Part shown: piece after piece, positions 1 through 64,000 of the stretch
Layout: every line of letters starts with the position of its first letter
Numbering within the stretch: the stretch's first letter is position 1
Origin: Desulfobacterales bacterium
GTDB lineage: Bacteria > Desulfobacterota > Desulfobacteria > Desulfobacterales > JAFDDL01
Length of the DNA stretch: 64,000 bases
Reading direction: 5' to 3'
NCBI GenBank assembly: GCA_034003325.1
Contig: JAVEYW010000005.1
Location: forward strand, 86,689-150,688
The notes under the pieces: model-generated
What the model saw: the letters and a program-made list of their open reading frames with translations, nothing else
Databases searched by the model: none
Told to the model about the DNA's origin: nothing
Program-made: the position numbers and the translations under genes

Positions 1-1
1 A

Positions 2-112
2 GGCGCCACGATCAGCGGGGATATGCACAACCCGATAAAGTTTGAAGAATTCTGGACTTTTGCCAAGCCGGTCGGCGGTTCACGTTGGAAACTGGAGGGG
101 ATTGAACACTAA
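2..112 (+). CDS. 3' end of a CDS that starts upstream of the window (…GGSRWKLEGIEH*); product not identifiable
   Basis: The frame is open from the window edge to TAA at 110-112. It is convergent with the next gene, with a 4-nt gap. Confidence 0.3.
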   Translation, partial: GATISGDMHNPIKFEEFWTFAKPVGGSRWKLEGIEH

Positions 113-116
113 GAAT

Positions 117-1502
117 CTATCCTTTCTTGTGACGGGAGCGGCCGTCCTGCTCCGGTAGCGCAAGACCGATTTTTTTTATCCTGCGAAATAGCGTGGTTTT
201 GTGAATGCCGAGCGCTCGCGCCGCCGCCTGCCGGTTGAACCCGTTTCGTTCGAGTGCGGCGCGGATGGCTTGCGCATCGAGAATGTCGTGGGCGGATCGC
301 ATATCGGTATTCGCGCTTTTTGCTGTGCCGTGGGCTGTCAACTCCCCAGGCAAGTGCGTGATGCCGATCTGCCCATTGCCGCAGAGAATGAAAGCGCGCT
401 CGATGGCGTTTTCCAGCTCGCGAATATTTCCCGGCCAATCATGGGCCATGAGAAGGGATAGGGCTTCCGCGGCAATTCCCTGAACGGATTTTTGTTGCAA
501 CTGGTTGAACCGCGAGATGAACTGGTCCACCAGGAGGGGGATATCCTCTTTGCGCCGGCGTAACGGGGGAAGTTCGACGCGCACCACGTTGACACGGTAG
601 TAGAGATCTTCCCGGAAAAGCCCCTGGCGCATCTGCTCGGCCAGGTCTTTGTTGGTGGCCACGATCACCCGAACGTCAGCGGTCTCGGAACGGGTCGCTC
701 CCAACGGCTCGTATATCCGCTCCTGCAACACGCGCAGGAGCCTGACTTGGAGCGCCGGGCTGACCTCGGCGATTTCATCGAGAAAGAGGGTTCCGCCCTT
801 GGCCAGCGCAAAGCGGCCCGGTTTGTCCTTGGTTGCGCCGGTAAAGGCGCCGGCTTTGTAGCCGAATAACTCCGACTCCAGCAGCGTGTCGGGTAAGGCG
901 CCGCAGTTTACCGCGATAAAGGGATTCTGATTGCGAGGGCTGAGCGAGTGAATGGTTTGCGCCACCAATTCCTTTCCGGTGCCGGTTTCCCCGAGAATGA
1001 GAACCGTGCTGGGGCTGGCGGAGATGGCGGGAAGAACCTCAAACAAGCGTTGCATCAGGGGGCTTCGGCTGCTCAGATTACCAACCTTGAATTTGCCCGC
1101 CAATTCCTGGCGCAATGCCTCGAGTTCCGATAGATCGCGGAAAGTCTCCGCCCCGCCGATCACGCGGCCCTCGCCGTCCCGCAGTACTGCGGTGGAGATG
1201 CTGATGGGAATGCGGTTTCCGTCGGCGTCGATGATGTATCCGGATTGGCCGATGATGGGCTCCCCCGTCCTCAAGGTTTGCTGAAGCGGGCAAGCGGCGC
1301 CGCACATGCTGGAACGAAATACATCCGCGCAACGTCGATTAATGGCTTCCTTGCGCGACACCCCCGTAATTTCTTCGGCGGCCCGGTTGAAAGATGTGAC
1401 ACGCCATTGCAGATTCACCGTAAAAACGCCGTCCGAGATGCTCTCCAGAATGACTTCCGTCGGTGTTCGAATTATTTTCGTTGCACTCTTGCTGCGGCGC
1501 AT
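117..1502 (-). CDS. sigma-54-dependent transcriptional activator (PAS sensor, AAA+, Fis-type HTH)
   Basis: Walker A GETGTGKE, sigma-54 contact loop GAFTGA, and C-terminal HTH (ARALGIHKTTLFRRIKK). N-terminal PAS-like segment (ESISDGVFTV…). The ORF extends to 1550, but the ATG at 1502 has AGGAG 9 nt upstream. Confidence 0.9.
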   Translation of the reverse strand: MRRSKSATKIIRTPTEVILESISDGVFTVNLQWRVTSFNRAAEEITGVSRKEAINRRCADVFRSSMCGAACPLQQTLRTGEPIIGQSGYIIDADGNRIPISISTAVLRDGEGRVIGGAETFRDLSELEALRQELAGKFKVGNLSSRSPLMQRLFEVLPAISASPSTVLILGETGTGKELVAQTIHSLSPRNQNPFIAVNCGALPDTLLESELFGYKAGAFTGATKDKPGRFALAKGGTLFLDEIAEVSPALQVRLLRVLQERIYEPLGATRSETADVRVIVATNKDLAEQMRQGLFREDLYYRVNVVRVELPPLRRRKEDIPLLVDQFISRFNQLQQKSVQGIAAEALSLLMAHDWPGNIRELENAIERAFILCGNGQIGITHLPGELTAHGTAKSANTDMRSAHDILDAQAIRAALERNGFNRQAAARALGIHKTTLFRRIKKIGLALPEQDGRSRHKKG

Positions 1503-1624
1503 TTCGTTGCACTCCTGAAAAGTCTTTTCCGGTCGCTTCCAACCAACCATCAGGACCTATTATGCAACGCGAATGCAATAATGCAAGCATAAAGCAACAT
1601 CATCGATTCGAGTGAAAACCCATA

Positions 1625-2599
1625 TTATCGGGTCGCTTTCCGGTCATTTGAGAATTTCCTCAGATAGAAGATGTGGTCGTGGTACCTTATTTCCAATAGA
1701 TCCCCTCGGGTTACCAGCCGATCAACCACCTGCCACGAACATTCAGCCCGGGACAAAAGCTCGCCGACAGCCTCTTTTCGCATCGGGTGAACAGCGGTTA
1801 TGCTCAGAAGGTCTTTTTCAATATCGCCGGTAAAGGCAAAGGCGTTGCCTTCATAACCGATCAGGTATTCCACCCGGTTAACCTTGCCGGAAAGAAGTTG
1901 ATATGCCCGGTTCAGGGTTTCTTCATTTGGGACACGCGCCCATTTCTCCGCCGGGGGACGGGTCGGAATACTCAGATAGGCCGCAACCGGCTGCAACTGA
2001 TAAAGAAAATCGGCTACTTCCTTCATGCGGTCCTCGTTGTCGTTGACTCCTCCGAGGAGCATCGTTTCCGTTACCAGTCGGCCGGTGAAAGACTTGGCGA
2101 AGGCGCGTACTCCCTCCAGAATCAGGGACAGCCGCAACATGCTATGAGGCCGATTGATGCGTCGCCAGATGGCTTCTTGAACCGTATCCATTTTTAGTGA
2201 CACCCAATCGGCCATGCATAGTTCTTCTCTTACGTCATCGCGCCATAAAAGCGAACTGTTGGTGATGACACCGACAGGAACCCCCAACGTCTTTAAGCGC
2301 TCGATTTCCTTACCCAGGTTCACGTCCAGGGTGGGTTCGCCATCCGGGACGAAGGTAAGGAAATCGACGTGTTCCGAAACGGCACTTGCTGTAGCCAGTT
2401 TACGCTGAACTTCTCGAAAAATGTCTTCAGGCTCATAGAAGGAGCAGCGATCGTGTTCCAATCGCGTGGTTCGTCCCACTTGGCAGTAGATGCAGGAATA
2501 GGAGCAGACCTTAGCCGGAATGTTATTAATTCCGAGGCTTTTCCCCAAGCGCCGTGATGGAACGGGCCCATAAGCGAAATGGATACTGCTTTCGGTCAT
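1625..2599 (-). CDS. radical SAM protein
   Basis: CSYSCIYC (CxxxCxxC) near the N-terminus, AAGGAG RBS, 324 aa. Confidence 0.85.
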   Translation of the reverse strand: MTESSIHFAYGPVPSRRLGKSLGINNIPAKVCSYSCIYCQVGRTTRLEHDRCSFYEPEDIFREVQRKLATASAVSEHVDFLTFVPDGEPTLDVNLGKEIERLKTLGVPVGVITNSSLLWRDDVREELCMADWVSLKMDTVQEAIWRRINRPHSMLRLSLILEGVRAFAKSFTGRLVTETMLLGGVNDNEDRMKEVADFLYQLQPVAAYLSIPTRPPAEKWARVPNEETLNRAYQLLSGKVNRVEYLIGYEGNAFAFTGDIEKDLLSITAVHPMRKEAVGELLSRAECSWQVVDRLVTRGDLLEIRYHDHIFYLRKFSNDRKATR

Positions 2600-2616
2600 G
2601 ATTCTCCTTTGCCTGA

Positions 2617-2985
2617 TTATTCCGCTTCGGCTTCGTTTAGGATTCGGCTCAAACGCTTCTTGATATCATCCAGTTCCGACTGCAACGCCTCGGCTTGCTG
2701 CTTAAGTGCATGCTTTTCCAGTGTGGGATCGTTTTGCTGATACGGCATGGCAGATCCGCCATATCGCATCCAGCCTGGTTGGCCGGTGGCATAGAACATA
2801 TTTCGCCACCCCCTGCGGCCGCCTCCACGCGCCGCGAATCCCGGGCCTCGCCCAATGCCTATACCAACATCTCGTCCCGGCGCAAAATTTGAATATCCGG
2901 GTGTACCAAACCCAGCGCAGAATCCGGCTGCGCGTCCGGTCATGGATCCCATTCCCCTGGGACCTGTTCCATCGCCTCCTGGCAT
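2617..2985 (-). CDS. DUF5320-like small protein (Gly/Arg-rich centre, C-terminal coiled coil)
   Basis: MPGGDGTGPRGMGSMTGR… N-terminus, RGG-type repeats, and C-terminal LKQQAEALQSELDDIKKRL. AGGAGG RBS. Confidence 0.7.
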   Translation of the reverse strand: MPGGDGTGPRGMGSMTGRAAGFCAGFGTPGYSNFAPGRDVGIGIGRGPGFAARGGGRRGWRNMFYATGQPGWMRYGGSAMPYQQNDPTLEKHALKQQAEALQSELDDIKKRLSRILNEAEAE

Positions 2986-3010
2986 TGTCGCATCCTCCTA
3001 TATTAAAGGT

Positions 3011-3535
3011 TCATTGTGATTGCCTTGTCATGGTGCTGCCGCACTTCGGGCATTTGCACGCGATACAAGGCACGCCGCGTTTATGCGGCTCTCTTTGTCC
3101 GCATTGCGGGCAAACGCAGTAACCGATAGGGCCGGCCGCCGGCGAGAGGGTCATGCGGCCGAGTTTTTGGTTGCCTTGACGTCTCCGGCTGCGGCAACCC
3201 GGCATGGCGAAGGTGGTTTGCGCCAAATTGTCATGAAGCCAAGCCTGAATGACCTCGCTCAGATCGCCGGCCACGAAGGGAACCACCTTGATTCCGTAAG
3301 CAAGAATCAACTCGTGCATCGGTCTTGAGATCGCACCACATACCAAGGTGGTGATGCCCAGCGCCACCAGCGTAAGCGTTTTTTGCACCGGCAGATCTTC
3401 CGGTAGCGTTGCCTGTGTCTCAGCAACAATCCGCCCCGCTTCGCTTTCAACAAGATGAAGCTGCCTTGCCGTGTCAAAAACAGGCGCGATTCGATTTTCC
3501 CAGTATGGGAAGGCTGTTTTCATCGTTAGCGTCAT
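3011..3535 (-). CDS. NifB-C/NifX/NafY-like cofactor-binding domain protein with a C-terminal zinc ribbon
   Basis: Nitro_FeMo-Co-like core (APVFDTARQLHLVE…LVCGAISRPMHELILAYGIKVVPFVAGD). Tail CVCPQCG…CKCPKCG. The start overlaps the upstream stop (ATGA). Confidence 0.65.
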   Translation of the reverse strand: MTLTMKTAFPYWENRIAPVFDTARQLHLVESEAGRIVAETQATLPEDLPVQKTLTLVALGITTLVCGAISRPMHELILAYGIKVVPFVAGDLSEVIQAWLHDNLAQTTFAMPGCRSRRRQGNQKLGRMTLSPAAGPIGYCVCPQCGQREPHKRGVPCIACKCPKCGSTMTRQSQ

Positions 3536-3954
3536 GAAATCATATAATGGCGTAATGCTTCTTGAACCGCCGCCGCGGCAAGATCCGCACAGTGCCGTTC
3601 CGATGGCGGCAACCGTCCGATCTCCTGAAGCACGGTTTCACCGGTAATGTCCGCCAAAGCGTCCGGCTCCTTGCCTAAGGTGAGTTCCGCTGCAAAGGAA
3701 CCGCAGATAGCGCTCGATGCGCAACCATCCGTAAAATAGGACGCTTCTGTTACGCGATTGCTTTCGAATTTGAGGTAGATTTCCATGCTGTCGCCGCATG
3801 TTCCCGTCACACGGGCATGAGCGTCGGCATTTTCCATTCTTCCCTGATAGCGGGGATTGCGCCAACGCTGAAACCCCTTTTCGCCATAGGCCTCTTTCGC
3901 CTCGTCAAAGATCTGCGCTTGCAGGTTGTTTACAAAATCGTCGAGGTTTCCCAT
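3532..3954 (-). CDS. IscU/NifU-N-type Fe-S cluster scaffold protein
   Basis: Three scaffold cysteines in context: GTCGDSMEIYL, TDGCASSAICGS, ERHCADLAAAA. Confidence 0.8.
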   Translation of the reverse strand: MGNLDDFVNNLQAQIFDEAKEAYGEKGFQRWRNPRYQGRMENADAHARVTGTCGDSMEIYLKFESNRVTEASYFTDGCASSAICGSFAAELTLGKEPDALADITGETVLQEIGRLPPSERHCADLAAAAVQEALRHYMIS

Positions 3955-3971
3955 GCATCGTCCTTCTTCGC

Positions 3972-4598
3972 TTATTCAAGGCTTTTGATTTTGGCTTGAA
4001 TGGCTTCCATCTGCCGCTGCAATTCTTCCGCCTGTTGTTTAAGCGTCGCCAGCGCATCTTCGCGCGGTGCAACCGGTGGGATGGGGCCACCCGAACCCGG
4101 AAAGGCGACGCCTGAGCCAACCCCCCTACCCCTGCCGCCCCCCATACCACGGCCTCCGCCCATCCCCATGCCGCGGCCGGATCCGCCACGGCAGCGGCCT
4201 ATTCCCATGGGGGAAGCCGCTCCGGCTCCAACGGCAGAGACGCCGGCTTTTTCAGGCACGGTGGGTTGCGTTGACGATTTAAGATTGCCGGTTCTAAGGC
4301 GATTAATGGCTTCTTCGACAGTCCCGGTTTGTCCGGTATAGACGGTAACGCCTGCTGCTGAAAATGCCGTCATCGCATTCGGGCCGCAATTTCCCGTCAG
4401 AATTGCCTTTACGTCTTTTGAAACCACAAAAGCGGCTGCCTGAATGCCAGCGCCGCCGCCAAGGGTTTTGTTTTCATTGTCATAGGCATCAAAGCGCATG
4501 TCGTCGGTTTCCACGATGATGAAACAGGCGCATCGGCCAAAGCGAGGATCAATGGGTGAATCCAGGGTTTTTCCTGTAGAACTGACCGCTACCTTCAT
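3972..4598 (-). CDS. NifX-like cofactor-binding domain fused to a DUF5320-like Gly/Arg-rich coiled-coil tail
   Basis: N-terminus MKVAVSSTGKTLDSPIDPRFGRCACFIIVE…ILTGNCGPNAMTAFSAAGVTVY. Tail GRGMGMGGGRGMGGGRGRG…LKQQAEELQRQMEAIQAKIKSLE. AAGGAG RBS. Confidence 0.65.
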   Translation of the reverse strand: MKVAVSSTGKTLDSPIDPRFGRCACFIIVETDDMRFDAYDNENKTLGGGAGIQAAAFVVSKDVKAILTGNCGPNAMTAFSAAGVTVYTGQTGTVEEAINRLRTGNLKSSTQPTVPEKAGVSAVGAGAASPMGIGRCRGGSGRGMGMGGGRGMGGGRGRGVGSGVAFPGSGGPIPPVAPREDALATLKQQAEELQRQMEAIQAKIKSLE

Positions 4599-4642
4599 TA
4601 TAAGACTCCTTTAAGATGGTTGTATCGTTTTAACCTTTGAAG

Positions 4643-4659
4643 AAGCAGGAGCCGTGCCA
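4643..4659 (-). promoter_or_regulatory. sigma-54 (-24/-12) promoter candidate for the 4598-to-117 operon
   Basis: The reverse complement reads TGGCACGGCTCCTGCTT. GG and GC have the canonical spacing (consensus TGGCAC-N5-TTGCW). It lies about 45 nt upstream of the ATG at 4598, and a cognate-type activator is encoded at the operon end. Confidence 0.6.
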
Positions 4660-5747
4660 AACGCGACAGACTGTCCGTAATAAATGATAACGATTAGGAA
4701 TATAAACAAAAAAATATAATAGGCGGCGGAAGGCGTGAGGGCTAAAAGTAGCTAAAGCGCAACTGTGAGTCCTTTTTAATGGGTGCTGAAACGCTACTGT
4801 AGTTTTTTTGATGGTATGAGATTCGTCGGATTCCGGGTGCAGCCCTTTGGGTTGTCGACGCGTTGCTTCTGGGGCTGCAAGGTCTTACGCAAAAATGAAT
4901 GCAACTGCAAAGATACTGCAAATCGCCCGGCTTGCGAAAAATCATGCAGCACCTTAAACGAAGGCTCAAGGCCCGGCGATCGCGGTTCTATCCGTGTTTC
5001 CATGCCGGGTAACCATAAATTCACTTGCCGCTTTTTTATTGTTTTGCTAATAATTCAAAAAGGCGTTTATCGGGCCCTGAACCCATAAATCCCATGAACC
5101 ATGGCGCCTGAATGAAATAGCCCATAACCGAAAACGAACCCGAAAAGGAGTACGTTTCATAACAGCCTTTATCGGCGGTGTAACTGTTTAATCTCGTATC
5201 CTCCATCTGTGATTTTCTTCACTGCTTCAAACGGAAAATGTGTGGTGCCGGTAACCAAACCGGGCGATATCACTCAGGCCCGGCAAAACCTAAAGACAAA
5301 GCAAGCAATGTTGTAACCCCATTGACGAAACCTGTCCATGGGGCGCTCAAAACCATATCATCAGAAATTAGCGAACCGGTTTTTTTTCAGTATCGGGTAT
5401 CAAAAAGCATCCATCGCCAATCCGGTAAAGGCGCCGTTCGGCCGGGAGCAGCGATTTAGCGCATGCCTTGACGCAGGGCGGACTTGGCTGCGTTATAAGC
5501 TTATTCGCGGTGCCATGTTCCACTTAAAGGCGATACGGGCGCTTGTGCGATAAACCAAAGCCTGCCGTATACGATTGGACAGGCATTGATGAACCCGAAG
5601 CCGTGAAACATTATGAAACCATATGCGGATACCTGAAAGGGGGTGAGATCGATCGAAGGGTAATGATAACGCTCGGGACAGGTTTTTATAGCATGGTTTG
5701 GGGGGAGAAATTTTTTCAGCAACATCATCACATGGGAGGGACATGCC

Positions 5748-6008
5748 GTGGAGCAAAACGATTTGAAGGGCTACTGGCGTCAAAATTTAAAATATGTCTC
5801 AATTCTTTTGGCGATATGGTTTTGTGTATCGTATTTGTTCGGAATCATCCTGGCCGATGCGCTCGATCACATTAAAATTGTGGGCTTCCCTTTGGGGTTC
5901 TGGTTTGCGAACCAGGGCTCGGAGGTCATTTTCGTCATTTTGATTGCCGTATATGTCAAGCTCATGAACGCATTGGATATCAAATATGACGTTCATGAAA
6001 AAAATTGA
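5748..6008 (+). CDS. DUF4212 small subunit of a Na+/solute symporter
   Basis: GTG start with GGGAGGG 7 nt upstream. Two TM helices. The YWRQNL…GFPLGFWFANQGS pattern matches the small-subunit family that precedes VC_2705-type symporters. Confidence 0.8.
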   Translation: MEQNDLKGYWRQNLKYVSILLAIWFCVSYLFGIILADALDHIKIVGFPLGFWFANQGSEVIFVILIAVYVKLMNALDIKYDVHEKN

Positions 6009-6062
6009 ATTCGAGGATGGCGCTTATTGATCTGACGGATATTCAAAAGGGAGGAACATCGT

Positions 6063-7817
6063 ATGGGCATTTTAGCATGGACTTGGATTATCGTCGCGAT
6101 TTCTTTTGCTCTCTACATCGGGATCGCGTTTTGGGCAAAAGCAAAGACGACTGGAGATTTTTATGTTGCGGCAAAACAAGTGCATCCCGTGTTAAATGGG
6201 ATGGCAACCGGTGCCGACTGGATGTCGGCAGCTTCCTTTATTTCCATGGCAGGCCTGATATCGTTCATCGGCAGGGATGGGGCCATGTATCTGATGGGGT
6301 GGACCGGCGGGTATGTGCTGTTGGCCATGTTGCTGGCGCCGTATCTTCGTAAATACGGTAAATACACGGTGCCGATGTTCGTGGGGGAGCGATATTATTC
6401 AGACACGGCCCGCATTGTCGCCGTCATCTGCGCCATTTTCGTTTCCTTTACCTATGTAGCGGGTCAGATGCGCGGTGTCGGTGTTGTCTTCGCCCGATTC
6501 CTGGAGGTGCCGATCAACACGGGTGTTCTGATCGGCATGGGCATCGTCTTTATTTATGCGGTGATGGGCGGCATGAAAGGAATTACCTATACGCAGGTGG
6601 CGCAGTACTGCGTGCTGATTTTTGCTTATCTGATTCCCGCGATATTTATCTCGATCATGCTTACCGGCAACCCGATTCCGCAACTGGGCTACGGGAGTGC
6701 GCTCAGTGAAAACGGCATGCGATTGCTGAACACGGACAGCGGATATCTGCTTGAAAAGCTCAATCAGGTTCAGATGGATCTCGGCTTTTCCGCCTATACA
6801 GCGCGCGGTGCCAAAAGCATGATCGATGTCTTTATGATCACCTTTGCGCTCATGGTGGGAACCGCCGGGCTTCCGCATATTATCATTCGGTTTTTCACTA
6901 CCCCAACCATCAAGGGCGCCCGGGCATCCGCCGGATGGGCATTGCTCTTTATCGCCATTTTATACACGACGGCACCGGCAGTGGCCGCTTTTGCGCGGCT
7001 CAACATGATCAAGACCTTGCATAACGCGGAATATGTTAACGCGCCGAGCTGGTTTAAGAACTGGGAAAAAACCGGTCTGATCAGTTGGGCCGATAAAAAC
7101 AGCGACGGCAAAATACAATATGCCAAAGGGGCGGCCTTTACGGGCGGCAAGCCGAGCAAAACAAAAGACAATCCGGACGCCACCAACACCAATGAACTTT
7201 ATGTGGACAACGATATCATGGTGCTGGCGAACCCTGAAATCGCAAAACTGCCGGCGTGGGTCATCGCACTGGTGGCGGCCGGCGGACTAGCGGCCGCGCT
7301 TTCCACTGCGGCTGGACTGCTGCTCGTTATCGCTTCGGCATTTTCTCATGATCTGTTGAAAAATGTTACCGCAAAGAACCTGACCGAAAGGCAGGAACTG
7401 CTGGCCGCCCGAATCGCAGCGGGGTTTGCCGTGGTCGTGGCCGGCTATTTCGGCATCAACCCGCCCGGATTTGTCGCGCAGGTGGTCGCGTTTGCCTTCG
7501 GTTTGGCGGCCTCATCTTTCTTCCCGGTTATTCTGCTCGGGATTTTCTGGAAGCGCGCCACCAAGGAAGGGGCGATTTTCGGCATGCTTTCGGGGTTGGC
7601 TTTTACAGCGGCCTATATCATTTACTTCAAGTTTGTAAACCCGGCCGCCAATGTATCGGCCAACTGGCTGTGGGGCATTTCGCCGGAGGGCATCGGCACG
7701 ATCGGCATGCTGATCAATTTTATTGTCATAATCGGGGTGTCCAATGTGACCAAAGCCCCGCCGAAAAAGGTTCAGGACATGGTCGAAAGCCTTCGCTACC
7801 CGCGGGTAATCGCTTAA
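6063..7817 (+). CDS. sodium:solute symporter (SSS family, VC_2705/ActP-like subfamily)
   Basis: 584 aa and polytopic. SSS motifs (GADWMSAASFISMAG, GTAGLPHIIIRFFT). It immediately follows the DUF4212 gene. GGGAGGA RBS. Confidence 0.9.
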   Translation: MGILAWTWIIVAISFALYIGIAFWAKAKTTGDFYVAAKQVHPVLNGMATGADWMSAASFISMAGLISFIGRDGAMYLMGWTGGYVLLAMLLAPYLRKYGKYTVPMFVGERYYSDTARIVAVICAIFVSFTYVAGQMRGVGVVFARFLEVPINTGVLIGMGIVFIYAVMGGMKGITYTQVAQYCVLIFAYLIPAIFISIMLTGNPIPQLGYGSALSENGMRLLNTDSGYLLEKLNQVQMDLGFSAYTARGAKSMIDVFMITFALMVGTAGLPHIIIRFFTTPTIKGARASAGWALLFIAILYTTAPAVAAFARLNMIKTLHNAEYVNAPSWFKNWEKTGLISWADKNSDGKIQYAKGAAFTGGKPSKTKDNPDATNTNELYVDNDIMVLANPEIAKLPAWVIALVAAGGLAAALSTAAGLLLVIASAFSHDLLKNVTAKNLTERQELLAARIAAGFAVVVAGYFGINPPGFVAQVVAFAFGLAASSFFPVILLGIFWKRATKEGAIFGMLSGLAFTAAYIIYFKFVNPAANVSANWLWGISPEGIGTIGMLINFIVIIGVSNVTKAPPKKVQDMVESLRYPRVIA

Positions 7818-7898
7818 CCGACTTCCCTTAAACAAGAGGCATCCCGGAAAGGGGTGTCTCTTGTCCTCCTTTTGACTGAATTACATGGATGAAACGCT

Positions 7899-10088
7899 TT
7901 GAATTTTCGAGTAAAGCCCAAAGCCGATTTTGTCTGGTTTGTCATCGTATCGACAACTGTCAATATCATCATCATCGCCACCACGATTTTCCTGTTGAGG
8001 CGAGTCATGGGCACGGCGGAAAAAGCGCTTATTGCCGACCTGTTCACCCGTTATTTTGCTTATTTTTTTATCCCCGCGGCCCTGCTTCTAGCAGGGTATG
8101 CGCTTGTCCTGGAATGGTTTTATAACTTTTTTATTCGACCGCTGAATCGACTCAAGGAAGAAACCGACCTGATCCTCACGGTCAACCCCTCGCTACGTGT
8201 TCAGGTTGACGGTAGCCGGGACATCGCCGGTCTTGCCGAAATGATCAACCGCAATATCGATCTGTACGAAGCACTCAAGACAGACGTTCAAAAAAAAATC
8301 GATCACGCCAGAGCCGAGACCGAAATAGAGAAAAACATCTTTGCCGCCATTGTCAGTGAATTGACGGAAGGCGTGGTCATTTGCAATGCCAAGGGCCAGA
8401 TACTGCTCTGCAACCAACAGGCCAAAAGGATCTTATCGAGCCTTCGCCGCGGCAGGCCAGAATACAAAGACGCGGACGAAGAGGCGGATCAATTTGTCAG
8501 CATCGGCCGTTCCCTTTTCAGCGTGATTGACCGCTATCTGCTGCGGTATGCCATCAATGACATCACCACCAAACTGCGCAGCCGGCAGCAGCCGGCCGTC
8601 ACCAGTTTTGTGATGGTGAACAAACACCAGCAAATGTTCCGTGTCGAAGTGGTTCCGATTCTCAATTCCATTCGGGAATACGGTGGATTTGTTTTCATCA
8701 TCTATAATATAACGGCGGAGTTGGAAAATGACGCCCGTATCATTCTGCACCTGAACTCATTAATCTCCAATGTCAGAAGAAAGGTGTCTGCCATCCGTTC
8801 CTCGGCGGAATTGATTTGTGAGTATCCCGATATCACCGAGACGGAAACCCAACAGTTTTTAAACATTATCCTGAAAGAATCCAAGCTGCTCAGCGGCATC
8901 ATCAACAATCAGAGCGACTTCAATTATTCCGTGAGGATTAAAAGCGGATGGCCCTTGATCCCCACGCCGGTCGTGGAACTACTCAGGGCGATCCGCGGCA
9001 AGGTGGAAAAACCCTTCCAAATCGCATTGGACTTTGAAGAAGCGGAGGTTAAGGAAAGCGTTTGCGTTGACGGCTATTCGTTCACTCTGGCGGTAAGCTT
9101 TGTGTTGTATCTAATTGCCAATGAGGCACAGTGCAGGGAATTTGTCTGTAAAACCGGCATCCGGAATTCATCCGTCATTCTGGCCGTCGAATGGATGGGC
9201 CATCCGCTCAAAACGGAAACCCTGCAAGCCTGGATGGCCCGATTCCCGCTCGTCGGCAAGGAGAGGTTGCCTTTGACGCTCAAGGAAATTTTTGATAATC
9301 ACGATGTGGAAATGGTGCCCGCTTCGGATCGTCAGGCCCGGGATGTCGCTTATTTGCACATTTTCCTTCCGAGACACGAGAACCTGCATACCGCCATCGG
9401 AAGGGAAATATCCATCGTGGCTGAAAACCGGCCGGAATTTTATGATTTTGACCTGTTCAACCAACCCGCCGAACACCCGGAGTTAAACGAGCGGCTGTTG
9501 ACGGATATCACCTATACGGTATTTGATACCGAAACCACGGGACTTGAACCCCGCAACGGGGATGAAATCATCTCCATTGCGGCCGTCAGAATCGTGAATC
9601 TGCGGTTGCTGAAAAACGATTATTTTGACCAACTTGTCAACCCCGGAAAGCCGCCGAGCCGAAAATCCATTCAGGTCCACGGCCTTGAACCGGAGATGCT
9701 GACAGGCCGGCCGATAATTGCCGAGGTGCTGCCGGTTTTCAAGCGCTTCGCAGAAGACACGGTGCTGATCGCGCATAATGCGGCTTTTGATATGTGTCTT
9801 CTTAACATGCAGGAAGAAAAAACCGGCGTGAGAATCGCCAATCCGGTCCTGGACACTATGCTGCTTTCGGCCGTTGTTCACCCCACCCAATCGGATCACA
9901 GCCTTGAAGAAATCGCCAAACGGCTGGGGGTGGAAATCATCAACCGCCACACTGCGCTGGGCGACGCGATGGCGGCCGGTGGAATTTTTATCAAACTGGT
10001 GAAGCTGTTGTCCGCGCAGGGAATCAACACCTTGAAAGATGCGCTGATCGCCTCGAAAAAAACTTACCTGGCCCGGATGAAATACTAA
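7899..10088 (+). CDS. membrane sensor (2 TM, HAMP-like, PAS-like, degenerate DHp/CA pseudo-kinase) fused to a DEDDh 3'-5' exonuclease (DnaQ/epsilon-like)
   Basis: C-terminal Exo motifs: VFDTETTGL, HNAAFDMCLL, HTALGDAMAAG. N-terminal hydrophobic helices. The H-box position reads NVRRKVSAIR (no His), and I see no N/G boxes. The start is a TTG with a weak RBS, so the N-terminus is uncertain. Confidence 0.8.
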   Translation: MNFRVKPKADFVWFVIVSTTVNIIIIATTIFLLRRVMGTAEKALIADLFTRYFAYFFIPAALLLAGYALVLEWFYNFFIRPLNRLKEETDLILTVNPSLRVQVDGSRDIAGLAEMINRNIDLYEALKTDVQKKIDHARAETEIEKNIFAAIVSELTEGVVICNAKGQILLCNQQAKRILSSLRRGRPEYKDADEEADQFVSIGRSLFSVIDRYLLRYAINDITTKLRSRQQPAVTSFVMVNKHQQMFRVEVVPILNSIREYGGFVFIIYNITAELENDARIILHLNSLISNVRRKVSAIRSSAELICEYPDITETETQQFLNIILKESKLLSGIINNQSDFNYSVRIKSGWPLIPTPVVELLRAIRGKVEKPFQIALDFEEAEVKESVCVDGYSFTLAVSFVLYLIANEAQCREFVCKTGIRNSSVILAVEWMGHPLKTETLQAWMARFPLVGKERLPLTLKEIFDNHDVEMVPASDRQARDVAYLHIFLPRHENLHTAIGREISIVAENRPEFYDFDLFNQPAEHPELNERLLTDITYTVFDTETTGLEPRNGDEIISIAAVRIVNLRLLKNDYFDQLVNPGKPPSRKSIQVHGLEPEMLTGRPIIAEVLPVFKRFAEDTVLIAHNAAFDMCLLNMQEEKTGVRIANPVLDTMLLSAVVHPTQSDHSLEEIAKRLGVEIINRHTALGDAMAAGGIFIKLVKLLSAQGINTLKDALIASKKTYLARMKY

Positions 10089-10126
10089 ACGACCTATAAT
10101 TCGCCATGGGGTAGGGGGCTGCGCTG

Positions 10127-12481
10127 ATGAGCAATACCGTACACACGATAGAAGACAGTCAACATTTATTTGCCTTTCTATCCGGACTGCCCGCCTTTTC
10201 TTCCCTTCCCGAGACGGAGCTGATACGCCTGTGTCAACACCTCGCTGTGGAAGCGCATTCAAAGGGGACGCTCCTATCTGTGCAGGGGAGAACCCGGTTA
10301 AAAAAAGTAATTATCATCAAGGACGGCGTGCTGGAAGCCTTTTTCGACAGGGATGGGCAAAAAACCGTCCGGGAAATGCTGCCCAAAGGGTCCGTGCTAG
10401 GCGGTATTTCAATTCTGATGAATGACGGCATCGGGCTCAGATCGGTTATGGTCAAAGAAGACGCCGTACTGTATGTGATGTCCAAAACTGTTTTTAAGGA
10501 TCTGTGCGATCGATTCGATCCGTTTCGCGCCCACTTTGCTGAAGCTTTTCATCGCCGAATGCTTGATAAATCTTACGCGGCCATGGTGCAGGCGGCGCGG
10601 GCGTTTAACTTTCTGTCCGGCGTCCCCCCCTTTTCCTTGCTTCCGGAAGCTGAACTGCTCAACATTTCTTACGGCATACCGCGGGTGAGCTATTCCCGGG
10701 ATACGCCCCTTTTTTATCAGGGAGAAACAAAGGTCGAGAACCTGTATATTTTTCAAAAAGGCTCAGCCGAACGCTATTTTGAGCAGGACGGCGTCAAGAC
10801 GTTGCGTGGCACGCTGGGGCCGGGCGATACCTATGGCGGCATTTCCATATTGATTAATAACGGTATTTCGGTGCGAACCATTCAGGTCGGCGCTGGCACC
10901 AGCTTTTATATGGTGCCGAAATCGCAATTTTTGAATCTTTGTCAAAAATACAGCGCATTTGCCGATTACTTTACCGATGCCTTTGGAAAACGAATGGTGG
11001 ATACCACCTATGCTTCCATGGTTCGTAAGGCGGCATTGCCGCAGCAGGAAACCACCGCCTTTTTTAATCAGCAGGTTAAAAACTTCTGCCAGTCCAGCCT
11101 GTTATCCTGTAGCGAAACGACCCCCATTAAAGATGCCGCCATTAAAATGAGTCGAAAAAATTGCAGTTCCATCTTTATTAAGACGGCTGATGGCGATTAT
11201 ATCGGCCTGGTTACGGACAATGATCTTCGCCGTAAGGTCGTGGCGTTGGGCCGAGATGCTCGAAAGCCGGTATCCACCATAATGTCCTATCCCTTATATG
11301 GTATTTCGATCAATGCAACGGTATCGGAAGCCCTGTTGAAAATGATCGAGTCCAACACCAAACACCTGGCGGTGACCGGTCCCGAGGACAAGGTCATCGG
11401 CGTGGTGACCGACAGGGACCTGATGGCAGCGCAGGGCCAATCGCCATTTTTCATCATTCGTGAAATTTCCGCCGCCACCAGTCGGGATGAGATTAACACC
11501 ATCCAACACCGGCTGCCGCGCTTGATTCAGGCCATGAAGAACAGCGGCGCCAATTCAAGGGTAATCACCAAGCTGATTTCCGCTATCTCCGATGCCGTAT
11601 TGAACCGGTTGATCTCCTTTGCCGTGAGCATCGTGGGTTCTCCGCCGACGGAATTTGCCTTTCTGGTGATGGGCAGCGAAGGCAGACGGGAGCAAACCCT
11701 GAAAACCGATCAGGACAATGCCATTATCTTCGCTGATGTCCCCGAATTGGAACTTGAAGCGGTCCAACATTATTTCCTGAAGCTCGGCGACACGGTGTGT
11801 GAATGGCTCAATGAGGCGGGCTATGCCTTTTGCAAAGGGGAGGTGATGGCCAAAAACCCGAAATGGTGCCAGCCGCTTTCAAAATGGAAGGAATACTTCA
11901 ATTCCTGGATTCGTGTGTCGACCAACAAGGATTTGCTTCAGGCCGCGGTCTTTTTCGATTTCAGATGCGGGTATGGCCATGTGGAAATGGTGGATGAATT
12001 GCGGCTGTACCTGTTTGAGCGACTGGCCGGATGGTCGCGGTTTTTCAGGGATCTGACCCTCAATGCGCTGCGGTTTAAACCGCCGTTGGGTTTTTTCAGA
12101 ACCTTTGCAGTCGAGACCAAGGGGGTTCACCGCAACAAATTCAATATCAAGAATGCGATGGTACCCATTGTTGATTTTGCGCGGATCTATTCGCTTCGCT
12201 ACAATATTGCCGAAATCAATACGCAGGACCGGTTATACCGGCTCTATCTGGAAAAGATGATCACCCCTGAAGTTTATGAAGATATGAATCAGGCCTTTGA
12301 TCATTTAATGGAACACCGGCTGATGTGTCAGATTCAGGATATCGACAATGGGCGGCCACCCGATAATTATCTTAATCCGAAGCACTTATCCCGCATTGAG
12401 CAAGCGTTGTTAAAGGAAATATTCAAACGGATTGAAGGACTGCAAACCCTTATGAAACTCGAATTTACGGGGGGCGCATGA
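10127..12481 (+). CDS. 2x cNMP-binding, CBS pair and DUF294 nucleotidyltransferase protein
   Basis: Two cyclic-nucleotide-binding-like repeats (…GSVLGGISILMND… and …GDTYGGISILINN…). CBS pair. NTase core FLVMGSEGRREQTLKTDQDNAIIF followed by a DUF294_C-like tail. Confidence 0.85.
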   Translation: MSNTVHTIEDSQHLFAFLSGLPAFSSLPETELIRLCQHLAVEAHSKGTLLSVQGRTRLKKVIIIKDGVLEAFFDRDGQKTVREMLPKGSVLGGISILMNDGIGLRSVMVKEDAVLYVMSKTVFKDLCDRFDPFRAHFAEAFHRRMLDKSYAAMVQAARAFNFLSGVPPFSLLPEAELLNISYGIPRVSYSRDTPLFYQGETKVENLYIFQKGSAERYFEQDGVKTLRGTLGPGDTYGGISILINNGISVRTIQVGAGTSFYMVPKSQFLNLCQKYSAFADYFTDAFGKRMVDTTYASMVRKAALPQQETTAFFNQQVKNFCQSSLLSCSETTPIKDAAIKMSRKNCSSIFIKTADGDYIGLVTDNDLRRKVVALGRDARKPVSTIMSYPLYGISINATVSEALLKMIESNTKHLAVTGPEDKVIGVVTDRDLMAAQGQSPFFIIREISAATSRDEINTIQHRLPRLIQAMKNSGANSRVITKLISAISDAVLNRLISFAVSIVGSPPTEFAFLVMGSEGRREQTLKTDQDNAIIFADVPELELEAVQHYFLKLGDTVCEWLNEAGYAFCKGEVMAKNPKWCQPLSKWKEYFNSWIRVSTNKDLLQAAVFFDFRCGYGHVEMVDELRLYLFERLAGWSRFFRDLTLNALRFKPPLGFFRTFAVETKGVHRNKFNIKNAMVPIVDFARIYSLRYNIAEINTQDRLYRLYLEKMITPEVYEDMNQAFDHLMEHRLMCQIQDIDNGRPPDNYLNPKHLSRIEQALLKEIFKRIEGLQTLMKLEFTGGA

Positions 12482-12508
12482 CCTGTAAAGGGACACGGAG
12501 GTTAACAC

Positions 12509-12883
12509 ATGCCGGAGACGATTCTGATAGTCGAGGATGAAGAGAATATTGTGGTACCGCTTGATTTTCTGTTACGCCGGCAGGGCTACGAAGTACTTGT
12601 GGCCTGTAACGGCGAAGATGCCATAGATCAAATCGCCAAGAAAAAGCCGGATTTGCTGCTTCTGGACATCATGCTGCCCGGCATGGATGGCTATGAAGTA
12701 TGTGAGAAGATTCGGCTTAAACCGGAATGGAAAGACATTAAGATTGTTTTTCTGACTGCGAAAGGACGCGAAGTCGATATTGCAAAGGGAATGGTGCTGG
12801 GGGCCGACGAATACATCGTCAAACCGTTCTCGAATGTGGAAATTATTGAAAAGGTAAAAACCCTTCTGAAGGCGGAAAGTTGA
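12509..12883 (+). CDS. stand-alone response-regulator receiver protein
   Basis: ILIVEDEE…LLLLDIMLPGMDG…FLTAKG…KPF. 124 aa with no output domain. GGAGG RBS. Confidence 0.9.
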   Translation: MPETILIVEDEENIVVPLDFLLRRQGYEVLVACNGEDAIDQIAKKKPDLLLLDIMLPGMDGYEVCEKIRLKPEWKDIKIVFLTAKGREVDIAKGMVLGADEYIVKPFSNVEIIEKVKTLLKAES

Positions 12884-12902
12884 AAATAACAGGCAGGAAA
12901 AA

Positions 12903-15614
12903 TCAATCCGATACCGGCAGCGTAAAGAAAAAAGTGGCGCCCTTTCCCTCGCTGCTCTCCACCCATATTTTTCCGCCATGGCGTTCAATGATGCTTTTCG
13001 AGATGCTCAGCCCCAGGCCACTGCCCGGCGGACGGCCCCGCGTACTGTCTTTTACCTGGTGAAACTTTTTGAAGATCGCCTGCTGGTCTTTGGGCGCGAT
13101 GCCGATCCCGTTATCCATAACGGAGATCAACAGTTCCCCGTTTTGAATGGCCAGCCTGATGTGGATAAAATCCTCGGCTTTATCACTGAATTTCACGGCA
13201 TTGGAAATCAGGTTGACCATTACCTGAATCAATAGATCCCGGTCACCGACAATGAAAGGTGCGCGGTTGGGTAACGCCACATTCAGGCGCAGCTTTTTTT
13301 CCTTGACCAATTGATGGGTTGCCGTGACGGCGTCTTGAATCAGACGCCGCGAATCGATTTTCACGGACTGAAATCCCATGCGGTCGGATTCAATTTTTTC
13401 GATGTCCAGAACCTGACCGATGAGCCGCGTCAGACGCTCGCTTTCCTTGATAATGATGGCGGTAAAAGAAGCGTGCTGATCTTTTTCCAGATCCGGCGTG
13501 GTGTTCAAAATTTCCGCCAATGACCGAATCGAGGTCAACGGTGTGCGCAACTCGTGCGTGATGGTGGAGATAAACTCGTCTTTTAGCCGATCGAGTTCTT
13601 TCAGGCGCTCATTGGCCGCCTTGAGTTCGCTGGTGGCCTTTTCCAGTTCACGGCTGTAAGCGATCACCTGGCGGGTTTCATCCAGAATGCCCAACACTTC
13701 TTCAAAGCCGAACGGTTCCTCCTTAATCACGGAAGCTACCAGAATGTGCGCCGAGGCGGCCCCGATGGTGCCCCCAAGCAAGGTTTCGACATAACTCACG
13801 AGGTTTGCGTCCGCGGTCAAATCCTGGCTAAAGGAAATATTATTTTTTCCCAGATATTGGCTTAGCGCTTCTTCGGCTTTTTGCGGGCCGATAAATCGCT
13901 CCAGCAAAGACCCTAAATCCGGTACCAACGCGGTGCCCCGGCAAAGAGCGGTTTTCCCCATTTCACCGGAATGCTTGAAGACGTCCACAAACAAGTTCGC
14001 CTGAATCTGTTCGATTAACGATGGCCGGCTGAAAAGAGAAACGCCGACATACATCGTCACGTTGGCCAACATGCTCCAGAAAACCGCATGGGATATCTGG
14101 TCAAAGGACTCAAGCCCGAACAGATGAAAGGGCCTTAACAGGCGAATCCCAAAGGGGCCTTCGGTCAACAAGGAAAGCGGCATCAACCCGGCCTGCACGA
14201 GCGAGGGCAGAACCAGGGTGTATGCCCAAACGAAAAATCCGGCCAAAAGCCCAGCCATGGCGCCGGAGCGGGTACCGCCTTTCCAGAAGATTCCCCCGAT
14301 AAATGCCGGCGCAAATTGTGCCACTGCGGCAAAGGATACCAACCCGATGGAGACCAGGGCATAAAACCCGCCGGTGAGCAGAAAATAGGCATGGCCCAGA
14401 AGCAAAACCACCAATATGCTGACCCGCCGAATCGTTAATAACAGGAAAATCATGTCCTTGCGCTGAGCCAATTGGAACCGGCGGATTCGCAGTAGAACCG
14501 GCATCACGAGCTCATTGCAAATCATGGTGGAAAGCGCGATGGTTTCCACGATGACCATGCCGGTGGCCGCGGACATTCCGCCGATGAACACGATTAACGT
14601 CAACCCCATCTGATTCTCTATCATCGGAAGCGCCAGAATAAACCAGTCCGCATCGATACGGGTGCCCTGCAGCCTAAGCAATCCGCTAAAGGTTACCGGA
14701 AAAACGAAAATGTTGATGGCCAGCAGATAAAGCGGAAAAAGCCAGATGGCTTTTTGAATATGCGCTTCATTGACATTTTCCACGACCGCTACTTGAAACT
14801 GCCGGGGCAACATCAGAATCGCCAGCATGGAGAGAAATATGTAACAAAACCATCGATTATAAGGGCTGCTCTGGGTGTCGATCAAAAAGAGTTTGGATAT
14901 TTCGGGAACCGATTGGGCCTTGCTGAAAAGATCGCCAAAGCCATTATAAAGACCGTAAGTCACAAATACACCGACGGATAAAAAAGCGAGCAGCTTCACA
15001 ATGGACTCAAACGCGATCGCGGCCACAAGCCCTTCATGCCGCTCTGTAACATCCAGATGCCGTGTTCCGAACAAAATGGCGAAAAGCGCCAGCAACAGGG
15101 TGACGAATAGCGGGGTATGCTGAAAGGACGACAACGCCTTTAAATCGGATGAAATCGCTGTGGCCGAATATTGCTTGATCAGAAAAAAGCTCGTTGAAAT
15201 CGCCTTGAGCTGTAAGGAAATATAGGGGATGATGCCAATCACGGCGATAATCGTGACGATGCTGCCGAGCAATGCACTCTTGCCGTATCTGGAGGAAATC
15301 AGATCGGCGATGGAGGTGATGCGGTGAATTTTGCTGATTCGAACTACCTTGCGCAAGACAAAGAGGCCCAGCGTCACCATTAAGGTGGGACCGATATAAA
15401 TGGTTAAAAATTCAGCTCCGTTTTGGGCGGCCCGCCCCACACTCCCGTAGAAGGTCCATGCCGTGCAGTAAACCGCCAGGGAAAGGGCGTAAATATAGGG
15501 GTTACTGATGATACTGCGCCCCGCATCCGCGCGTTTATCACCATAATAGGCGATCGCGAACAACAGCCCGATATAACAAATTGAAATGGTAAATATAATA
15601 CCGGCAGCCGGCAT
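12903..15614 (-). CDS. sodium:solute-symporter-domain sensor histidine kinase (CbrA/CrbS-type architecture)
   Basis: Roughly 13 TM SSS-like N-terminal half, a coiled coil, H-box ITHELRTPL, N-box NLISNAVKF, and G-boxes DNGIGI / GSGLGLSI. The ORF extends to a TTG at 15641; the first ATG is at 15614. Confidence 0.9.
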   Translation of the reverse strand: MPAAGIIFTISICYIGLLFAIAYYGDKRADAGRSIISNPYIYALSLAVYCTAWTFYGSVGRAAQNGAEFLTIYIGPTLMVTLGLFVLRKVVRISKIHRITSIADLISSRYGKSALLGSIVTIIAVIGIIPYISLQLKAISTSFFLIKQYSATAISSDLKALSSFQHTPLFVTLLLALFAILFGTRHLDVTERHEGLVAAIAFESIVKLLAFLSVGVFVTYGLYNGFGDLFSKAQSVPEISKLFLIDTQSSPYNRWFCYIFLSMLAILMLPRQFQVAVVENVNEAHIQKAIWLFPLYLLAINIFVFPVTFSGLLRLQGTRIDADWFILALPMIENQMGLTLIVFIGGMSAATGMVIVETIALSTMICNELVMPVLLRIRRFQLAQRKDMIFLLLTIRRVSILVVLLLGHAYFLLTGGFYALVSIGLVSFAAVAQFAPAFIGGIFWKGGTRSGAMAGLLAGFFVWAYTLVLPSLVQAGLMPLSLLTEGPFGIRLLRPFHLFGLESFDQISHAVFWSMLANVTMYVGVSLFSRPSLIEQIQANLFVDVFKHSGEMGKTALCRGTALVPDLGSLLERFIGPQKAEEALSQYLGKNNISFSQDLTADANLVSYVETLLGGTIGAASAHILVASVIKEEPFGFEEVLGILDETRQVIAYSRELEKATSELKAANERLKELDRLKDEFISTITHELRTPLTSIRSLAEILNTTPDLEKDQHASFTAIIIKESERLTRLIGQVLDIEKIESDRMGFQSVKIDSRRLIQDAVTATHQLVKEKKLRLNVALPNRAPFIVGDRDLLIQVMVNLISNAVKFSDKAEDFIHIRLAIQNGELLISVMDNGIGIAPKDQQAIFKKFHQVKDSTRGRPPGSGLGLSISKSIIERHGGKIWVESSEGKGATFFFTLPVSD

Positions 15615-15682
15615 CACTGGTACGCCCCTGTTAAGGTCCAACCGGTTCGGGTGCTTTTCGTGAAGGGTCTATCGCCGCAACG

Positions 15683-15961
15683 TTATTCTCGACTTGATGT
15701 CGAATTTGTGATTAAGCCGCATGGTTTTCCCCTTTTAATACCATCATCCCCCTCAGGCTGCCCGGCATCGGCATGTGAAGCGGTAATCAGGCCGACGAGC
15801 AAAATCAACACGGCCCATATGAAGAAGATATAAAAATAGAGCAAGGGAAACCCGAATACCATCACCGGCCGGCTGAAGAGAGAGAGAACCGGATAATTGA
15901 ACAACACCACGGCAAGCAGGAATAAAGAGATCAGCCGATCATGGTTATGATCTTCAGCCAT
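15683..15961 (-). CDS. small two-TM membrane protein upstream of the SSS-kinase (DUF3311-like / cbrX-like position)
   Basis: 92 aa and hydrophobic (LISLFLLAVVLFNYPVLSLF…FPLLYFYIFFIWAVLILLVGLI). The RBS is weak. Confidence 0.45.
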   Translation of the reverse strand: MAEDHNHDRLISLFLLAVVLFNYPVLSLFSRPVMVFGFPLLYFYIFFIWAVLILLVGLITASHADAGQPEGDDGIKRGKPCGLITNSTSSRE

Positions 15962-16291
15962 TGTCTTAGAAACACCTTTTAACCCATGGGCGAAATATGG
16001 GAAGCAACCCCTATACCCCGCTCCCCCAAGGTTTGCCGAAAATGCGTGAAAGGGGAATAATCAAGGAAATGATGTTCTTAGATTAACTCGGCCGCCGAAT
16101 AAATGTCAACGGTCTTGTTTTACCATTCCTATCTGTTTTGACCCCGTAAAGAGCGATTTTTATTCTTTACAACTTGGCCGATCTTGGTGCACAAATACAA
16201 ATAAGCAGGCAATTGAGGCCTGCCGTTTCAGGCAAACCGGCAGCCCGTATGTTGTCAATCATCCACTTTTTTTTCGCCCGTTAGGCTCGCC

Positions 16292-17320
16292 ATGACAGAT
16301 AACCGGACTTGTCATGATCGAAATAATCGCACCACGGCCGGCGAGCGCCGGTTGAGCCTTGCCCTTTTGGGGATACTGGCCCTGATTGCGGTTATAATGA
16401 TTTTTATTCAGGGTCGCTACGATTCAGGCGCTTGGCGGGAGCAGGCACAAACCGTCGAAACGGGCGCACCAACACCGCAGCCAAAAGCGACACCAGCCGC
16501 CGAGGATACGGATATGGCGGTTGGCCTGATCCCCCTTTCATCGGCTGAGATCTATACCGCTGAGACCCTGTCCGATAAAATTAACGGCAAGGCAGATCTT
16601 TATTTGAGTGCGGGGTTTCAGAAACTAACGAGCCGACGCTTTGCACTTACCGCTGAAAAAAATCGCTGGATGGAACGCTATGCCTATGACATGGGCTCCC
16701 TTCGCAATGCCTATGCCGTGTTCAGTGTCCAGCGGCGACAACAGGTTCAGCCCGTTGATGTGACTGCCCACGCCTATCTGGCCAGCAACGGGCTGTTTTT
16801 CGTACACGGTCCCTTTTATGTGGAAATTATTGCGGCTGAAGCCGCCACCGAGACACAGCAGGGCATGACATCTCTGGCCCGCGCCTTTGTTTCGGCCCAT
16901 GCCGTACCCACTGAAGACCTGCCGGAGCTGAGCCTGCTCCCGGCCGATCACCGCATCTCCGACTCGGTCAAATTGGCGGCTCGAAGCGCTTTTGGCATCG
17001 AAGGGCTGAATGGGGTCTTTACGGCCGGCTATGCTGCGGATCAGGCCGAGGCAATGGCGTTTGTTAGAAAATGCGCGTCCCGGAACGAGGCGAAAGCCCT
17101 GGCCGAAAAATTCCATGCCTTTTGGCTCGATTTCGGTGGAGAAACCATGGCTCCGCCGGAAAACCTGCCGGAAGTCCGTATTGTTTTTATCCTGGATAAT
17201 TATGAAATTTCTCTGGTAGAGGGCGATTATCTTCTCGGCGTGCATGAGGCCACCCATCTCGAATTCGGGCTTGCACTGGTGAAACAACTTCAGTACCGGA
17301 TTATCGAGGGTGCCGAATGA
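16292..17320 (+). CDS. N-terminally membrane-anchored protein of unknown function (predicted periplasmic domain)
   Basis: One TM (LSLALLGILALIAVIMIFI) followed by about 300 aa with no motif I recognise. Its stop overlaps the next start (ATGA). Confidence 0.6.
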   Translation: MTDNRTCHDRNNRTTAGERRLSLALLGILALIAVIMIFIQGRYDSGAWREQAQTVETGAPTPQPKATPAAEDTDMAVGLIPLSSAEIYTAETLSDKINGKADLYLSAGFQKLTSRRFALTAEKNRWMERYAYDMGSLRNAYAVFSVQRRQQVQPVDVTAHAYLASNGLFFVHGPFYVEIIAAEAATETQQGMTSLARAFVSAHAVPTEDLPELSLLPADHRISDSVKLAARSAFGIEGLNGVFTAGYAADQAEAMAFVRKCASRNEAKALAEKFHAFWLDFGGETMAPPENLPEVRIVFILDNYEISLVEGDYLLGVHEATHLEFGLALVKQLQYRIIEGAE

Positions 17321-18306
17321 GCGCTGAAGCACATACCAATCGCCGGGAGTTTCTTCGCAGGTTACTGGGCGCGGCCCTTACGGCCACCGGCGCGGGCGCG
17401 TTGGGGCTCTCTTTTTGGGACAGGTGGGGACCCCGGGGTACTATTTCCCATACCCAAAATTTGATTCTGCCGGATTTTTCCATTCCGGGGCAAACGGGTA
17501 AAATCAGTGTGGCCCACGGCAGCGACCGGGCTCAAACCGTCACGCTGGCGCTTAACGCGTTGGGCGGCATGAAAGCCTTTGTGCAACCCGGCGACAAGGT
17601 GCTGCTCAAGGTCAATGCCGCCTTTGCCACCCCGCCCGCGCTGGGCGCCACCACGCATCCCCAATTGCTTTCGCAGGTGGTGGCGCTTTGCCTGCAAGCC
17701 GGTGCGGGCCAAGTGATGGTCACCGACAATCCGATCAATGATCCGGCCAGTTGTTTTGAGCTTACCGGCATTGGGCCTGCGGCCCGAAGCGCCGGCGCCG
17801 GTGTGATGTTGCCGGCTTCGGAGCGCTTTGCCGCTTACTCCTTGCCGGGCGGCCATCTGATTCGCAACTGGCCGGTGCTGTGCAACCCCTTGTTATGGGC
17901 CGATAAGCTTATCGGGCTGGCGCCGGTCAAAGACCACCATCGCAGCGGCGCCTCCTTGACCATGAAAAACTGGTACGGCCTGCTGGGCGGGCCGCGCAAT
18001 ATTTTTCATCAGCAAATTCATACCATCATCGCGGAACTGGCCGGAATGATCACCCCCAGTCTGGTGATTCTGGACGGCACCCAGAGCATGATGGCCAACG
18101 GGCCCACCGGCGGGTCCCTGAATGATCTGAAAGCAACCCATACCGTGATTGCGGGTACGGACCCGGTGGCTGTGGACACCTTGGGGGCCGGCCTGCTCGG
18201 CAAGACCGTGGCGGATTTGCCCTATCTGGCCTTAGCTGAAAAGGCCGGGGCGGGAACCGTCCGTGTTGAGGCATTGCACCCCGTCGAGGTGAACGGTCCC
18301 CTGTAA
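17317..18306 (+). CDS. Tat-signal DUF362 domain protein
   Basis: Twin-arginine signal NRREFLRRLLGAALTATGAGALG. DUF362-like blocks: KVLLKVNAAF, PVKDHHRSGASLTMKNWYG, LVILDGTQSMMANGPTGG, AGTDPVAVD. Confidence 0.8.
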   Translation: MSAEAHTNRREFLRRLLGAALTATGAGALGLSFWDRWGPRGTISHTQNLILPDFSIPGQTGKISVAHGSDRAQTVTLALNALGGMKAFVQPGDKVLLKVNAAFATPPALGATTHPQLLSQVVALCLQAGAGQVMVTDNPINDPASCFELTGIGPAARSAGAGVMLPASERFAAYSLPGGHLIRNWPVLCNPLLWADKLIGLAPVKDHHRSGASLTMKNWYGLLGGPRNIFHQQIHTIIAELAGMITPSLVILDGTQSMMANGPTGGSLNDLKATHTVIAGTDPVAVDTLGAGLLGKTVADLPYLALAEKAGAGTVRVEALHPVEVNGPL

Positions 18307-18350
18307 ACGCCTGCGCTCTTGGCGCTTGAACAAGGAATGACGGAAAAACC

Positions 18351-20306
18351 ATGACCCTGATCACCACCCGGCGGATCACACAGATCTTCTTCTTCGGGCT
18401 TTTTATCTGGTTTTGTATCGTCTCCACGCCGGGAACCCACTGGTGGCAATTGCGCGGCTGGCCGGTCAACTGGTTTTTGCAGCTCGACCCCCTGGTGGGA
18501 CTGGGCGTGCTGCTTACCACCCACACCCTCTACGCCGGTTTGCTCTGGGGCATGACCACGCTGGTGCTCACCCTCTTTCTGGGACGCTTTTTTTGCGGCT
18601 GGGTCTGCCCCATGGGCGCGCTGCAGCAATTCGTGGGCTATCTGGGGCAACGAAAGCAAAAAACGAGCGACAGAGTTTCTGTCAACCAGCCGCATCGGGC
18701 ACAACGGATCAAGTACTGGCTCTTGGTCTTTCTTTTGGCCGCGGCCGCGGCAGACCTTTTGCACTTTCTTCTGGCGGCCCCCTTGCAACACACCGTTTTT
18801 TTCTGGACACTGGTGCTTCTTGTCGCGGTGTGGGCCGCAGTGATGACGGCCTTTAACTATTTACAGGTCAAGCCCAAAACCATTCTGTGGGTCGTTGGCC
18901 TGCTGGCTGCCAGTGTCGCCCTGCAATGGTGCGTCGATGATTCATCGCTCTTTCTGGCGACCACTCTGCAAACCGGCCTGCTTGATCCCATTGTGCTGAT
19001 CCACCGGTCCGTCAATCTTGTCATTCTGCCGCTTTTGGATGCGCCGGTGCAGATAACGGCCGTCAATCCCCGTCTGTATCAGGGGGGAGGCGTGATCGGG
19101 GTGTTCTTTTTAACGGTGTTGCTGCTCTGCCTCAGGGTGCCTCGGTTTTATTGCCGATTCATCTGTCCTTTGGGGGCACTGCTGGGCTTGTTCAGCCGCT
19201 GGTCCGTCTGGCGCATCGGCAAATCGGAAAACCACTGCCGGCAGTGCCGTCAATGCGAAGCCCATTGCGAAGGCGCCTGCGCGCCTTCAGGAGTCATTCA
19301 AATCAGTGAATGCGTCCTGTGTTTAAACTGCATGGATCAATGCCGGCATGGGCTTATGGGCTATCGGGCCAAGCCTTCGGCTGCCGGAGAAGCGCTTGTG
19401 CCCGATCTTTCCCGGCGTCAGGTGATCTCGGCGCTGGTGAGTGGTCTGGCCCTGGCACCCGTGTTACGCATCGACGGCATGCTGGCCGGCAACTGGAACC
19501 CGAAACTGATAAGGCCGCCCGGCGCGTTGCCGGAGGCGGACTTTCTGTCGCGCTGTATCAAGTGCGGCCAGTGTATGCGGATTTGCCCCACCAATGTGAT
19601 TCATCCGGCCGGGTGGCAGGCCGGCCTCGAAGGCCTTTGGACGCCGGTCCTCAATTTTCGCATCGGCACCAGCGGATGCCAGCACAATTGCGTGGCATGC
19701 AGCCATGTTTGTCCCACCGCCGCTCTGCGGCCCATGACAGTGGGGGAGCGAATGGGCCGGGACCGGTTTACTGTTAACGGGCCGATACGCACCGGCATGG
19801 CGTTTGTGGACCGGGGCCGCTGCCTGCCGTGGGCCATGGATACGCCCTGTATCGTATGCCAGGAAAATTGCCCGGTGAGTCCCAAGGCCATCTTTACCCG
19901 CACCGAGTATCGGCCCGTGCGCGATGGGCAGGGGGTGGTACAATCAGCCGAAGGCACAACCATCGAGATCGCCGGTATTCAGTGGTCCGATCGCAACCTG
20001 GCGGGAGGTGATTTTTTCCTGCGTTGGGGAAATGCAGCGCCCGAGCGCATTGTGGCGGTTACGGCCCCGCGGGTAACCCTGGCCGCAACGAAAAAGGAAA
20101 CCCTTTTACCGGAAACTGGCGATATTTGCCGAATTGAGGTACGATTGCAGCAACCCTATATCGATCCGCAGCGCTGTATCGGCTGCGGGGTTTGTGAGCA
20201 CGAATGTCCGGTCCAGGGCCAACGCGCTGTTCGCGTATCGGCGGAGAACGAATCGCGCCACGCCCGGTATCAAATGGTGGTATCATATCAAGGAGAATTA
20301 AAATGA
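18351..20306 (+). CDS. integral-membrane polyferredoxin: NapH-like module fused to a NapG-like 4x[4Fe-4S] module
   Basis: Two CxxCP motifs (CGWVCPMG, CRFICPLG) within TM segments. Two Cys clusters follow (CRQCRQCEAHCEGAC, CVLCLNCMDQC). Then SRRQVISALVSGLALAP, followed by CIKCGQCMRICP, CVACSHVCP, CIVCQENCP and CIGCGVCEHECP. Confidence 0.85.
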   Translation: MTLITTRRITQIFFFGLFIWFCIVSTPGTHWWQLRGWPVNWFLQLDPLVGLGVLLTTHTLYAGLLWGMTTLVLTLFLGRFFCGWVCPMGALQQFVGYLGQRKQKTSDRVSVNQPHRAQRIKYWLLVFLLAAAAADLLHFLLAAPLQHTVFFWTLVLLVAVWAAVMTAFNYLQVKPKTILWVVGLLAASVALQWCVDDSSLFLATTLQTGLLDPIVLIHRSVNLVILPLLDAPVQITAVNPRLYQGGGVIGVFFLTVLLLCLRVPRFYCRFICPLGALLGLFSRWSVWRIGKSENHCRQCRQCEAHCEGACAPSGVIQISECVLCLNCMDQCRHGLMGYRAKPSAAGEALVPDLSRRQVISALVSGLALAPVLRIDGMLAGNWNPKLIRPPGALPEADFLSRCIKCGQCMRICPTNVIHPAGWQAGLEGLWTPVLNFRIGTSGCQHNCVACSHVCPTAALRPMTVGERMGRDRFTVNGPIRTGMAFVDRGRCLPWAMDTPCIVCQENCPVSPKAIFTRTEYRPVRDGQGVVQSAEGTTIEIAGIQWSDRNLAGGDFFLRWGNAAPERIVAVTAPRVTLAATKKETLLPETGDICRIEVRLQQPYIDPQRCIGCGVCEHECPVQGQRAVRVSAENESRHARYQMVVSYQGELK

Positions 20307-21544
20307 CACCCAAATCCAACGATTGTTCCAGACGGGAATTTTTTAAGGTTACCGGTGCGGCCGGTGTGGGGGTCTTATTAGGTCCCTTGGCCGCCAATGC
20401 CCGGAGCGAGGAGAAAGGAAGCGCCCTCCTGGCGGCCGCTGGTCAGTCACGGGTGCCCACCCGGCCCTTTGGCAAAACCGGCACCCGGGTTTCTACTCTC
20501 GCTTTGGGGGGAATGTTCGATATCGGCGCCAATCAGATCATGCTCAGGCAGGCATTGAACTGGGGCGTGACCTATTGGGATACGGCCGACTGTTACGGCA
20601 ACGGGGAAAGTGAAACCGGTTTCGGCAAGTACTTTGCCAAATACCCGGAGGATCGGGAAAAGGTGTTTCTGGTTACCAAATCCGATGCCCGTGATCCGGA
20701 AGGCATGAGCCGCCTGTTGGCGCGTTCCCTTCAACGTCTGAATACCCCCTACATCAATCTATATTTTATCCATGGTGTCAAAAGCATGGATGAACTGAAT
20801 GACGATACCCGGCGATGGGTGGAAAAAGCCAAGGTGGACGGCAAGATCAAATTATTCGGCTTCAGTACGCATAAAAATATGGAAGAACTGTTAACCCGGG
20901 CCGCCGCCCTGGGCTATATCGACGGCATCATGCTGTCCTATAATTTCCGCATCATGCATACGCAGGCGATGAAAAACGCCGTCGACGCCTGCGTTCAGGC
21001 GGGCATCGGGCTGACGGCCATGAAGACCCAGGGCGGCCGGTCGTGGTTAAAGTCGGACCCGGCCGACAAGGTGGCCACCGAATTGATGGAATCTTTCATT
21101 CAAAAAGGATTGACGGAACAGCAGGCCAAGCTTAAAGCCGTCTGGACCAACCCGAACATCGCCAGTATCTGCTCGCAGATGCCGGACATGACCCTATTAA
21201 AAGCCAATGTGGCGGCAGCGGCGGATACCACGCTCCTGACTTCCCGTGAGATGCTACTTTTTGAACAATATGCCCTTGAAACCGCTGACCAGTATTGCGC
21301 TGGCTGCGGCCACATCTGTGAAACGGCCGTGAACGGCTGCGTGCCCATCGGCGACATCATGCGCTACCACATGTACGAAAAATCCTATGGCCGGCTGGAT
21401 TGGGCAAGAACCTATTTTCGGGATCTCGGAGCCGAGGTGCATCAATCCATGGCGCAAATCGACTTCAGCGCAGCCGAACAGTGCTGCCCGCAAAAAATGC
21501 CCATCGCGAGTCTTATGAAACGGGCGTTAATGGATTTTGCATAG
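20303..21544 (+). CDS. Tat-signal aldo/keto reductase with a C-terminal Cys-rich (Fe-S) extension (COG1453-like)
   Basis: The ATG at 20303 overlaps the upstream TGA, and AAGGAG lies upstream. Signal SRREFFKVTGAAGVGVLL. AKR core (LALGGM…YWDTADCYGNGESE). Tail YCAGCGHICE…GC…CCPQKMP. Confidence 0.85.
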   Translation: MTPKSNDCSRREFFKVTGAAGVGVLLGPLAANARSEEKGSALLAAAGQSRVPTRPFGKTGTRVSTLALGGMFDIGANQIMLRQALNWGVTYWDTADCYGNGESETGFGKYFAKYPEDREKVFLVTKSDARDPEGMSRLLARSLQRLNTPYINLYFIHGVKSMDELNDDTRRWVEKAKVDGKIKLFGFSTHKNMEELLTRAAALGYIDGIMLSYNFRIMHTQAMKNAVDACVQAGIGLTAMKTQGGRSWLKSDPADKVATELMESFIQKGLTEQQAKLKAVWTNPNIASICSQMPDMTLLKANVAAAADTTLLTSREMLLFEQYALETADQYCAGCGHICETAVNGCVPIGDIMRYHMYEKSYGRLDWARTYFRDLGAEVHQSMAQIDFSAAEQCCPQKMPIASLMKRALMDFA

Positions 21545-21589
21545 AAATAGATTGTCGAAAACGCCTCAGCCATCAATTTTAAATCGGGT

Positions 21590-21724
21590 GTAACTGCTCA
21601 GTAGCCAAGAGACAGAATCCAGAATTCAGAATAAAAACAACTGAAAGCAGCCGGATTAATATTGTTGAATGAAAATTCAGGCGGTTAGTGCATTATTCTG
21701 AATTCTGTATTCCTGAGTAGTTAT
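21590..21724. mobile_element. MITE-like 135-bp element flanked by an 8-bp direct duplication
   Basis: Terminal inverted repeats GTAACTGCTCAG (21590-21601) and CTGAGTAGTTAT (21713-21724) match 10/12. An internal perfect 15-bp inverted repeat pairs CAGAATTCAGAATAA (21620-21634) with 21693-21707. AATCGGGT occurs on both flanks (21582-21589 and 21725-21732). Confidence 0.55.
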
Positions 21725-21767
21725 AATCGGGTTAAAGTGGATGGGGGGCAAGTAAACGGGAGTAATC

Positions 21768-22217
21768 ATGAATTGGATTTACTATGAAGATGTCGTTGTC
21801 GGGGAAAAAATAACCGAAGGGCAATATTCAATCGACAAGACGGAGCTATTGGAATTTGCGCGGAAATGGGACCGCCGGCCTTTTCATATAGACGAAGAGG
21901 CTGCCAACTCATACCCTTACGGGGGGCTTATTGCACCGGCGCCCTATCTCTTGTCCGTGGCGGCAAGAATGCTGACGCCACTCGATAAACCAAGGCTTGC
22001 GGTCATCGGTCTTCTTGAGTATGAACATGTACGGATACTGAGACCGGGCAGGCCCGGCGATCTGTTGACCGTTACCTCCGAGACGATCGAAAAGCGAGAA
22101 TCAAAAAGCAACCCGCGTCAGGGAATCGTTCGCCACGAGATCGTTCTTAGAAACCACCGGGATGAGGTGGTCGCCAGCTATTTGGCCGCGTTTATCATTG
22201 AAAAACGGCCATTATAA
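21768..22217 (+). CDS. MaoC-like (hotdog-fold) dehydratase
   Basis: The …RRPFHIDEEAANSYPYGGLIAPAPY… signature is typical of the MaoC dehydratase family. 149 aa, GGGAG RBS. Confidence 0.8.
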   Translation: MNWIYYEDVVVGEKITEGQYSIDKTELLEFARKWDRRPFHIDEEAANSYPYGGLIAPAPYLLSVAARMLTPLDKPRLAVIGLLEYEHVRILRPGRPGDLLTVTSETIEKRESKSNPRQGIVRHEIVLRNHRDEVVASYLAAFIIEKRPL

Positions 22218-22333
22218 AGGAAACGGCCCGAACTCGAACCTGCCCGCTGGACAAAAGGTTTCCATGGAGACGCTTAGCGGGTTGTGGGATTGACGTCCTT
22301 CAAAAAATTATCATTCGGAGGAAATAGGATGTT

Positions 22334-22984
22334 ATGATCAGATTCTGTTTCAGTAATAGCAGGCGGTTTTTGTTTGTCTGTTTAGTATGTTGGGTTTTTT
22401 TTGCAAGCAATTCCGTGCTCCAGGCCGATGAGGCTGCACGGCAAGACTGCTCTTTGTTTAAAAAAGGGGGGATGTCCATGCAACTGGCCGCCGGGGGGTT
22501 CGAATCTCCGTTTTTGATTCGTACCAACCGTCCGGAAATGGATTATGTTCAAACCAACCTCAGAATCGGCTGGATGCTGGATGATCCGGGGCGGCCAAAA
22601 TATTTTTTTCGCGGCAATTGGGAGGGGCTTCTGGAGTTTACCGGTTCCCATGTGGATGCGAAGACAGATGGCTTTTTTACCGGTGCCGCATTCCTGTTGC
22701 GATATAATGTTCTATCAATAGAGCGCTGGCGGCTGTTTCCTTATTTCCAGACCGGTGCGGGGCTTATCTATAATGATGTTTATAAGGATAAGTCTCAGTC
22801 GGTTATCGGTCAGGCAATCGAGTTTACGCTTCGCAGCGCGTTGGGGTTCCGGTTCATGATGACCGATTGCTGGTCAATTGACCTGGAAGGGGCAGTAGAG
22901 CACATATCCAATGCCGGCTTTTCGAATCGGAATTCGGGCCTGAACGCCGGGGGTGGTTTTGTAGGCATCAGCAGGTTTTTTTGA
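22334..22984 (+). CDS. acyloxyacyl hydrolase / lipid A 3-O-deacylase (PagL)-like outer-membrane beta-barrel
   Basis: Signal peptide ending LQA-DE. Alternating beta-strand pattern. C-terminal EHISNAGFSNRNSGLN…GISRFF (H-x-S catalytic-type motif, terminal Phe). Confidence 0.7.
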   Translation: MIRFCFSNSRRFLFVCLVCWVFFASNSVLQADEAARQDCSLFKKGGMSMQLAAGGFESPFLIRTNRPEMDYVQTNLRIGWMLDDPGRPKYFFRGNWEGLLEFTGSHVDAKTDGFFTGAAFLLRYNVLSIERWRLFPYFQTGAGLIYNDVYKDKSQSVIGQAIEFTLRSALGFRFMMTDCWSIDLEGAVEHISNAGFSNRNSGLNAGGGFVGISRFF

Positions 22985-23068
22985 GCAATGCCTTTGAGCA
23001 CGGTTCATTTGCGATAGCCCATAACAACCGTCTGCTGCCGGTTTCGACATCACGGCCCCGGTGCGGAA

Positions 23069-23101
23069 GAAAGGCCGCCGACTAACGGCGGCCTTTCCTT
23101 T
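23069..23101 (+). terminator. stem-loop terminator candidate downstream of the PagL-like gene
   Basis: Perfect 12-bp stem GAAAGGCCGCCG / CGGCGGCCTTTC with a 5-nt loop, followed by CTTTGG (a weak U-tract). Confidence 0.5.
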
Positions 23102-23154
23102 GGCGGGAACCCACAGTGACAAGTGAGTGAAAGGAGAGCAACACAAGGGGTTAA

Positions 23155-23266
23155 ACCCTTTACCAGAATCATGCACGCTTTTGCGTGTATATTCGCCGAA
23201 GGTGAAAGATGGCTTTTATGCATCCCAGCATCCCAGCATCCCAGCATCCGGCTATGCCGGATTAGG
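23155..23266 (+). repeat. dispersed intergenic repeat, copy A (three GCATCCCA units)
   Basis: Core CCCTTTACCAGAAnCATGCACGCTTTTGCGTGTATATTCGCCGAAGGTGAAAGATGGC…TTATGCATCCCAGCAT… is shared with 43301-43389 and 62662-62773, in the same orientation. Confidence 0.75.
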
Positions 23267-24169
23267 TTAACGGCTCAAAATGCGTTCCATTTCAAAAAAC
23301 AAATCCTGCTCGCGGATAACGCCGACCAACTCCCCCTTGGCAAGCACGGCCAGGCGCCGGGCATTTTTATCCAGCATCATAAAGGCTGCTTCCATCAGAT
23401 TGGCGCTGGCCAAGATTGTGTCCGGGGCGGGGGACATGACGGTTTTGATCTGCTTATCGGCCAACTGCATGATCTGGTGCGTGAACATATCACTCCAGAA
23501 CATGGGTGAAAATTGCAGAGCATCCGCTGTGGAAGGTTTTGGTGCCGATAAATAGGACGGCATAATGGCCTTTAATAGGCCACGAATGGAGAGCAACCCG
23601 GCCAGAACGCCGTCGTTATCAATGACCAAAACGGACCGGTGGCCGGTTTCCATCAGACGGCTGGTGGCCATTTTGGATGTAAAGGATTCCTTTAGCGCGC
23701 CGATGGCATCCCGAACCGTCATGTCATGCCGAAGGACCGTATACTCTTCGATCGGCACCATCACGGCGGCCACCTGCCTTTCGCCGGGAGGCGCGTCTTT
23801 ACGGGCGCGTTGATACGCATCCCGTATCTTTGAAGACAATAGGGAAATATCGCACGGTTTGGTGAGATAATCAAAGGCGCCTTTGACCAGGGCTTTTCGC
23901 GCGGAGGGAAGCGCCCCATGACCGGTCAGCATGATGATCGGCAGGTCCGGGTGATTCTCGCGAATTTTATCGAGGAGCTCATGGCCGTCCATTCCCGGCA
24001 TTTTAATATCCAGAATGGCGACATCCGGGTTCTCTTTTAATTTGTTGAGCGCTTCGGGGCCGGATTCGGCTAAAATAACTTGAAATCCCCGGCCCTCAAG
24101 GATTTTCCGGGTAGTTTCGCGAAACCGTTCCTCATCATCCACCATGAGTACTTTAATCACATGGTCCAT
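23267..24169 (-). CDS. response-regulator receiver fused to a CBS-pair domain
   Basis: VLMVDDEE…AILDIKMPGMDG…MLTGHG…KPC, then two CBS-like repeats. AGGAGG RBS. Confidence 0.85.
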   Translation of the reverse strand: MDHVIKVLMVDDEERFRETTRKILEGRGFQVILAESGPEALNKLKENPDVAILDIKMPGMDGHELLDKIRENHPDLPIIMLTGHGALPSARKALVKGAFDYLTKPCDISLLSSKIRDAYQRARKDAPPGERQVAAVMVPIEEYTVLRHDMTVRDAIGALKESFTSKMATSRLMETGHRSVLVIDNDGVLAGLLSIRGLLKAIMPSYLSAPKPSTADALQFSPMFWSDMFTHQIMQLADKQIKTVMSPAPDTILASANLMEAAFMMLDKNARRLAVLAKGELVGVIREQDLFFEMERILSR

Positions 24170-24222
24170 AGTTTATCCTCCTATTCCACTATACGTAATG
24201 GAAGTTTTTGTGGTTTTTGAGT

Positions 24223-24738
24223 TCATTGCACGAACAGCATAAGGGACCAGAAAAAAAGAATCGTCAGACCGATGGAGCCTGCGATGACTACGAGGGCCTG
24301 GCGCCATAAGAGCTTGCTGCCCCGGGTCAACCCGATGCCGATGAGACACCATTTCCAGCTCTCGGATGCCAGAAAGGAACCGGGAAGCCATGAAATCAGC
24401 ATCGGCAAGCTGCCGCTGAATGCGTAAATGCTGAAAAGACGCCCGAATGAAATGGGCGCTTCCTGCGTCAGCCGCATGGTCAGAAATCCGAATGCAGCGG
24501 AAATCAGAATCATGCCGACGCCGTTGAAGATGAAAATGCCGCTGCTGAGCCATGGCGCGGAAGGTTTAATAAGGAAAAAAACCGCACACGAGGCCAGAAG
24601 CGCCGAGAGGAATATCAGGCAGAGCGCATGGCCCCAGTGGGCCGTTTTGCCTTCTTTACTGAAAAACCGACCGGGGGTCAGCAAAAGCCTCCAGACGCTC
24701 TTGCCTAAAAATGAAACACGGATATATTCAGATAACAT
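24223..24738 (-). CDS. polytopic membrane protein (possibly Yip1-type)
   Basis: 171 aa with about five hydrophobic helices. AAGGAA RBS. The family assignment is tentative. Confidence 0.5.
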   Translation of the reverse strand: MLSEYIRVSFLGKSVWRLLLTPGRFFSKEGKTAHWGHALCLIFLSALLASCAVFFLIKPSAPWLSSGIFIFNGVGMILISAAFGFLTMRLTQEAPISFGRLFSIYAFSGSLPMLISWLPGSFLASESWKWCLIGIGLTRGSKLLWRQALVVIAGSIGLTILFFWSLMLFVQ

Positions 24739-24749
24739 CTTCGTTTCCT

Positions 24750-24908
24750 TTACGGAAGGGCAATCTCACGAATGAGCGCCAGTACCGCCATGCCGACGGT
24801 CAGCACCAGGAAAAACAGGCGTTCTACGGACCGGGTGAAATAGAGTTTGCCCGCCTTAAAGGCAAAAGGTTTTCGTTTTTCATCTTCTTCCTTCGGCAGT
24901 CTGTTCAT
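24750..24908 (-). CDS. small (52 aa) single-TM protein, below the ORF-track length cutoff
   Basis: MNRLPKEEDEKRKPFAFKAGKLYFTRSVERLFFLVLTVGMAVLALIREIALP. AGAGGAGA Shine-Dalgarno about 8 nt upstream of the ATG at 24908. It fits exactly between the neighbouring genes. Confidence 0.5.
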   Translation of the reverse strand: MNRLPKEEDEKRKPFAFKAGKLYFTRSVERLFFLVLTVGMAVLALIREIALP

Positions 24909-24938
24909 TTTTTTTCTCCTCTTTATCACGGAGGTTAC

Positions 24939-26861
24939 TTAAAAGCCCGGCAATCCGCTGAAGCCTCTGAACTGCCAGTAAAATGCGGCCAGCGCCAGCA
25001 GGACGATCTGCGCCAGTATCCACAGGGGAACGCCTATGCGCAAAAAGTCCTTTCCCGTCACATACCCGCTGGAGTAAATGATGGCGTTCGGCGGCGTGCC
25101 GATGATCATGCAATAAGCGAACGAAGAGGCGGCGGCCGTGGACATGGCGATAAAGGGCAAAAAGGTGGAACCCGGATGCGCGAGGGCGGCGATATTCAAT
25201 GCAACGGGGCCGACTGCCGCGGCGGCGGGGCCGTCCGCCATCAGGTTTGTCATGACTGCGGTGATACCGTTACTGACCGCCATCAGCGGCAGCCCGGAGT
25301 TAATTCCCAGGGGCGCCAGCGCATCGGTGACGGACCTCGCGAGCCAGTAAGCGGCGCCGGTGCTGTCCAGGACGCGGCCGAAAATGATGGCGCCCGCATA
25401 CAGCCAGACAACGCCCCAGTCGACTCGCTGTTGATAATCTCTCCAGTTGACGACACCTGCCAGCAGGTAGGCCACGGCGCCGCCGACCGCCACGACACCG
25501 ACGCCCAGGCGAAAGGGGAGAATACCGGCTTCGTATATGGTTTTTTCCGTGAACCAGAGGGACATCATGACGACGAAGATGACGAGCGCCATGATCTGTT
25601 TGCCGTTCCATCCGCCCATTTTGGCGATTTCATCTCTTAATTGATTCATGGCAGGCGCCAGGGAATGAATGCGGGGTTTAAACAGCCAGTTGACCAGCAG
25701 CCAGGTCAGAGGTACCATGACGATGAGAAAGGGAAAGCAGTAGGTGACCCACTGAAAAAACCCGATATCATAGCCGAACATATCCTGAAGATAGCCCATC
25801 ATGATGACGTTTCTGGCGCCGCCGGACGGGGCGCCCGGCCCGCCGATGTTGCAGGCCATGACGATGGCCATCATGAGCAGTTTGGCGAGCTGCGGATCTT
25901 CGGGTATTTCCTTGCTCAGGCTGTTTTGATAGAGCAGCATGCCGATGGGAAGAAACATGGCGGCCAGCGCGTGATCCGAAACAAAGGCGGCCATCGGCGA
26001 AATCACGAGAAAAAATCCGAGCGTGATCCAGCGGACGTTCGGTGCTGCGAGCTTATTGAATATCATGAGGCAAACTCGCTTATCGACGCCCGTTTTTACG
26101 AAAGCTGCCGCGAACATGAGACTTCCCATGATGAACCAGACGGAATCACTCCAATACTGGCTCGGCGCCTCATTATAGGGGACTACTCCCGTAAATATAA
26201 GAATCAGGCCGATACAGAAGGCCACCCCCGGAAGCGGAATGCATTCGGTTAGAAAACAGACGACGACGAATACGGCCATGGCGATGGCCACCTGAATGTG
26301 CCAGGCCCCCTTGTCCGCCGCCTTTTTGTCCTTTTCAGCGAGGGTATTGTAGTCGAGCACCTTTGTGCGCAGATTGAATACCTCCTTCATGAGCGTCAGG
26401 TATGCCTCGTCCGTGATGTTTTCCGCTATATAGGTCGTTGCCCGTTGAAGGTTGGTTTCATCCACCGCGATCTTGTATTTGCCGCACCATTTGGCATCGC
26501 GTTTTAAAAATCGGGCTTTATTAAAAGCACCCATGCGCATGTTCTGTTCCATGATATTCGCGGTCAGCAATTGCCACTGGTCCGCATCCGATAGCGCAAC
26601 ATTGAAAAATGTTTTGATAATATGCGATTTGACAGCGTTGGGGCCTATCTGATACTCGGTTCCGACATCCTTCATGGCATTGGGGGTCGGCATGAATAAG
26701 AGGCCGAAAAAGAGAATCACCGGAATGATGAAAATTTTCCAGTCGATGTACTTGTCGTATCCGGTTGCGGGTTTCTTTTTTTCCTGAAGGGCCTGTTCCT
26801 TTTCAGGGGGCATTTTGACCCCGATCTTCCCCGAAATGGGTTTAGAAGTATGCTCTGTCAT
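24939..26861 (-). CDS. SLC13/DASS-family anion:Na+ symporter with an extra N-terminal TM plus loop domain
   Basis: 640 aa. The ArsB/NhaD-superfamily permease core has duplicated hairpin regions (…NIGGPGAPSGGARN… / …SSFAYCMIIGTPPN…). About 190 additional aa at the N-terminus. Confidence 0.8.
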   Translation of the reverse strand: MTEHTSKPISGKIGVKMPPEKEQALQEKKKPATGYDKYIDWKIFIIPVILFFGLLFMPTPNAMKDVGTEYQIGPNAVKSHIIKTFFNVALSDADQWQLLTANIMEQNMRMGAFNKARFLKRDAKWCGKYKIAVDETNLQRATTYIAENITDEAYLTLMKEVFNLRTKVLDYNTLAEKDKKAADKGAWHIQVAIAMAVFVVVCFLTECIPLPGVAFCIGLILIFTGVVPYNEAPSQYWSDSVWFIMGSLMFAAAFVKTGVDKRVCLMIFNKLAAPNVRWITLGFFLVISPMAAFVSDHALAAMFLPIGMLLYQNSLSKEIPEDPQLAKLLMMAIVMACNIGGPGAPSGGARNVIMMGYLQDMFGYDIGFFQWVTYCFPFLIVMVPLTWLLVNWLFKPRIHSLAPAMNQLRDEIAKMGGWNGKQIMALVIFVVMMSLWFTEKTIYEAGILPFRLGVGVVAVGGAVAYLLAGVVNWRDYQQRVDWGVVWLYAGAIIFGRVLDSTGAAYWLARSVTDALAPLGINSGLPLMAVSNGITAVMTNLMADGPAAAAVGPVALNIAALAHPGSTFLPFIAMSTAAASSFAYCMIIGTPPNAIIYSSGYVTGKDFLRIGVPLWILAQIVLLALAAFYWQFRGFSGLPGF

Positions 26862-27091
26862 AAGTTAAATCCTTTATCCGTCAAAGGGTTAGAGACTCGT
26901 CCATAGCGCCATGCCGGCCTTGATTACATCGTTTCGACCAATTTCCCATGGCAGGGAGGCCGCGCCAGGGTGTTTTTGGAAGAGCGGCAGGCTGTTTGAG
27001 CGATAGCGAGTTTCTGCCGGTCTGGAAAAAATACCCTGGCGTGGCCGAAACCATGATCATGGCCGCCATGCCGCGGGACATGACACGATAG

Positions 27092-27544
27092 TTATCCACC
27101 TGAATCCTGAATGATGTTATTTTCGGGAGGGACTGATTTTTTCGCTTTCGCGATTCGTATCTTTTCATCCATGTGCTTTCTTTTCAAAAACGCCGATAGC
27201 GCCTTTTCAATCAGAATTTCCGGATCCACCGGTTTCATCAAATAATCCGTGGCGCCTGATTGCAGCCCTTCAATCGCGGAGTCCACCGTGGCATGACCGG
27301 TCAGCATGATAACCTCCACCAAAGGGAATCGGCGTTTGATTTCTTTTAGTGTGGCGATGCCGTCCATGCCGGGCATTTTGACGTCCAACACCACCACATG
27401 AATTGCGTGGTGCGCCAACAACGCCAAGGCCTCGGTGCCGCTGGACGCGATTCGAATATCATACCCGATTCTGGTCAGTAACTTTTGTGTGGTCTTAAGG
27501 AATCGGTCTTCATCGTCCACTAAAAGCAGTTTAAGATCATGCAT
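27092..27544 (-). CDS. stand-alone response-regulator receiver protein
   Basis: MHDLKLLLVDDED…VVLDVKMPGMDG…MLTGHA…KPV. The ORF extends to a GTG at 27556, but the ATG at 27544 has GGGAGG 9 nt upstream. Confidence 0.85.
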   Translation of the reverse strand: MHDLKLLLVDDEDRFLKTTQKLLTRIGYDIRIASSGTEALALLAHHAIHVVVLDVKMPGMDGIATLKEIKRRFPLVEVIMLTGHATVDSAIEGLQSGATDYLMKPVDPEILIEKALSAFLKRKHMDEKIRIAKAKKSVPPENNIIQDSGG

Positions 27545-27619
27545 GGTTGTTTTCACCTCCCTCTGCGACGCCTGCTCGCTGATTCAATTAACTTGTAATG
27601 GTTGTATATGTATGCCGCA

Positions 27620-29356
27620 TTACACCATGGTTGCACCTGCAGTGGCCCGGGGGGTGGGCAGGTTCAGGAAAAAAGCAGTTCCCTTGCCGGTTTCACTCCA
27701 GAAATCCATGGTGCCACCCATGCTTTCAATAATGCCGTAGCACACGGAAAGCCCTAGTCCCGTGCCTTTCCCGACGGGTTTGGTGGTAAAAAAAGGAGAA
27801 AAAACCCGCTTTTTATTCTCTTCTCCGATGCCGCAGCCGTTGTCCCGAATGGTCAGGCGGACCAGGCCGTTTTCCGCGGGCTGCGCCTCGATTCGAATCT
27901 GACCGCCATCGGCTTCGTGGGCCTCACGAATCGCGTGCATGGCATTGTTTAAAAGGTTTAAAAGCACTTGTTGCAGTTGACCGGGGTCACCGAAAATTTC
28001 GGGAGCTGCCTCGTCTATGATGTGAGAAATCTGAATATTGTTGACCATTGCCTGTTTGTTGACCATGCCGATGATCTCCGGAATGAATTCATTTAGGTGG
28101 ATGGGCTGCGGCGTTGGTTCGGATTGGCGGCCGAACTTTAAAATTCCTTGCGTGATCTGACCGCAGCGGTTGATCTGAAGCTGTATCTGGTCCAGGCAAT
28201 CGGCGAGCTGGGCCGTATTTTCATCGCCCGGAAGCGCGTGTTCCAGAGTTATATCGCGCCACACCATCTGAATGAGGGCTATCTCGGACTTCATGATTTG
28301 CAGCGGATTGTTGATTTCATGCGCAAAGCCGGCCGACATCTCCCCCAGTTCCGCCAGTCTGCTGGCTCGGACCAGTTGCTGCCCCAATGCGCCTTTTTCC
28401 CGATCGATTTTCTCCATTTTTCGAACCAAATAGGAGGAGAGGCTAAAGGCGATGAGGATGATGAAAACGCCGCCGATGGCTGCTATAATAAGGATTTGTT
28501 TGGTTGCGGAGAAAAGGGCATGAAAGGCGTCCTCTTTTTCCTGGCGGACTACCAGCAGCCAGTTCTTTTCCTTCAATGTCATGGTGGCGTAAAGAAAGTT
28601 TTTTTGTGCCGGATCTTGCAGGATAAAGGTCCGTGCGGCTTGGGAGGGCGCTGGGTATTGGGAATAATTGACATCCTTCTCCATCAGCTGCCCCCCTGTT
28701 TGACCTTCCGTCTGATATAATCCGAAGGTGTTGACAATATAGGCTTCGCCGGTTTTTCCGATTCGGACCGCTTCCACCATGTCGTTAAAGGTTTTTGTGT
28801 CGATCGTGGCCCTGAGTATCCATTTCTTCCCGCCGCTCTCCCGCAGCAACGCCATGACAAAATGGGGAACTTGTCGGTATCCCAGGAATACATCGCTGAT
28901 ATACACGCCCTTTTCCATGACACGACGGAACCAGTCGGTTTGTTTGTAATTTTTTTTCTCCAGCGCGAAGGGACCCCGGTATGCGACATGATCCCCCGCT
29001 TCATTGACCACGCCAAGGTCGATAAATGCCTTGGATTCTTGTCCCAATCGCTGAAAAATGTCCGCCAACACGCCCGGACGGCAAAGATCTTCATAATGAT
29101 AGGTTTGAAGAATAAAGAGCAGATCGCTTCTTCTTTCCCGAAGAAAGGTATCAATCATTCGGCCGTGATCCGATACAATGCGGCGCATACTTTGTTTGGT
29201 GTTGCTTTCCAGGGAGGCGTTAAAATAAAAGTAGCCGATGACCAGCGTGAGCGCGAAAGGGATCGCCGGACACACGATCATGCATGCGAGGATGAGCCGC
29301 TTCATGGCGGCGTAAGGATTTTGCATCGTGGCGGTTTTCAATGGTTTTGACTCCAA
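27620..29356 (-). CDS. sensor histidine kinase with a periplasmic Cache-type domain
   Basis: TM, about 260-aa extracytoplasmic segment, TM. H-box FAHEINNPL, N-box LLNLLNNAMHA, G-boxes DNGCGI / GTGLGLSV. The start is uncertain (TTG at 29356; ATGs at 29326 and 29305). Confidence 0.85.
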   Translation of the reverse strand: MESKPLKTATMQNPYAAMKRLILACMIVCPAIPFALTLVIGYFYFNASLESNTKQSMRRIVSDHGRMIDTFLRERRSDLLFILQTYHYEDLCRPGVLADIFQRLGQESKAFIDLGVVNEAGDHVAYRGPFALEKKNYKQTDWFRRVMEKGVYISDVFLGYRQVPHFVMALLRESGGKKWILRATIDTKTFNDMVEAVRIGKTGEAYIVNTFGLYQTEGQTGGQLMEKDVNYSQYPAPSQAARTFILQDPAQKNFLYATMTLKEKNWLLVVRQEKEDAFHALFSATKQILIIAAIGGVFIILIAFSLSSYLVRKMEKIDREKGALGQQLVRASRLAELGEMSAGFAHEINNPLQIMKSEIALIQMVWRDITLEHALPGDENTAQLADCLDQIQLQINRCGQITQGILKFGRQSEPTPQPIHLNEFIPEIIGMVNKQAMVNNIQISHIIDEAAPEIFGDPGQLQQVLLNLLNNAMHAIREAHEADGGQIRIEAQPAENGLVRLTIRDNGCGIGEENKKRVFSPFFTTKPVGKGTGLGLSVCYGIIESMGGTMDFWSETGKGTAFFLNLPTPRATAGATMV

Positions 29357-29399
29357 ATGATTTGGTTATCCGCAATGTTACGATCGCAACCCGGCGGTA

Positions 29400-29795
29400 T
29401 CATTGCTCAGACAGGGCTTGCGTCGGTTTACCGGATCGAACCCGGTGAATGACCTCTTTAAGTTGTTCGATGCTATGGCCGCCTTTTTCGACATAGACCA
29501 CGATATCTTGATGCAGGTTCACCTTTTTCCGCTCTTCGGGAAGGGTATGAATGACAACCGGAATCGGCGGAATGCGGCTGTTGAGCCTCTCCATCAGTGC
29601 TTCCGACTCCATGTCCGGCAAATCCGGATCGATCAGCAACAGATCCACCGGGGTCTGCCCGAATGTCCAGCGCAGAAGATCCTGAGCGCTGTCCGCCATG
29701 ATGACGATGAAGCCTTCCGCGGCCAATTCGCGTTTCAAAAACCCCCGGACATGGGGGTTTCGATCCGCAATCAAAATCGTAAATTCCTTTTTCAC
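29400..29795 (-). CDS. stand-alone response-regulator receiver protein
   Basis: ILIADRN…LLLIDPDLPD…HT… receiver pattern. GTG start, 131 aa. Confidence 0.75.
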   Translation of the reverse strand: MKKEFTILIADRNPHVRGFLKRELAAEGFIVIMADSAQDLLRWTFGQTPVDLLLIDPDLPDMESEALMERLNSRIPPIPVVIHTLPEERKKVNLHQDIVVYVEKGGHSIEQLKEVIHRVRSGKPTQALSEQ

Positions 29796-29887
29796 TGGTG
29801 GTTTAACTTTCCAATGGTAACGGTCTGTAAATCGATGCTTAATAGATATTCGCCGCTGTCGTCCTGTTGTCGTTGCCTTTAGTCATT

Positions 29888-29903
29888 GGCAAGGAACATG
29901 CCA
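29888..29903 (-). promoter_or_regulatory. sigma-54 (-24/-12) promoter candidate for the 29795-to-23267 gene string
   Basis: The reverse complement reads TGGCATGTTCCTTGCC, which matches TGGCAY-N5-TTGC. It lies about 95 nt upstream of the start at 29795. Confidence 0.6.
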
Positions 29904-30070
29904 GAAGAATGAGCTTTTCTGGTGTGTTCAAACTAATTGAAAAAACACAAAGTAACGCATACTAAGGTGCCTGATGCGCGCATCGGAAAAGGGCATCGGT
30001 GTCGGGTTGTTTTACAGAATGGCAAAATAAAGCGATGATAGGCCTGAAAAAATCAAGCCAAATTGCGATA

Positions 30071-30090
30071 GGGCACGGCGCGCCGTGCCC
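30071..30090. repeat. perfect 20-bp GC-rich palindrome followed by CCTAC
   Basis: GGGCACGGCGCGCCGTGCCC is self-complementary. Its …GCCCCTAC end is shared with the hairpin at 62573-62634. Confidence 0.7.
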
Positions 30091-30289
30091 CTACAGGGAT
30101 TCGGCTTTTCCGGAAGTCCTCAAAAATTAAGGTTGACATAAAGCCGCTCTTTGCAATAGGTTGCCTGGGATTATCTTATAAAATAAGGATAATATGAGGT
30201 AGGTTGCCCGGTGCTGCGCCCGGAAGGTCGCTTCCGATCATGACACAATGACCGGAGAGCACGCTTGATAAATGGTAAAAGGGGAGGTT

Positions 30290-32248
30290 ATGGATCTTTT
30301 CTTTTCATCCGTCCTGCTGATTCTTGCCGGCGGCGTTTTTGCACTCTATTTTTGGCGGCAATTTCACTTGATGAAGACGGTTGGCGTGGCTGCCGTCAGC
30401 ATCGGATGTGCCCTTGGGGTGATGGATGCCGGCGCCAAACTGTTTGATCAGCAGACATCTTCAGCTTCATTTGTATACTTGCATTCGTTTTCACTTTCTT
30501 TTCAAATCGACAAATTGTCGGCCTTTTTTTTGGTCGCCATTTTCGGGGTATGCCTTCTGGCCACGATTTACAGCTTTCATTATCTGAATAATTCACAAAA
30601 AACGCTTCGAATCGCCGTCAATTATTTCTTTTTCAGTTTGCTGATCGCTTCGATGGCCCTGGTGGTCTGTGCCGCCAATCTGATCACGTTCATGCTCTCT
30701 TGGGAGATCATGTCCCTATCTTCCTATTTTCTGGTTATTTACGATCATCATGCAAGTGAAAACCGGAAGGCGGGCCTTCTCTATTTTGTGTTCTCCCAAG
30801 TGGGCGCCATGTTTATTCTTGCGGCTTTCGGCATCATGTACGGCTATAGCGGCGGGTTCGGATTTGATGTGGGCGCCGCCCTGCCGGACACGGTCAAATT
30901 GGTAGTGCTCATTCTTGCCTTTATCGGGTTCGGGTCCAAAGCGGGCGTTTTTCCCTTTCATGTCTGGCTGCCCCATGCGCATCCCGCTGCCCCGAGCCAT
31001 ATTTCTGCCGTCATGTCCGGCGTGATGATCAAAACCGGTATTTACGGCATATTGCGGTTGTATGTGTCGATGAATCTGCATACACCGCTTTTCGGCGAAA
31101 TCGTATTGGTGGCCGGAATGGTGTCCGGCATTCTCGGGGTGGTGTATGCCCTGGGCCAGCACGACATCAAGCGGCTACTGGCGTATCACAGTGTTGAAAA
31201 CATCGGCATTATTCTGATCGGCATCGGCATTGGCATGATCGGGGTGTCCTTTAACCAACCGTTTATGGCTGTACTGGGATTTTCCGGCGGACTGCTGCAT
31301 GTCCTGAATCATTCCATTTTTAAATCGCTGTTGTTCATGGGCGCAGGCGTTGTGCTTCAGAAAACCGGCACGCGATCCATTGACGCGCTGGGCGGACTCT
31401 TGAAAAAAATGAAAATTACCGGGGCGACCTTTCTGGTCGGTTCCCTCGCGATTTCCGGTTTGCCGCCGTTTAACGGGTTTGTCAGTGAATTTTTAATTTA
31501 TATCGGGGGGTTCAGAGGGATTGCGCTGAGCAGTACCGCTTTTGTGCTGAGCCTGATGGCCATTATCAGCCTGGCGGTTATCGGCGGGCTTGCGCTGGCC
31601 TGTTTTTCAAAGGTGGTGGGCGTTGTGTTTCAAGGTGAGCCGAGAACCGCGGCAGCACAAGACGTGAATGAAAAAGGGCCTGCGATGTTGGGTGCCATGA
31701 TTGTGCTGGCCGTTGCCTGTGTTGTAATCGGTGTGTTGCCCCGGGGATTTATTCAAATGGCCACACAGGGCGTTTCCGCCCTGAATCTGGGCTATGGTCC
31801 CATACCGATTGAACCCTTCTCGCTGATGGCCGGGAATATCACGCTGGGAGCCAGTGTGTTTTTGGCGCTCCTGGTGCTGGTGATGTTTCTGCGACGCCTT
31901 CTCTATAACGGAAAGACCATCGGCAGTGCCGGTACCTGGGGGTGCGGGTTTACCCAGCCCACGCCCAGAATGCAGTACACCGGAAGTTCTTATGCCGCCT
32001 CTATTCTCGAATTTTTTAAACCCGTGGCACCGTTGCACGAGCATCATTCAGCGATTTCAGGGCTGTTTCCGAAGAAAACGCATTATCACGGCCAAATCGG
32101 GGATATCGCCGAGTTGCACATGGACACGCTGGTGGTTCGCCCGGTTCGGTCATTATTTGATAAGCTCAGGTGGATTCAGCATGGGGATATTCACCTGTAT
32201 ATAGGCTACATATTGCTGGCCATGGTGGTGTTGTTGTTTTTTGTATAG
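30290..32248 (+). CDS. HyfB/NuoL-like antiporter-type membrane subunit (Ehr-type complex)
   Basis: 652 aa and polytopic. Mrp/NuoL family blocks (…WLPHAHPAAPSHISAVMSGVMIKTGIYG…). GGGGAGG RBS. Confidence 0.85.
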   Translation: MDLFFSSVLLILAGGVFALYFWRQFHLMKTVGVAAVSIGCALGVMDAGAKLFDQQTSSASFVYLHSFSLSFQIDKLSAFFLVAIFGVCLLATIYSFHYLNNSQKTLRIAVNYFFFSLLIASMALVVCAANLITFMLSWEIMSLSSYFLVIYDHHASENRKAGLLYFVFSQVGAMFILAAFGIMYGYSGGFGFDVGAALPDTVKLVVLILAFIGFGSKAGVFPFHVWLPHAHPAAPSHISAVMSGVMIKTGIYGILRLYVSMNLHTPLFGEIVLVAGMVSGILGVVYALGQHDIKRLLAYHSVENIGIILIGIGIGMIGVSFNQPFMAVLGFSGGLLHVLNHSIFKSLLFMGAGVVLQKTGTRSIDALGGLLKKMKITGATFLVGSLAISGLPPFNGFVSEFLIYIGGFRGIALSSTAFVLSLMAIISLAVIGGLALACFSKVVGVVFQGEPRTAAAQDVNEKGPAMLGAMIVLAVACVVIGVLPRGFIQMATQGVSALNLGYGPIPIEPFSLMAGNITLGASVFLALLVLVMFLRRLLYNGKTIGSAGTWGCGFTQPTPRMQYTGSSYAASILEFFKPVAPLHEHHSAISGLFPKKTHYHGQIGDIAELHMDTLVVRPVRSLFDKLRWIQHGDIHLYIGYILLAMVVLLFFV

Positions 32249-32280
32249 AGGGTAAGAAAATTTCAAAAATAGGATATATT

Positions 32281-33201
32281 ATGATCGAATCCATCCTTCT
32301 TTGGCTTTTCGCCATGCTGATTGCGCCGTTTTTTCACGCGGTCACTCTCAAGGTCAAGGCATTTTTCGGCGGAAAGAAGGGACCACCGTTGCTGATCAAT
32401 TATTATACGCTGATCAAGCTGTTCAAAAAGGGCTCGGTGTACAGTACCAGCACGAGCTATATCTTCAAGCTCGGCCCCATGGTGTCTCTTTGTACGGCGG
32501 CTGTGGTATTGATGTTTTTGCCCATTGCCGGGCGGCCGCCGATTTTTTCGTTTAACGGCGACATTATTTTCCTTTTATACCTGATGGGATTGGGCCGCTT
32601 TTTTACGATCGCAGCGGCCATGGACACCGCCTCACCCTTCGAGGGCATGGGCGCGGCCAGGGAAGCCTATTTTCCCATTATCTGCGAAGCCTCCCTTTTC
32701 ATGATGCTGATCCTGTTTTATCTGCTGACGGGCGAGTTGCAGTTGTCCGCCTATTTTTCCGGTACGCACCCCTTTGAACTGTGGCAGAAGGCGGGGTCTC
32801 CGCTGCTTTTTGTGGTGCCGTCCCTTTTCATTGTGCTGCTCACGGAAAACTCCCGCGTGCCGGTGGATGATCCGGCTACGCATCTGGAATTGACCATGAT
32901 TCACGAGGTTATGGTGCTGGATCACAGCGGGCCGGATTTTGCGTTTATCGAACTGGGGTCTTTTTTCAAGCTGTTTTTCTACGCATCCCTGGTCGGCCGG
33001 CTGGCCTTTCCGTTTGAGCTGGCGCATCCGGCACTGACCATCGTTTTTTTCATCATTGCGTTGTTACCCGTTTACATGGTGGTCGGCGTTACCGAATCGG
33101 TCATGGCCCGATACCGGATGGACAAGGTTCCCAGGTTTGTCCTGACCTCGTTTGCTCTGACTTTTTTTGCGACCGCTATTATCCTGGAGTTTATTCAATG
33201 A
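32281..33201 (+). CDS. HyfC/HycD/NuoH-like membrane subunit
   Basis: 306 aa. NuoH-type blocks (…ENSRVPVDDPATHLELTMIHEVMVLDHSG…). ATG at 32281. Confidence 0.8.
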   Translation: MIESILLWLFAMLIAPFFHAVTLKVKAFFGGKKGPPLLINYYTLIKLFKKGSVYSTSTSYIFKLGPMVSLCTAAVVLMFLPIAGRPPIFSFNGDIIFLLYLMGLGRFFTIAAAMDTASPFEGMGAAREAYFPIICEASLFMMLILFYLLTGELQLSAYFSGTHPFELWQKAGSPLLFVVPSLFIVLLTENSRVPVDDPATHLELTMIHEVMVLDHSGPDFAFIELGSFFKLFFYASLVGRLAFPFELAHPALTIVFFIIALLPVYMVVGVTESVMARYRMDKVPRFVLTSFALTFFATAIILEFIQ

Positions 33202-33839
33202 TCAATTTGGTGGATACGATTTTATCCCTGGTGCTGCTTTCGGTGCTTTTTTCTTTTGCCTCCAGCCGATTGCCCGTGCTGATCAGAGTCATTGCCTTTC
33301 AGGGGGTCGTTGTATCCCTGCTGCCGTTGGTGATGGGGCACGGCATGAGTGGCGGTGAGACGGTGTTTACAGTGTTTACCATGAGCATTCGGGGGATTAT
33401 CATTCCTCTGTGCATTTATATGGCGATTAAAAAAGTGGCCATTCAGCGGGAGGTCGATCCGGTGATCGGGTATCATGCCTCCATGATTGCGGGGCTTTTG
33501 CTGATTGTGTCCGCCACCGTTATCAGCAGGCGCTTTGATGTGCCGTATGCGCATAGCAGTGAATTGCTGTTGCCCACGGCCATTTGCCTTTTGGTGGCGG
33601 GAATGTTTCTGCTGATGGCCAGAAGAAACGCCATTGCCATGGTGCTCGGATACATCATGATGGAAAACGGAATTTACCTGGTGGGAACCATGTTTTCAAT
33701 GCGCACTCGCCATATTGTTGAATTCGGCATTCTTCTGGACGTGCTTGCCGGCGTCATGATCATGGCCGTTATTTTTCAGAATATCAAACAGACCTTTGAT
33801 GACGTGAATACCGCGTTGCTCAGAACATTAAAGGAATAG
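33198..33839 (+). CDS. HyfE/NuoK-like membrane subunit
   Basis: 213 aa and hydrophobic. The start overlaps the upstream stop (ATGA). Confidence 0.7.
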   Translation: MINLVDTILSLVLLSVLFSFASSRLPVLIRVIAFQGVVVSLLPLVMGHGMSGGETVFTVFTMSIRGIIIPLCIYMAIKKVAIQREVDPVIGYHASMIAGLLLIVSATVISRRFDVPYAHSSELLLPTAICLLVAGMFLLMARRNAIAMVLGYIMMENGIYLVGTMFSMRTRHIVEFGILLDVLAGVMIMAVIFQNIKQTFDDVNTALLRTLKE

Positions 33840-33850
33840 GTGATCGGGTC

Positions 33851-35272
33851 ATGGTGGATTTTGTTATCATAGCGCCGTTTCTGACGGGTATTTTGGCTTT
33901 TTTTTTGCCAAAGACATTCGGGCGGATACTGCTGGTGATTACCGGGGTGATTCATTTGGTACTTTCCGTTTTGTTATGGATTTACCGGCCCGCGTCGTTT
34001 TACCCGGAATATTTTGCGATTACGCCGGAGGGGTTGCTGTCTCTTCTGGTAATCTCGCTGCTATTTTTCCTGATCTCCATTTATACGACGTCTTTTTTAA
34101 AGGCCTCCCATATTATTTCCGAGAACATCTTTATCGGCTCAATGCTGCTCTTTTTATCCACGATGACCATGGTAACCCTGTCCGATCACATTATGGTTAT
34201 GTGGATTGCTATTGAAGCAACGACCCTGGCCAGCGCGCCGCTGATTTACACGCACAGAACCGAGGCTTCCCTGGAAGCGACCTGGAAATATGTCCTGATC
34301 TGCTCAGTGGGCATTGCCATGGCGCTTCTGGGCTCCGTGCTCATCACCCTTGCCATGGATGTGGGCAATGTCCATGTGCCGGTGTCCTTTTCCGCGCTGA
34401 CCGTGGCGGCCAAACAGCTCGACCCCCGGTGGCTGAAAGCCGGCTTTGTGTTTATTCTGGTGGGCTATGGAACCAAAATGGGACTTGCGCCCATGCACAC
34501 TTGGCTGCCGGATGCGCACAGCGAAGCACCGAGCCCGGCTTCTGCGCTCTTATCCGGCGTGCTGCTGAACTGCGCGTACTTAGGGATTTTCAAGACCAAC
34601 AAAATCATGGTTGCCGCGGGTCTCGGGGAGTTTTCCGGGATGATACTCATGGTTTTCGGTCTCATGAGCATACTGGCGGCCGCCACCTTCATTTTAAAAC
34701 AAACCGAATATAAACGTTTGTTGGCCTATTCGAGTATCGAAAATATGGGCATTATCGCCTTTGGCACCGGCGTGGGGGGCCTGGGCGCGCACGGCGCCCT
34801 GATTTGCCTGATTCATCACAGTCTGATCAAGTCGTCCCTGTTTTTGACCTCCGGAAATATTCTGCTCGGCTACGGCAGTCGGCTGATCGAGCACACGGGC
34901 AACCTCGTTAACCGCATGCCCAAGACATTTGTGGCGTTTTTCGGCGGGTTTGCCGGTATATCCGGGTTTCCGCCGTTCGGCATTTTTATCGGGGAACTGC
35001 TCATCATTGTGGCGGCGTTTCGCGCCGACCGTTATGTCGGCGCCGGGATATTCATTGCCAGCCTGTGCGTGGTGTTTGCCGGGTTTGCGAACCAGGCCAT
35101 GAAAATTTCCTTTGACGATTCAACCGCCAGGATTCATCTGAGGGAAAAAGCGAGCATGGTCTGGCCGCAATACGTCCTGTTGCTAACCTCCTTGGTGCTG
35201 TGTTTCTGGATGCCGGAGCCCTTGTACGAGACAATTACCCTTGCCGTGAAGGGGCTGGGGGGAGGATTTTAA
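33851..35272 (+). CDS. HyfF/NuoN/NuoM-like antiporter-type membrane subunit
   Basis: 473 aa. …GTKMGLAPMHTWLPDAHSEAPSPASALLSGVLLN… block. Confidence 0.85.
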   Translation: MVDFVIIAPFLTGILAFFLPKTFGRILLVITGVIHLVLSVLLWIYRPASFYPEYFAITPEGLLSLLVISLLFFLISIYTTSFLKASHIISENIFIGSMLLFLSTMTMVTLSDHIMVMWIAIEATTLASAPLIYTHRTEASLEATWKYVLICSVGIAMALLGSVLITLAMDVGNVHVPVSFSALTVAAKQLDPRWLKAGFVFILVGYGTKMGLAPMHTWLPDAHSEAPSPASALLSGVLLNCAYLGIFKTNKIMVAAGLGEFSGMILMVFGLMSILAAATFILKQTEYKRLLAYSSIENMGIIAFGTGVGGLGAHGALICLIHHSLIKSSLFLTSGNILLGYGSRLIEHTGNLVNRMPKTFVAFFGGFAGISGFPPFGIFIGELLIIVAAFRADRYVGAGIFIASLCVVFAGFANQAMKISFDDSTARIHLREKASMVWPQYVLLLTSLVLCFWMPEPLYETITLAVKGLGGGF

Positions 35273-36780
35273 TGGAAACGCCCTTTTTAGAGATTTCAAA
35301 CGGCCGTGCGGTTCAAAGAAATGCCATTCCGCATCTTCATTTTGATGCCTTTTATTCGGAAACGTTAAGCATTGTCGAAAACGGCGGCAAAGTCGTTCAC
35401 TATTTTGCCTATCAGGACGGCGATATCCTGAAGCTTCTCGCGGTGTTGCGGACCGATAAGCTCCTCGTCGCCGGGTGTGATGCGCCTGCCTCCTATCCGT
35501 CGTTAAGCATTCAATGTGAGCCCTTTCATCTGTTTGAGCGGGAGATTGCCGAGCAGTACGGCATTGTTCCGGAATTTCATCCCTGGCTCAAAATGGTGCG
35601 GTATCATCCCAATTGCCGAAATGTCGCCGATGTGTTCGGAAACAATTACGAAGCGGATATTCCGGGCAATTACGACTATTACGCGGTCGAAGGCGAAGAA
35701 ATTCACGAGGTGGCCGTGGGACCGGTGCATGCGGGTGTTATCGAACCCGGACATTTTCGATTTAACTGCATCGGCGAGCGAGTGCTGAACCTGGAAATTC
35801 AACTGGGGTATCAGCACCGCGGGGTTGAGTCCCTGCTGGTCAATGTGCCCTTCAAACGGCTGCCCATTATCGCTGAAGGCATTGCTGGCGATACGGCCAT
35901 CGGCCACAGCCTGTGCCTGGCGCAAGCCTTTGAAGCGCTTTCCGGCGCGATACCGGATGCCGGCGCGCGCATCATTCGCACCATCGCTCTGGAGCTTGAG
36001 CGCATCGCCAATCATGTGGGGGATCTGGGCGCTTTGAGCGGGGATGTGGCTTTTTTGCCGCCCGCGAATTATTGCGGCAGAATGCGCGGCGATTTTCTCA
36101 ACTTGACCTTATGGATCTGCGGAAACCGGTTCGGTAAGGGACTGGTTCGGCCGGGCGGCGTCTTGTTTCCCCTGGCTGCCGCGGATCGAAATACGCTCCT
36201 GGGGCGGCTCGATGAACTGCAACCTCAGGTGGCCCATGTGATGGAACTTCTTTTTAACACGCCCAGCGCGCGGGGCCGGTTTGAAGGCTGCGGTGTGGTC
36301 GGTAAGGAAGATGCGGAGAAACTGGGCCTTGTGGGACCGGCCGGTCGGGCCAGCGGCATCGCCTATGATGTGCGGCGCTGCTTTCCAACGGAGCATTACG
36401 GCAAGCTACAGATTCCGGAAAACGCAAAATCCACGGGGGATGTGTGGGCCAGGGCCAGAATTCGGGCGAATGAAGTACTTCAATCCATCCGCATCATTCA
36501 GTCCCTGTTGAAAGACCCGATCGACACCACCTGCGCTGCAAATGCGATGCCGTCCCCGTTTTCAGCCTCTTTTGTGGTAACGTTAAACGAGGCCTGGCGG
36601 GGAGAGGTTTCCCATTGCGTGCTGACCGACGCGGAAGGGAAACTGCTTCGATACAAGGTCAAGGACCCGTCTTTTCACAACTGGAACGGGCTGTCCATGG
36701 CATTACGCAATACGGGAATCTCAGATTTTCCCCTGAACAACAAGAGTTTCAACCTGTCCTATTGCGGGTTTGATCTCTGA
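35272..36780 (+). CDS. HycE/NuoCD-like 'large subunit' lacking the NiFe-binding cysteines
   Basis: NuoC-like N-terminus followed by GPVHAGVIEPGHFRF…LGYQHRG. The L1 motif position reads AEGIAGDTAIGHS rather than RxCGxC. The C-terminus reads SFNLSYCGFDL* rather than DPCxxCxxR/H. The ATG overlaps the upstream TAA. Confidence 0.85.
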   Translation: METPFLEISNGRAVQRNAIPHLHFDAFYSETLSIVENGGKVVHYFAYQDGDILKLLAVLRTDKLLVAGCDAPASYPSLSIQCEPFHLFEREIAEQYGIVPEFHPWLKMVRYHPNCRNVADVFGNNYEADIPGNYDYYAVEGEEIHEVAVGPVHAGVIEPGHFRFNCIGERVLNLEIQLGYQHRGVESLLVNVPFKRLPIIAEGIAGDTAIGHSLCLAQAFEALSGAIPDAGARIIRTIALELERIANHVGDLGALSGDVAFLPPANYCGRMRGDFLNLTLWICGNRFGKGLVRPGGVLFPLAAADRNTLLGRLDELQPQVAHVMELLFNTPSARGRFEGCGVVGKEDAEKLGLVGPAGRASGIAYDVRRCFPTEHYGKLQIPENAKSTGDVWARARIRANEVLQSIRIIQSLLKDPIDTTCAANAMPSPFSASFVVTLNEAWRGEVSHCVLTDAEGKLLRYKVKDPSFHNWNGLSMALRNTGISDFPLNNKSFNLSYCGFDL

Positions 36781-36791
36781 ATTACCTTTAA

Positions 36792-36840
36792 CTATCAGCT
36801 ACCAGCTATCAGCTACCAGCTATCAGCTACCAGCTATCAG
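36792..36840. repeat. heptamer tandem array (CTAYCAG) x7 in the intergenic gap between the large- and small-subunit genes
   Basis: Direct reading: CTATCAG CTACCAG CTATCAG CTACCAG CTATCAG CTACCAG CTATCAG. Confidence 0.9.
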
Positions 36841-36867
36841 CTTAAATCTAATAAGAGTGAACGCATC

Positions 36868-37611
36868 ATGCTCAACACGCTGAAAAACCGATTTGAACAA
36901 GGATATCGTACTTCCCGCTATCCAAAAGAGAAAATCGAACTGGCGCCGCGCTATCGCGGCATGCCGCAGATTCACCCGGATGCTTCGGCGGAACTGGCGG
37001 TTCGGTGCGCTGAAGCCTGTCCGCAAAATGCCATTGACGCCGAACGGAAGATCATCGATATGGGCCGTTGTGTATTCTGCGGTACCTGCGAGCGTATCTC
37101 CGAAGGCAAGTTTATCTCTTTTTCACGGAATTTCGAGCTGGCCGTTAGCGAAAAGGCGCATCTGATGACGGATGGCGCTTTGCCGGATCTGGCCTGCCAC
37201 GCCAGACAGCACTTCAAGAAGTTATTCGGTAGATCGCTTCAACTTCGGCAGGTTTCTGCTGCGGGCTGCAATGCCTGCGAGGCGGACCTGAACGTGTTGG
37301 CCACGCCGTTCTTCGATTTGGCGCGGTTCGGCATCAATTTTGTGGCCTCGCCCCGTCACGCCGACGGCATCGTGGTCACCGGCCCCATCTCCAGGAACAT
37401 GAAAACCGCACTGCTTCAGACCTATGAGGCGGTGCCGAATCCCAAGGTCGTAATTGCCGTTGGAAGCTGTGCGCTGACCGGCGGCCCGTTCCGGGGAAGT
37501 CCAGAGGTCACCGAAGGCCTGGACACCCTGCTGCCCGTGGATCTTTTCATTCCCGGCTGCCCGCCGCATCCCATGACGAACCTGCATGCGTTACTGACGT
37601 TTTTTAAGTGA
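36868..37611 (+). CDS. HycF/NuoI-like (one-cluster) ferredoxin domain fused to a HycG/NuoB-like small subunit
   Basis: RCAEACP…CVFCGTCERI (one complete cluster set). Then GCNACE, ASPRHADGIVVTGP, GSCALTGGPF and PGCPPHP (four proximal-cluster Cys retained). Confidence 0.85.
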   Translation: MLNTLKNRFEQGYRTSRYPKEKIELAPRYRGMPQIHPDASAELAVRCAEACPQNAIDAERKIIDMGRCVFCGTCERISEGKFISFSRNFELAVSEKAHLMTDGALPDLACHARQHFKKLFGRSLQLRQVSAAGCNACEADLNVLATPFFDLARFGINFVASPRHADGIVVTGPISRNMKTALLQTYEAVPNPKVVIAVGSCALTGGPFRGSPEVTEGLDTLLPVDLFIPGCPPHPMTNLHALLTFFK

Positions 37612-37714
37612 CACAGATGGGTCTGTTGTCGAATCGTCCGTTCGGCAGAAGACCTTCGGCTTGCGATAATCCGTCCAAGGGCACAAGGATTTTTTGATAC
37701 ATGATTTGTTTCCT

Positions 37715-38083
37715 TTAAAAATACGTTGCCTCAAACAGGATGTTTGCGTCTTTTAGCCGTGCATAATCCATCTTAAGTCGCTCATTGGCGATATGACGGG
37801 TCGTTCTATCATCGACATCGCTCTCGTTTATCGGGCAAACCGCATAAACTTTTGTGACGGTGTCCGATTTCTCTTGTGCGCGTCGCGTCGATGTGAAATC
37901 CGCCATGAGCAGACACCTGTCCGTTTCGATGTCGATGTCGTCGGTAGCTTCCGATTGGTTTACTTGTTTGATCAAATTCCGGTAAACTTTAATTTGAAGT
38001 TTAACGGTTTGGCCTGATTTGGCGCGGTTGATAAAATTGTCCAGTCTCTCCTTCGAACCGTTGGTCAGGTCTTCACTCAACAT
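37715..38083 (-). CDS. hypothetical protein (122 aa, soluble, acidic)
   Basis: Strong AAGGAGGG RBS 6 nt upstream of the ATG. I recognise no motif. Confidence 0.6.
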   Translation of the reverse strand: MLSEDLTNGSKERLDNFINRAKSGQTVKLQIKVYRNLIKQVNQSEATDDIDIETDRCLLMADFTSTRRAQEKSDTVTKVYAVCPINESDVDDRTTRHIANERLKMDYARLKDANILFEATYF

Positions 38084-38316
38084 GGTTATCCCTCCTTTTT
38101 TTTATGGAGAAACGCCCCTTGCCGGGGCCAGCTTCATGGTGCCATGCACTACCACCTTACCATAGTTTGGGTGAGCATAAAACAAGCCAATTTATAAGCA
38201 CCTTTAATCAAAGGAGGTTTTGTTTTTTCAGAATTTTTTTCGTTTGAATCATCGTCCGTATTATTTTTACTGTGGAAAAGGATAAGTCGGTTGATACGAG
38301 TGCCATTGTATCCGCC

Positions 38317-39927
38317 TCAATTCACCATGCGATTGCGGCCCTGCCATTCCTTTTCACGCAATTTGAATTTTTGAATTTTTCCCGTTGCTGTTTGGGGTAA
38401 ATCCCCGAACTCCACGGCTTTGGGCGCCTTGAAACGCGCGAGGTTCTGCCGGCAGAAATCGATAATCTCCTTTTCGTCTATCACGCGGCCCTCCTTTGGT
38501 TTGACAAAGGCCTTTGGCACTTCCCCCCATTTGTCGTCCGGAATCGGTATGACGGCCACTTCCAGGACATTCGGATGCCGGTAGATAACGTTTTCCAGCT
38601 CAACGGTGGAGATGTTTTCGCCGCCGCTGATAATGATATCTTTTTCGCGATCCATGATCTGAACGTATCCATCCGGATGAATAACGGCCAGATCCCCGCT
38701 GTGAAACCATCCACCCCGAAAGGCGGTGGCCGTGGCTTGCGGATCCTTGTAATAGCCGAGCATCACATTGTTGCCGCGCATGACGATCTCGCCGAGGGTC
38801 TTGCCGTCATAGGGGACGGATTTCCCGGTGGCGCGATCAATGACGTCCATGTGCATGGCGACCACATAGGGAACCCCCTGACGTGCCTTGATGTTGGCCC
38901 TTTCAGGGGCGGACAGGGTGTTCCATTTGGTCTGCCAGGCGCAGATGCTATGGGGTCCGAAAACCTCGGTGCTGCCGTAGGTTTGCGTAATATTGACGCC
39001 GAGCTTTTCCATTTCTTCAATAACGGTCGGGGAAGGTGGTGCGCCGGCCGTCATGATCTCAAGCTGGCGGCGCATGGTTACATTTTTTGCCTCCGGATAA
39101 TTGGCCATGCCGATCAGAACGGTTGGGGCAGCACAGAGATGGGAGACCCCCTCTTTTTCAATCAGACGGTAAATCTCTTTCGGTACGACCTTGCGCAGAC
39201 ATACATGGGTGGCCCCCACCGCCGTAACCGCCCAGGTAAAGCACCATCCGTTGCAGTGAAACATGGGAAGGGTCCAGAGATACACCGACTCGGCGTTCAT
39301 TCCGGTCTCCACCACTTCGCCGATGGCGTTCAGATAGGCGCCGCGGTGGTGGTACATGACCCCTTTGGGGAATCCGGTGGTGCCACTGGTATAGTTGATG
39401 GTCGCCACCTGATATTCATCCTCCACCTCACATGCCATGGGGGCATCAGACCCGGTCTTCAAAAACGCCTCATATTCCATTCCCGTGAGGGGCCTTTCTT
39501 CGGATACATCGCAGATATTGACAAAGGCCTTGATTTTTTTCAGTTCCGGCACAATCGGTTGAATCAGATCGGCCAACTCGTTGTCAACAAACAGGACCTT
39601 GGCATCCGAGTGAGTGAGAATATAAGACAATTCCCGGGAGGACAGGCGGGTATTGAGGCTCACGAGCGCCGCCCCTATCATGGGTACCGCGTAATGGGCT
39701 TCAAGCATGGGTGGGGTATTGGGACATAGAAACGCCACCTTATCCCCCTTTGCAACACCGATTTTCTTCAGTGCGCCGGCCAGCCGGTTGACCCTGGCAT
39801 GCAACTCGCTATAGGAATAGCGCAACTCGTTATAAACCACCGCATCCTTGTCCCCGTATACCTTTGCGGAACGATTCAAAAACTTTACGGGTGAAAGCAC
39901 ATCAAAAAAGACACTGTTGTTATCCAT
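38317..39927 (-). CDS. AMP-forming acyl-CoA synthetase (ANL superfamily)
   Basis: YTSGTTGFPKGV AMP-binding motif, …GWFHSGDLA…, and C-terminal …TATGKIQKFKLR. AAGGAG RBS. Confidence 0.9.
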   Translation of the reverse strand: MDNNSVFFDVLSPVKFLNRSAKVYGDKDAVVYNELRYSYSELHARVNRLAGALKKIGVAKGDKVAFLCPNTPPMLEAHYAVPMIGAALVSLNTRLSSRELSYILTHSDAKVLFVDNELADLIQPIVPELKKIKAFVNICDVSEERPLTGMEYEAFLKTGSDAPMACEVEDEYQVATINYTSGTTGFPKGVMYHHRGAYLNAIGEVVETGMNAESVYLWTLPMFHCNGWCFTWAVTAVGATHVCLRKVVPKEIYRLIEKEGVSHLCAAPTVLIGMANYPEAKNVTMRRQLEIMTAGAPPSPTVIEEMEKLGVNITQTYGSTEVFGPHSICAWQTKWNTLSAPERANIKARQGVPYVVAMHMDVIDRATGKSVPYDGKTLGEIVMRGNNVMLGYYKDPQATATAFRGGWFHSGDLAVIHPDGYVQIMDREKDIIISGGENISTVELENVIYRHPNVLEVAVIPIPDDKWGEVPKAFVKPKEGRVIDEKEIIDFCRQNLARFKAPKAVEFGDLPQTATGKIQKFKLREKEWQGRNRMVN

Positions 39928-40098
39928 TTTGTTTCTCCTTGTCTTCCCTGATCATGGGTTGCATGAGGGATGCTTTCCCGCAATAGGGGGGTAACGAACC
40001 TTTTGTATGGTTCTTGTTGTCCGGCCCGATACAGCAGGTAGAGAATGCCGGTGATAACTTTCCAGACGGTTGCATCTAATATATTCTATCAATTTCTT

Positions 40099-40114
40099 AT
40101 CAACATTCGTGCCA
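40099..40114 (-). promoter_or_regulatory. weak sigma-54 promoter candidate upstream of the acyl-CoA synthetase
   Basis: The reverse complement reads TGGCACGAATGTTGAT. The -24 element is good, but -12 is TTGA rather than TTGC. An AT-rich tract lies upstream and an activator gene is adjacent. Confidence 0.3.
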
Positions 40115-40279
40115 AACGCCTTGAAACGGTTTTAACGATTTGTTTTTATTTTATTTATAATAAAAACTGGCGGATAGGGGGGGCGATAAGGTGTCCGGCA
40201 TTAATAGGGTGTTTCGTTCCCATGATCAGCGGAAAAAGAGGATTACTATTTGAAAATAAATGTAAATTTTTATTTGGGG

Positions 40280-42070
40280 CTATTCGTTCTCGATTTGGGT
40301 ATTTTCAATTCCATATTGTTTGGTTTTTTTGAAGAGGGTCCTTCGGTCAATGCCCAGGGCGGAAGCTGCTTTGCCGCGGTGCCATTGATACCGCTCTAAG
40401 GCACTAAGAATGTAATTTTTTTCAAAGTCACGGATGACGTTACGAATATTTCCGATTTTCCTTGGCGGGCTTTCAGCAAGGATTTCCGGTTCATCCCCGT
40501 CGGCTGCTGAAGGCTGAAGCATGCCGAATTGTTTCAGGGTCACATAGCGATGCAGCGTATTTTGAAGTTCCCGGACATTTCCCGGCCAGTCATATTGTTG
40601 AATGGCGTCCAGAATTTTTCCGGTGATGGGCGGCAGTCTTTCGGTTTCTCCATACATCTTCATGAAATGTTCGACCAGCAGCGGCAAATCTTCCTTACGG
40701 TCCCTTAGCGGCGGCAGGGTGATGGGAATAATATGGATGCGGTAGAAGAAATCTTCGCGCATCAGGCCGGTTTTTACCTGTTCTTGAAGATTCCTGTTCG
40801 TGGCGGCGACAATGCGAATATCGGATTTTTTTTCTTTAGCGCTGCCTACCGGGGTATAGCCTCCGCCTTCAATGGCGCGCAACAATTTTACCTGCATGTT
40901 CCGGCCCAGCTCGCCCAATTCATCCAGAAAGAGGGTGCCGCCGTCTGCCAGGTCCAGGTACCCTTGTTTGTCCCGGTCTGCGCCGGTGAAAGCCCCCTTC
41001 CTGTGCCCGAAAAATTCGCTTTCGATGAGGTTTTCCGCGATGGCACCGCAATGAACGACCACAAAAGGACCGTGTTTTCGATCGCTTAGATCGTGAATCG
41101 CCCGGGCTGCCAGCTCCTTGCCCGTACCGGACTCCCCGTAGAGGATAACACCGGCATCCGTGGCGGCGGCGTTGATGATCTGGTCGTAGACCCCCTGCAT
41201 CGCCGTGCTTTTTCCGATGATGTTCATGAATTTGTATCGTTCTTTCATGCTCGATTTCAGCAGCAGGTTTTCTTTTTGTAGGTATTCTTTTCGCTTGATC
41301 AGGGTTTCTTCCGTCTGTTTTTGCTTCGTAATATCGATAATGGTCGCCTGCATTCTGGTGACGGAACCATCCGTGTCGAACATGGGGGAGCTGAGTATAT
41401 AAAACCATCGCCCGTCCGCTGGGTTTTTGATCTCCTGCCGAACGGTTTCCCCCTTAAAGACCGCTTCATTGCCGCACCATTGACAGGCCTGGTCCAATCC
41501 GAAAATATCCCTGTGGCAGAGACCGCCCGTTTTATCCTGCCCGATGTAATCAATGAGCGCCTTATTCATGAATTCGATTCGAAACTCACGCGTGCAGGTG
41601 TAGATATACCCGTCCAGGGCATCGATGATGGCGCTGAGCCTCGTTTCACTATCGCGCAGCGCCTGTTCGGCCCGTTTGCGGGAGGTGATATCGATAAAGG
41701 AGGCAATACTTCGATTGGGCCCGGGCAGCATTCCGACACTGATCCACACGTCGATCTTTTCTCCCTTTCGGTTGATCAGTTTGCATTCATATTCATCCGG
41801 AACCCTTCCAGGCCCTTTTCTGCGCTCAACGTGATATCCCTTCATTCGCTCAAGGTCTTCCTTGGAAATAAAGGCTGTCCATTTCATACGGCCTTCGATT
41901 TCCGCGCGGGTGTAGCCGGTCAACTGCTCATACTTTGGATTGGCCAATGAAATGGTCATATCCTCTTCGATGATAATGGAAGCGGCTCCGGATTTTTCAA
42001 AGGCGCTGCGGTAGGTTGCCTCCCGGTTCTGCAATGTCGTTTCCGCTTGTTTTTGTGCAGTTATGTCCAT
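40280..42070 (-). CDS. sigma-54-dependent transcriptional activator (PAS, PAS, AAA+, HTH)
   Basis: GESGTGKE, GAFTGA, and C-terminal HTH (AASALGIDRRTLFKKTKQ). Two PAS-like repeats at the N-terminus. Confidence 0.9.
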   Translation of the reverse strand: MDITAQKQAETTLQNREATYRSAFEKSGAASIIIEEDMTISLANPKYEQLTGYTRAEIEGRMKWTAFISKEDLERMKGYHVERRKGPGRVPDEYECKLINRKGEKIDVWISVGMLPGPNRSIASFIDITSRKRAEQALRDSETRLSAIIDALDGYIYTCTREFRIEFMNKALIDYIGQDKTGGLCHRDIFGLDQACQWCGNEAVFKGETVRQEIKNPADGRWFYILSSPMFDTDGSVTRMQATIIDITKQKQTEETLIKRKEYLQKENLLLKSSMKERYKFMNIIGKSTAMQGVYDQIINAAATDAGVILYGESGTGKELAARAIHDLSDRKHGPFVVVHCGAIAENLIESEFFGHRKGAFTGADRDKQGYLDLADGGTLFLDELGELGRNMQVKLLRAIEGGGYTPVGSAKEKKSDIRIVAATNRNLQEQVKTGLMREDFFYRIHIIPITLPPLRDRKEDLPLLVEHFMKMYGETERLPPITGKILDAIQQYDWPGNVRELQNTLHRYVTLKQFGMLQPSAADGDEPEILAESPPRKIGNIRNVIRDFEKNYILSALERYQWHRGKAASALGIDRRTLFKKTKQYGIENTQIENE

Positions 42071-42593
42071 GCTTGTGCCTCAAAGCAGTTTGACGGAACC
42101 TCGGGTATTCCGAGGAATTATTCTGACAGTTTTGGATGAGGCGCGTCAACTTGTTTGTTTTCAAGAGCGTTGATAGGGTTACAAAGTTGTTTGCTACGAA
42201 GGAAATCCAAGGGTGCATGATGATCTTCATATTTTTCCATGGCGAGATCACCTGAAAAAATTGTGGAACGAAGGCGTCATGCCGCGACGATGAACCAGGC
42301 TATTAATTTTAAAATTATAATTAATATAAATGGTTGGATAGCCTAAAGACACTATCCTGATAAGTTCTTAATGCAGATTCGGGACAGGCTATGGTAGGGT
42401 TAAAAAAGGGCGAATTACAAACCAAAGCGCAGCAAGTCGCTGCGGTATGAAATAAGCCGCCTTGTGAGCACCTTTCCGATGATCGCCTATAAACAATAAC
42501 ATTGGATGGTGTTTATGCTGTATGGGTAAGTTTTTCATTCGAGGGATCGATCTGTAATTTCACGAATGATGTGACTGCAAAGGAGGAATGCTC

Positions 42594-43283
42594 ATGAAAA
42601 AGCTAAATAGTGTTTTTTCTGTGGTTGTATTCGTTATCACGATCTCTGTATTTCCGTTTAATATGACGTCGGCTCAGACTGGATGGTACATGGGTATGTT
42701 TGGCGGGGTTACAGTGAGTCCTGAAGTGTCTCAGGGGTATGATTATTACGATTACTATTACAATGACCGTTATGATATAGACGTTGATGAAACATGGGTT
42801 ATTGGCTTTAAATTTGGTTACACCCCACCTCGACTCAGATTTGCCTCCTTTGAGTTTGAATACAGTTACTTCAATCCTGATGTGGATGGAACTGTATGGC
42901 CCTTTGACAGTTGGGATTATGTCCAAATTGAAGGGGATACAACCTTTCATAATGTTATGTTTAATGGAATAGCGAAATTTCCGGAAGGAAAAATTCACCC
43001 TTACCTTGGCGTAGGTATCGGTTTTTCGTATATTGATACTTCGGTTTCGACCTCATCAATCGGACGTTTCGATAGTAATGATGATACTGTTTTTGCCTGG
43101 CAAATATTGGGCGGAGTCGAAATCGATTTAATCAATAACTTGTCTCTGGATATCGGCTATCGTTTTTTTGCTGCGGAATCTGATTTGGACGATGACTATT
43201 ATGATTACTACTATGAATATGACAGAAAGGATTTTGATTGGGAGACAAGCATCATAACTTTTGGTTTTAATTATAAATTTTAA
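42594..43283 (+). CDS. outer-membrane beta-barrel protein (OmpA-N/porin-family type) with two Tyr/Asp-rich inserts
   Basis: Signal peptide …NMTSA-QT. GWYMGMFGG start and terminal …ITFGFNYKF. Inserts DYYDYYYNDRYDIDVD and DDDYYDYYYEYDRKDFD. AAGGAGG lies 7 nt before the ATG at 42594. Confidence 0.75.
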   Translation: MKKLNSVFSVVVFVITISVFPFNMTSAQTGWYMGMFGGVTVSPEVSQGYDYYDYYYNDRYDIDVDETWVIGFKFGYTPPRLRFASFEFEYSYFNPDVDGTVWPFDSWDYVQIEGDTTFHNVMFNGIAKFPEGKIHPYLGVGIGFSYIDTSVSTSSIGRFDSNDDTVFAWQILGGVEIDLINNLSLDIGYRFFAAESDLDDDYYDYYYEYDRKDFDWETSIITFGFNYKF

Positions 43284-43300
43284 TTTCAAAACTGTTATTT

Positions 43301-43389
43301 AAACCCGTTACCAGAAACATGCACGCTTTTGCGTATATATTCGCCGAAGATGAAAGATGGCTGTTATGCATCCCAGCATCCGGCTTTGC
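43301..43389 (+). repeat. dispersed intergenic repeat, copy B (one GCATCCCA unit, 3' end truncated)
   Basis: AAACCCGTTACCAGAAACATGCACGCTTTTGCGTATATATTCGCCGAAGATGAAAGATGGCTGTTATGCATCCCAGCATCCGGCTTTGC aligns with copies A and C. Confidence 0.7.
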
Positions 43390-43400
43390 GCTCGGGTGCG

Positions 43401-44471
43401 TTATGTCGCTTGTGATACAAGAAAGCGAATCTGTGTAAAGCACTTTTCCATATGGGCGGCGATGTCCGTGATAGTTTCGGCATAGAGGGGTAGGGCACTC
43501 TTTTTCTCACGGAGAGCTGCAGCGATCGCTTTTCCACAACGATACCCGCTGTCGATCGCCGTGCTGATTCCCTCGCCGTTCAGGTAGATGAAATTGGCCG
43601 CTTCGCCCGTGAGCAACACCTGCTCCCGGCCCAGGTCAGGCGGTGCGAGCAGCATCTGGCACGACTCATCCCGCCACCAATCTCCCAGGCGAACCTCAAA
43701 CTGCCGAGAAAGAAAATGCTTGAACGCCACCATGGATTCTCGAAGCTTCCGCCCCTTGAACCCGCCGACGCAGAGCAATAAATAGTCGCCCTTCTGATGC
43801 ACGCAAGTCAGGGTATCGCCGACTTCCGGAAGAAAAAACACCGTGAAGGCCCCTTTTTTTAAGGACCCAAGCGATTCCAGCTTGAAGTAACTTTGTAATA
43901 CGCCAACCGATTGGGCGGCCCGTTGCTTGGCGGATTCAGGATTCAGCAGGCGACGGACAGTGGAATTCCAGCCATCGGCGCCCACGAGATACTTGCAATG
44001 ATAGGTTGCGAGTTCACCTTCTGCGGATTGTGCTACCTGAACCCGAATATGCTGCGAGGTTTTTTCAAAGCCTTTAACGTATGCCTGATCGCGGTACTCG
44101 GCCGCGGAAAGATCGAGTAGCCACTTATCGAAAAGGTTACGCCAGATGTTCACATACTTTTGGGGAAAGGACTTGCCGTCCTTGCCGATTTCCCAGAGGT
44201 AAGGCCGATACCCTTTCTCGGCATTCCATTCCCTGACGTCACCGGCTTCCATATCGGCTGGCGCGCATGTCACGGAGGCGGGTGCTTCGGCGTTGAAATA
44301 GCGCTTGAGGAGTTCCTGGGTCTGCCCGAACAAGATGCCGGAACAACACTTGTAACGGGGCAATGCTTTTTTTTCCAGAACCAGAACATCGACCCCTTCA
44401 TCTCGTAGTGCTTTGGCGCAGCTTGCCCCTGCCGGGCCGGATCCAACCACAATCACTTCTCGTTCTCTCAT
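43401..44471 (-). CDS. FAD-dependent oxidoreductase (geranylgeranyl-reductase-like family)
   Basis: VVGSGPAGASCA…LVLEKK dinucleotide-binding fold. 356 aa, GAGGAG RBS. Confidence 0.75.
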   Translation of the reverse strand: MREREVIVVGSGPAGASCAKALRDEGVDVLVLEKKALPRYKCCSGILFGQTQELLKRYFNAEAPASVTCAPADMEAGDVREWNAEKGYRPYLWEIGKDGKSFPQKYVNIWRNLFDKWLLDLSAAEYRDQAYVKGFEKTSQHIRVQVAQSAEGELATYHCKYLVGADGWNSTVRRLLNPESAKQRAAQSVGVLQSYFKLESLGSLKKGAFTVFFLPEVGDTLTCVHQKGDYLLLCVGGFKGRKLRESMVAFKHFLSRQFEVRLGDWWRDESCQMLLAPPDLGREQVLLTGEAANFIYLNGEGISTAIDSGYRCGKAIAAALREKKSALPLYAETITDIAAHMEKCFTQIRFLVSQAT

Positions 44472-44662
44472 GGGTTACTCCTCAATATGGAATGTGTATG
44501 ACATAAACGCAGCGGTCTTCCGAAATCTTGAAAACATAGTTATATATGTTATTGTGTTTTTTTCTGGCACCATCCTATTTTTATGTCAAGCAGAAAGCAA
44601 AGAAACATTGAAATTACTTTGAACGAGTTGCATTCATTTCAGAGTGTATCATAATTAAAAAA

Positions 44663-44808
44663 ATGGGCCAGATGGTCCGAGCGACCCCGCTGTTCAGAAT
44701 GGGAAAGCCTGATGGCATCGCGGAAGGCGTGTTGTTTTTTTCTTCCAGCGCCTCTGACTTCATTACCGGACAAATACTGAGTGTGAACGGCGGGCATTTG
44801 ATGTGCAC
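44663..44808 (+). pseudogene. 3' remnant of a short-chain dehydrogenase/reductase gene
   Basis: Encodes only …TPLFRMGKPDGIAEGVLFFSSSASDFITGQILSVNGGHLM, the typical last ~45 aa of an SDR. I see no Rossmann or catalytic part upstream. The frame then runs into the convergent gene. Confidence 0.5.
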
Positions 44809-45987
44809 CTATCTTAACGTTATTACGACAATTTCAGAAGAAGTTCCTACCCGCATGGGCGGGCCCCAGGTGCCGGTGCCGGAGCTGACATAGAGCTGAA
44901 AATCACCGTCCCGGTGCAGTCCGTAATCATAGCCGTTATAGATGGCTCGGGTCAGAAAATTGAACGGAAACAACTGGCCGTGATGGGCGTGGCCGGAGAG
45001 CTGAAGATCGATTCCTGTTTCCTTGGCGAGCGTCATGCGCGTGTCCGGGCGCCAGTAGGTTTTTGTTTGCTGAGAGCCACGGTCAGTATGGAATTCGGCG
45101 ATATTGGTCGGGGTGTGGTACATGAGAATGCTCGGCTTGTCGGCATCATAGCCTCCGGCCGATGATAAAAGGCGTCGGGTGTGGTTTCTGATACGGTAAT
45201 CCGGGTAACTGATGCCGAGGATTTGTAGGCCGTCCAGATCCACGACCTCGTTGTTAAGAACTCGAATATGCGTTTGCCGCAGGATGGAAAGCGGTTTTAG
45301 CAAGCCCAGGTACCCTTCATGGTTGCCGGTAACGAAATAGACGCCTTTGGATGCGGTTAGGCTGTTAAGCGCGCTGATGTCGTTTTTCAAATCGTTGCCC
45401 ATGCCGTCAAAAAGATCACCGGTAATGAGAATCAGATCCGGATGAAGGCGGTTCACCTGATCGGCCACGCGCTGCATGAACCGGGCGCTGTTGATGGCGC
45501 CGAGGTGGACATCCGAGAGTTGCACAATTTTCTTGTTTTGCCAGGCATCGGGAAGGTTCTTGATGGTGATATCGATGGGTTTGATCTCAGGGTGCTGGGC
45601 GCGCCATATGCCGTGAAGGGACACGAGGACCGCGATACTGAACCCGAAAAGGCAGAGGGCGCGCATATTCGGAACCGAGGAGAAAAAAAGCTTGCCGAGG
45701 CCGAAGACCAGCCAACACAGGCCTGCTGCCAGGAGAAGATAAATGAAAAGCCCCAGCCAGGTTGCTGACAAAATGTAGAAGATACGGGTGATGCCGCTTG
45801 GATAGAACCGCAACAGCATGGCGGCGGGCATAAAGCTGACGGACATAAAAAACATAAGCCGGGTGATGCTTTTTTGGGTGAATGGAGCCGATATCGAGAA
45901 AAATTTAATGATCGAAAGGTTCAACAGGTAATGAAAGATACAAACTACGGCTGTGAATTGTAACGCAAAGAAAAAAAATCTCATCAT
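44809..45987 (-). CDS. membrane-anchored metallophosphoesterase
   Basis: N-terminal TM helices, then LSDVHLG, ITGDLFD, GNHE and GHAHHGQ motifs. Confidence 0.85.
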   Translation of the reverse strand: MMRFFFFALQFTAVVCIFHYLLNLSIIKFFSISAPFTQKSITRLMFFMSVSFMPAAMLLRFYPSGITRIFYILSATWLGLFIYLLLAAGLCWLVFGLGKLFFSSVPNMRALCLFGFSIAVLVSLHGIWRAQHPEIKPIDITIKNLPDAWQNKKIVQLSDVHLGAINSARFMQRVADQVNRLHPDLILITGDLFDGMGNDLKNDISALNSLTASKGVYFVTGNHEGYLGLLKPLSILRQTHIRVLNNEVVDLDGLQILGISYPDYRIRNHTRRLLSSAGGYDADKPSILMYHTPTNIAEFHTDRGSQQTKTYWRPDTRMTLAKETGIDLQLSGHAHHGQLFPFNFLTRAIYNGYDYGLHRDGDFQLYVSSGTGTWGPPMRVGTSSEIVVITLR

Positions 45988-46044
45988 AAACTCTCTTTAA
46001 CCGCCGATTGCTGACAGTCGGCTTCCGAAAAATCCGGTGTAAAG

Positions 46045-49000
46045 TTACATCATTCGTTCGATCTCTCCGGCCTTTTTATCCAGGCGTTTGGGAGAAATCG
46101 GGATAACGGTTTTCAGTTCCTGGGCAAAGACCGACACCTTGAACTCTTCGAGCATCCAGAAGTATTCTTCAACGGCGGCACGCTTTTTTTCCGATGTGCC
46201 CGGCGTGAGGGATTCAAGCATTTGAGTCAGCCGGCTCCGGTAGGGCTGAACCTGATTCATGCGCAGGCGGTCCCGTTCTGGGTTTTCAACGGCACGGATC
46301 GCGCGAATGCCCAGTGCGCGAATATACCGCGGCAGATGGCGCAGCCGTTCGTTAGTATAGAGCAGAAGCAGGTTCTCCGGCGCCAGATGGGCCAACTCGG
46401 TTCTGATTTCCGTTGCGATCGGCGCCAAATGCCTTGTGGATTCGATGGCGAAAAGGCGCTCCCGAGTGTCGCAAACCGCATCGAGCACCGGCAAAAAGAC
46501 ATCCAGGCGTTCTTGCGCGATGGCGACGATCCGGGCGGAAGCTGCTGCCGCATGGGTTTCAAATGCTTCCCGTGTTCGAATGTCGCGGGAAAATAACTCG
46601 AGCGTGATGCTCTCGATGAGCTGGGCCTGAATTTTTTTTTCTCCGCCGAAGCGTGCTGCTTTGGGAATCCATGCCTTGGGCAGTGCGATCATTTTTTTTA
46701 ATAGTTTCAGATCATTTGACAGGTGCAGCGTGGTGAGCAGGTACACCCCGGACCGGTGGATTTTGGCGGCCTCGGTTTGATTGAGAAAGAGGCGAAGATG
46801 GACCTGCCGCCCCCCGGATTCATCGGGCACGAGGGCCGGGTAGGCGACCCACCGCCCGCCTTTTTTGCCCGTGAGGGCAATACGTTCCGGCAGATCATCA
46901 AAATCCCACTGCGTGATGCCTGTTTTCTCCCATTCTTTTTTGATGTCTTCAAAACCTTCCAGCGGCTTCTCCGCGAGAAAGTGATGGTTCAAAAGAGAAG
47001 GGTTCCGGCCCGCGGCAATTTCCTTTCCGTCGGGGGCTGTAATGGCGATGCGCATTTTCAGATGATCCGGCAGCAGGTCTTCGGCCCAGGCCGTGACGGG
47101 AATGTCCACGCCGAAACGCTGGTGAATGAATTCTCCCAAAGAGGAGAGAAGTCCTTCTTTTTTTTTCTCCATTTCTTGCGCGATGATATCGATGGTTTCG
47201 GAGACCGGTACCAGTTGCCTGCGGTAAATTTTCGGCAGGCTTTTAATGAGGGCACTCAATTTTTCCTTTAAAAGCCCCGGGACCAGCCACTCCAGCGTAT
47301 CCTTTGATACTGCGCCGGCGGCGGCGGCCGGAATGCGAATGGTGACCCCGTCGGTTTGACTGCCCGGTTCAAAGCGGTAATCAAAGGGAAAGGCGGTGTT
47401 TTGAAGTTGGAGCTTGTCCGGATAGCGGGCCAGCTCTTCGCGGTCGGGCGCATATCGAAGCAGATCTTCTTCTTTCATGTGAAGAAAATCATCGCCTTTT
47501 TCCCGAATCCGGCGTTCCAGCGTGCGCATATCATATACGCCGCTGATTCGGGACTTGTAGAAATGAAAGAGATCCGCTTCGCTGATGAGCAGATCGCGCC
47601 GCCGGACCTTGTGCTCAATCGTTTGAACGGTGTCGATCAGCGCCTGGTTGTGGCGCATAAAGGGCAGGGGACGGCGCACGTCGCCCGCCACCAGCGCGCT
47701 CTGAATAAAGATATCGGAGGCCTCTTCCGGGCGAATGCGGCCGTAAAGAATGTTTCTGGCCGGTTCAATGATGAGGCCGAAGAGACTCACCTGCTCGGAG
47801 GCGATCACGTTTCCGCGGCTGCGTTCCCAGTGAGGGTCGAAGTAGGTGTGCTTGCATCGGTCCTTGCCGATGGGTTCGAGCCAGGCAGGATCGATGTGGG
47901 CCGCCATGCGGGCAAAAAGGCGGCTGGTTTCTACCATCTCCGCGGCGACGATCCATTGCCGGGACTGGTTGAAGAGACCTGAGCCGGGAAAGAGCATAGC
48001 CTGCCGGTCTTTAGCGGCTTGATAGATGTTGCCTTCCTTTTTCGCGGCGATATTGGACAGAAAGCCGCTTAAAATGGCTTTATGTATTCTTTCATAGGTC
48101 TCGCTGTATTCGCGGTTGCCAGCTTTGTCCGCGGAAGCGGGCTTTTCGGCCGAGGCAAGGCGCGCCGGCAAATTCGATTCCGCCAAAATGGCTTGAAGCT
48201 GGCCGTGAATATCCCGCCATTCGCGCATTCGCTTGAAAGATAAGAAGCATGAGCTACAGAATTTCATGATCTGCCGCATTTTTTTATTTTGATTCCAGGC
48301 CGCCTGATAGGCGTTCCAGATATTGAGCAGCGTGACGAAATCCGAGGACGGGTCTTTAAACCGGGCATGGGCCCGGTCCGCTTCGGCCGCTTTTTCAGCG
48401 GGCCGTTCCCTGGGGTCCTGAATGCTTAATGCCGCGGCGATGATGCATACTTCTGGCAGGCACCCCTGGCTGACCGCCTCGATCAGCATACAGGAGAGCC
48501 TGGGATCGATGGGCATGGCGGCCATGACTTGGCCCTTTTCCGTGAGGATAAAGGGGGATGCCGCCTGTTTTTTGCCTTTTGAGGGGCCGGCCTGGGAGAT
48601 GGCGCCCAGTTCGAAAAGCAGGTTGAATCCGTCCTGAATGCTCGGGCCCGGCGGCATGTCCAGAAACGGAAACTCGGAAATATTGCCCAGATTTAAGGCG
48701 ATCATTCTTAAAATGACTTCTGCCAGATTGGCGCGAAGAATCTCCGGCCGGGTGAACCGGGGCCGCTCCAGATAATCTTCTTCCGGAAAAAGGCGAACGC
48801 AAATGCCGTTGGCGACGCGTCCGCACCGGCCCATGCGCTGATCCGCGCTGCTTTGTGAGATCGATGTGACGGGCAGGGCGGTGGTGCGCGATCTGGGGTT
48901 GTATTGGGAAATGCGGGCCAGCCCCGTGTCCACCACATATTTGATGCCGGGAATGGTGAGCGAAGTCTCTGCGATATTGGTGGCGACGATGATTTTTCGT

Positions 49001-50037
49001 CCCACCGGCGTTGCAAATACCCGATGCTGGTCCGCAGCGGAGAGGCGCGCAAACAAGGGAAGCACGGTCACGTTCCGGTAATTTCTGCCTTCAATGAGTT
49101 CGATGGTTTCCCGAATGTCCCCTTCCGTGGGCATGAAAACGAGAATATCCCCGAATCTGCTTTCCGCAATGAGCCGGTCTACCGCAAAAGCCGCTTTTTC
49201 CATATGGCTCAGTTCATCGTCGGTGGCCCCCGGCGCATAGCGGATTTCAACGGGGTACATGCGGCCCGAAACTTCGATGATCGGCGCGTTATCAAACGCG
49301 CGCGAGAATTTTTCCGTATCAATGGTGGCCGATGTAATGATCAGCTTCAGGTCCGTGCGCTTATGGAGCAGTGTTTTGAGAATGCCGAGCAGAAAATCGA
49401 TATTGAGGCTGCGCTCGTGGGCCTCGTCGATAATCAGGGTGTCATAGGTGTGCAGATCGGGATCCCCTTGAGTTTCGGCCAGCAGCATGCCGTCGGTCAT
49501 GATTTTAATGTAGGCATTCGGCCCGGTTTTGTCGGTGAAGCGAATCTTGTACCCGACCGATCGGCCGGCCGGTTCGCCGAGCTCTTCGGCAATACGCTCG
49601 GCCACCGTAATGGCCGCGATGCGCCGGGGCTGGGTGCAGCCGATCAACCCGTCGATGCCGCGGCCGGCGGCAAGACAGAATTTGGGAATCTGGGTTGTTT
49701 TTCCGGAACCGGTCTCCCCCGAGATAATCACCACGGCATGCGCGCGAATGGCGGCGATGATCTCTTCTTTTTTGGCAGTGATCGGCAGGTCGGCAAATTC
49801 GGAGATGGCGGGCCTGGCCGCGATTCGCTCGCGGCGTTTGGCCGCGGACGCATTGACGCGCCGCATGAGCTGCACCAGCCGTTGCTGAAGCGCCGGGGAG
49901 GCATCCCCTTTTCGTGCATCCTGCTTGAGGCGATTGATTTCGCGCTTAAAGCCGAGCCGATCCCGTGCGCAGGCTTTCCGAATGGTTGATTCGATGCGAC
50001 CGATGGTGCGACTGTATTCAGGAGCGGATGACGCCAT
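46045..50037 (-). CDS. hrpA: ATP-dependent RNA helicase HrpA (DEAH-box)
   Basis: 1330 aa. GETGSGKTTQ, DEAHERS, SATID, TNIAETSLT, QRMGRCGR, plus the long HrpA-type C-terminal extension. Confidence 0.95.
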   Translation of the reverse strand: MASSAPEYSRTIGRIESTIRKACARDRLGFKREINRLKQDARKGDASPALQQRLVQLMRRVNASAAKRRERIAARPAISEFADLPITAKKEEIIAAIRAHAVVIISGETGSGKTTQIPKFCLAAGRGIDGLIGCTQPRRIAAITVAERIAEELGEPAGRSVGYKIRFTDKTGPNAYIKIMTDGMLLAETQGDPDLHTYDTLIIDEAHERSLNIDFLLGILKTLLHKRTDLKLIITSATIDTEKFSRAFDNAPIIEVSGRMYPVEIRYAPGATDDELSHMEKAAFAVDRLIAESRFGDILVFMPTEGDIRETIELIEGRNYRNVTVLPLFARLSAADQHRVFATPVGRKIIVATNIAETSLTIPGIKYVVDTGLARISQYNPRSRTTALPVTSISQSSADQRMGRCGRVANGICVRLFPEEDYLERPRFTRPEILRANLAEVILRMIALNLGNISEFPFLDMPPGPSIQDGFNLLFELGAISQAGPSKGKKQAASPFILTEKGQVMAAMPIDPRLSCMLIEAVSQGCLPEVCIIAAALSIQDPRERPAEKAAEADRAHARFKDPSSDFVTLLNIWNAYQAAWNQNKKMRQIMKFCSSCFLSFKRMREWRDIHGQLQAILAESNLPARLASAEKPASADKAGNREYSETYERIHKAILSGFLSNIAAKKEGNIYQAAKDRQAMLFPGSGLFNQSRQWIVAAEMVETSRLFARMAAHIDPAWLEPIGKDRCKHTYFDPHWERSRGNVIASEQVSLFGLIIEPARNILYGRIRPEEASDIFIQSALVAGDVRRPLPFMRHNQALIDTVQTIEHKVRRRDLLISEADLFHFYKSRISGVYDMRTLERRIREKGDDFLHMKEEDLLRYAPDREELARYPDKLQLQNTAFPFDYRFEPGSQTDGVTIRIPAAAAGAVSKDTLEWLVPGLLKEKLSALIKSLPKIYRRQLVPVSETIDIIAQEMEKKKEGLLSSLGEFIHQRFGVDIPVTAWAEDLLPDHLKMRIAITAPDGKEIAAGRNPSLLNHHFLAEKPLEGFEDIKKEWEKTGITQWDFDDLPERIALTGKKGGRWVAYPALVPDESGGRQVHLRLFLNQTEAAKIHRSGVYLLTTLHLSNDLKLLKKMIALPKAWIPKAARFGGEKKIQAQLIESITLELFSRDIRTREAFETHAAAASARIVAIAQERLDVFLPVLDAVCDTRERLFAIESTRHLAPIATEIRTELAHLAPENLLLLYTNERLRHLPRYIRALGIRAIRAVENPERDRLRMNQVQPYRSRLTQMLESLTPGTSEKKRAAVEEYFWMLEEFKVSVFAQELKTVIPISPKRLDKKAGEIERMM

Positions 50038-51449
50038 TATTCCCCGGTTTTCTTTGCAATGGTTTTGGCGGGAATAAGGCCTGTGGCCGCGGCGGATACG
50101 ATATTTCCGGCCACGCCCGGACCGTCGCCCGCGACATACAGGCCCTTGACGGCAGTCTCAAGGTTGTGGTCGGTTTCAATTTGAGAGGCGAAAAACTTGA
50201 TTTCCGGCGCGTAAAGCAGGGTTTCATCGTTGGACACGCCGGGGATGACAAGGTTCAGCATGTCAAGGCCCTCAATGAGGTTGGTTAAAATTCGCTCCGG
50301 AAGGGCCATGGCGATATCCCCGCAAATCACGTTTTCAAGGGAGGGCTCGATATAGCCTTTTCGAACCCGCTGCCAGGTGCTCCGGCGGCCGCGCTTTAAA
50401 TCCCCGAAGCGCTGCAAAATGGGCTTTCCACCGCCGATCAGGGACGATAAGTACCCGATGGCTTCTCCATAAGCCTGGTTGTCCGTGACCGGCTCGGTGA
50501 GAATCACCTTGGAGAGAAAGGCGAAATTGGTATTGGCCGATTTTCGGTGCCGATACGCATGGCCGTTGACGCAGACAAAATTCTTGTAGTTTTCAAGCGC
50601 GACAAACCCGCCGTAATTGGTGCAAAAGGTGCGGGTCTGATCATCGTATTTTTGTGTCTGAATAAAGAAGGTGGGGTCGTAAATAATATTGCAGATATCG
50701 CGCATGATATCATTATGCACCTCCACCCGAACACCCACCTCGATGCCCCGGTGTTTGCGGCCGATGCCGAGTTGATCCGCAAGGCGCCGTACCCACTCGG
50801 CGCCCACGCGGCCCGGGGCCAGAATGACTCGGGGGCATTGATAGCTCGCCCGGTTCGTTCGAAGGCCGACCGTGGTATTCTTTTTGACCAGAACTGCCAG
50901 TGCCTCCTCGCCACAAGCCAGTTCAACGCCTTTTTCCTGAATATAACGGGCCATGGCCTCGATATGGCCAGGCAGGCAATCGCTGCCCATATGCTTTTGC
51001 CTGATAAGCAGCAGATCCAGGCCGTTTCGCTTGGCTGTTTTTCGAATTTCCTTGGCCGCCGCCATATCGGTTGGATACACCGGCCCGTCCATGCCGAACC
51101 GGTTGAAGATTTCCTCGGTTTCGTTGATGATGGCGCGGGCTGCGTCGGTGGAAAGAAACTGGGTGAGATCGGTTTTGCCGAGTTTGTGAATAAAATTGAG
51201 CTTTCCGTCTGAAAAAAGCCCGGCGCCGCCGATACCGCTCAGGATTTGGCAGGGGGAACAGTTGCGGCAGGGTTGTCCCTCGTTGGACGGGCATTTGCGT
51301 TTGTCCGGCATTTGGCCCTTTTCCACCAGTAACACCTTGAGATTCGTATGCTCTCCCAGCCAATAGGCGGACATCAAACCGGCCGGCCCGCCACCGACGA
51401 TGATGACATCATACGCTTTTTTCCCTGAACTTTTTGGTGGTTTCAGCAT
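50037..51449 (-). CDS. NAD(P)/FAD-dependent oxidoreductase (COG2509-type)
   Basis: YDVIIVGGGPAGL, GGAGLFSDGKL, YVAGDGPG. The stop TAA overlaps the hrpA ATG (TAATG). The ORF extends to 51524; the ATG at 51449 has AGGA upstream. Confidence 0.8.
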   Translation of the reverse strand: MLKPPKSSGKKAYDVIIVGGGPAGLMSAYWLGEHTNLKVLLVEKGQMPDKRKCPSNEGQPCRNCSPCQILSGIGGAGLFSDGKLNFIHKLGKTDLTQFLSTDAARAIINETEEIFNRFGMDGPVYPTDMAAAKEIRKTAKRNGLDLLLIRQKHMGSDCLPGHIEAMARYIQEKGVELACGEEALAVLVKKNTTVGLRTNRASYQCPRVILAPGRVGAEWVRRLADQLGIGRKHRGIEVGVRVEVHNDIMRDICNIIYDPTFFIQTQKYDDQTRTFCTNYGGFVALENYKNFVCVNGHAYRHRKSANTNFAFLSKVILTEPVTDNQAYGEAIGYLSSLIGGGKPILQRFGDLKRGRRSTWQRVRKGYIEPSLENVICGDIAMALPERILTNLIEGLDMLNLVIPGVSNDETLLYAPEIKFFASQIETDHNLETAVKGLYVAGDGPGVAGNIVSAAATGLIPAKTIAKKTGE

Positions 51450-51922
51450 CCGTTTTTTCCTCATATTCACAACGATATTTAAGCACATGGCGCCCATGTT
51501 ATCAATGACCCATGACGATGTCACCCAATATGTTTCAAAGTTTTAAGCGCAGCGAGGTATCATCGATAAACTCGATGTGAAAAGAAAGACTGGTGGCCAC
51601 CTAACGCGAGCGATGCTCGATACCCGTAAGGGCGAAAAATTTTTTGCCCCCCTACAACTGATCAAGGCCCTGATATTAAAAAATCTTTCTCGTTTTTTTG
51701 GGCGCACCCAGCCGCCCAGCGGAATGACATTTCCTCATTCTTTTATTGAAAAATTGACAATAAATTACTTGATTTCCAATAAAAATGAGGATAATAATCG
51801 TTTCCGAAATTCCGGTGTGATTAACGCAGGTCGGTTTCGTACTGCGGGCTGAACCATTTGTCAAGGTGTCTGCCCAGGAGTCGGAAACCTATTTTGTTTT
51901 GCACTTAAAAGGAGGGGGCACG

Positions 51923-52126
51923 ATGGCCAATGGTGTAGTGAAGTGGTTTAGCGATCAAAAGGGGTTTGGGTTTATTGAACAGGACGGCGGAGGACCGGAT
52001 GTATTTGTTCATCATTCCGGCATTAACGGCAGCGGGTTTAAAACATTGAATGAGGGCGACCGGGTGACATTTGACATAGAGCAGGGCCAGAAAGGACCTG
52101 CCGCCGTAAATGTCACGGTTGTTTAA
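51923..52126 (+). CDS. cold-shock protein (CspA family)
   Basis: [20 protein letters not shown]…DVFVHHS (RNP1/RNP2). AAAGGAGGG RBS. Long upstream leader. Confidence 0.95.
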
Positions 52127-52145
52127 CTAAAAATATTAAGCACCT

Positions 52146-52192
52146 AAAAAAAGGGGCTTGTTGCGCTTCACTTACAACAAGCCCCTTTTTTT
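52146..52192. terminator. bidirectional rho-independent terminator
   Basis: A-run, then stem GGGGCTTGTTG / CAACAAGCCCC with an 11-nt loop, then T-run. It lies between the convergent csp and lpd genes. Confidence 0.8.
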
Positions 52193-52226
52193 ATCACCTT
52201 ACCCGCGATACCCTACACCCCACACT

Positions 52227-52303
52227 CTAATCTCTATGCGCTATGCTCTACGCTCTATGCTCTAAGCCCTATGCTCCAAGCTCTATGCTCTTTGCTGTAG
52301 GCT
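52227..52303. repeat. degenerate heptamer tandem array (CTATGCT) x11
   Basis: CTAATCT CTATGCG CTATGCT CTACGCT CTATGCT CTAAGCC CTATGCT CCAAGCT CTATGCT CTTTGCT GTAGGCT. The last unit overlaps the lpd stop codon. Confidence 0.85.
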
Positions 52304-53726
52304 AACGATAAATCGAACACTTAGTGGCTACGCCAGCAGCTTCCTGAAGCGTTTCGGCAAGGGTCGGATGCCCGTGAACGGTACGGGCGATGTCTTCGAG
52401 GCTGGCGCCGAATTCCATGGCCAACACGCACTCGGCAATCATATCCGAAGCCCTCGGGCCGAGAATGTGGGCGCCGATCAACCGGTCCGTCTTTGAATGG
52501 GCGATGAGTTTCACAAACCCGTCGGTTTCACCCATGCACCGGGCCCGGCCGCTGCCGGAAAAGGGGAAGGTGCCGATACAATGAGGAATTTTCCGGGCTT
52601 TGACCGCCTCTTCGGTGAGACCGACTGAGGCCACTTCCGGCCACGTGTATATAATGGAGGGGATGGTGTCATAATTCACCTCACCGGGCAGCCCCGTCAT
52701 GATGTCCGCAACCGCGGTCCCTTCGGCGCTCGCCTTGTGCGCCAGCATGGGGCCGGCGATCACATCCCCGATGGCGTACACGGAGGAAATGTTGGTTTGA
52801 AATTTTTCGTTGACCGGAATTCGGCCGGTTTTGGCGTCGAAGGCCACGCCGATGTCCTCAAGCCCCAGGTCCCCGGTTAGGGGCATTCTTCCCACAGCGA
52901 CCAGAACATGATCCCCGCTCAGGGTGTCTTCTTTCGACCCGTCGCTCACGCTCACCTGAATGGACGATTTCAGAACTTTTGCGCCGCTTACCTTGGTCCC
53001 GGTCCGAAAAGTGATACCCTGCCGGGTCAAAATGCGCTGAAGCGTGCGGGCCACCTGGCCGTCCAGTGTGCCCGCGATTTGCGGCATCATTTCCACAATG
53101 GTGACCTCGGTGCCGAGGCGACGCCAGACCGCCCCCAGCTCAAGGCCGATATAGCCGCCGCCGACAATGATCAAATGCTTTGGAACCGATGGAAAGGACA
53201 GCGCATCCGTTGAGTTGACGATTCTGTTTTTATCAAAGGCGAGCCCGGGGACCGCGGAAGGGGCGCTGCCCGTGGCGATCAGAATCCGGTCGGTTTGCAG
53301 GGGGGTTATTTTTCCCTTTCCGCTTTTTCTCTGGTTGTCGCTGACTTCCACCCTGTCCTCGGAAACGACGCGGGCTGTGCCATGAATGATGTCGACCTGG
53401 TTGCCGGTAAGCAGATTGCGGATATTGTCGGTCAGGCCTTCGACCACGGTCCGCTTACGGGACATCATGACATTTAAATCAATGCCGAGTTTTCCGGTTT
53501 TTATCCCCATGTCCGGGAATTTATGTCGGGCAGCGTAATACTGTTCGCTGGCATCCAGCAGGGCTTTGCTTGGAATGCATCCCACGTTGAGGCAAACCCC
53601 GCCGAGTCTGGAGCGCTTTTCAATACAGGCTGTTTTCAGTCCCAGCCGGGCGGCTTTGGCTGCAGCGGTGTAACCGCCCGGGCCACTGCCGATAACCACC
53701 AGGTCATATCGTTCAGTTTTCGCCAT
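52302..53726 (-). CDS. lpdA: dihydrolipoyl dehydrogenase (E3)
   Basis: GSGPGGY, redox-active GGVCLNVGCIPSK, and C-terminal HAHPTL-type interface (VHGHPTLAE). Confidence 0.95.
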   Translation of the reverse strand: MAKTERYDLVVIGSGPGGYTAAAKAARLGLKTACIEKRSRLGGVCLNVGCIPSKALLDASEQYYAARHKFPDMGIKTGKLGIDLNVMMSRKRTVVEGLTDNIRNLLTGNQVDIIHGTARVVSEDRVEVSDNQRKSGKGKITPLQTDRILIATGSAPSAVPGLAFDKNRIVNSTDALSFPSVPKHLIIVGGGYIGLELGAVWRRLGTEVTIVEMMPQIAGTLDGQVARTLQRILTRQGITFRTGTKVSGAKVLKSSIQVSVSDGSKEDTLSGDHVLVAVGRMPLTGDLGLEDIGVAFDAKTGRIPVNEKFQTNISSVYAIGDVIAGPMLAHKASAEGTAVADIMTGLPGEVNYDTIPSIIYTWPEVASVGLTEEAVKARKIPHCIGTFPFSGSGRARCMGETDGFVKLIAHSKTDRLIGAHILGPRASDMIAECVLAMEFGASLEDIARTVHGHPTLAETLQEAAGVATKCSIYR

Positions 53727-53728
53727 GG

Positions 53729-54994
53729 TTATACCTCCAGCAATAGTCTTTCCGGTTCTTCGATATCCGATTTTATCCGCTTTAAAAAGCGGACCGCTCC
53801 CTGGCCGTCCACGATGCGGTGATCGTAGCTGAGCGCCACATACATCATGGGTCGAATGACGATTGAATCCTCAATTACCACGGGCCGCTTTTCGATCTTG
53901 TGCAGCCCGAGAATCCCGCTTTGCGGCAGGTTCAAAATCGGGGTGCTTAACAGGGAGCCGTATACCCCGCCGTTGGTGATGGTAAAGGTGCCGCCTTCCA
54001 GATCGGACAGCGCCAGTTGGTTGTTTTTAATCTTAGTGACCGATTCGATAATCTTTTTTTCGAGCTGGGCAAAGGAGAGTGTCTCGGCGTAAGGGATGAC
54101 CGGCACCACCAGGCCCCGCTCCGAGCCCACGGCAACGCCCATGTGAACATGGTGGTGATAGACGATATCCTCTCCGTCGATAAAGGCGTTTATTTCCGGA
54201 AAGGCCTTTAGGGCGGCCGAGCTCGCTTTGATAAAGAAGGACATGAACCCCAGGCGGACCCCGTGCTTGTCATTAAACTCATCTTTATACAGGGTGCGAA
54301 GCGCCATAACCCGGGACATATCGATTTCATTGAACGTGGTGAGCATCGCCGTGTTTTGTTTGGCCGCCACCAGCCGCTCTGCGATCCGCTTTCGTATTCG
54401 GCTCATGGGTTTTCGTGAGGTTTCCGCCAAAGGGGTTGCCGCGTGTTCGGGTAAGGTGCGTGAAGCCGCATCTCCTGGTCCGGCTGCCTGCTCTATATAT
54501 AGGATCACATCCCCCTTGGTGATGCGACCGGCCGGACCGGTCCCCTGCACTTTTGATATGTCGATTCTTTTTTCGGCAACCAGATGCCGCACGGCGGGCG
54601 ATAATAAGGGCGTATCCGCTGCCCGTGTTGTTTTTTCGGGCACTCCTGGTGCCTGAATCGGCTCGGCGGCTGGCGCAGCAGATGGGATTGCCGGCGTGGG
54701 TGATGCGGTTTCGGGTGGCTCTTTAGCCGCTTTTGGGGGAGGTTTTTCCGCCGGGGCGCCTTGTGTATCGATGGTGCAGGCGATGGTGCCGATGGCCACG
54801 GTTTCTCCCTCGGCTATTTTAATGGAAAGCACGCCCGCTGCAGTTGCAACCACTTCCAACGTGACCTTGTCGGTTTCGATGGCAAAGAGCGGGTCATCCT
54901 TTTCAATCTGTGCCCCGTTTTTTTTAAACCATTGGACCAGGGTCGCCTCCTGAACGGATTCTCCGACATGGGGGACTGGAATCTCAACTATCAT
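53729..54994 (-). CDS. sucB: 2-oxoglutarate dehydrogenase E2 (dihydrolipoyllysine-residue succinyltransferase)
   Basis: Lipoyl domain with ETDKV, an Ala/Pro linker, a peripheral-subunit-binding domain (SPAVRHLVAEK), and catalytic DHRIVDG. Confidence 0.9.
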   Translation of the reverse strand: MIVEIPVPHVGESVQEATLVQWFKKNGAQIEKDDPLFAIETDKVTLEVVATAAGVLSIKIAEGETVAIGTIACTIDTQGAPAEKPPPKAAKEPPETASPTPAIPSAAPAAEPIQAPGVPEKTTRAADTPLLSPAVRHLVAEKRIDISKVQGTGPAGRITKGDVILYIEQAAGPGDAASRTLPEHAATPLAETSRKPMSRIRKRIAERLVAAKQNTAMLTTFNEIDMSRVMALRTLYKDEFNDKHGVRLGFMSFFIKASSAALKAFPEINAFIDGEDIVYHHHVHMGVAVGSERGLVVPVIPYAETLSFAQLEKKIIESVTKIKNNQLALSDLEGGTFTITNGGVYGSLLSTPILNLPQSGILGLHKIEKRPVVIEDSIVIRPMMYVALSYDHRIVDGQGAVRFLKRIKSDIEEPERLLLEV

Positions 54995-55085
54995 GCGTGC
55001 TCCTTTAAAAGCGTGAAGAGTGGCGCGTTGAAAAGGGCGATTGACACACAGGGATCCCCCTTTTCGAATGCTCGGGGCGCAACTC

Positions 55086-57809
55086 TCAACGTCCCAAGTT
55101 GGTAACGGCTTTCAGAATTGCCGCCTGTTCCTTCCGGTATACGGGCGGCAGGCCCGTCGCCGGGCTGGGTGACGGCTTGCGGCCTATGTAGCCGACTTTG
55201 TCATTCACAATGGCTTGGAGTCTGTGACGAATAAAAAACCACGCGCCCATGTTCTCGGGCTCATCCTGCACCCAATGCCGGGAAACGGCGTTGGGGTATT
55301 TGGCCAGAATCTTTTTCAGTTCGGCTTCGGGAAACGGATATAACTGTTCGATTCGAATAATGTCGAGGTTATGGTGTGCTGATTTCTCGCGTTCCGCCAG
55401 CAGTTCATAGAAAATTTTGCCGCTGCAAAACAGAAGGTGCGTGGCATCGGCTGAAGGCTTCGGATCATCCAGCACCGCTTGAAACCCGCTGTTGCTCATG
55501 TCGGAAAACGAAGAGACCACTTTGGGATGGCGCATCAGGCTTTTGGGGGTCAGCACCACCAGGGGTTTTCTGAAGCTCGCCTTGGCCTGTCTGCGCAGCA
55601 GATGAAAGTATTGGGCTGGTGTCGTCGGCTGGCAGACCAGAAGGTTCTCGTCCGCGCAAAGTTGCAAAAACCGCTCTGGTCTGGCGCTGGAATGCTCGGG
55701 CCCCATGCCTTCCATTCCGTGGGGAAGCAACAGCACCAGGCCGCACAATCGCTGCCACTTTGATTCGCCGCTGGCGATATAAAGATCAACGATAGATTGG
55801 GCGTTATTAATGAAGTCTCCGAACTGCGCTTCCCAGAGGGTGAGGCATTCCGGTCTGGCCAACGCGTATCCGTACTCGAAGCCGAGTACGCCGGCTTCAG
55901 AGAGCAGGCTGTTAAAGCATGAAAAAGGGGCCTGCGTGTCGGACAGGTGGTTTAGCGGCACGAACTGATTGCCTGAATGAATATCCGTCAGATAGCTATG
56001 CCGCTGACTGAAAGTCCCCCGTCGGCAGTCCTGACCGCTGAGCCGAATGGGAACGCCGTCAGTCAGCAGGGAGGCGAACGCGAGCGTTTCGGCAAAGGCC
56101 CAATCCACGCCGTCTTTGGCCGCAAGAATATCCTTGCGGCGATCCATCACCCGTTGCAGCTTCGGGTGAACGGCAAAGTCCGGGGGAACCGCATTGACTT
56201 TTTCGGAAAGCAAAACGAGTTGCTTCATCTTTACGCCGGTGGGAATCGGCCCATGTGAAAAACGTCCGTGGTAGGTGTCCCAGTTTTCAAAAAACAGGGC
56301 CGGTGGCAGCTGGCAAGTTGCTTTTTTAGCACTTTGGTGACCCAGATCCAGGCATTGCGCGATTCCGGAGGTGACGGCATCGATTTCTTCCCGCCGAATG
56401 ATCCCGTCCTGAAGCAGTTGCGCTTCGTAAATCCGGGCCAGAGGGGAGCGATCCTTGATGCGATCATACATGCCCGGCTGGGTAAAATAGGGCTCATCTC
56501 CTTCATTGTGACCGTATCGTCGAAAGCAAACAATGTCCACCACGACGTCCTTTGCAAAGCGCATGCGGTAATCACAGGCAATTCTGATGACGTGCAGCGC
56601 CGCTTCGGGATTTTCGCCGTGGACATGGAAAATGGGCACCATGAGCATTTTGGCCACATCCGTCGAATATCGCGTGGAGCGCGCATCCTCGGGCAATGTG
56701 GTATAGCCGATCTGGTTATTGATGACGATGTGAAGGGTGCCGCCGGTCCGATACCCCTCTAGTTGGGACATGTTCAGGACTTCGGCTACAACACCTTGAC
56801 CGGCAAAGGCGGCATCCCCATGCAGCAACAGGGGAATGACCCGATGCTCGGAGGCATCGTCGGTCCGCATTTCCTGGCGCGCACGGGCGCACCCTTGCAC
56901 CACCGGGTCGACCGTTTCGAGATGGCTCGGGTTGCTAATGAGCGCCACCCGCAAATTTTTTCCGGCGGATGTGACGATGTCGGCGATATACCCCTTGTGG
57001 TACTTTACATCGCCGGTGCCCACCGCGTCTGCGGGGTTATAGGTGCCCTCGAACTCGCAGAAGATATCCTCATAGGACTTATGCAGCACATTGGCTTGCA
57101 CGTTGAGCCGTCCCCGATGGGCCATGCCCAGAATAACTTCTTTGCAACCGTTTTCTGCTGCAAGGGACAGTAGAAAATCAAGAACCGGTATTACCACATC
57201 GGCGCCTTCCAGGGAAAACCGCGTTTGTCCCGGATATTGTTTATTTAAAAAGGCTTCAAATTCATTACAGTGGTGAAGCTTTTCCAGAATACGTCGTTTT
57301 TCGGCCGCACTGAAATTAGGCCGATTTCGCATCGGCTCCATTTGCGATTGCAGCCATTGGCGTTCGCCTGGATCCTGCAGGTGCATATATTCCACGCCGA
57401 TGGACCGGCAATAGGTTTCCTTAAGCGCTTTGATGATATCGCGCAACGCAGCTTGCCTTTTTCCCGGAAACAGGTTTGTATAAAAGGATCGCTCCAGGTC
57501 ATCCGCTGAAAGCCCAAAGGCATCAGGGGATAGCAATGGATGATCGGTGGGGCAGGCAACCAAAGGGTCCAGGCAGGAGAGCAGATGTCCGAGGTCCCGG
57601 TAGCGGTAGGTCAGTGCCTCCACTCGCGTTTGTCGAAGTGATTGGTCTTCGGTACAATCCCCTTCTTCCGAAGCGGGCGGGGCGTCGCATGATAAGTCAA
57701 ATCCCGTAAAAAAAATTTGCCAATCCCGGGGCAGGGCTTCGGGGGTTTTTTTCCATAGTTGATATTGCTTATCAATGAACTCGAGGTTCCAGGTTTCAAA
57801 TCCGTGCAT
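55086..57809 (-). CDS. sucA: 2-oxoglutarate dehydrogenase E1 component
   Basis: 907 aa. SucA-type N-terminus (…IDKQYQLWKKTPEALPRDWQIFF…). ThDP-binding blocks (HGDAAFAGQGVV, …LLLPHGMEGMGPEHSSARPERFLQ). Confidence 0.9.
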   Translation of the reverse strand: MHGFETWNLEFIDKQYQLWKKTPEALPRDWQIFFTGFDLSCDAPPASEEGDCTEDQSLRQTRVEALTYRYRDLGHLLSCLDPLVACPTDHPLLSPDAFGLSADDLERSFYTNLFPGKRQAALRDIIKALKETYCRSIGVEYMHLQDPGERQWLQSQMEPMRNRPNFSAAEKRRILEKLHHCNEFEAFLNKQYPGQTRFSLEGADVVIPVLDFLLSLAAENGCKEVILGMAHRGRLNVQANVLHKSYEDIFCEFEGTYNPADAVGTGDVKYHKGYIADIVTSAGKNLRVALISNPSHLETVDPVVQGCARARQEMRTDDASEHRVIPLLLHGDAAFAGQGVVAEVLNMSQLEGYRTGGTLHIVINNQIGYTTLPEDARSTRYSTDVAKMLMVPIFHVHGENPEAALHVIRIACDYRMRFAKDVVVDIVCFRRYGHNEGDEPYFTQPGMYDRIKDRSPLARIYEAQLLQDGIIRREEIDAVTSGIAQCLDLGHQSAKKATCQLPPALFFENWDTYHGRFSHGPIPTGVKMKQLVLLSEKVNAVPPDFAVHPKLQRVMDRRKDILAAKDGVDWAFAETLAFASLLTDGVPIRLSGQDCRRGTFSQRHSYLTDIHSGNQFVPLNHLSDTQAPFSCFNSLLSEAGVLGFEYGYALARPECLTLWEAQFGDFINNAQSIVDLYIASGESKWQRLCGLVLLLPHGMEGMGPEHSSARPERFLQLCADENLLVCQPTTPAQYFHLLRRQAKASFRKPLVVLTPKSLMRHPKVVSSFSDMSNSGFQAVLDDPKPSADATHLLFCSGKIFYELLAEREKSAHHNLDIIRIEQLYPFPEAELKKILAKYPNAVSRHWVQDEPENMGAWFFIRHRLQAIVNDKVGYIGRKPSPSPATGLPPVYRKEQAAILKAVTNLGR

Positions 57810-58278
57810 TGCGGTGCGCCTTTATGAGACTAAGATCTTATCCGGCTATGCCGGAAGTTAAGCGTGTTGAGTTGAAAAATACCGATTGAGATGCTGTCAC
57901 ATGAGTATTTAGGTTAACGGAACGATAATGAATCTGTCAATAGAGTTGATGGCGCTTTTGCAGGGCAATGATAAATCTCTTCGCAGGTCGCAATACCGTG
58001 GAGGGTAACCACTTGCGGCAACGCTAAATCGGATTCTTTCCGCAAAAAAGATCGCGTGCTACGATTTCGCAAATTAGAGAGACGATCTGGGAGCCGCGTC
58101 TTTCAGCTTTTATCGCTTTATTTTGTAATGCAAACGATACGTTGGCATCTTTCGATGTAAAAACGACTTGATATCCGCGCCACGATGATTCTAAATTGTA
58201 AGTATGCTGGAGGAAATTATTATCCCTTTTCACGTCCGGCTGATGATAACCGATTAAATAAAATGGAGGAATTTCAAA

Positions 58279-58467
58279 ATGACAACCCCGCAACATTGTC
58301 CCGGTTTTGAAAATTTCAGGCGATTGGCGTCCTTTTCATGCAAATGCCCGCAGTGCAATGAAGAGATCGAAATATTTTCGGATGAATTCGATAAGGAGCG
58401 GTATTGTCCGAAATGTAAGAACAAAATCGATTTTACACAGTGTACGCTTACCGGTTCCGGCGGATGA
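58279..58467 (+). CDS. small Cys-rich zinc-ribbon protein (62 aa), function unknown
   Basis: CKCPQC…(16 aa)…CPKC pairs plus additional Cys. GGAGG RBS about 10 nt upstream. Confidence 0.55.
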   Translation: MTTPQHCPGFENFRRLASFSCKCPQCNEEIEIFSDEFDKERYCPKCKNKIDFTQCTLTGSGG

Positions 58468-58591
58468 TGGTTCTGATGCCAGAGTTGGATCAAATAGAGC
58501 TTTTTTAAATGTCGTGAGAAAGAATCCACAGTCGTCTTTTCAAGATTCCTGCCTTGATGGAATCGGGGAAAAGCCTCAAAAGGAGTAATCT

Positions 58592-58954
58592 ATGGAAATG
58601 CAGATTTCTTTTTCCAAGCAAGAAAACGAGGCCCTTCCGCTCTTCAGACAAAGACTCAGCAGTGCCGAGTCGATCGAGGATGTAAAGAAGTTTTTTGTCT
58701 ATACCAGCAAAGAGATTCTCGAAGATATTTTTTCAAATCAACTGGAGGTTAATTATGAGGATGTGGCACTCATGACGGAAGAAGCGCCTTACTACAAAAT
58801 CAGCGCGGGCCTGAATGCCTCGGAAACCTTTAAATCGGTCTGGAACAACTCGGACCTGCAACATGTGGTGTCCCGATTTGCCAAAACCGCTATGAAGCGC
58901 TGCAAGCATCTGGACAAGCACCCGGAAAAGACCGAATCCAAGATCAGAATGTAA
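58592..58954 (+). CDS. hypothetical protein (120 aa)
   Basis: AAGGAG RBS 6 nt upstream. I recognise no motif. Confidence 0.55.
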   Translation: MEMQISFSKQENEALPLFRQRLSSAESIEDVKKFFVYTSKEILEDIFSNQLEVNYEDVALMTEEAPYYKISAGLNASETFKSVWNNSDLQHVVSRFAKTAMKRCKHLDKHPEKTESKIRM

Positions 58955-59094
58955 CCTGTCCGGCGGGCGATAGGCAACGGTCGGCCGTCGGCGGTGGTTA
59001 AACGGTATCGGTTGCGGATGCCGGTTCTTGAGCCTCTTCGATGATAGAGGCATCCCTTAGCGGTCAACGTCGGTTTTAGACCAAATGAATGGAG

Positions 59095-59132
59095 ACAGGG
59101 CGCCTTTTATCCTATGGAGATGGGCGCCCTGT
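59095..59132 (+). terminator. stem-loop (10-bp perfect stem) between the 58592 gene and ppdK; terminator or leader structure
   Basis: ACAGGGCGCC…(18-nt loop)…GGCGCCCTGT followed by TTCATTCT. Confidence 0.35.
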
Positions 59133-59197
59133 TTCATTCTGGCGGCTTGATTGCCCGATCTGTCGCCTTAACACCATTTTCACGGAGGCACCAGAAG

Positions 59198-61933
59198 ATG
59201 TCGACAAAATGGGTCTATTTATTTGATGAATTAAGTGAGGCCGAAAAAATAGTGGGGAAAAAGCTGGAGGATCTGCGCGGATTGTTGGGGGGGAAAGGCG
59301 CGAATCTGGCGGAGATGACGCGGCTCGGCATTCCGGTGCCACCCGGTTTTATCGTCACCACCCACGCCTGCAATGCGTATCTCGATGGTGGGTATCAATT
59401 TCCCTCGGGTATGTGGGAACAGGAAAAAAATGCCTTGAAAATACTGGAAACCCGCACCGGCAAAACCTTCGGCGATGCCACCAATCCGTTACTGGTGTCA
59501 TGCCGTTCCGGCGCTAAATTTTCAATGCCCGGCATGATGGATACGGTGTTGAACATCGGGTTAAACGATGAAATCGCCGTCGGCATGGCCGCCTTGATCG
59601 GGGATGAGCGATTTGTCTTTGATAACTATCGCCGGTTGGTGCAGATGTTTGGCAATGTGGTCATGAACCTGCCGGATGAGTTGTTCGAGGACAAAATCGC
59701 CGAAGCCAGATTTGCCGCTGGGGTGGCGACGGATGCCGAATTGAGCGCAGAAGCGTTGAAAGGCCTGACCCTTGAATTTAAACTGATTTACCGGCTTCAC
59801 ACCAATCACGACTTTCCGGAGGACCCCTATGAGCAACTGAGAATGGCGACCGAATCGGTTTTTAAAAGCTGGAACGGAAAACGTGCGGTGGATTACCGGA
59901 ATGCCACCGGGATTTCCCATAATCTGGGCACTGCGGTCAGTATCGTGGCCATGGTTTTTGGAAATATGGGAGAAAACAGCGCTACGGGCGTGGCCATGAC
60001 CCGGAACAGTTCCACCGGCGAGAAACGAATCGAGGGGGATTACCTGCTGAATGCGCAGGGAGAGGACGTGGTGGCTGGCATTCGGCTGACTCAGGATATC
60101 GGTTCCTTAAAAGACAAGATGCCTGAAGTTTGGGGTCAGTTTGAAACGTTGGCCGGCAAGTTGGAAAATTTTTTCCGTGATATGCAGGATATGGAGTTTA
60201 CCATTGAAAAAGGGAAACTCTGGATGCTGCAAACCCGCAATGGTAAGCGCAGCGCCAAGGCGGCTGTTCGGATCGCGGTGGCAATGGCGGAAGAAGGCTT
60301 GATTTCGAGGGAAGAAGCCGTGTTGCGCATTACGCCCGATCAGGTCGATTTTTTTATGCACCCGCAATTTAAGCCGGAAGCCAAAAAGGAAGCCCGGGTG
60401 CACAACCTGTTATTGGCCACCGGGCTGAACGTGAGCCCGGGGGCTGCGGTCGGCATGGTGGCCTTTGATGCGAACCTGGCGGAATCCTGGGCGCTAAAAG
60501 ACAAAAAACCGGTTATCATGGTGCGCCCCGAAACCAAGCCCGATGATGTTCACGGCATGATTGCCGCGCAAGGCATTTTGACCGCGCGAGGCGGCAGGAC
60601 GAGCCACGCGGCGCTGGTGGCCCGGCAATTTGGAAAACCGGCGGTTGTCGGCGTTTCAGCCCTTGAGATCGATATGGTCAAGCGTCGAATGCAGGTAAAA
60701 GACCGAGTGATTAAGGAAGGGGACTGGATATCCATAGACGGCACGGATGGAGCGGTCTATGAGGGGCAACTGGAAGCAAGTATCACGGATATCGAAGATC
60801 CCTGGATGATTAAGCTGCTGTCTTGGGCCGATGAATTCCGGCGGCTTCAGGTGTGGACCAATGCCGATTATCCGGCGGATGCTGAACGCGCAAGGAAATA
60901 CGGCGCCGAAGGCATCGGGCTTTGCCGGACCGAGCACATGTTTTTTGAAGCCCAGAGACTGCCGTATTTAAACCGTATGATTATGGCGGATTTGCCGACA
61001 GAACGTCAGGAGGCACTGGATGCCTTGCTGCCTTTTCAGCGGGAAGATTTTGCCGGCCTGTTCCGCGCCATGAACGGCCGCCCGGTGGTGACCCGGCTGA
61101 TAGACCCGCCGCTGCATGAGTTTTTGCCCGATCATCTGGAATTACTTCGGGATTTAACGGATTTGAAGATCAAAATCAAGCATGCCGGCACCTTGGCGGA
61201 AGTGGACGGCCTGCTCAAGCAGATACGGGAAAAAAATGACATTCTGGCCCGGGTGGAGAGTTTGAGAGAAAATAACCCCATGCTCGGCACACGCGGTGTC
61301 CGGTTGGGGATTCAAATTCCGGAGCTGACGACCATGCAGGTCAGGGCCATCTTCGAGGCGGCCTGTGAAGTTACCAAAGAGGGGGGAGAGGTGTATCCGG
61401 AGGTAATGATTCCGCTGACCTGCCACGTCAATGAACTCAAGGTTCAACAGGCGCTTCTGGAGGTGGAGGCCCGAAAAGTGATGCAAGAGCAGGGGCTTGA
61501 GATTAACTACAAATTCGGCACGATGATCGAGATTCCGCGCGCGGCGCTCACCGCGGATCGAATCGCCGAATACGCATCCTTTTTTTCCTTCGGCACCAAT
61601 GATTTAACACAGACGACCTTCGGCATTTCCCGGGATGACGCTGAAAGCGGATTTCTTATTAAATACATTTCCGACGGTATCTTGGAAGAAAATCCCTTTG
61701 CCGTCATCGACGAAGACGGCGTGGGCCAGTTGATGGACATGGCCGTGAAAAAAGGCAGATCCGTTAATCCGGATCTTGAGTGCGGCATTTGCGGTGAACA
61801 CGGCGGAGACCCCGATTCGATCGCGTTCTGTCACCGGATCGGGTTGACTTATGTATCCTGCTCGCCCTTCCGTGTTCCCATTGCGCGGCTGGCCGCTGCC
61901 CATGCCGCGTTACGCGAGCAAACTCCTGAATGA
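59198..61933 (+). CDS. ppdK: pyruvate, phosphate dikinase
   Basis: LGGKGANLAEM, phosphohistidine loop GGRTSHAALVARQFGKP, and PEP-utilising C-terminal domain (…GLCRTEHMFF…, FFSFGTNDLTQ). ATG at 59198 with a GGAGG-like RBS. Confidence 0.95.
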   Translation: MSTKWVYLFDELSEAEKIVGKKLEDLRGLLGGKGANLAEMTRLGIPVPPGFIVTTHACNAYLDGGYQFPSGMWEQEKNALKILETRTGKTFGDATNPLLVSCRSGAKFSMPGMMDTVLNIGLNDEIAVGMAALIGDERFVFDNYRRLVQMFGNVVMNLPDELFEDKIAEARFAAGVATDAELSAEALKGLTLEFKLIYRLHTNHDFPEDPYEQLRMATESVFKSWNGKRAVDYRNATGISHNLGTAVSIVAMVFGNMGENSATGVAMTRNSSTGEKRIEGDYLLNAQGEDVVAGIRLTQDIGSLKDKMPEVWGQFETLAGKLENFFRDMQDMEFTIEKGKLWMLQTRNGKRSAKAAVRIAVAMAEEGLISREEAVLRITPDQVDFFMHPQFKPEAKKEARVHNLLLATGLNVSPGAAVGMVAFDANLAESWALKDKKPVIMVRPETKPDDVHGMIAAQGILTARGGRTSHAALVARQFGKPAVVGVSALEIDMVKRRMQVKDRVIKEGDWISIDGTDGAVYEGQLEASITDIEDPWMIKLLSWADEFRRLQVWTNADYPADAERARKYGAEGIGLCRTEHMFFEAQRLPYLNRMIMADLPTERQEALDALLPFQREDFAGLFRAMNGRPVVTRLIDPPLHEFLPDHLELLRDLTDLKIKIKHAGTLAEVDGLLKQIREKNDILARVESLRENNPMLGTRGVRLGIQIPELTTMQVRAIFEAACEVTKEGGEVYPEVMIPLTCHVNELKVQQALLEVEARKVMQEQGLEINYKFGTMIEIPRAALTADRIAEYASFFSFGTNDLTQTTFGISRDDAESGFLIKYISDGILEENPFAVIDEDGVGQLMDMAVKKGRSVNPDLECGICGEHGGDPDSIAFCHRIGLTYVSCSPFRVPIARLAAAHAALREQTPE

Positions 61934-62461
61934 TCAAAAGTAGGGATAATACGGCCAATAATGGTATCGATACGGAAAAGGGTAGAAAAAGGGGGGTGGT
62001 GTCTGCGTTTCCCTGCTCCGTTTCTCCCAGAGATGAATCTCTTTAATGATAAGATAGGGGTAATGATAATCGATTTCATCGAGTCGCTGGACCCGACGGC
62101 CCGTAATCGTACCGGCCAATGTAACCTCTCTGCCTTTTGTATATAAGGCGGCATCCAGGTATCCGTTGTAAAGCGCTAAAAAGCGGCCGCCGGACTCATC
62201 GCCGGTAACGGGCGCCTTGCCATAGGTCAACGGCTTTTGCAATATTTCAAGAAGGGTTCCCTCTTTGAGGTTTTTCGTCGTAATGATGACCCCGCCCCAG
62301 AGCACGGATTTGTTTTGATAGGCTTCCGGGTCTTGAAAAACGGAATCAAAGCGGATCGTCGAATCGACCTGTTGAAGAACTCCCTTTGAAATGACCGGTG
62401 CGCACCCGGCAATCATGATGATTCCCATGAGCGTCATGAGTAAGTTAACCATTGTTTTCAT
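61934..62461 (-). CDS. slp: Slp-family outer-membrane lipoprotein with an aromatic/Pro-rich C-terminal tail
   Basis: Lipobox MIAGC. The …YQNKSVLWGGVIITTKNLKEGTLLEILQKPL… block is typical of Slp. Tail PPPFFYPFPYRYHYWPYYPYF. Confidence 0.75.
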   Translation of the reverse strand: MKTMVNLLMTLMGIIMIAGCAPVISKGVLQQVDSTIRFDSVFQDPEAYQNKSVLWGGVIITTKNLKEGTLLEILQKPLTYGKAPVTGDESGGRFLALYNGYLDAALYTKGREVTLAGTITGRRVQRLDEIDYHYPYLIIKEIHLWEKRSRETQTPPPFFYPFPYRYHYWPYYPYF

Positions 62462-62572
62462 ATTGGGGCTCCGTTTAATCGGGATAGTTGTTTCAGTGCC
62501 ATTACGTTAGGGACACCGAATTTTTTGATATACCGTTTATGTAATGTGCATTTTAGAATTACCGTCAGCATT

Positions 62573-62634
62573 GTAGGGGCGAACCTGTGTGTTCGCCCTG
62601 ATTACGAAGGGCGAACACACAGGTTCGCCCCTAC
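62573..62634. repeat. perfect 26-bp-stem hairpin (GTAGGGGCGAACCTGTGTGTTCGCCC / 10-nt loop / complement)
   Basis: The arms 62573-62598 and 62609-62634 are exact reverse complements. Confidence 0.9.
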
Positions 62635-62661
62635 GGGGGTTGCGGGCAATAGTCAGCGTTA

Positions 62662-62773
62662 GGCCCTTTACCAGAAACATGCACGCTTTTGCGTGTATAT
62701 TCGCCGAAGGTGAAAGATGGCCTTTATGCATCCCAGCATTCCAGCATTCCAGCATCCGGCTTTGCCGGATTAG
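62662..62773 (+). repeat. dispersed intergenic repeat, copy C (GCATCCCA GCATTCCA GCATTCCA units)
   Basis: It aligns along its full length with copy A (23155-23266), including the terminal CCGGCTTTGCCGGATTAGG hairpin. Confidence 0.75.
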
Positions 62774-62920
62774 GCCGTTAACGTGGAAAAAAACAACACG
62801 ATAAAAAGCATTCATCAAAAAGGCGGTGGCTTGCGCATTGATAACTTCTGTATCATAATATCAGAAACGGCTGCTATTCAAGTTGAAATCAAAACCAATT
62901 TTGATTAAAGGAGGGTTTAA

Positions 62921-63307
62921 ATGCGCACTGTCGAGCATCTTAACAAAGTGTCCCTGTTGATTCAGGCCGGGACTTCGCCGGAACGGATGGATATTGCGCC
63001 GATACCCCTTGCCTATGACTTTGTTTTCGGTGTCGGCTCCCAAGGCATGACGCCGTTTGAATGCACGTTGGCGAATAAACCGTTGGAAGAAGAGTTCGTG
63101 ATTCATTTGGAAAAAAAATCCGTCGCTGATTTTTTTGAGCATATTCGCCTGCCGCTTGGCGATCTATTTGACCAACGGCATGAGGCTTATCTGAAAATCA
63201 GGATTGCGGACGCTTCGCCCGCGGATGACCGAACGATTGTCAAACAAATGGCCCAACTTGCAGCGCATGGCGGTGGGGGGTGTGACTGCGGATGCGGATG
63301 CGGATAA
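62921..63307 (+). CDS. minimal SlyD/FKBP-like protein with a C-terminal Cys-Gly metal-binding-type tail
   Basis: VSLLIQA…PLAYDFVFGVGSQGMTPFECTLANKPLEEEFVIHL resembles the SlyD N-terminal FKBP half. …YLKIRIADASPADD… resembles the last FKBP strand. The tail is HGGGGCDCGCGCG. AAGGAGGG RBS. Confidence 0.45.
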   Translation: MRTVEHLNKVSLLIQAGTSPERMDIAPIPLAYDFVFGVGSQGMTPFECTLANKPLEEEFVIHLEKKSVADFFEHIRLPLGDLFDQRHEAYLKIRIADASPADDRTIVKQMAQLAAHGGGGCDCGCGCG

Positions 63308-63376
63308 AAACGGCATTATCGTTATAAGCCGCCGTTTCGCGGATGGAACCTATTGTTATAATCGAAGGTACTGATA

Positions 63377-63904
63377 ATGGGCATGCGGAAAGTAGCAGCT
63401 GCGGTGTTGGCCCTTTGGTTTGTTCTAATGGGATGCCTCAACAACCGAATAACGAAGAACTATGGGTTTACCTCCCATGAAACCGCCGTTGATCAAAAAG
63501 ACATGGCTGTTGGTGCAAAATTGATCGGCGCTTTGACAGTTGGCGAAAAAGAGGGGTGGTATGAGATCGGGCACCGCAACTCGCCTTACACCTTGATCAT
63601 ATATGTGATTGCGAGAACGGGGTATTATAAATCAGCGGGCGTAATGGATATCCGGCTTAAGGATAAGCATGCGCGCGATTTCATTTTGCCGGGTGCCGCG
63701 ACGCACCTTGCCGTTGCACCGTTCGAGGAAGTTCAAGCCTTATATCAAGCAGAAATGACCTTGCCCGATTTGGACTTGCCGCATGAAAAAATCAGTTTGG
63801 AGGCAGTGATCGAAATTACCACAAGGGCAAATTCAACTTTCAGGGAAACGGTCCATTTTCAATTTGAACCGATCTATTCCGAGGAGAAATCAAAAGATTT
63901 CTGA
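63377..63904 (+). CDS. lipoprotein of unknown function
   Basis: Signal peptide with lipobox VLMGC. 175 aa. Confidence 0.6.
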   Translation: MGMRKVAAAVLALWFVLMGCLNNRITKNYGFTSHETAVDQKDMAVGAKLIGALTVGEKEGWYEIGHRNSPYTLIIYVIARTGYYKSAGVMDIRLKDKHARDFILPGAATHLAVAPFEEVQALYQAEMTLPDLDLPHEKISLEAVIEITTRANSTFRETVHFQFEPIYSEEKSKDF

Positions 63905-63975
63905 GCGCAGACAGTCCCCAGCGGCAGGACGATGCATCGGTGTTTCGCAACCGGTTAGAAAAAAGGAGCCCCATC

Positions 63976-64000
63976 ATGAGTCGAAATAAAAGCGATAAAA
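63976..64000 (+). CDS. 5' end of a CDS that continues beyond the window (MSRNKSDK…)
   Basis: ATG preceded by AAGGAG at 7-nt spacing. Confidence 0.4.

Follow-up and report, generated by a model that had tools for sequence, protein, structure and literature searches.

The six-gene locus analyzed here very probably encodes an intact, functional complex of the Ehr ("energy-converting hydrogenase-related") type. This complex descends from Hyf/group-4f hydrogenases, with loss of the NiFe site; because it cannot bind NiFe, it neither produces nor uses H2. The Ehr class had already been named, and the locus is a typical member of it. An initial annotation had proposed both the Ehr assignment and the loss of every NiFe ligand, and both hold. 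Its statement that no Ehr substrate or role had been demonstrated also stands, since papers up to 2023 still call Ehr function unknown.

Operon organization and conservation

Within the window (the whole 64-kb stretch of DNA analyzed), genes g1 to g6 lie packed or overlapping on the + strand in the order HyfB, HyfC, HyfE, HyfF, NuoCD/HycE, HycF-HycG, and Pfam and NCBIfam agree with this order as first described. The product of g1 (30290..32248, 652 aa) is a HyfB/NuoL-like antiporter-type membrane subunit (Pfam Proton_antipo_M, 4e-53) that scores 574 bits against NCBIfam hydrogenase-4 subunit B, under the cut-off of 667; its start codon was picked by a GGGGAGG Shine-Dalgarno sequence just 5' of the ATG. 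The HyfC/HycD/NuoH-like membrane subunit encoded by g2 (32281..33201, 306 aa; Pfam NADHdh, 1e-32) is followed, after a 4-nt overlap, by g3 (33198..33839, 213 aa), which specifies a HyfE-like membrane subunit with a NuoK-like C-terminal half (NCBIfam hydrogenase-4 membrane subunit, 3e-23; Pfam Oxidored_q2, 2e-5, sub-cut-off). Another antiporter-type membrane subunit, HyfF/NuoN-like, is encoded by g4 (33851..35272, 473 aa; Pfam Proton_antipo_M, 2e-51; NCBIfam hydrogenase-4 subunit F, 6e-99), which overlaps g5 by 1 nt.

The large subunit, encoded by g5 (35272..36780, 502 aa; Pfam/NCBIfam families Complex1_49kDa and NuoD), joins a NuoC-like N-terminal part to a HycE/NuoD-like body without NiFe ligands. 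E. coli HycE is its best solved relative by sequence (7z0s_E, 3e-36) and also its best fold match (TM 0.78). Last in the operon, g6 (36868..37611, 247 aa; Pfam Oxidored_q6, 7e-30; NCBIfam FHL iron-sulfur subunit, 1e-19 over residues 1-112) fuses a HycF/NuoI-like ferredoxin half to a HycG/NuoB-like small subunit; in L090, a Cys-bearing sister locus, the halves are two separate genes. The g5-g6 spacer, which measures 8 to 375 nt across orthologous loci, here contains a perfect 14-nt tandem repeat on the + strand (CTATCAGCTACCAG x 3.6, 36792..36842; Tandem Repeats Finder score 102, 100% matches), with no further copy elsewhere in the window. The six-subunit make-up initially ascribed to Ehr complexes describes this locus but is not general: the published Geobacter Ehr cluster comprises seven loci (GSU0739-45), and six subunits are therefore not fixed for everything called Ehr.

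Wherever the contig permits, related loci without exception carry all six full-length genes in an unchanged order, and this order is retained in about 80 genomes with full-length reading frames. Homologs of g5, grouped at 90% identity, form more than 120 clusters that share 73-79% identity and a common length of 502 aa. Values of dN/dS across the six genes range from 0.05 to 0.16, with synonymous sites saturated; the peripheral subunits g5 (0.06-0.10) and g6 (about 0.05, the lowest) are the most constrained. In Geobacter sulfurreducens, every Ehr subunit was found by proteomics, with peak abundance on formate without acetate (PMC7894505).

These observations bear on whether the locus is a decaying hydrogenase remnant, a pseudogene scenario raised at the outset as a possible refutation, or a true hydrogenase with misread motifs. 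None of the four metal ligands survives, and maturation genes are absent nearby: consistent with the initial annotation, a Pfam scan covering every ORF of 150 aa or more in the window found no hyp/hyc maturation gene, endopeptidase, formate dehydrogenase, or CO dehydrogenase. However, frameshifts and stops are lacking, gene order, gene lengths, and dN/dS are as given above, the Geobacter proteins are detected, the replacement residues are conserved family-wide across phyla, and the motifs align without gaps to HycE, MbhL, and Cys-bearing sisters. We regard decay or mis-registration as extremely improbable, and as refuted as far as sequence can tell.

Former NiFe site and iron-sulfur clusters

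The former N-terminal NiFe motif now reads AEGIAGDTAIGHS (35872..35910, +; g5 residues 201-213), at the position where the absence of the RxCGxC cysteines had been noted. It aligns gap-free with HycE DRVCGICGFAHS, MbhL ERMCGICSFSHN, and Nqo4 PRMDYLHSFAHD. Because the counterparts are RVCGICGFAHS in HycE and RMCGICSFSHN in MbhL, the N-terminal ligands have changed from Cys to Ala205 and from Cys to Thr208, and the motif register was correct. The C-terminus carries SFNLSYCGFDL followed by a stop codon (36745..36777, +) instead of DPCxxCxxR/H, as initially read. Alignment with sister hydrogenases ending in NKSF.LCYSC.DR places Ser496 and Gly499 at the ligand columns; Cys498 is out of ligand register and varies among C, S, and A in the family, whose C-terminus reads NKSF[ND]LSY[CSA]G.DL. 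The alignment of the 502-aa protein suggested as a check, made with HycE, MbhL, and Nqo4 and, for the C-terminal pair, with Cys-bearing sisters, finds all four ligand columns non-Cys.

The old active site has been remade as a polar pocket formed by Glu158, Ala205, Gly206, Asp207, Thr208, His212, and Ser496. Glu158 is retained from the hydrogenase EPGHFR motif, whereas Asp207 is a gain, found in 73 of 77 family representatives at a position that is Ala or Val in true hydrogenases. The family consensus at the N-terminal motif is E-x-[IV]-[SA]-G-D-[ST]. Going beyond the initial annotation, the alignments indicate a family signature, [S/A]-G-D-[S/T] plus L-S-Y-x-G-x-D-L, that incorporates the gained near-invariant Asp.

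The small-subunit-like domain of g6 has all four proximal [4Fe-4S] cysteines in a NuoB-type set (Cys134, Cys137, Cys201, Cys231). Its ferredoxin-like domain has a single complete set (Cys51, Cys68, Cys71, Cys74), the second being reduced to Cys47; both descriptions match those first given. In an alignment of 80 relatives (77 of the same clade plus three distant clades), each of the eight retained cysteines is found in 79-80, the sole exception being a Rikenellaceae sequence without C134, C137, C201, and C231. Ligands of the remaining ferredoxin-type cluster are the first three Cys of motif 2 and the Cys-Pro of motif 1. We take this pattern to be that of cluster N6b in Thermus Nqo9, the neighbor of N2, an assignment that reportedly comes from the Sazanov and Hinchliffe 2006 structure.

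In a whole sister clade of 120 Rikenellaceae/Alistipes sequences, all four NuoB-type Cys are replaced (D, V, E, A), yet neither the membrane arm nor the pocket signature has changed. A supply of electrons to the pocket therefore cannot be essential family-wide. Fe-S clusters have been shed stepwise across clades while the charged residues of the membrane arm stayed conserved, a pattern beyond what the initial annotation described.

Membrane arm and proposed mechanism

The membrane arm holds every charged residue used for ion movement by the antiporter-like subunits of complex I and membrane-bound hydrogenases. Among 55 relatives, at least 95% share seven positions of g1 (E139, K217, K248, H337, H341, K345, E400), and E156 and E175 of g3 and E122, K209, H323, K327, and E382 of g4 are likewise kept in at least 95% of relatives; those counted include Hydrogenedentota, Sulfurospirillum, Magnetoovum, and Rikenellaceae. 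The acidic TM5-6 loop of g2 (D196, D197, H201, E203, E209, D214) is likewise conserved. The presence of these canonical residues in both the antiporter-like and HyfE-like subunits supports the ion translocation predicted earlier.

The best explanation, which we advance tentatively and judge slightly short of probable in its stepwise form, is a redox-driven pump that combines ion translocation with a short electron wire and the rebuilt polar pocket. A soluble low-potential carrier, probably ferredoxin, would directly reduce the outer remaining cluster, and the electron would move on to the N2-type cluster, where the large, small, and HyfC-like subunits meet. Redox-linked changes in protonation at Asp207, Glu158, and the acidic HyfC loop could then drive translocation of H+ or Na+, with a putative small acceptor, or the reverse reaction, closing the cycle.

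A redox module with a new catalytic pocket, as initially proposed, is plausible. Two invariant [4Fe-4S] ligand sets and the strong constraint on g5 and g6, both within the locus's own clade, argue for it. However, none of the clades inspected has a donor/acceptor module conserved beside the operon, the Rikenellaceae lack the NuoB-type Cys, and the distal entry cluster, which receives electrons in FHL, Mbh, and complex I, is gone in the locus's own clade. The quinone ligands of complex I are also missing from g5, with Ile157 in place of Nqo4 His38 and Gly206 in place of Tyr87.

The missing head-group ligands, Gly206 being invariant, speak as well against a ferredoxin:menaquinone oxidoreductase, in effect a minimal complex I lacking the NADH module. 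Menaquinone is used by the host order, and the complex-I-like architecture (NuoB/C/D/H/I/K/L/N homologs) and the kept N2-type cluster would suit this function. However, the closest solved structures to g2 are HycD (7z0s_D, 1e-23) and MbhM (6cfw_M, 3e-22), with complex I ND1 much farther away (only about 1e-7); NuoA and NuoJ genes are absent; the hydrogenase-type EPGHFR motif is retained; and Margulisbacteria have Ehr complexes with no quinone synthesis pathway found (PMC6349859). We consider menaquinone reduction improbable.

Gene neighborhood and comparison with known systems

Divergent neighbors on the - strand, identified by Pfam, include two response regulators (29400-29795 and 27092-27556) and a dCache histidine kinase (27620-29356). 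They may belong to the system, and this two-component system probably controls expression of the complex. In relatives, too, histidine kinases, response regulators, and sigma-54 regulators are repeatedly encoded close to the operon (a histidine kinase at 13 loci, a sigma-54 response regulator at 13 loci). A sigma-54-like TGGCAT-N5-TTGC (29888-29903, -) lies upstream of the response-regulator gene, although matches of this kind are no more frequent in the window than chance predicts. Further candidate members on the same strand are a DASS sodium-coupled anion symporter (24939-26861; NCBIfam DASS, 227 bits, above cut-off), a 171-aa ORF (within 23267..26861), and a receiver+CBS protein (23267-24169; Pfam Response_reg and CBS). 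Relatives' operons neighbor DASS transporters at 15 of 45 loci and CBS proteins at 21 of 45, with only about 25% identity between those DASS proteins and that of the window.

An anion symporter near the operon would also accord with a reductase of small sulfur compounds in which the iron-sulfur cluster itself is the catalyst, as proposed for Pyrococcus MBS/Mbx, a group-4 relative that also lacks a NiFe site. MbsL (6u8y_L) can be recognized as a relative (2e-17), and many of the hosts take part in sulfur cycling (Desulfobacterales, Desulfobulbales, Sulfurospirillum, Magnetoovum, Geobacter). However, HycE is far nearer than MbsL, the Mrp-type extra subunits of MBS are missing, the family extends to gut Rikenellaceae, Spirochaetia, Hydrogenedentota, and nitrifiers, and no sulfur-metabolism gene is a conserved neighbor at relatives' operon loci. 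Sulfur reduction thus seems a poor candidate.

A link to carbonic anhydrases and anion transporters, absent from the initial annotation, is found in Desulfobacterota relatives. In Desulfobulbales-type genomes, a gene for a 393-aa LCIB-type protein precedes the operon on the same strand (Cys54, Asp56, His106, and Cys133 invariant; Pfam LCIB_C_CA just sub-threshold; top seven Foldseek matches all LCIB/LCIC family), and a canonical beta-carbonic anhydrase (Pro_CA, 4e-38) often follows it; one or both occur at 8 of 11 informative loci. A reverse search with an LCIB-like profile found Ehr genes in 22 of 38 informative metagenome loci, including a second Ehr clade at 41-49% identity. In Desulfobacterales-type genomes, a 473-aa LbH protein (equivalent to PDB 3c8v) is encoded at 34 of 45 loci, usually with a CBS-pair gene, and a DASS or ClC anion transporter at 18 of 45. 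An HTH-EIIA(PtsN-like) regulator recurs upstream of the operon, including at a Hydrogenedentota-type locus. Together, such neighbors are more in keeping with a homeostatic transporter than with a respiratory enzyme, suggesting a setting in anion, inorganic-carbon, or pH homeostasis rather than a dedicated catabolic pathway, and they provide a testable lead to the Ehr role.

The same neighbors, the recurrent EIIA-type regulator, and the stepwise loss of Fe-S clusters beside a fully conserved membrane arm would fit a gradient-driven device that is non-redox or only redox-gated, a possible but less likely alternative to the redox-driven pump. Its membrane arm would transport H+ or Na+, with or against a gradient, and would serve as an Mrp-like cation/proton antiporter or else remove protons from a carbonic anhydrase reaction (vectorial CO2 hydration), with the peripheral arm as plug, sensor, or docking platform. 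However, invariant Fe-S ligand sets and the most constrained g5 and g6, within the locus's own clade, are unexpected for a mere plug. The 64-kb window has no LCIB-like, beta-carbonic anhydrase, or LbH gene; such neighbors are likewise missing in the distant clades inspected (Sulfurospirillum, Magnetoovum, Rikenellaceae); the LbH protein is at most a putative gamma-carbonic anhydrase; and gene neighborhood reflects a shared physiological setting, not physical coupling. Vectorial CO2 hydration is the working mode of DabAB and of CupA-bearing cyanobacterial NDH-1, and the DAB2 structure, in which beta-CA-like DabA is paired with NuoL-like DabB (bioRxiv 10.64898/2026.03.13.711513), offers a precedent.

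A hydrogenase-like operon without NiFe ligands

The six plus-strand genes g1-g6 encode a functional complex of the energy-converting hydrogenase-related (Ehr) type, which cannot be a NiFe hydrogenase. The first gene, g1 (30290-32248, +; 652 aa), belongs to the antiporter-like family, and its best named model in Pfam and NCBIfam is hydrogenase-4 subunit B. After a 32-nt gap follows g2 (32281-33201, +; 306 aa), assigned to NuoH/NADHdh by the same databases, and then g3 (33198-33839, +; 213 aa), the hydrogenase-4 membrane subunit HyfE, which overlaps g2 by 4 nt. An 11-nt gap separates g3 from g4 (33851-35272, +; 473 aa), also antiporter-like, with hydrogenase-4 subunit F as its best model. These four genes unite in one cluster the NuoH-type and antiporter-type (NuoL/M/N, Mrp) membrane subunits that characterize Ehr complexes. 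The group 4 large-subunit/NuoD homolog, g5 (35272-36780, +; 502 aa), overlaps g4 by 1 nt and joins a NuoC-like N terminus to a NuoD/Complex1_49kDa domain; 87 nt downstream, g6 (36868-37611, +; 247 aa) fuses a HycF/NuoI-like N-terminal half to a NuoB/Oxidored_q6 half. The order corresponds to hyfB-C-E-F-G-(H+I).

Among solved structures, those nearest to g5 and g2 are subunits of E. coli formate hydrogenlyase, with complex I subunits clearly farther away. Using phmmer, we matched g5 to HycE at 3e-36, to Nqo4 at 1e-31 and to MbhL at 2e-29, and the best solved relative of g2 is HycD (1e-23). HycE was also the top match (TM 0.78) in a Foldseek search with an AlphaFold model of g5, a single-chain model of moderate confidence (mean pLDDT 73) with low values at the C terminus and in the beta1-beta2 region.

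The initial annotation had reported that the NiFe motifs are lost from g5, and this proved right. HycE ...DRVCGICGFAHS and MbhL ...ERMCGICSFSHN align without gaps over g5 ...AEGIAGDTAIGHS (residues 201-213, nt 35872-35910; HMMER), so that the two N-terminal cysteines correspond to Ala205 and Thr208. An alignment of 81 sequences comprised g5, 76 full-length representatives of 50%-identity clusters and four Cys-bearing sisters that carry R[IV]CG.C and ...LCYSC.DR. All four sisters have Cys at all four ligand columns. Across the 77 Ehr-type sequences, column 205 is Ser or Ala, with Cys in 8, column 208 is Ser or Thr, column 496 is Ser in 74 and column 499 is Gly in 76. In g5 the columns read A205, T208, S496 and G499; both CxxC motifs are absent, and none of the four cysteines of the group 4 [NiFe] hydrogenase motifs L1 (RxCGxC) and L2 (DPCxxCxxH/R or CxxCxDR) is present. 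These alignments, with a gap-free one to Nqo4, rule out mis-registration of the motifs. Nor is Cys498 a hidden ligand: it sits between the two C-terminal columns and can be C, S or A.

Where hydrogenases have Ala or Val between the two N-terminal cysteines, 73 of the 77 Ehr sequences have Asp, which gives the family a positive signature, [S/A]-G-D-[S/T] ... L-S-Y-x-G-x-D-L, beyond mere loss. This gained Asp is a point that the initial annotation did not contain. The hydrogenase motif GP.HAG.IEPGHFRF, including its glutamate, is kept in the g5 family. The quinone head-group ligands of complex I are absent from g5: Nqo4 His38 and Tyr87 align with Ile157 and Gly206, and both replacements are conserved in the Ehr family. 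A minor alternative, that the complex is a quinone reductase, is therefore rejected as unlikely given these replacements and the hydrogenase-type character of g2.

A scan of one genome per species recovered more than 556 loci with relatives, the best 80 of which are from Desulfobacterales and Desulfobulbales, and more than 550 species-level genomes hold close relatives of g5. About 750 clusters at 50% identity match g5 at E < 1e-30, a count that includes Cys-bearing sister hydrogenases; more than 120 clusters (90% identity) lie at 73-79% identity, all 502 aa long. Throughout the 80 best relative loci, all six genes are present, complete and unchanged in order, wherever the contig permits. Comparison with four orthologs gave pN of 0.10-0.21, pS of 0.6-0.75 (synonymous sites saturated) and dN/dS of 0.05-0.16, with the lowest values for g5 and g6. 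Pseudogene decay, a minor alternative that the initial annotation had raised, is ruled out as far as sequence allows by this intact, full-length gene set and its dN/dS. Ehr subunits of Geobacter have been detected by proteomics (PMC7894505).

Two relatives are filed under other lineages: L002 (JAIWHJ010000176.1) as a 'Promethearchaeota archaeon' MAG and L020 (CAYVFC010000088.1) as a 'Sandaracinaceae' MAG. Their Ehr large subunit, the sole gene for which both were compared, shares 72-74% identity with g5, a Desulfobacterales-like similarity which suggests that these are mis-binned contigs.

Most of the 87-nt spacer between g5 and g6 is occupied by a perfect 14-nt tandem repeat (CTATCAGCTACCAG x 3.6; 36792-36842) that has no second copy within the window. 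Spacers in orthologous loci range from 8 to 375 nt, and that of locus L015 also holds 7-nt repeats. An Rfam search of the whole window at the gathering threshold, including the 490-nt leader and this spacer, found no match; a riboswitch or known RNA in either was rejected, the spacer fold (z -1.3) being no better than shuffles. We also rejected a sigma-54 promoter for the operon, as no plus-strand match lies upstream of g1, and scans for sigma-70 promoters and terminators of the operon gave nothing convincing. A sigma-54-like element (TGGCATGTTCCTTGCC; 29888-29903, -) is directed at the divergent response-regulator gene; the window as a whole shows no enrichment of such matches. The g1 leader of about 150 nt contains an imperfect inverted repeat, TTATCTTAT-AAA-ATAAGGATAA, at approximately 30171-30192 (+).

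Iron-sulfur sites and the membrane arm

The four proximal-cluster cysteines and the single complete ferredoxin set described previously are both present in g6. Its NuoB-type half, corresponding to the proximal [4Fe-4S] small subunit of Ehr complexes, has C134 and C137 (GCNACE), C201 (GSCALTGG) and C231 (PGCPPHP), each conserved as Cys in 79 of 80 aligned relatives. Two-cluster ferredoxins bind each cluster with three Cys of one motif and the Cys-Pro of the other. The ferredoxin-like half of g6 has one complete set, C68, C71 and C74 (CVFCGTC) with C51 (the Cys-Pro of the first motif); of the second set, C47 alone remains. We take the retained combination to be that of cluster N6b in Thermus Nqo9, the neighbor of N2 in the 2006 structure. 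This match and the cysteine pattern indicate that the lost cluster of g6 is the distal one. The distal cluster takes electrons from the partner in FHL, MBH and complex I. Only the Desulfobacterota subfamily has lost it; all eight cysteines are still there in Sulfurospirillum, Magnetoovum and a third lineage. In a Cys-bearing sister locus, ferredoxin and small subunit are separate genes.

The NuoB-type ligands are not universal in the wider family. In the Rikenellaceae/Alistipes gut clade, which has the same six-gene complex (small subunits at L088:8644-9429 and proteins P0412-P0531), we examined 120 distinct small-subunit homologs, whose pairwise identity goes as low as 58%. Not one of them has any of the four cysteines (Asp in 120, Val in 112, Glu in 115 and Ala in 104 stand in their places), and the ferredoxin-type ligands C51, C68, C71 and C74 are invariant, which leaves one cluster. 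This loss is the second new observation beyond the initial annotation. The large subunits of the clade retain G-D-S and L-S-Y-C-G, and the membrane subunits retain their charged residues.

Functional antiporter-like subunits are defined by a Glu in TM5, Lys in TM7 and TM8, His or Lys in TM11 and Glu in TM12. At least 95% of relatives keep E139, K217, K248, H337, H341, K345 and E400 of g1 and E122, K209, H323, K327 and E382 of g4, and the same holds for two membrane glutamates of g3 and the acidic loop of g2. The ion-translocation residues are also kept in distant members from Hydrogenedentota, Sulfurospirillum, Magnetoovum and Rikenellaceae. That the complex moves ions is a well-supported prediction.

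The cofactor series starts with the sister hydrogenases, which have NiFe and three clusters, and descends to three clusters, to two at the g5/g6 locus, and to one isolated cluster in Rikenellaceae. The membrane arm and rebuilt pocket are constant throughout this stepwise loss. The most likely reading for the Desulfobacterales host, though one we hold tentatively, is that the complex is still redox-driven: neither ligand set varies, and constraint is strongest on the peripheral subunits. The outer cluster would then take electrons directly from a soluble low-potential donor, with the membrane arm coupled to changes of protonation in the Asp207/Glu158 pocket. This reading is weakest at the acceptor. 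The redox module with new pocket chemistry that the initial annotation proposed is plausible and no more.

Gene neighborhoods and candidate partners

A search of the 64-kb window found no hyp, hyc, formate dehydrogenase, CO dehydrogenase or endopeptidase gene, in agreement with the initial annotation, whose observation as a whole (genes, ligand columns, clusters and window content) is confirmed. Divergently upstream of g1 lie two response-regulator genes with a dCache histidine kinase gene between them, then genes for a DASS sodium-coupled anion symporter and a receiver-CBS protein; downstream of g6, on the other strand, are an acyl-CoA synthetase and a PAS/sigma-54 activator. Three ORFs without a Pfam match flank the system, at 37715-38083 (-; 122 aa), 24223-24738 (-; 171 aa) and 26881-27168 (-; 95 aa), and an NCBIfam scan of the first two also found no match. 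Further regions of the window, at 3011-4598 (-), 6063-12481 (+), 16292-20306 (+) and 52302-57809 (-), hold among them two Nitro_FeMo-Co (NifX/NifB-C-like) domain proteins; an SSF sodium:solute symporter followed by an exonuclease-domain protein and a cNMP/CBS/DUF294 nucleotidyltransferase; a DUF6599-DUF362-polyferredoxin trio; and, unusually for strictly anaerobic Desulfobacterales, a 2-oxoglutarate dehydrogenase E1-E2-E3 set.

No conserved redox partner (FDH, NuoEF, Hdr or ferredoxin) adjoins the operon in five phyla, and in distant phyla the six Ehr genes stand alone, with no recurring redox partner. To compare neighborhoods among closer relatives, we clustered the flanking ORFs of the 80 relative loci, of which 45 informative loci are of Desulfobacterales type and 11 of Desulfobulbales type. 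A 473-aa LbH protein is encoded in 34 of the 45 Desulfobacterales-type loci, usually directly downstream of the operon (L001-L055, e.g., L003:12601-14022, -), together with a CBS-pair gene; it also adjoins the LCIB-like gene described below. The protein is a double left-handed beta-helix, 65% identical to PDB 3c8v ('putative acetyltransferase'), and its fold is certain, with 3c8v matching a profile of 20 aligned LbH sequences at 6e-210. The profile gives marginal matches alike to gamma-carbonic anhydrases, CcmM and PaaY and to LpxD, GlmU and acetyltransferases, and the three-histidine zinc ligands are not placeable. CBS-pair proteins occur in 21 of the 45 loci, and a DASS or ClC anion transporter in 18. 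Some Desulfobacterales-type loci also encode an HTH-EIIA regulator (HTH_17 + PTS-EIIA2, PtsN-like), which precedes a Hydrogenedentota-type operon as well and lies beside Ehr operons of three clades (L011, L023, L036, L040, L079; L082:4248-4943; L100:11239-11913). In some Desulfobacterales it is accompanied by a ClC channel and an upstream 411-aa protein with a weak PPDK_N-like nucleotide-binding region.

Eight of the 11 Desulfobulbales-type loci have a same-strand gene for a 393-aa LCIB-like protein immediately upstream of the operon and/or a canonical beta-carbonic anhydrase immediately downstream. The 393-aa protein, annotated as 'hypothetical protein' (L059-L080 and L091-L160, e.g., L070:3621-4802; Desulfobulbales, including cable bacteria, L065), is usually encoded by the first gene upstream of the Ehr operon, and the beta-carbonic anhydrase often follows the operon. 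This protein is an LCIB-type beta-carbonic anhydrase homolog: it has a sub-threshold match to Pfam LCIB_C_CA, many homologs have precomputed PF18599 matches, and Cys54, Asp56, His106 and Cys133 are invariant in 38 sequences. The top seven PDB matches to its single-chain AlphaFold model, of the same moderate confidence as that of g5 (mean pLDDT 73; low at residues 48-96), all belong to the LCIB/LCIC family (PtLCIB4, LCIB, LCIC, CCM-related protein). A reverse search with the LCIB-like profile found Ehr genes in 22 and the LbH gene in 6 of 38 informative metagenome loci; among these is a second Ehr clade whose proteins share just 41-49% identity with those of the window. The link of Ehr to LCIB-type and beta-type carbonic anhydrases, LbH and CBS proteins and anion transporters is recurrent and two-way.

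These neighborhoods, and the loss of Fe-S clusters in other clades, favor the main rival explanation, that the complex is a gradient-driven or redox-gated ion machine for inorganic-carbon, anion or pH homeostasis, for which DabAB and NDH-1MS/CupA are precedents. However, tblastn found no LCIB-like, beta-carbonic anhydrase or LbH gene within the window, so that a vectorial carbonic anhydrase partner is missing there, and g5 and g6 are constrained; for the g1-g6 locus we consider this explanation somewhat unlikely. We further speculate that Desulfobacterota Ehr complexes, g1-g6 included, form the energy-coupling core of an undescribed inorganic-carbon/anion homeostasis system, a proposal we regard as improbable as it stands. 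Such a system would combine the Hyf-derived complex with an LCIB-type beta-carbonic anhydrase, a canonical beta-carbonic anhydrase, the LbH protein and its CBS-pair partner, and DASS/ClC transporters, which might jointly drive CO2/HCO3- interconversion or uptake. If so, the stepwise Fe-S loss, with the N2-type cluster fully gone in gut Rikenellaceae, would mark a transition from redox-driven to gradient-driven operation.

Relation to known systems

With all four Ehr features found, the Ehr assignment of the initial annotation is correct, and the locus adds a new member to an already recognized but unsolved class. Group 4 hydrogenase relatives without NiFe ligands were named Ehr (Coppi 2005; Marreiros et al. 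2013, as represented in citing papers). They are reported from Geobacter; from Margulisbacteria, Saganbacteria and Melainabacteria; from comammox Nitrospira; and from ammonia-oxidizing archaea, each time with 'function unknown' or a speculated formate dehydrogenase partner. Our literature search, which covered Marreiros et al. 2013 through citing papers, found no Ehr reaction and no link between Ehr and carbonic anhydrase. Ehr complexes are widespread and stand at the evolutionary junction of membrane-bound hydrogenases and complex I, with no reaction assigned. The window alone adds one member, and most of the interest lies in the comparative leads. The gained-Asp signature, the clade-wise Fe-S loss against an unchanged ion apparatus and the link to carbonic anhydrases and anion transport make Ehr function more directly testable, and point to candidate partners, conditions (low inorganic carbon, pH, Na+) and residues for such tests.

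In the available descriptions, Geobacter sulfurreducens GSU0739-0745 likewise comprises homologs of the group 4 large and small subunits, NuoH-like and antiporter-like proteins; like g1-g6, it lacks the CxxC NiFe motifs, retains the N2-type cluster motif and has no assigned function. Measured against those descriptions, the Desulfobacterota subfamily differs in having exactly six genes, a HycF-HycG fusion and no distal ferredoxin-type cluster. E. coli Hyf, formate hydrogenlyase (Hyc; PDB 7z0s) and uncharacterized group 4f [NiFe] hydrogenases have their gene order in common with g1-g6, and the C-terminal NKSF.L.Y motif of g5 is also found in its nearest Cys-bearing relatives. Unlike these hydrogenases, g1-g6 lacks NiFe ligands, HyfA/HycB, HyfD, formate dehydrogenase and hyp genes; compared with Hyf and Hyc, g6 joins the ferredoxin and small subunits in one protein, and its ferredoxin part has one cluster instead of two.

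Complex I/NDH-1 (Nuo, Nqo) shares with g1-g6 homologous NuoB, C, D, H, I, K, L and N modules and the same ion-translocation residues. However, complex I has 11 core subunits, whereas the locus has six genes, with no NuoA or NuoJ match in the window; NuoE-G are missing as well, Ile and Gly stand in place of the quinone ligands, and the NuoH homolog is hydrogenase-type. A sulfur reductase is a further minor alternative. Like g1-g6, the Pyrococcus MBS complex has no NiFe site, and it reportedly conserves energy nonetheless. MBS/Mbx (PDB 6u8y) and MBH (6cfw) are group 4-type membrane complexes and detectable relatives of g5, but their Mrp-type subunits MbsA-G and MbhA-G have no counterpart in or beside g1-g6, and g5 matches MbsL (2e-17) much more weakly than HycE.

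In DabAB/DAB2 and cyanobacterial NDH-1MS (CupA), an antiporter-like module is paired genomically with a protein of beta-carbonic anhydrase fold, as in the loci of relatives. The differences are that the relatives' partner is LCIB-type rather than DabA/PF10070 or CupA, in a pairing known from gene neighborhood alone; that the carbonic anhydrase partner is missing from the window; and that the membrane part consists of an entire Hyf-like complex, with six subunits and Fe-S clusters. Should the proposed homeostasis system prove true, it would be the third independent marriage of a complex I-type module and a carbonic anhydrase, after NDH-1MS/CupA and DabAB.
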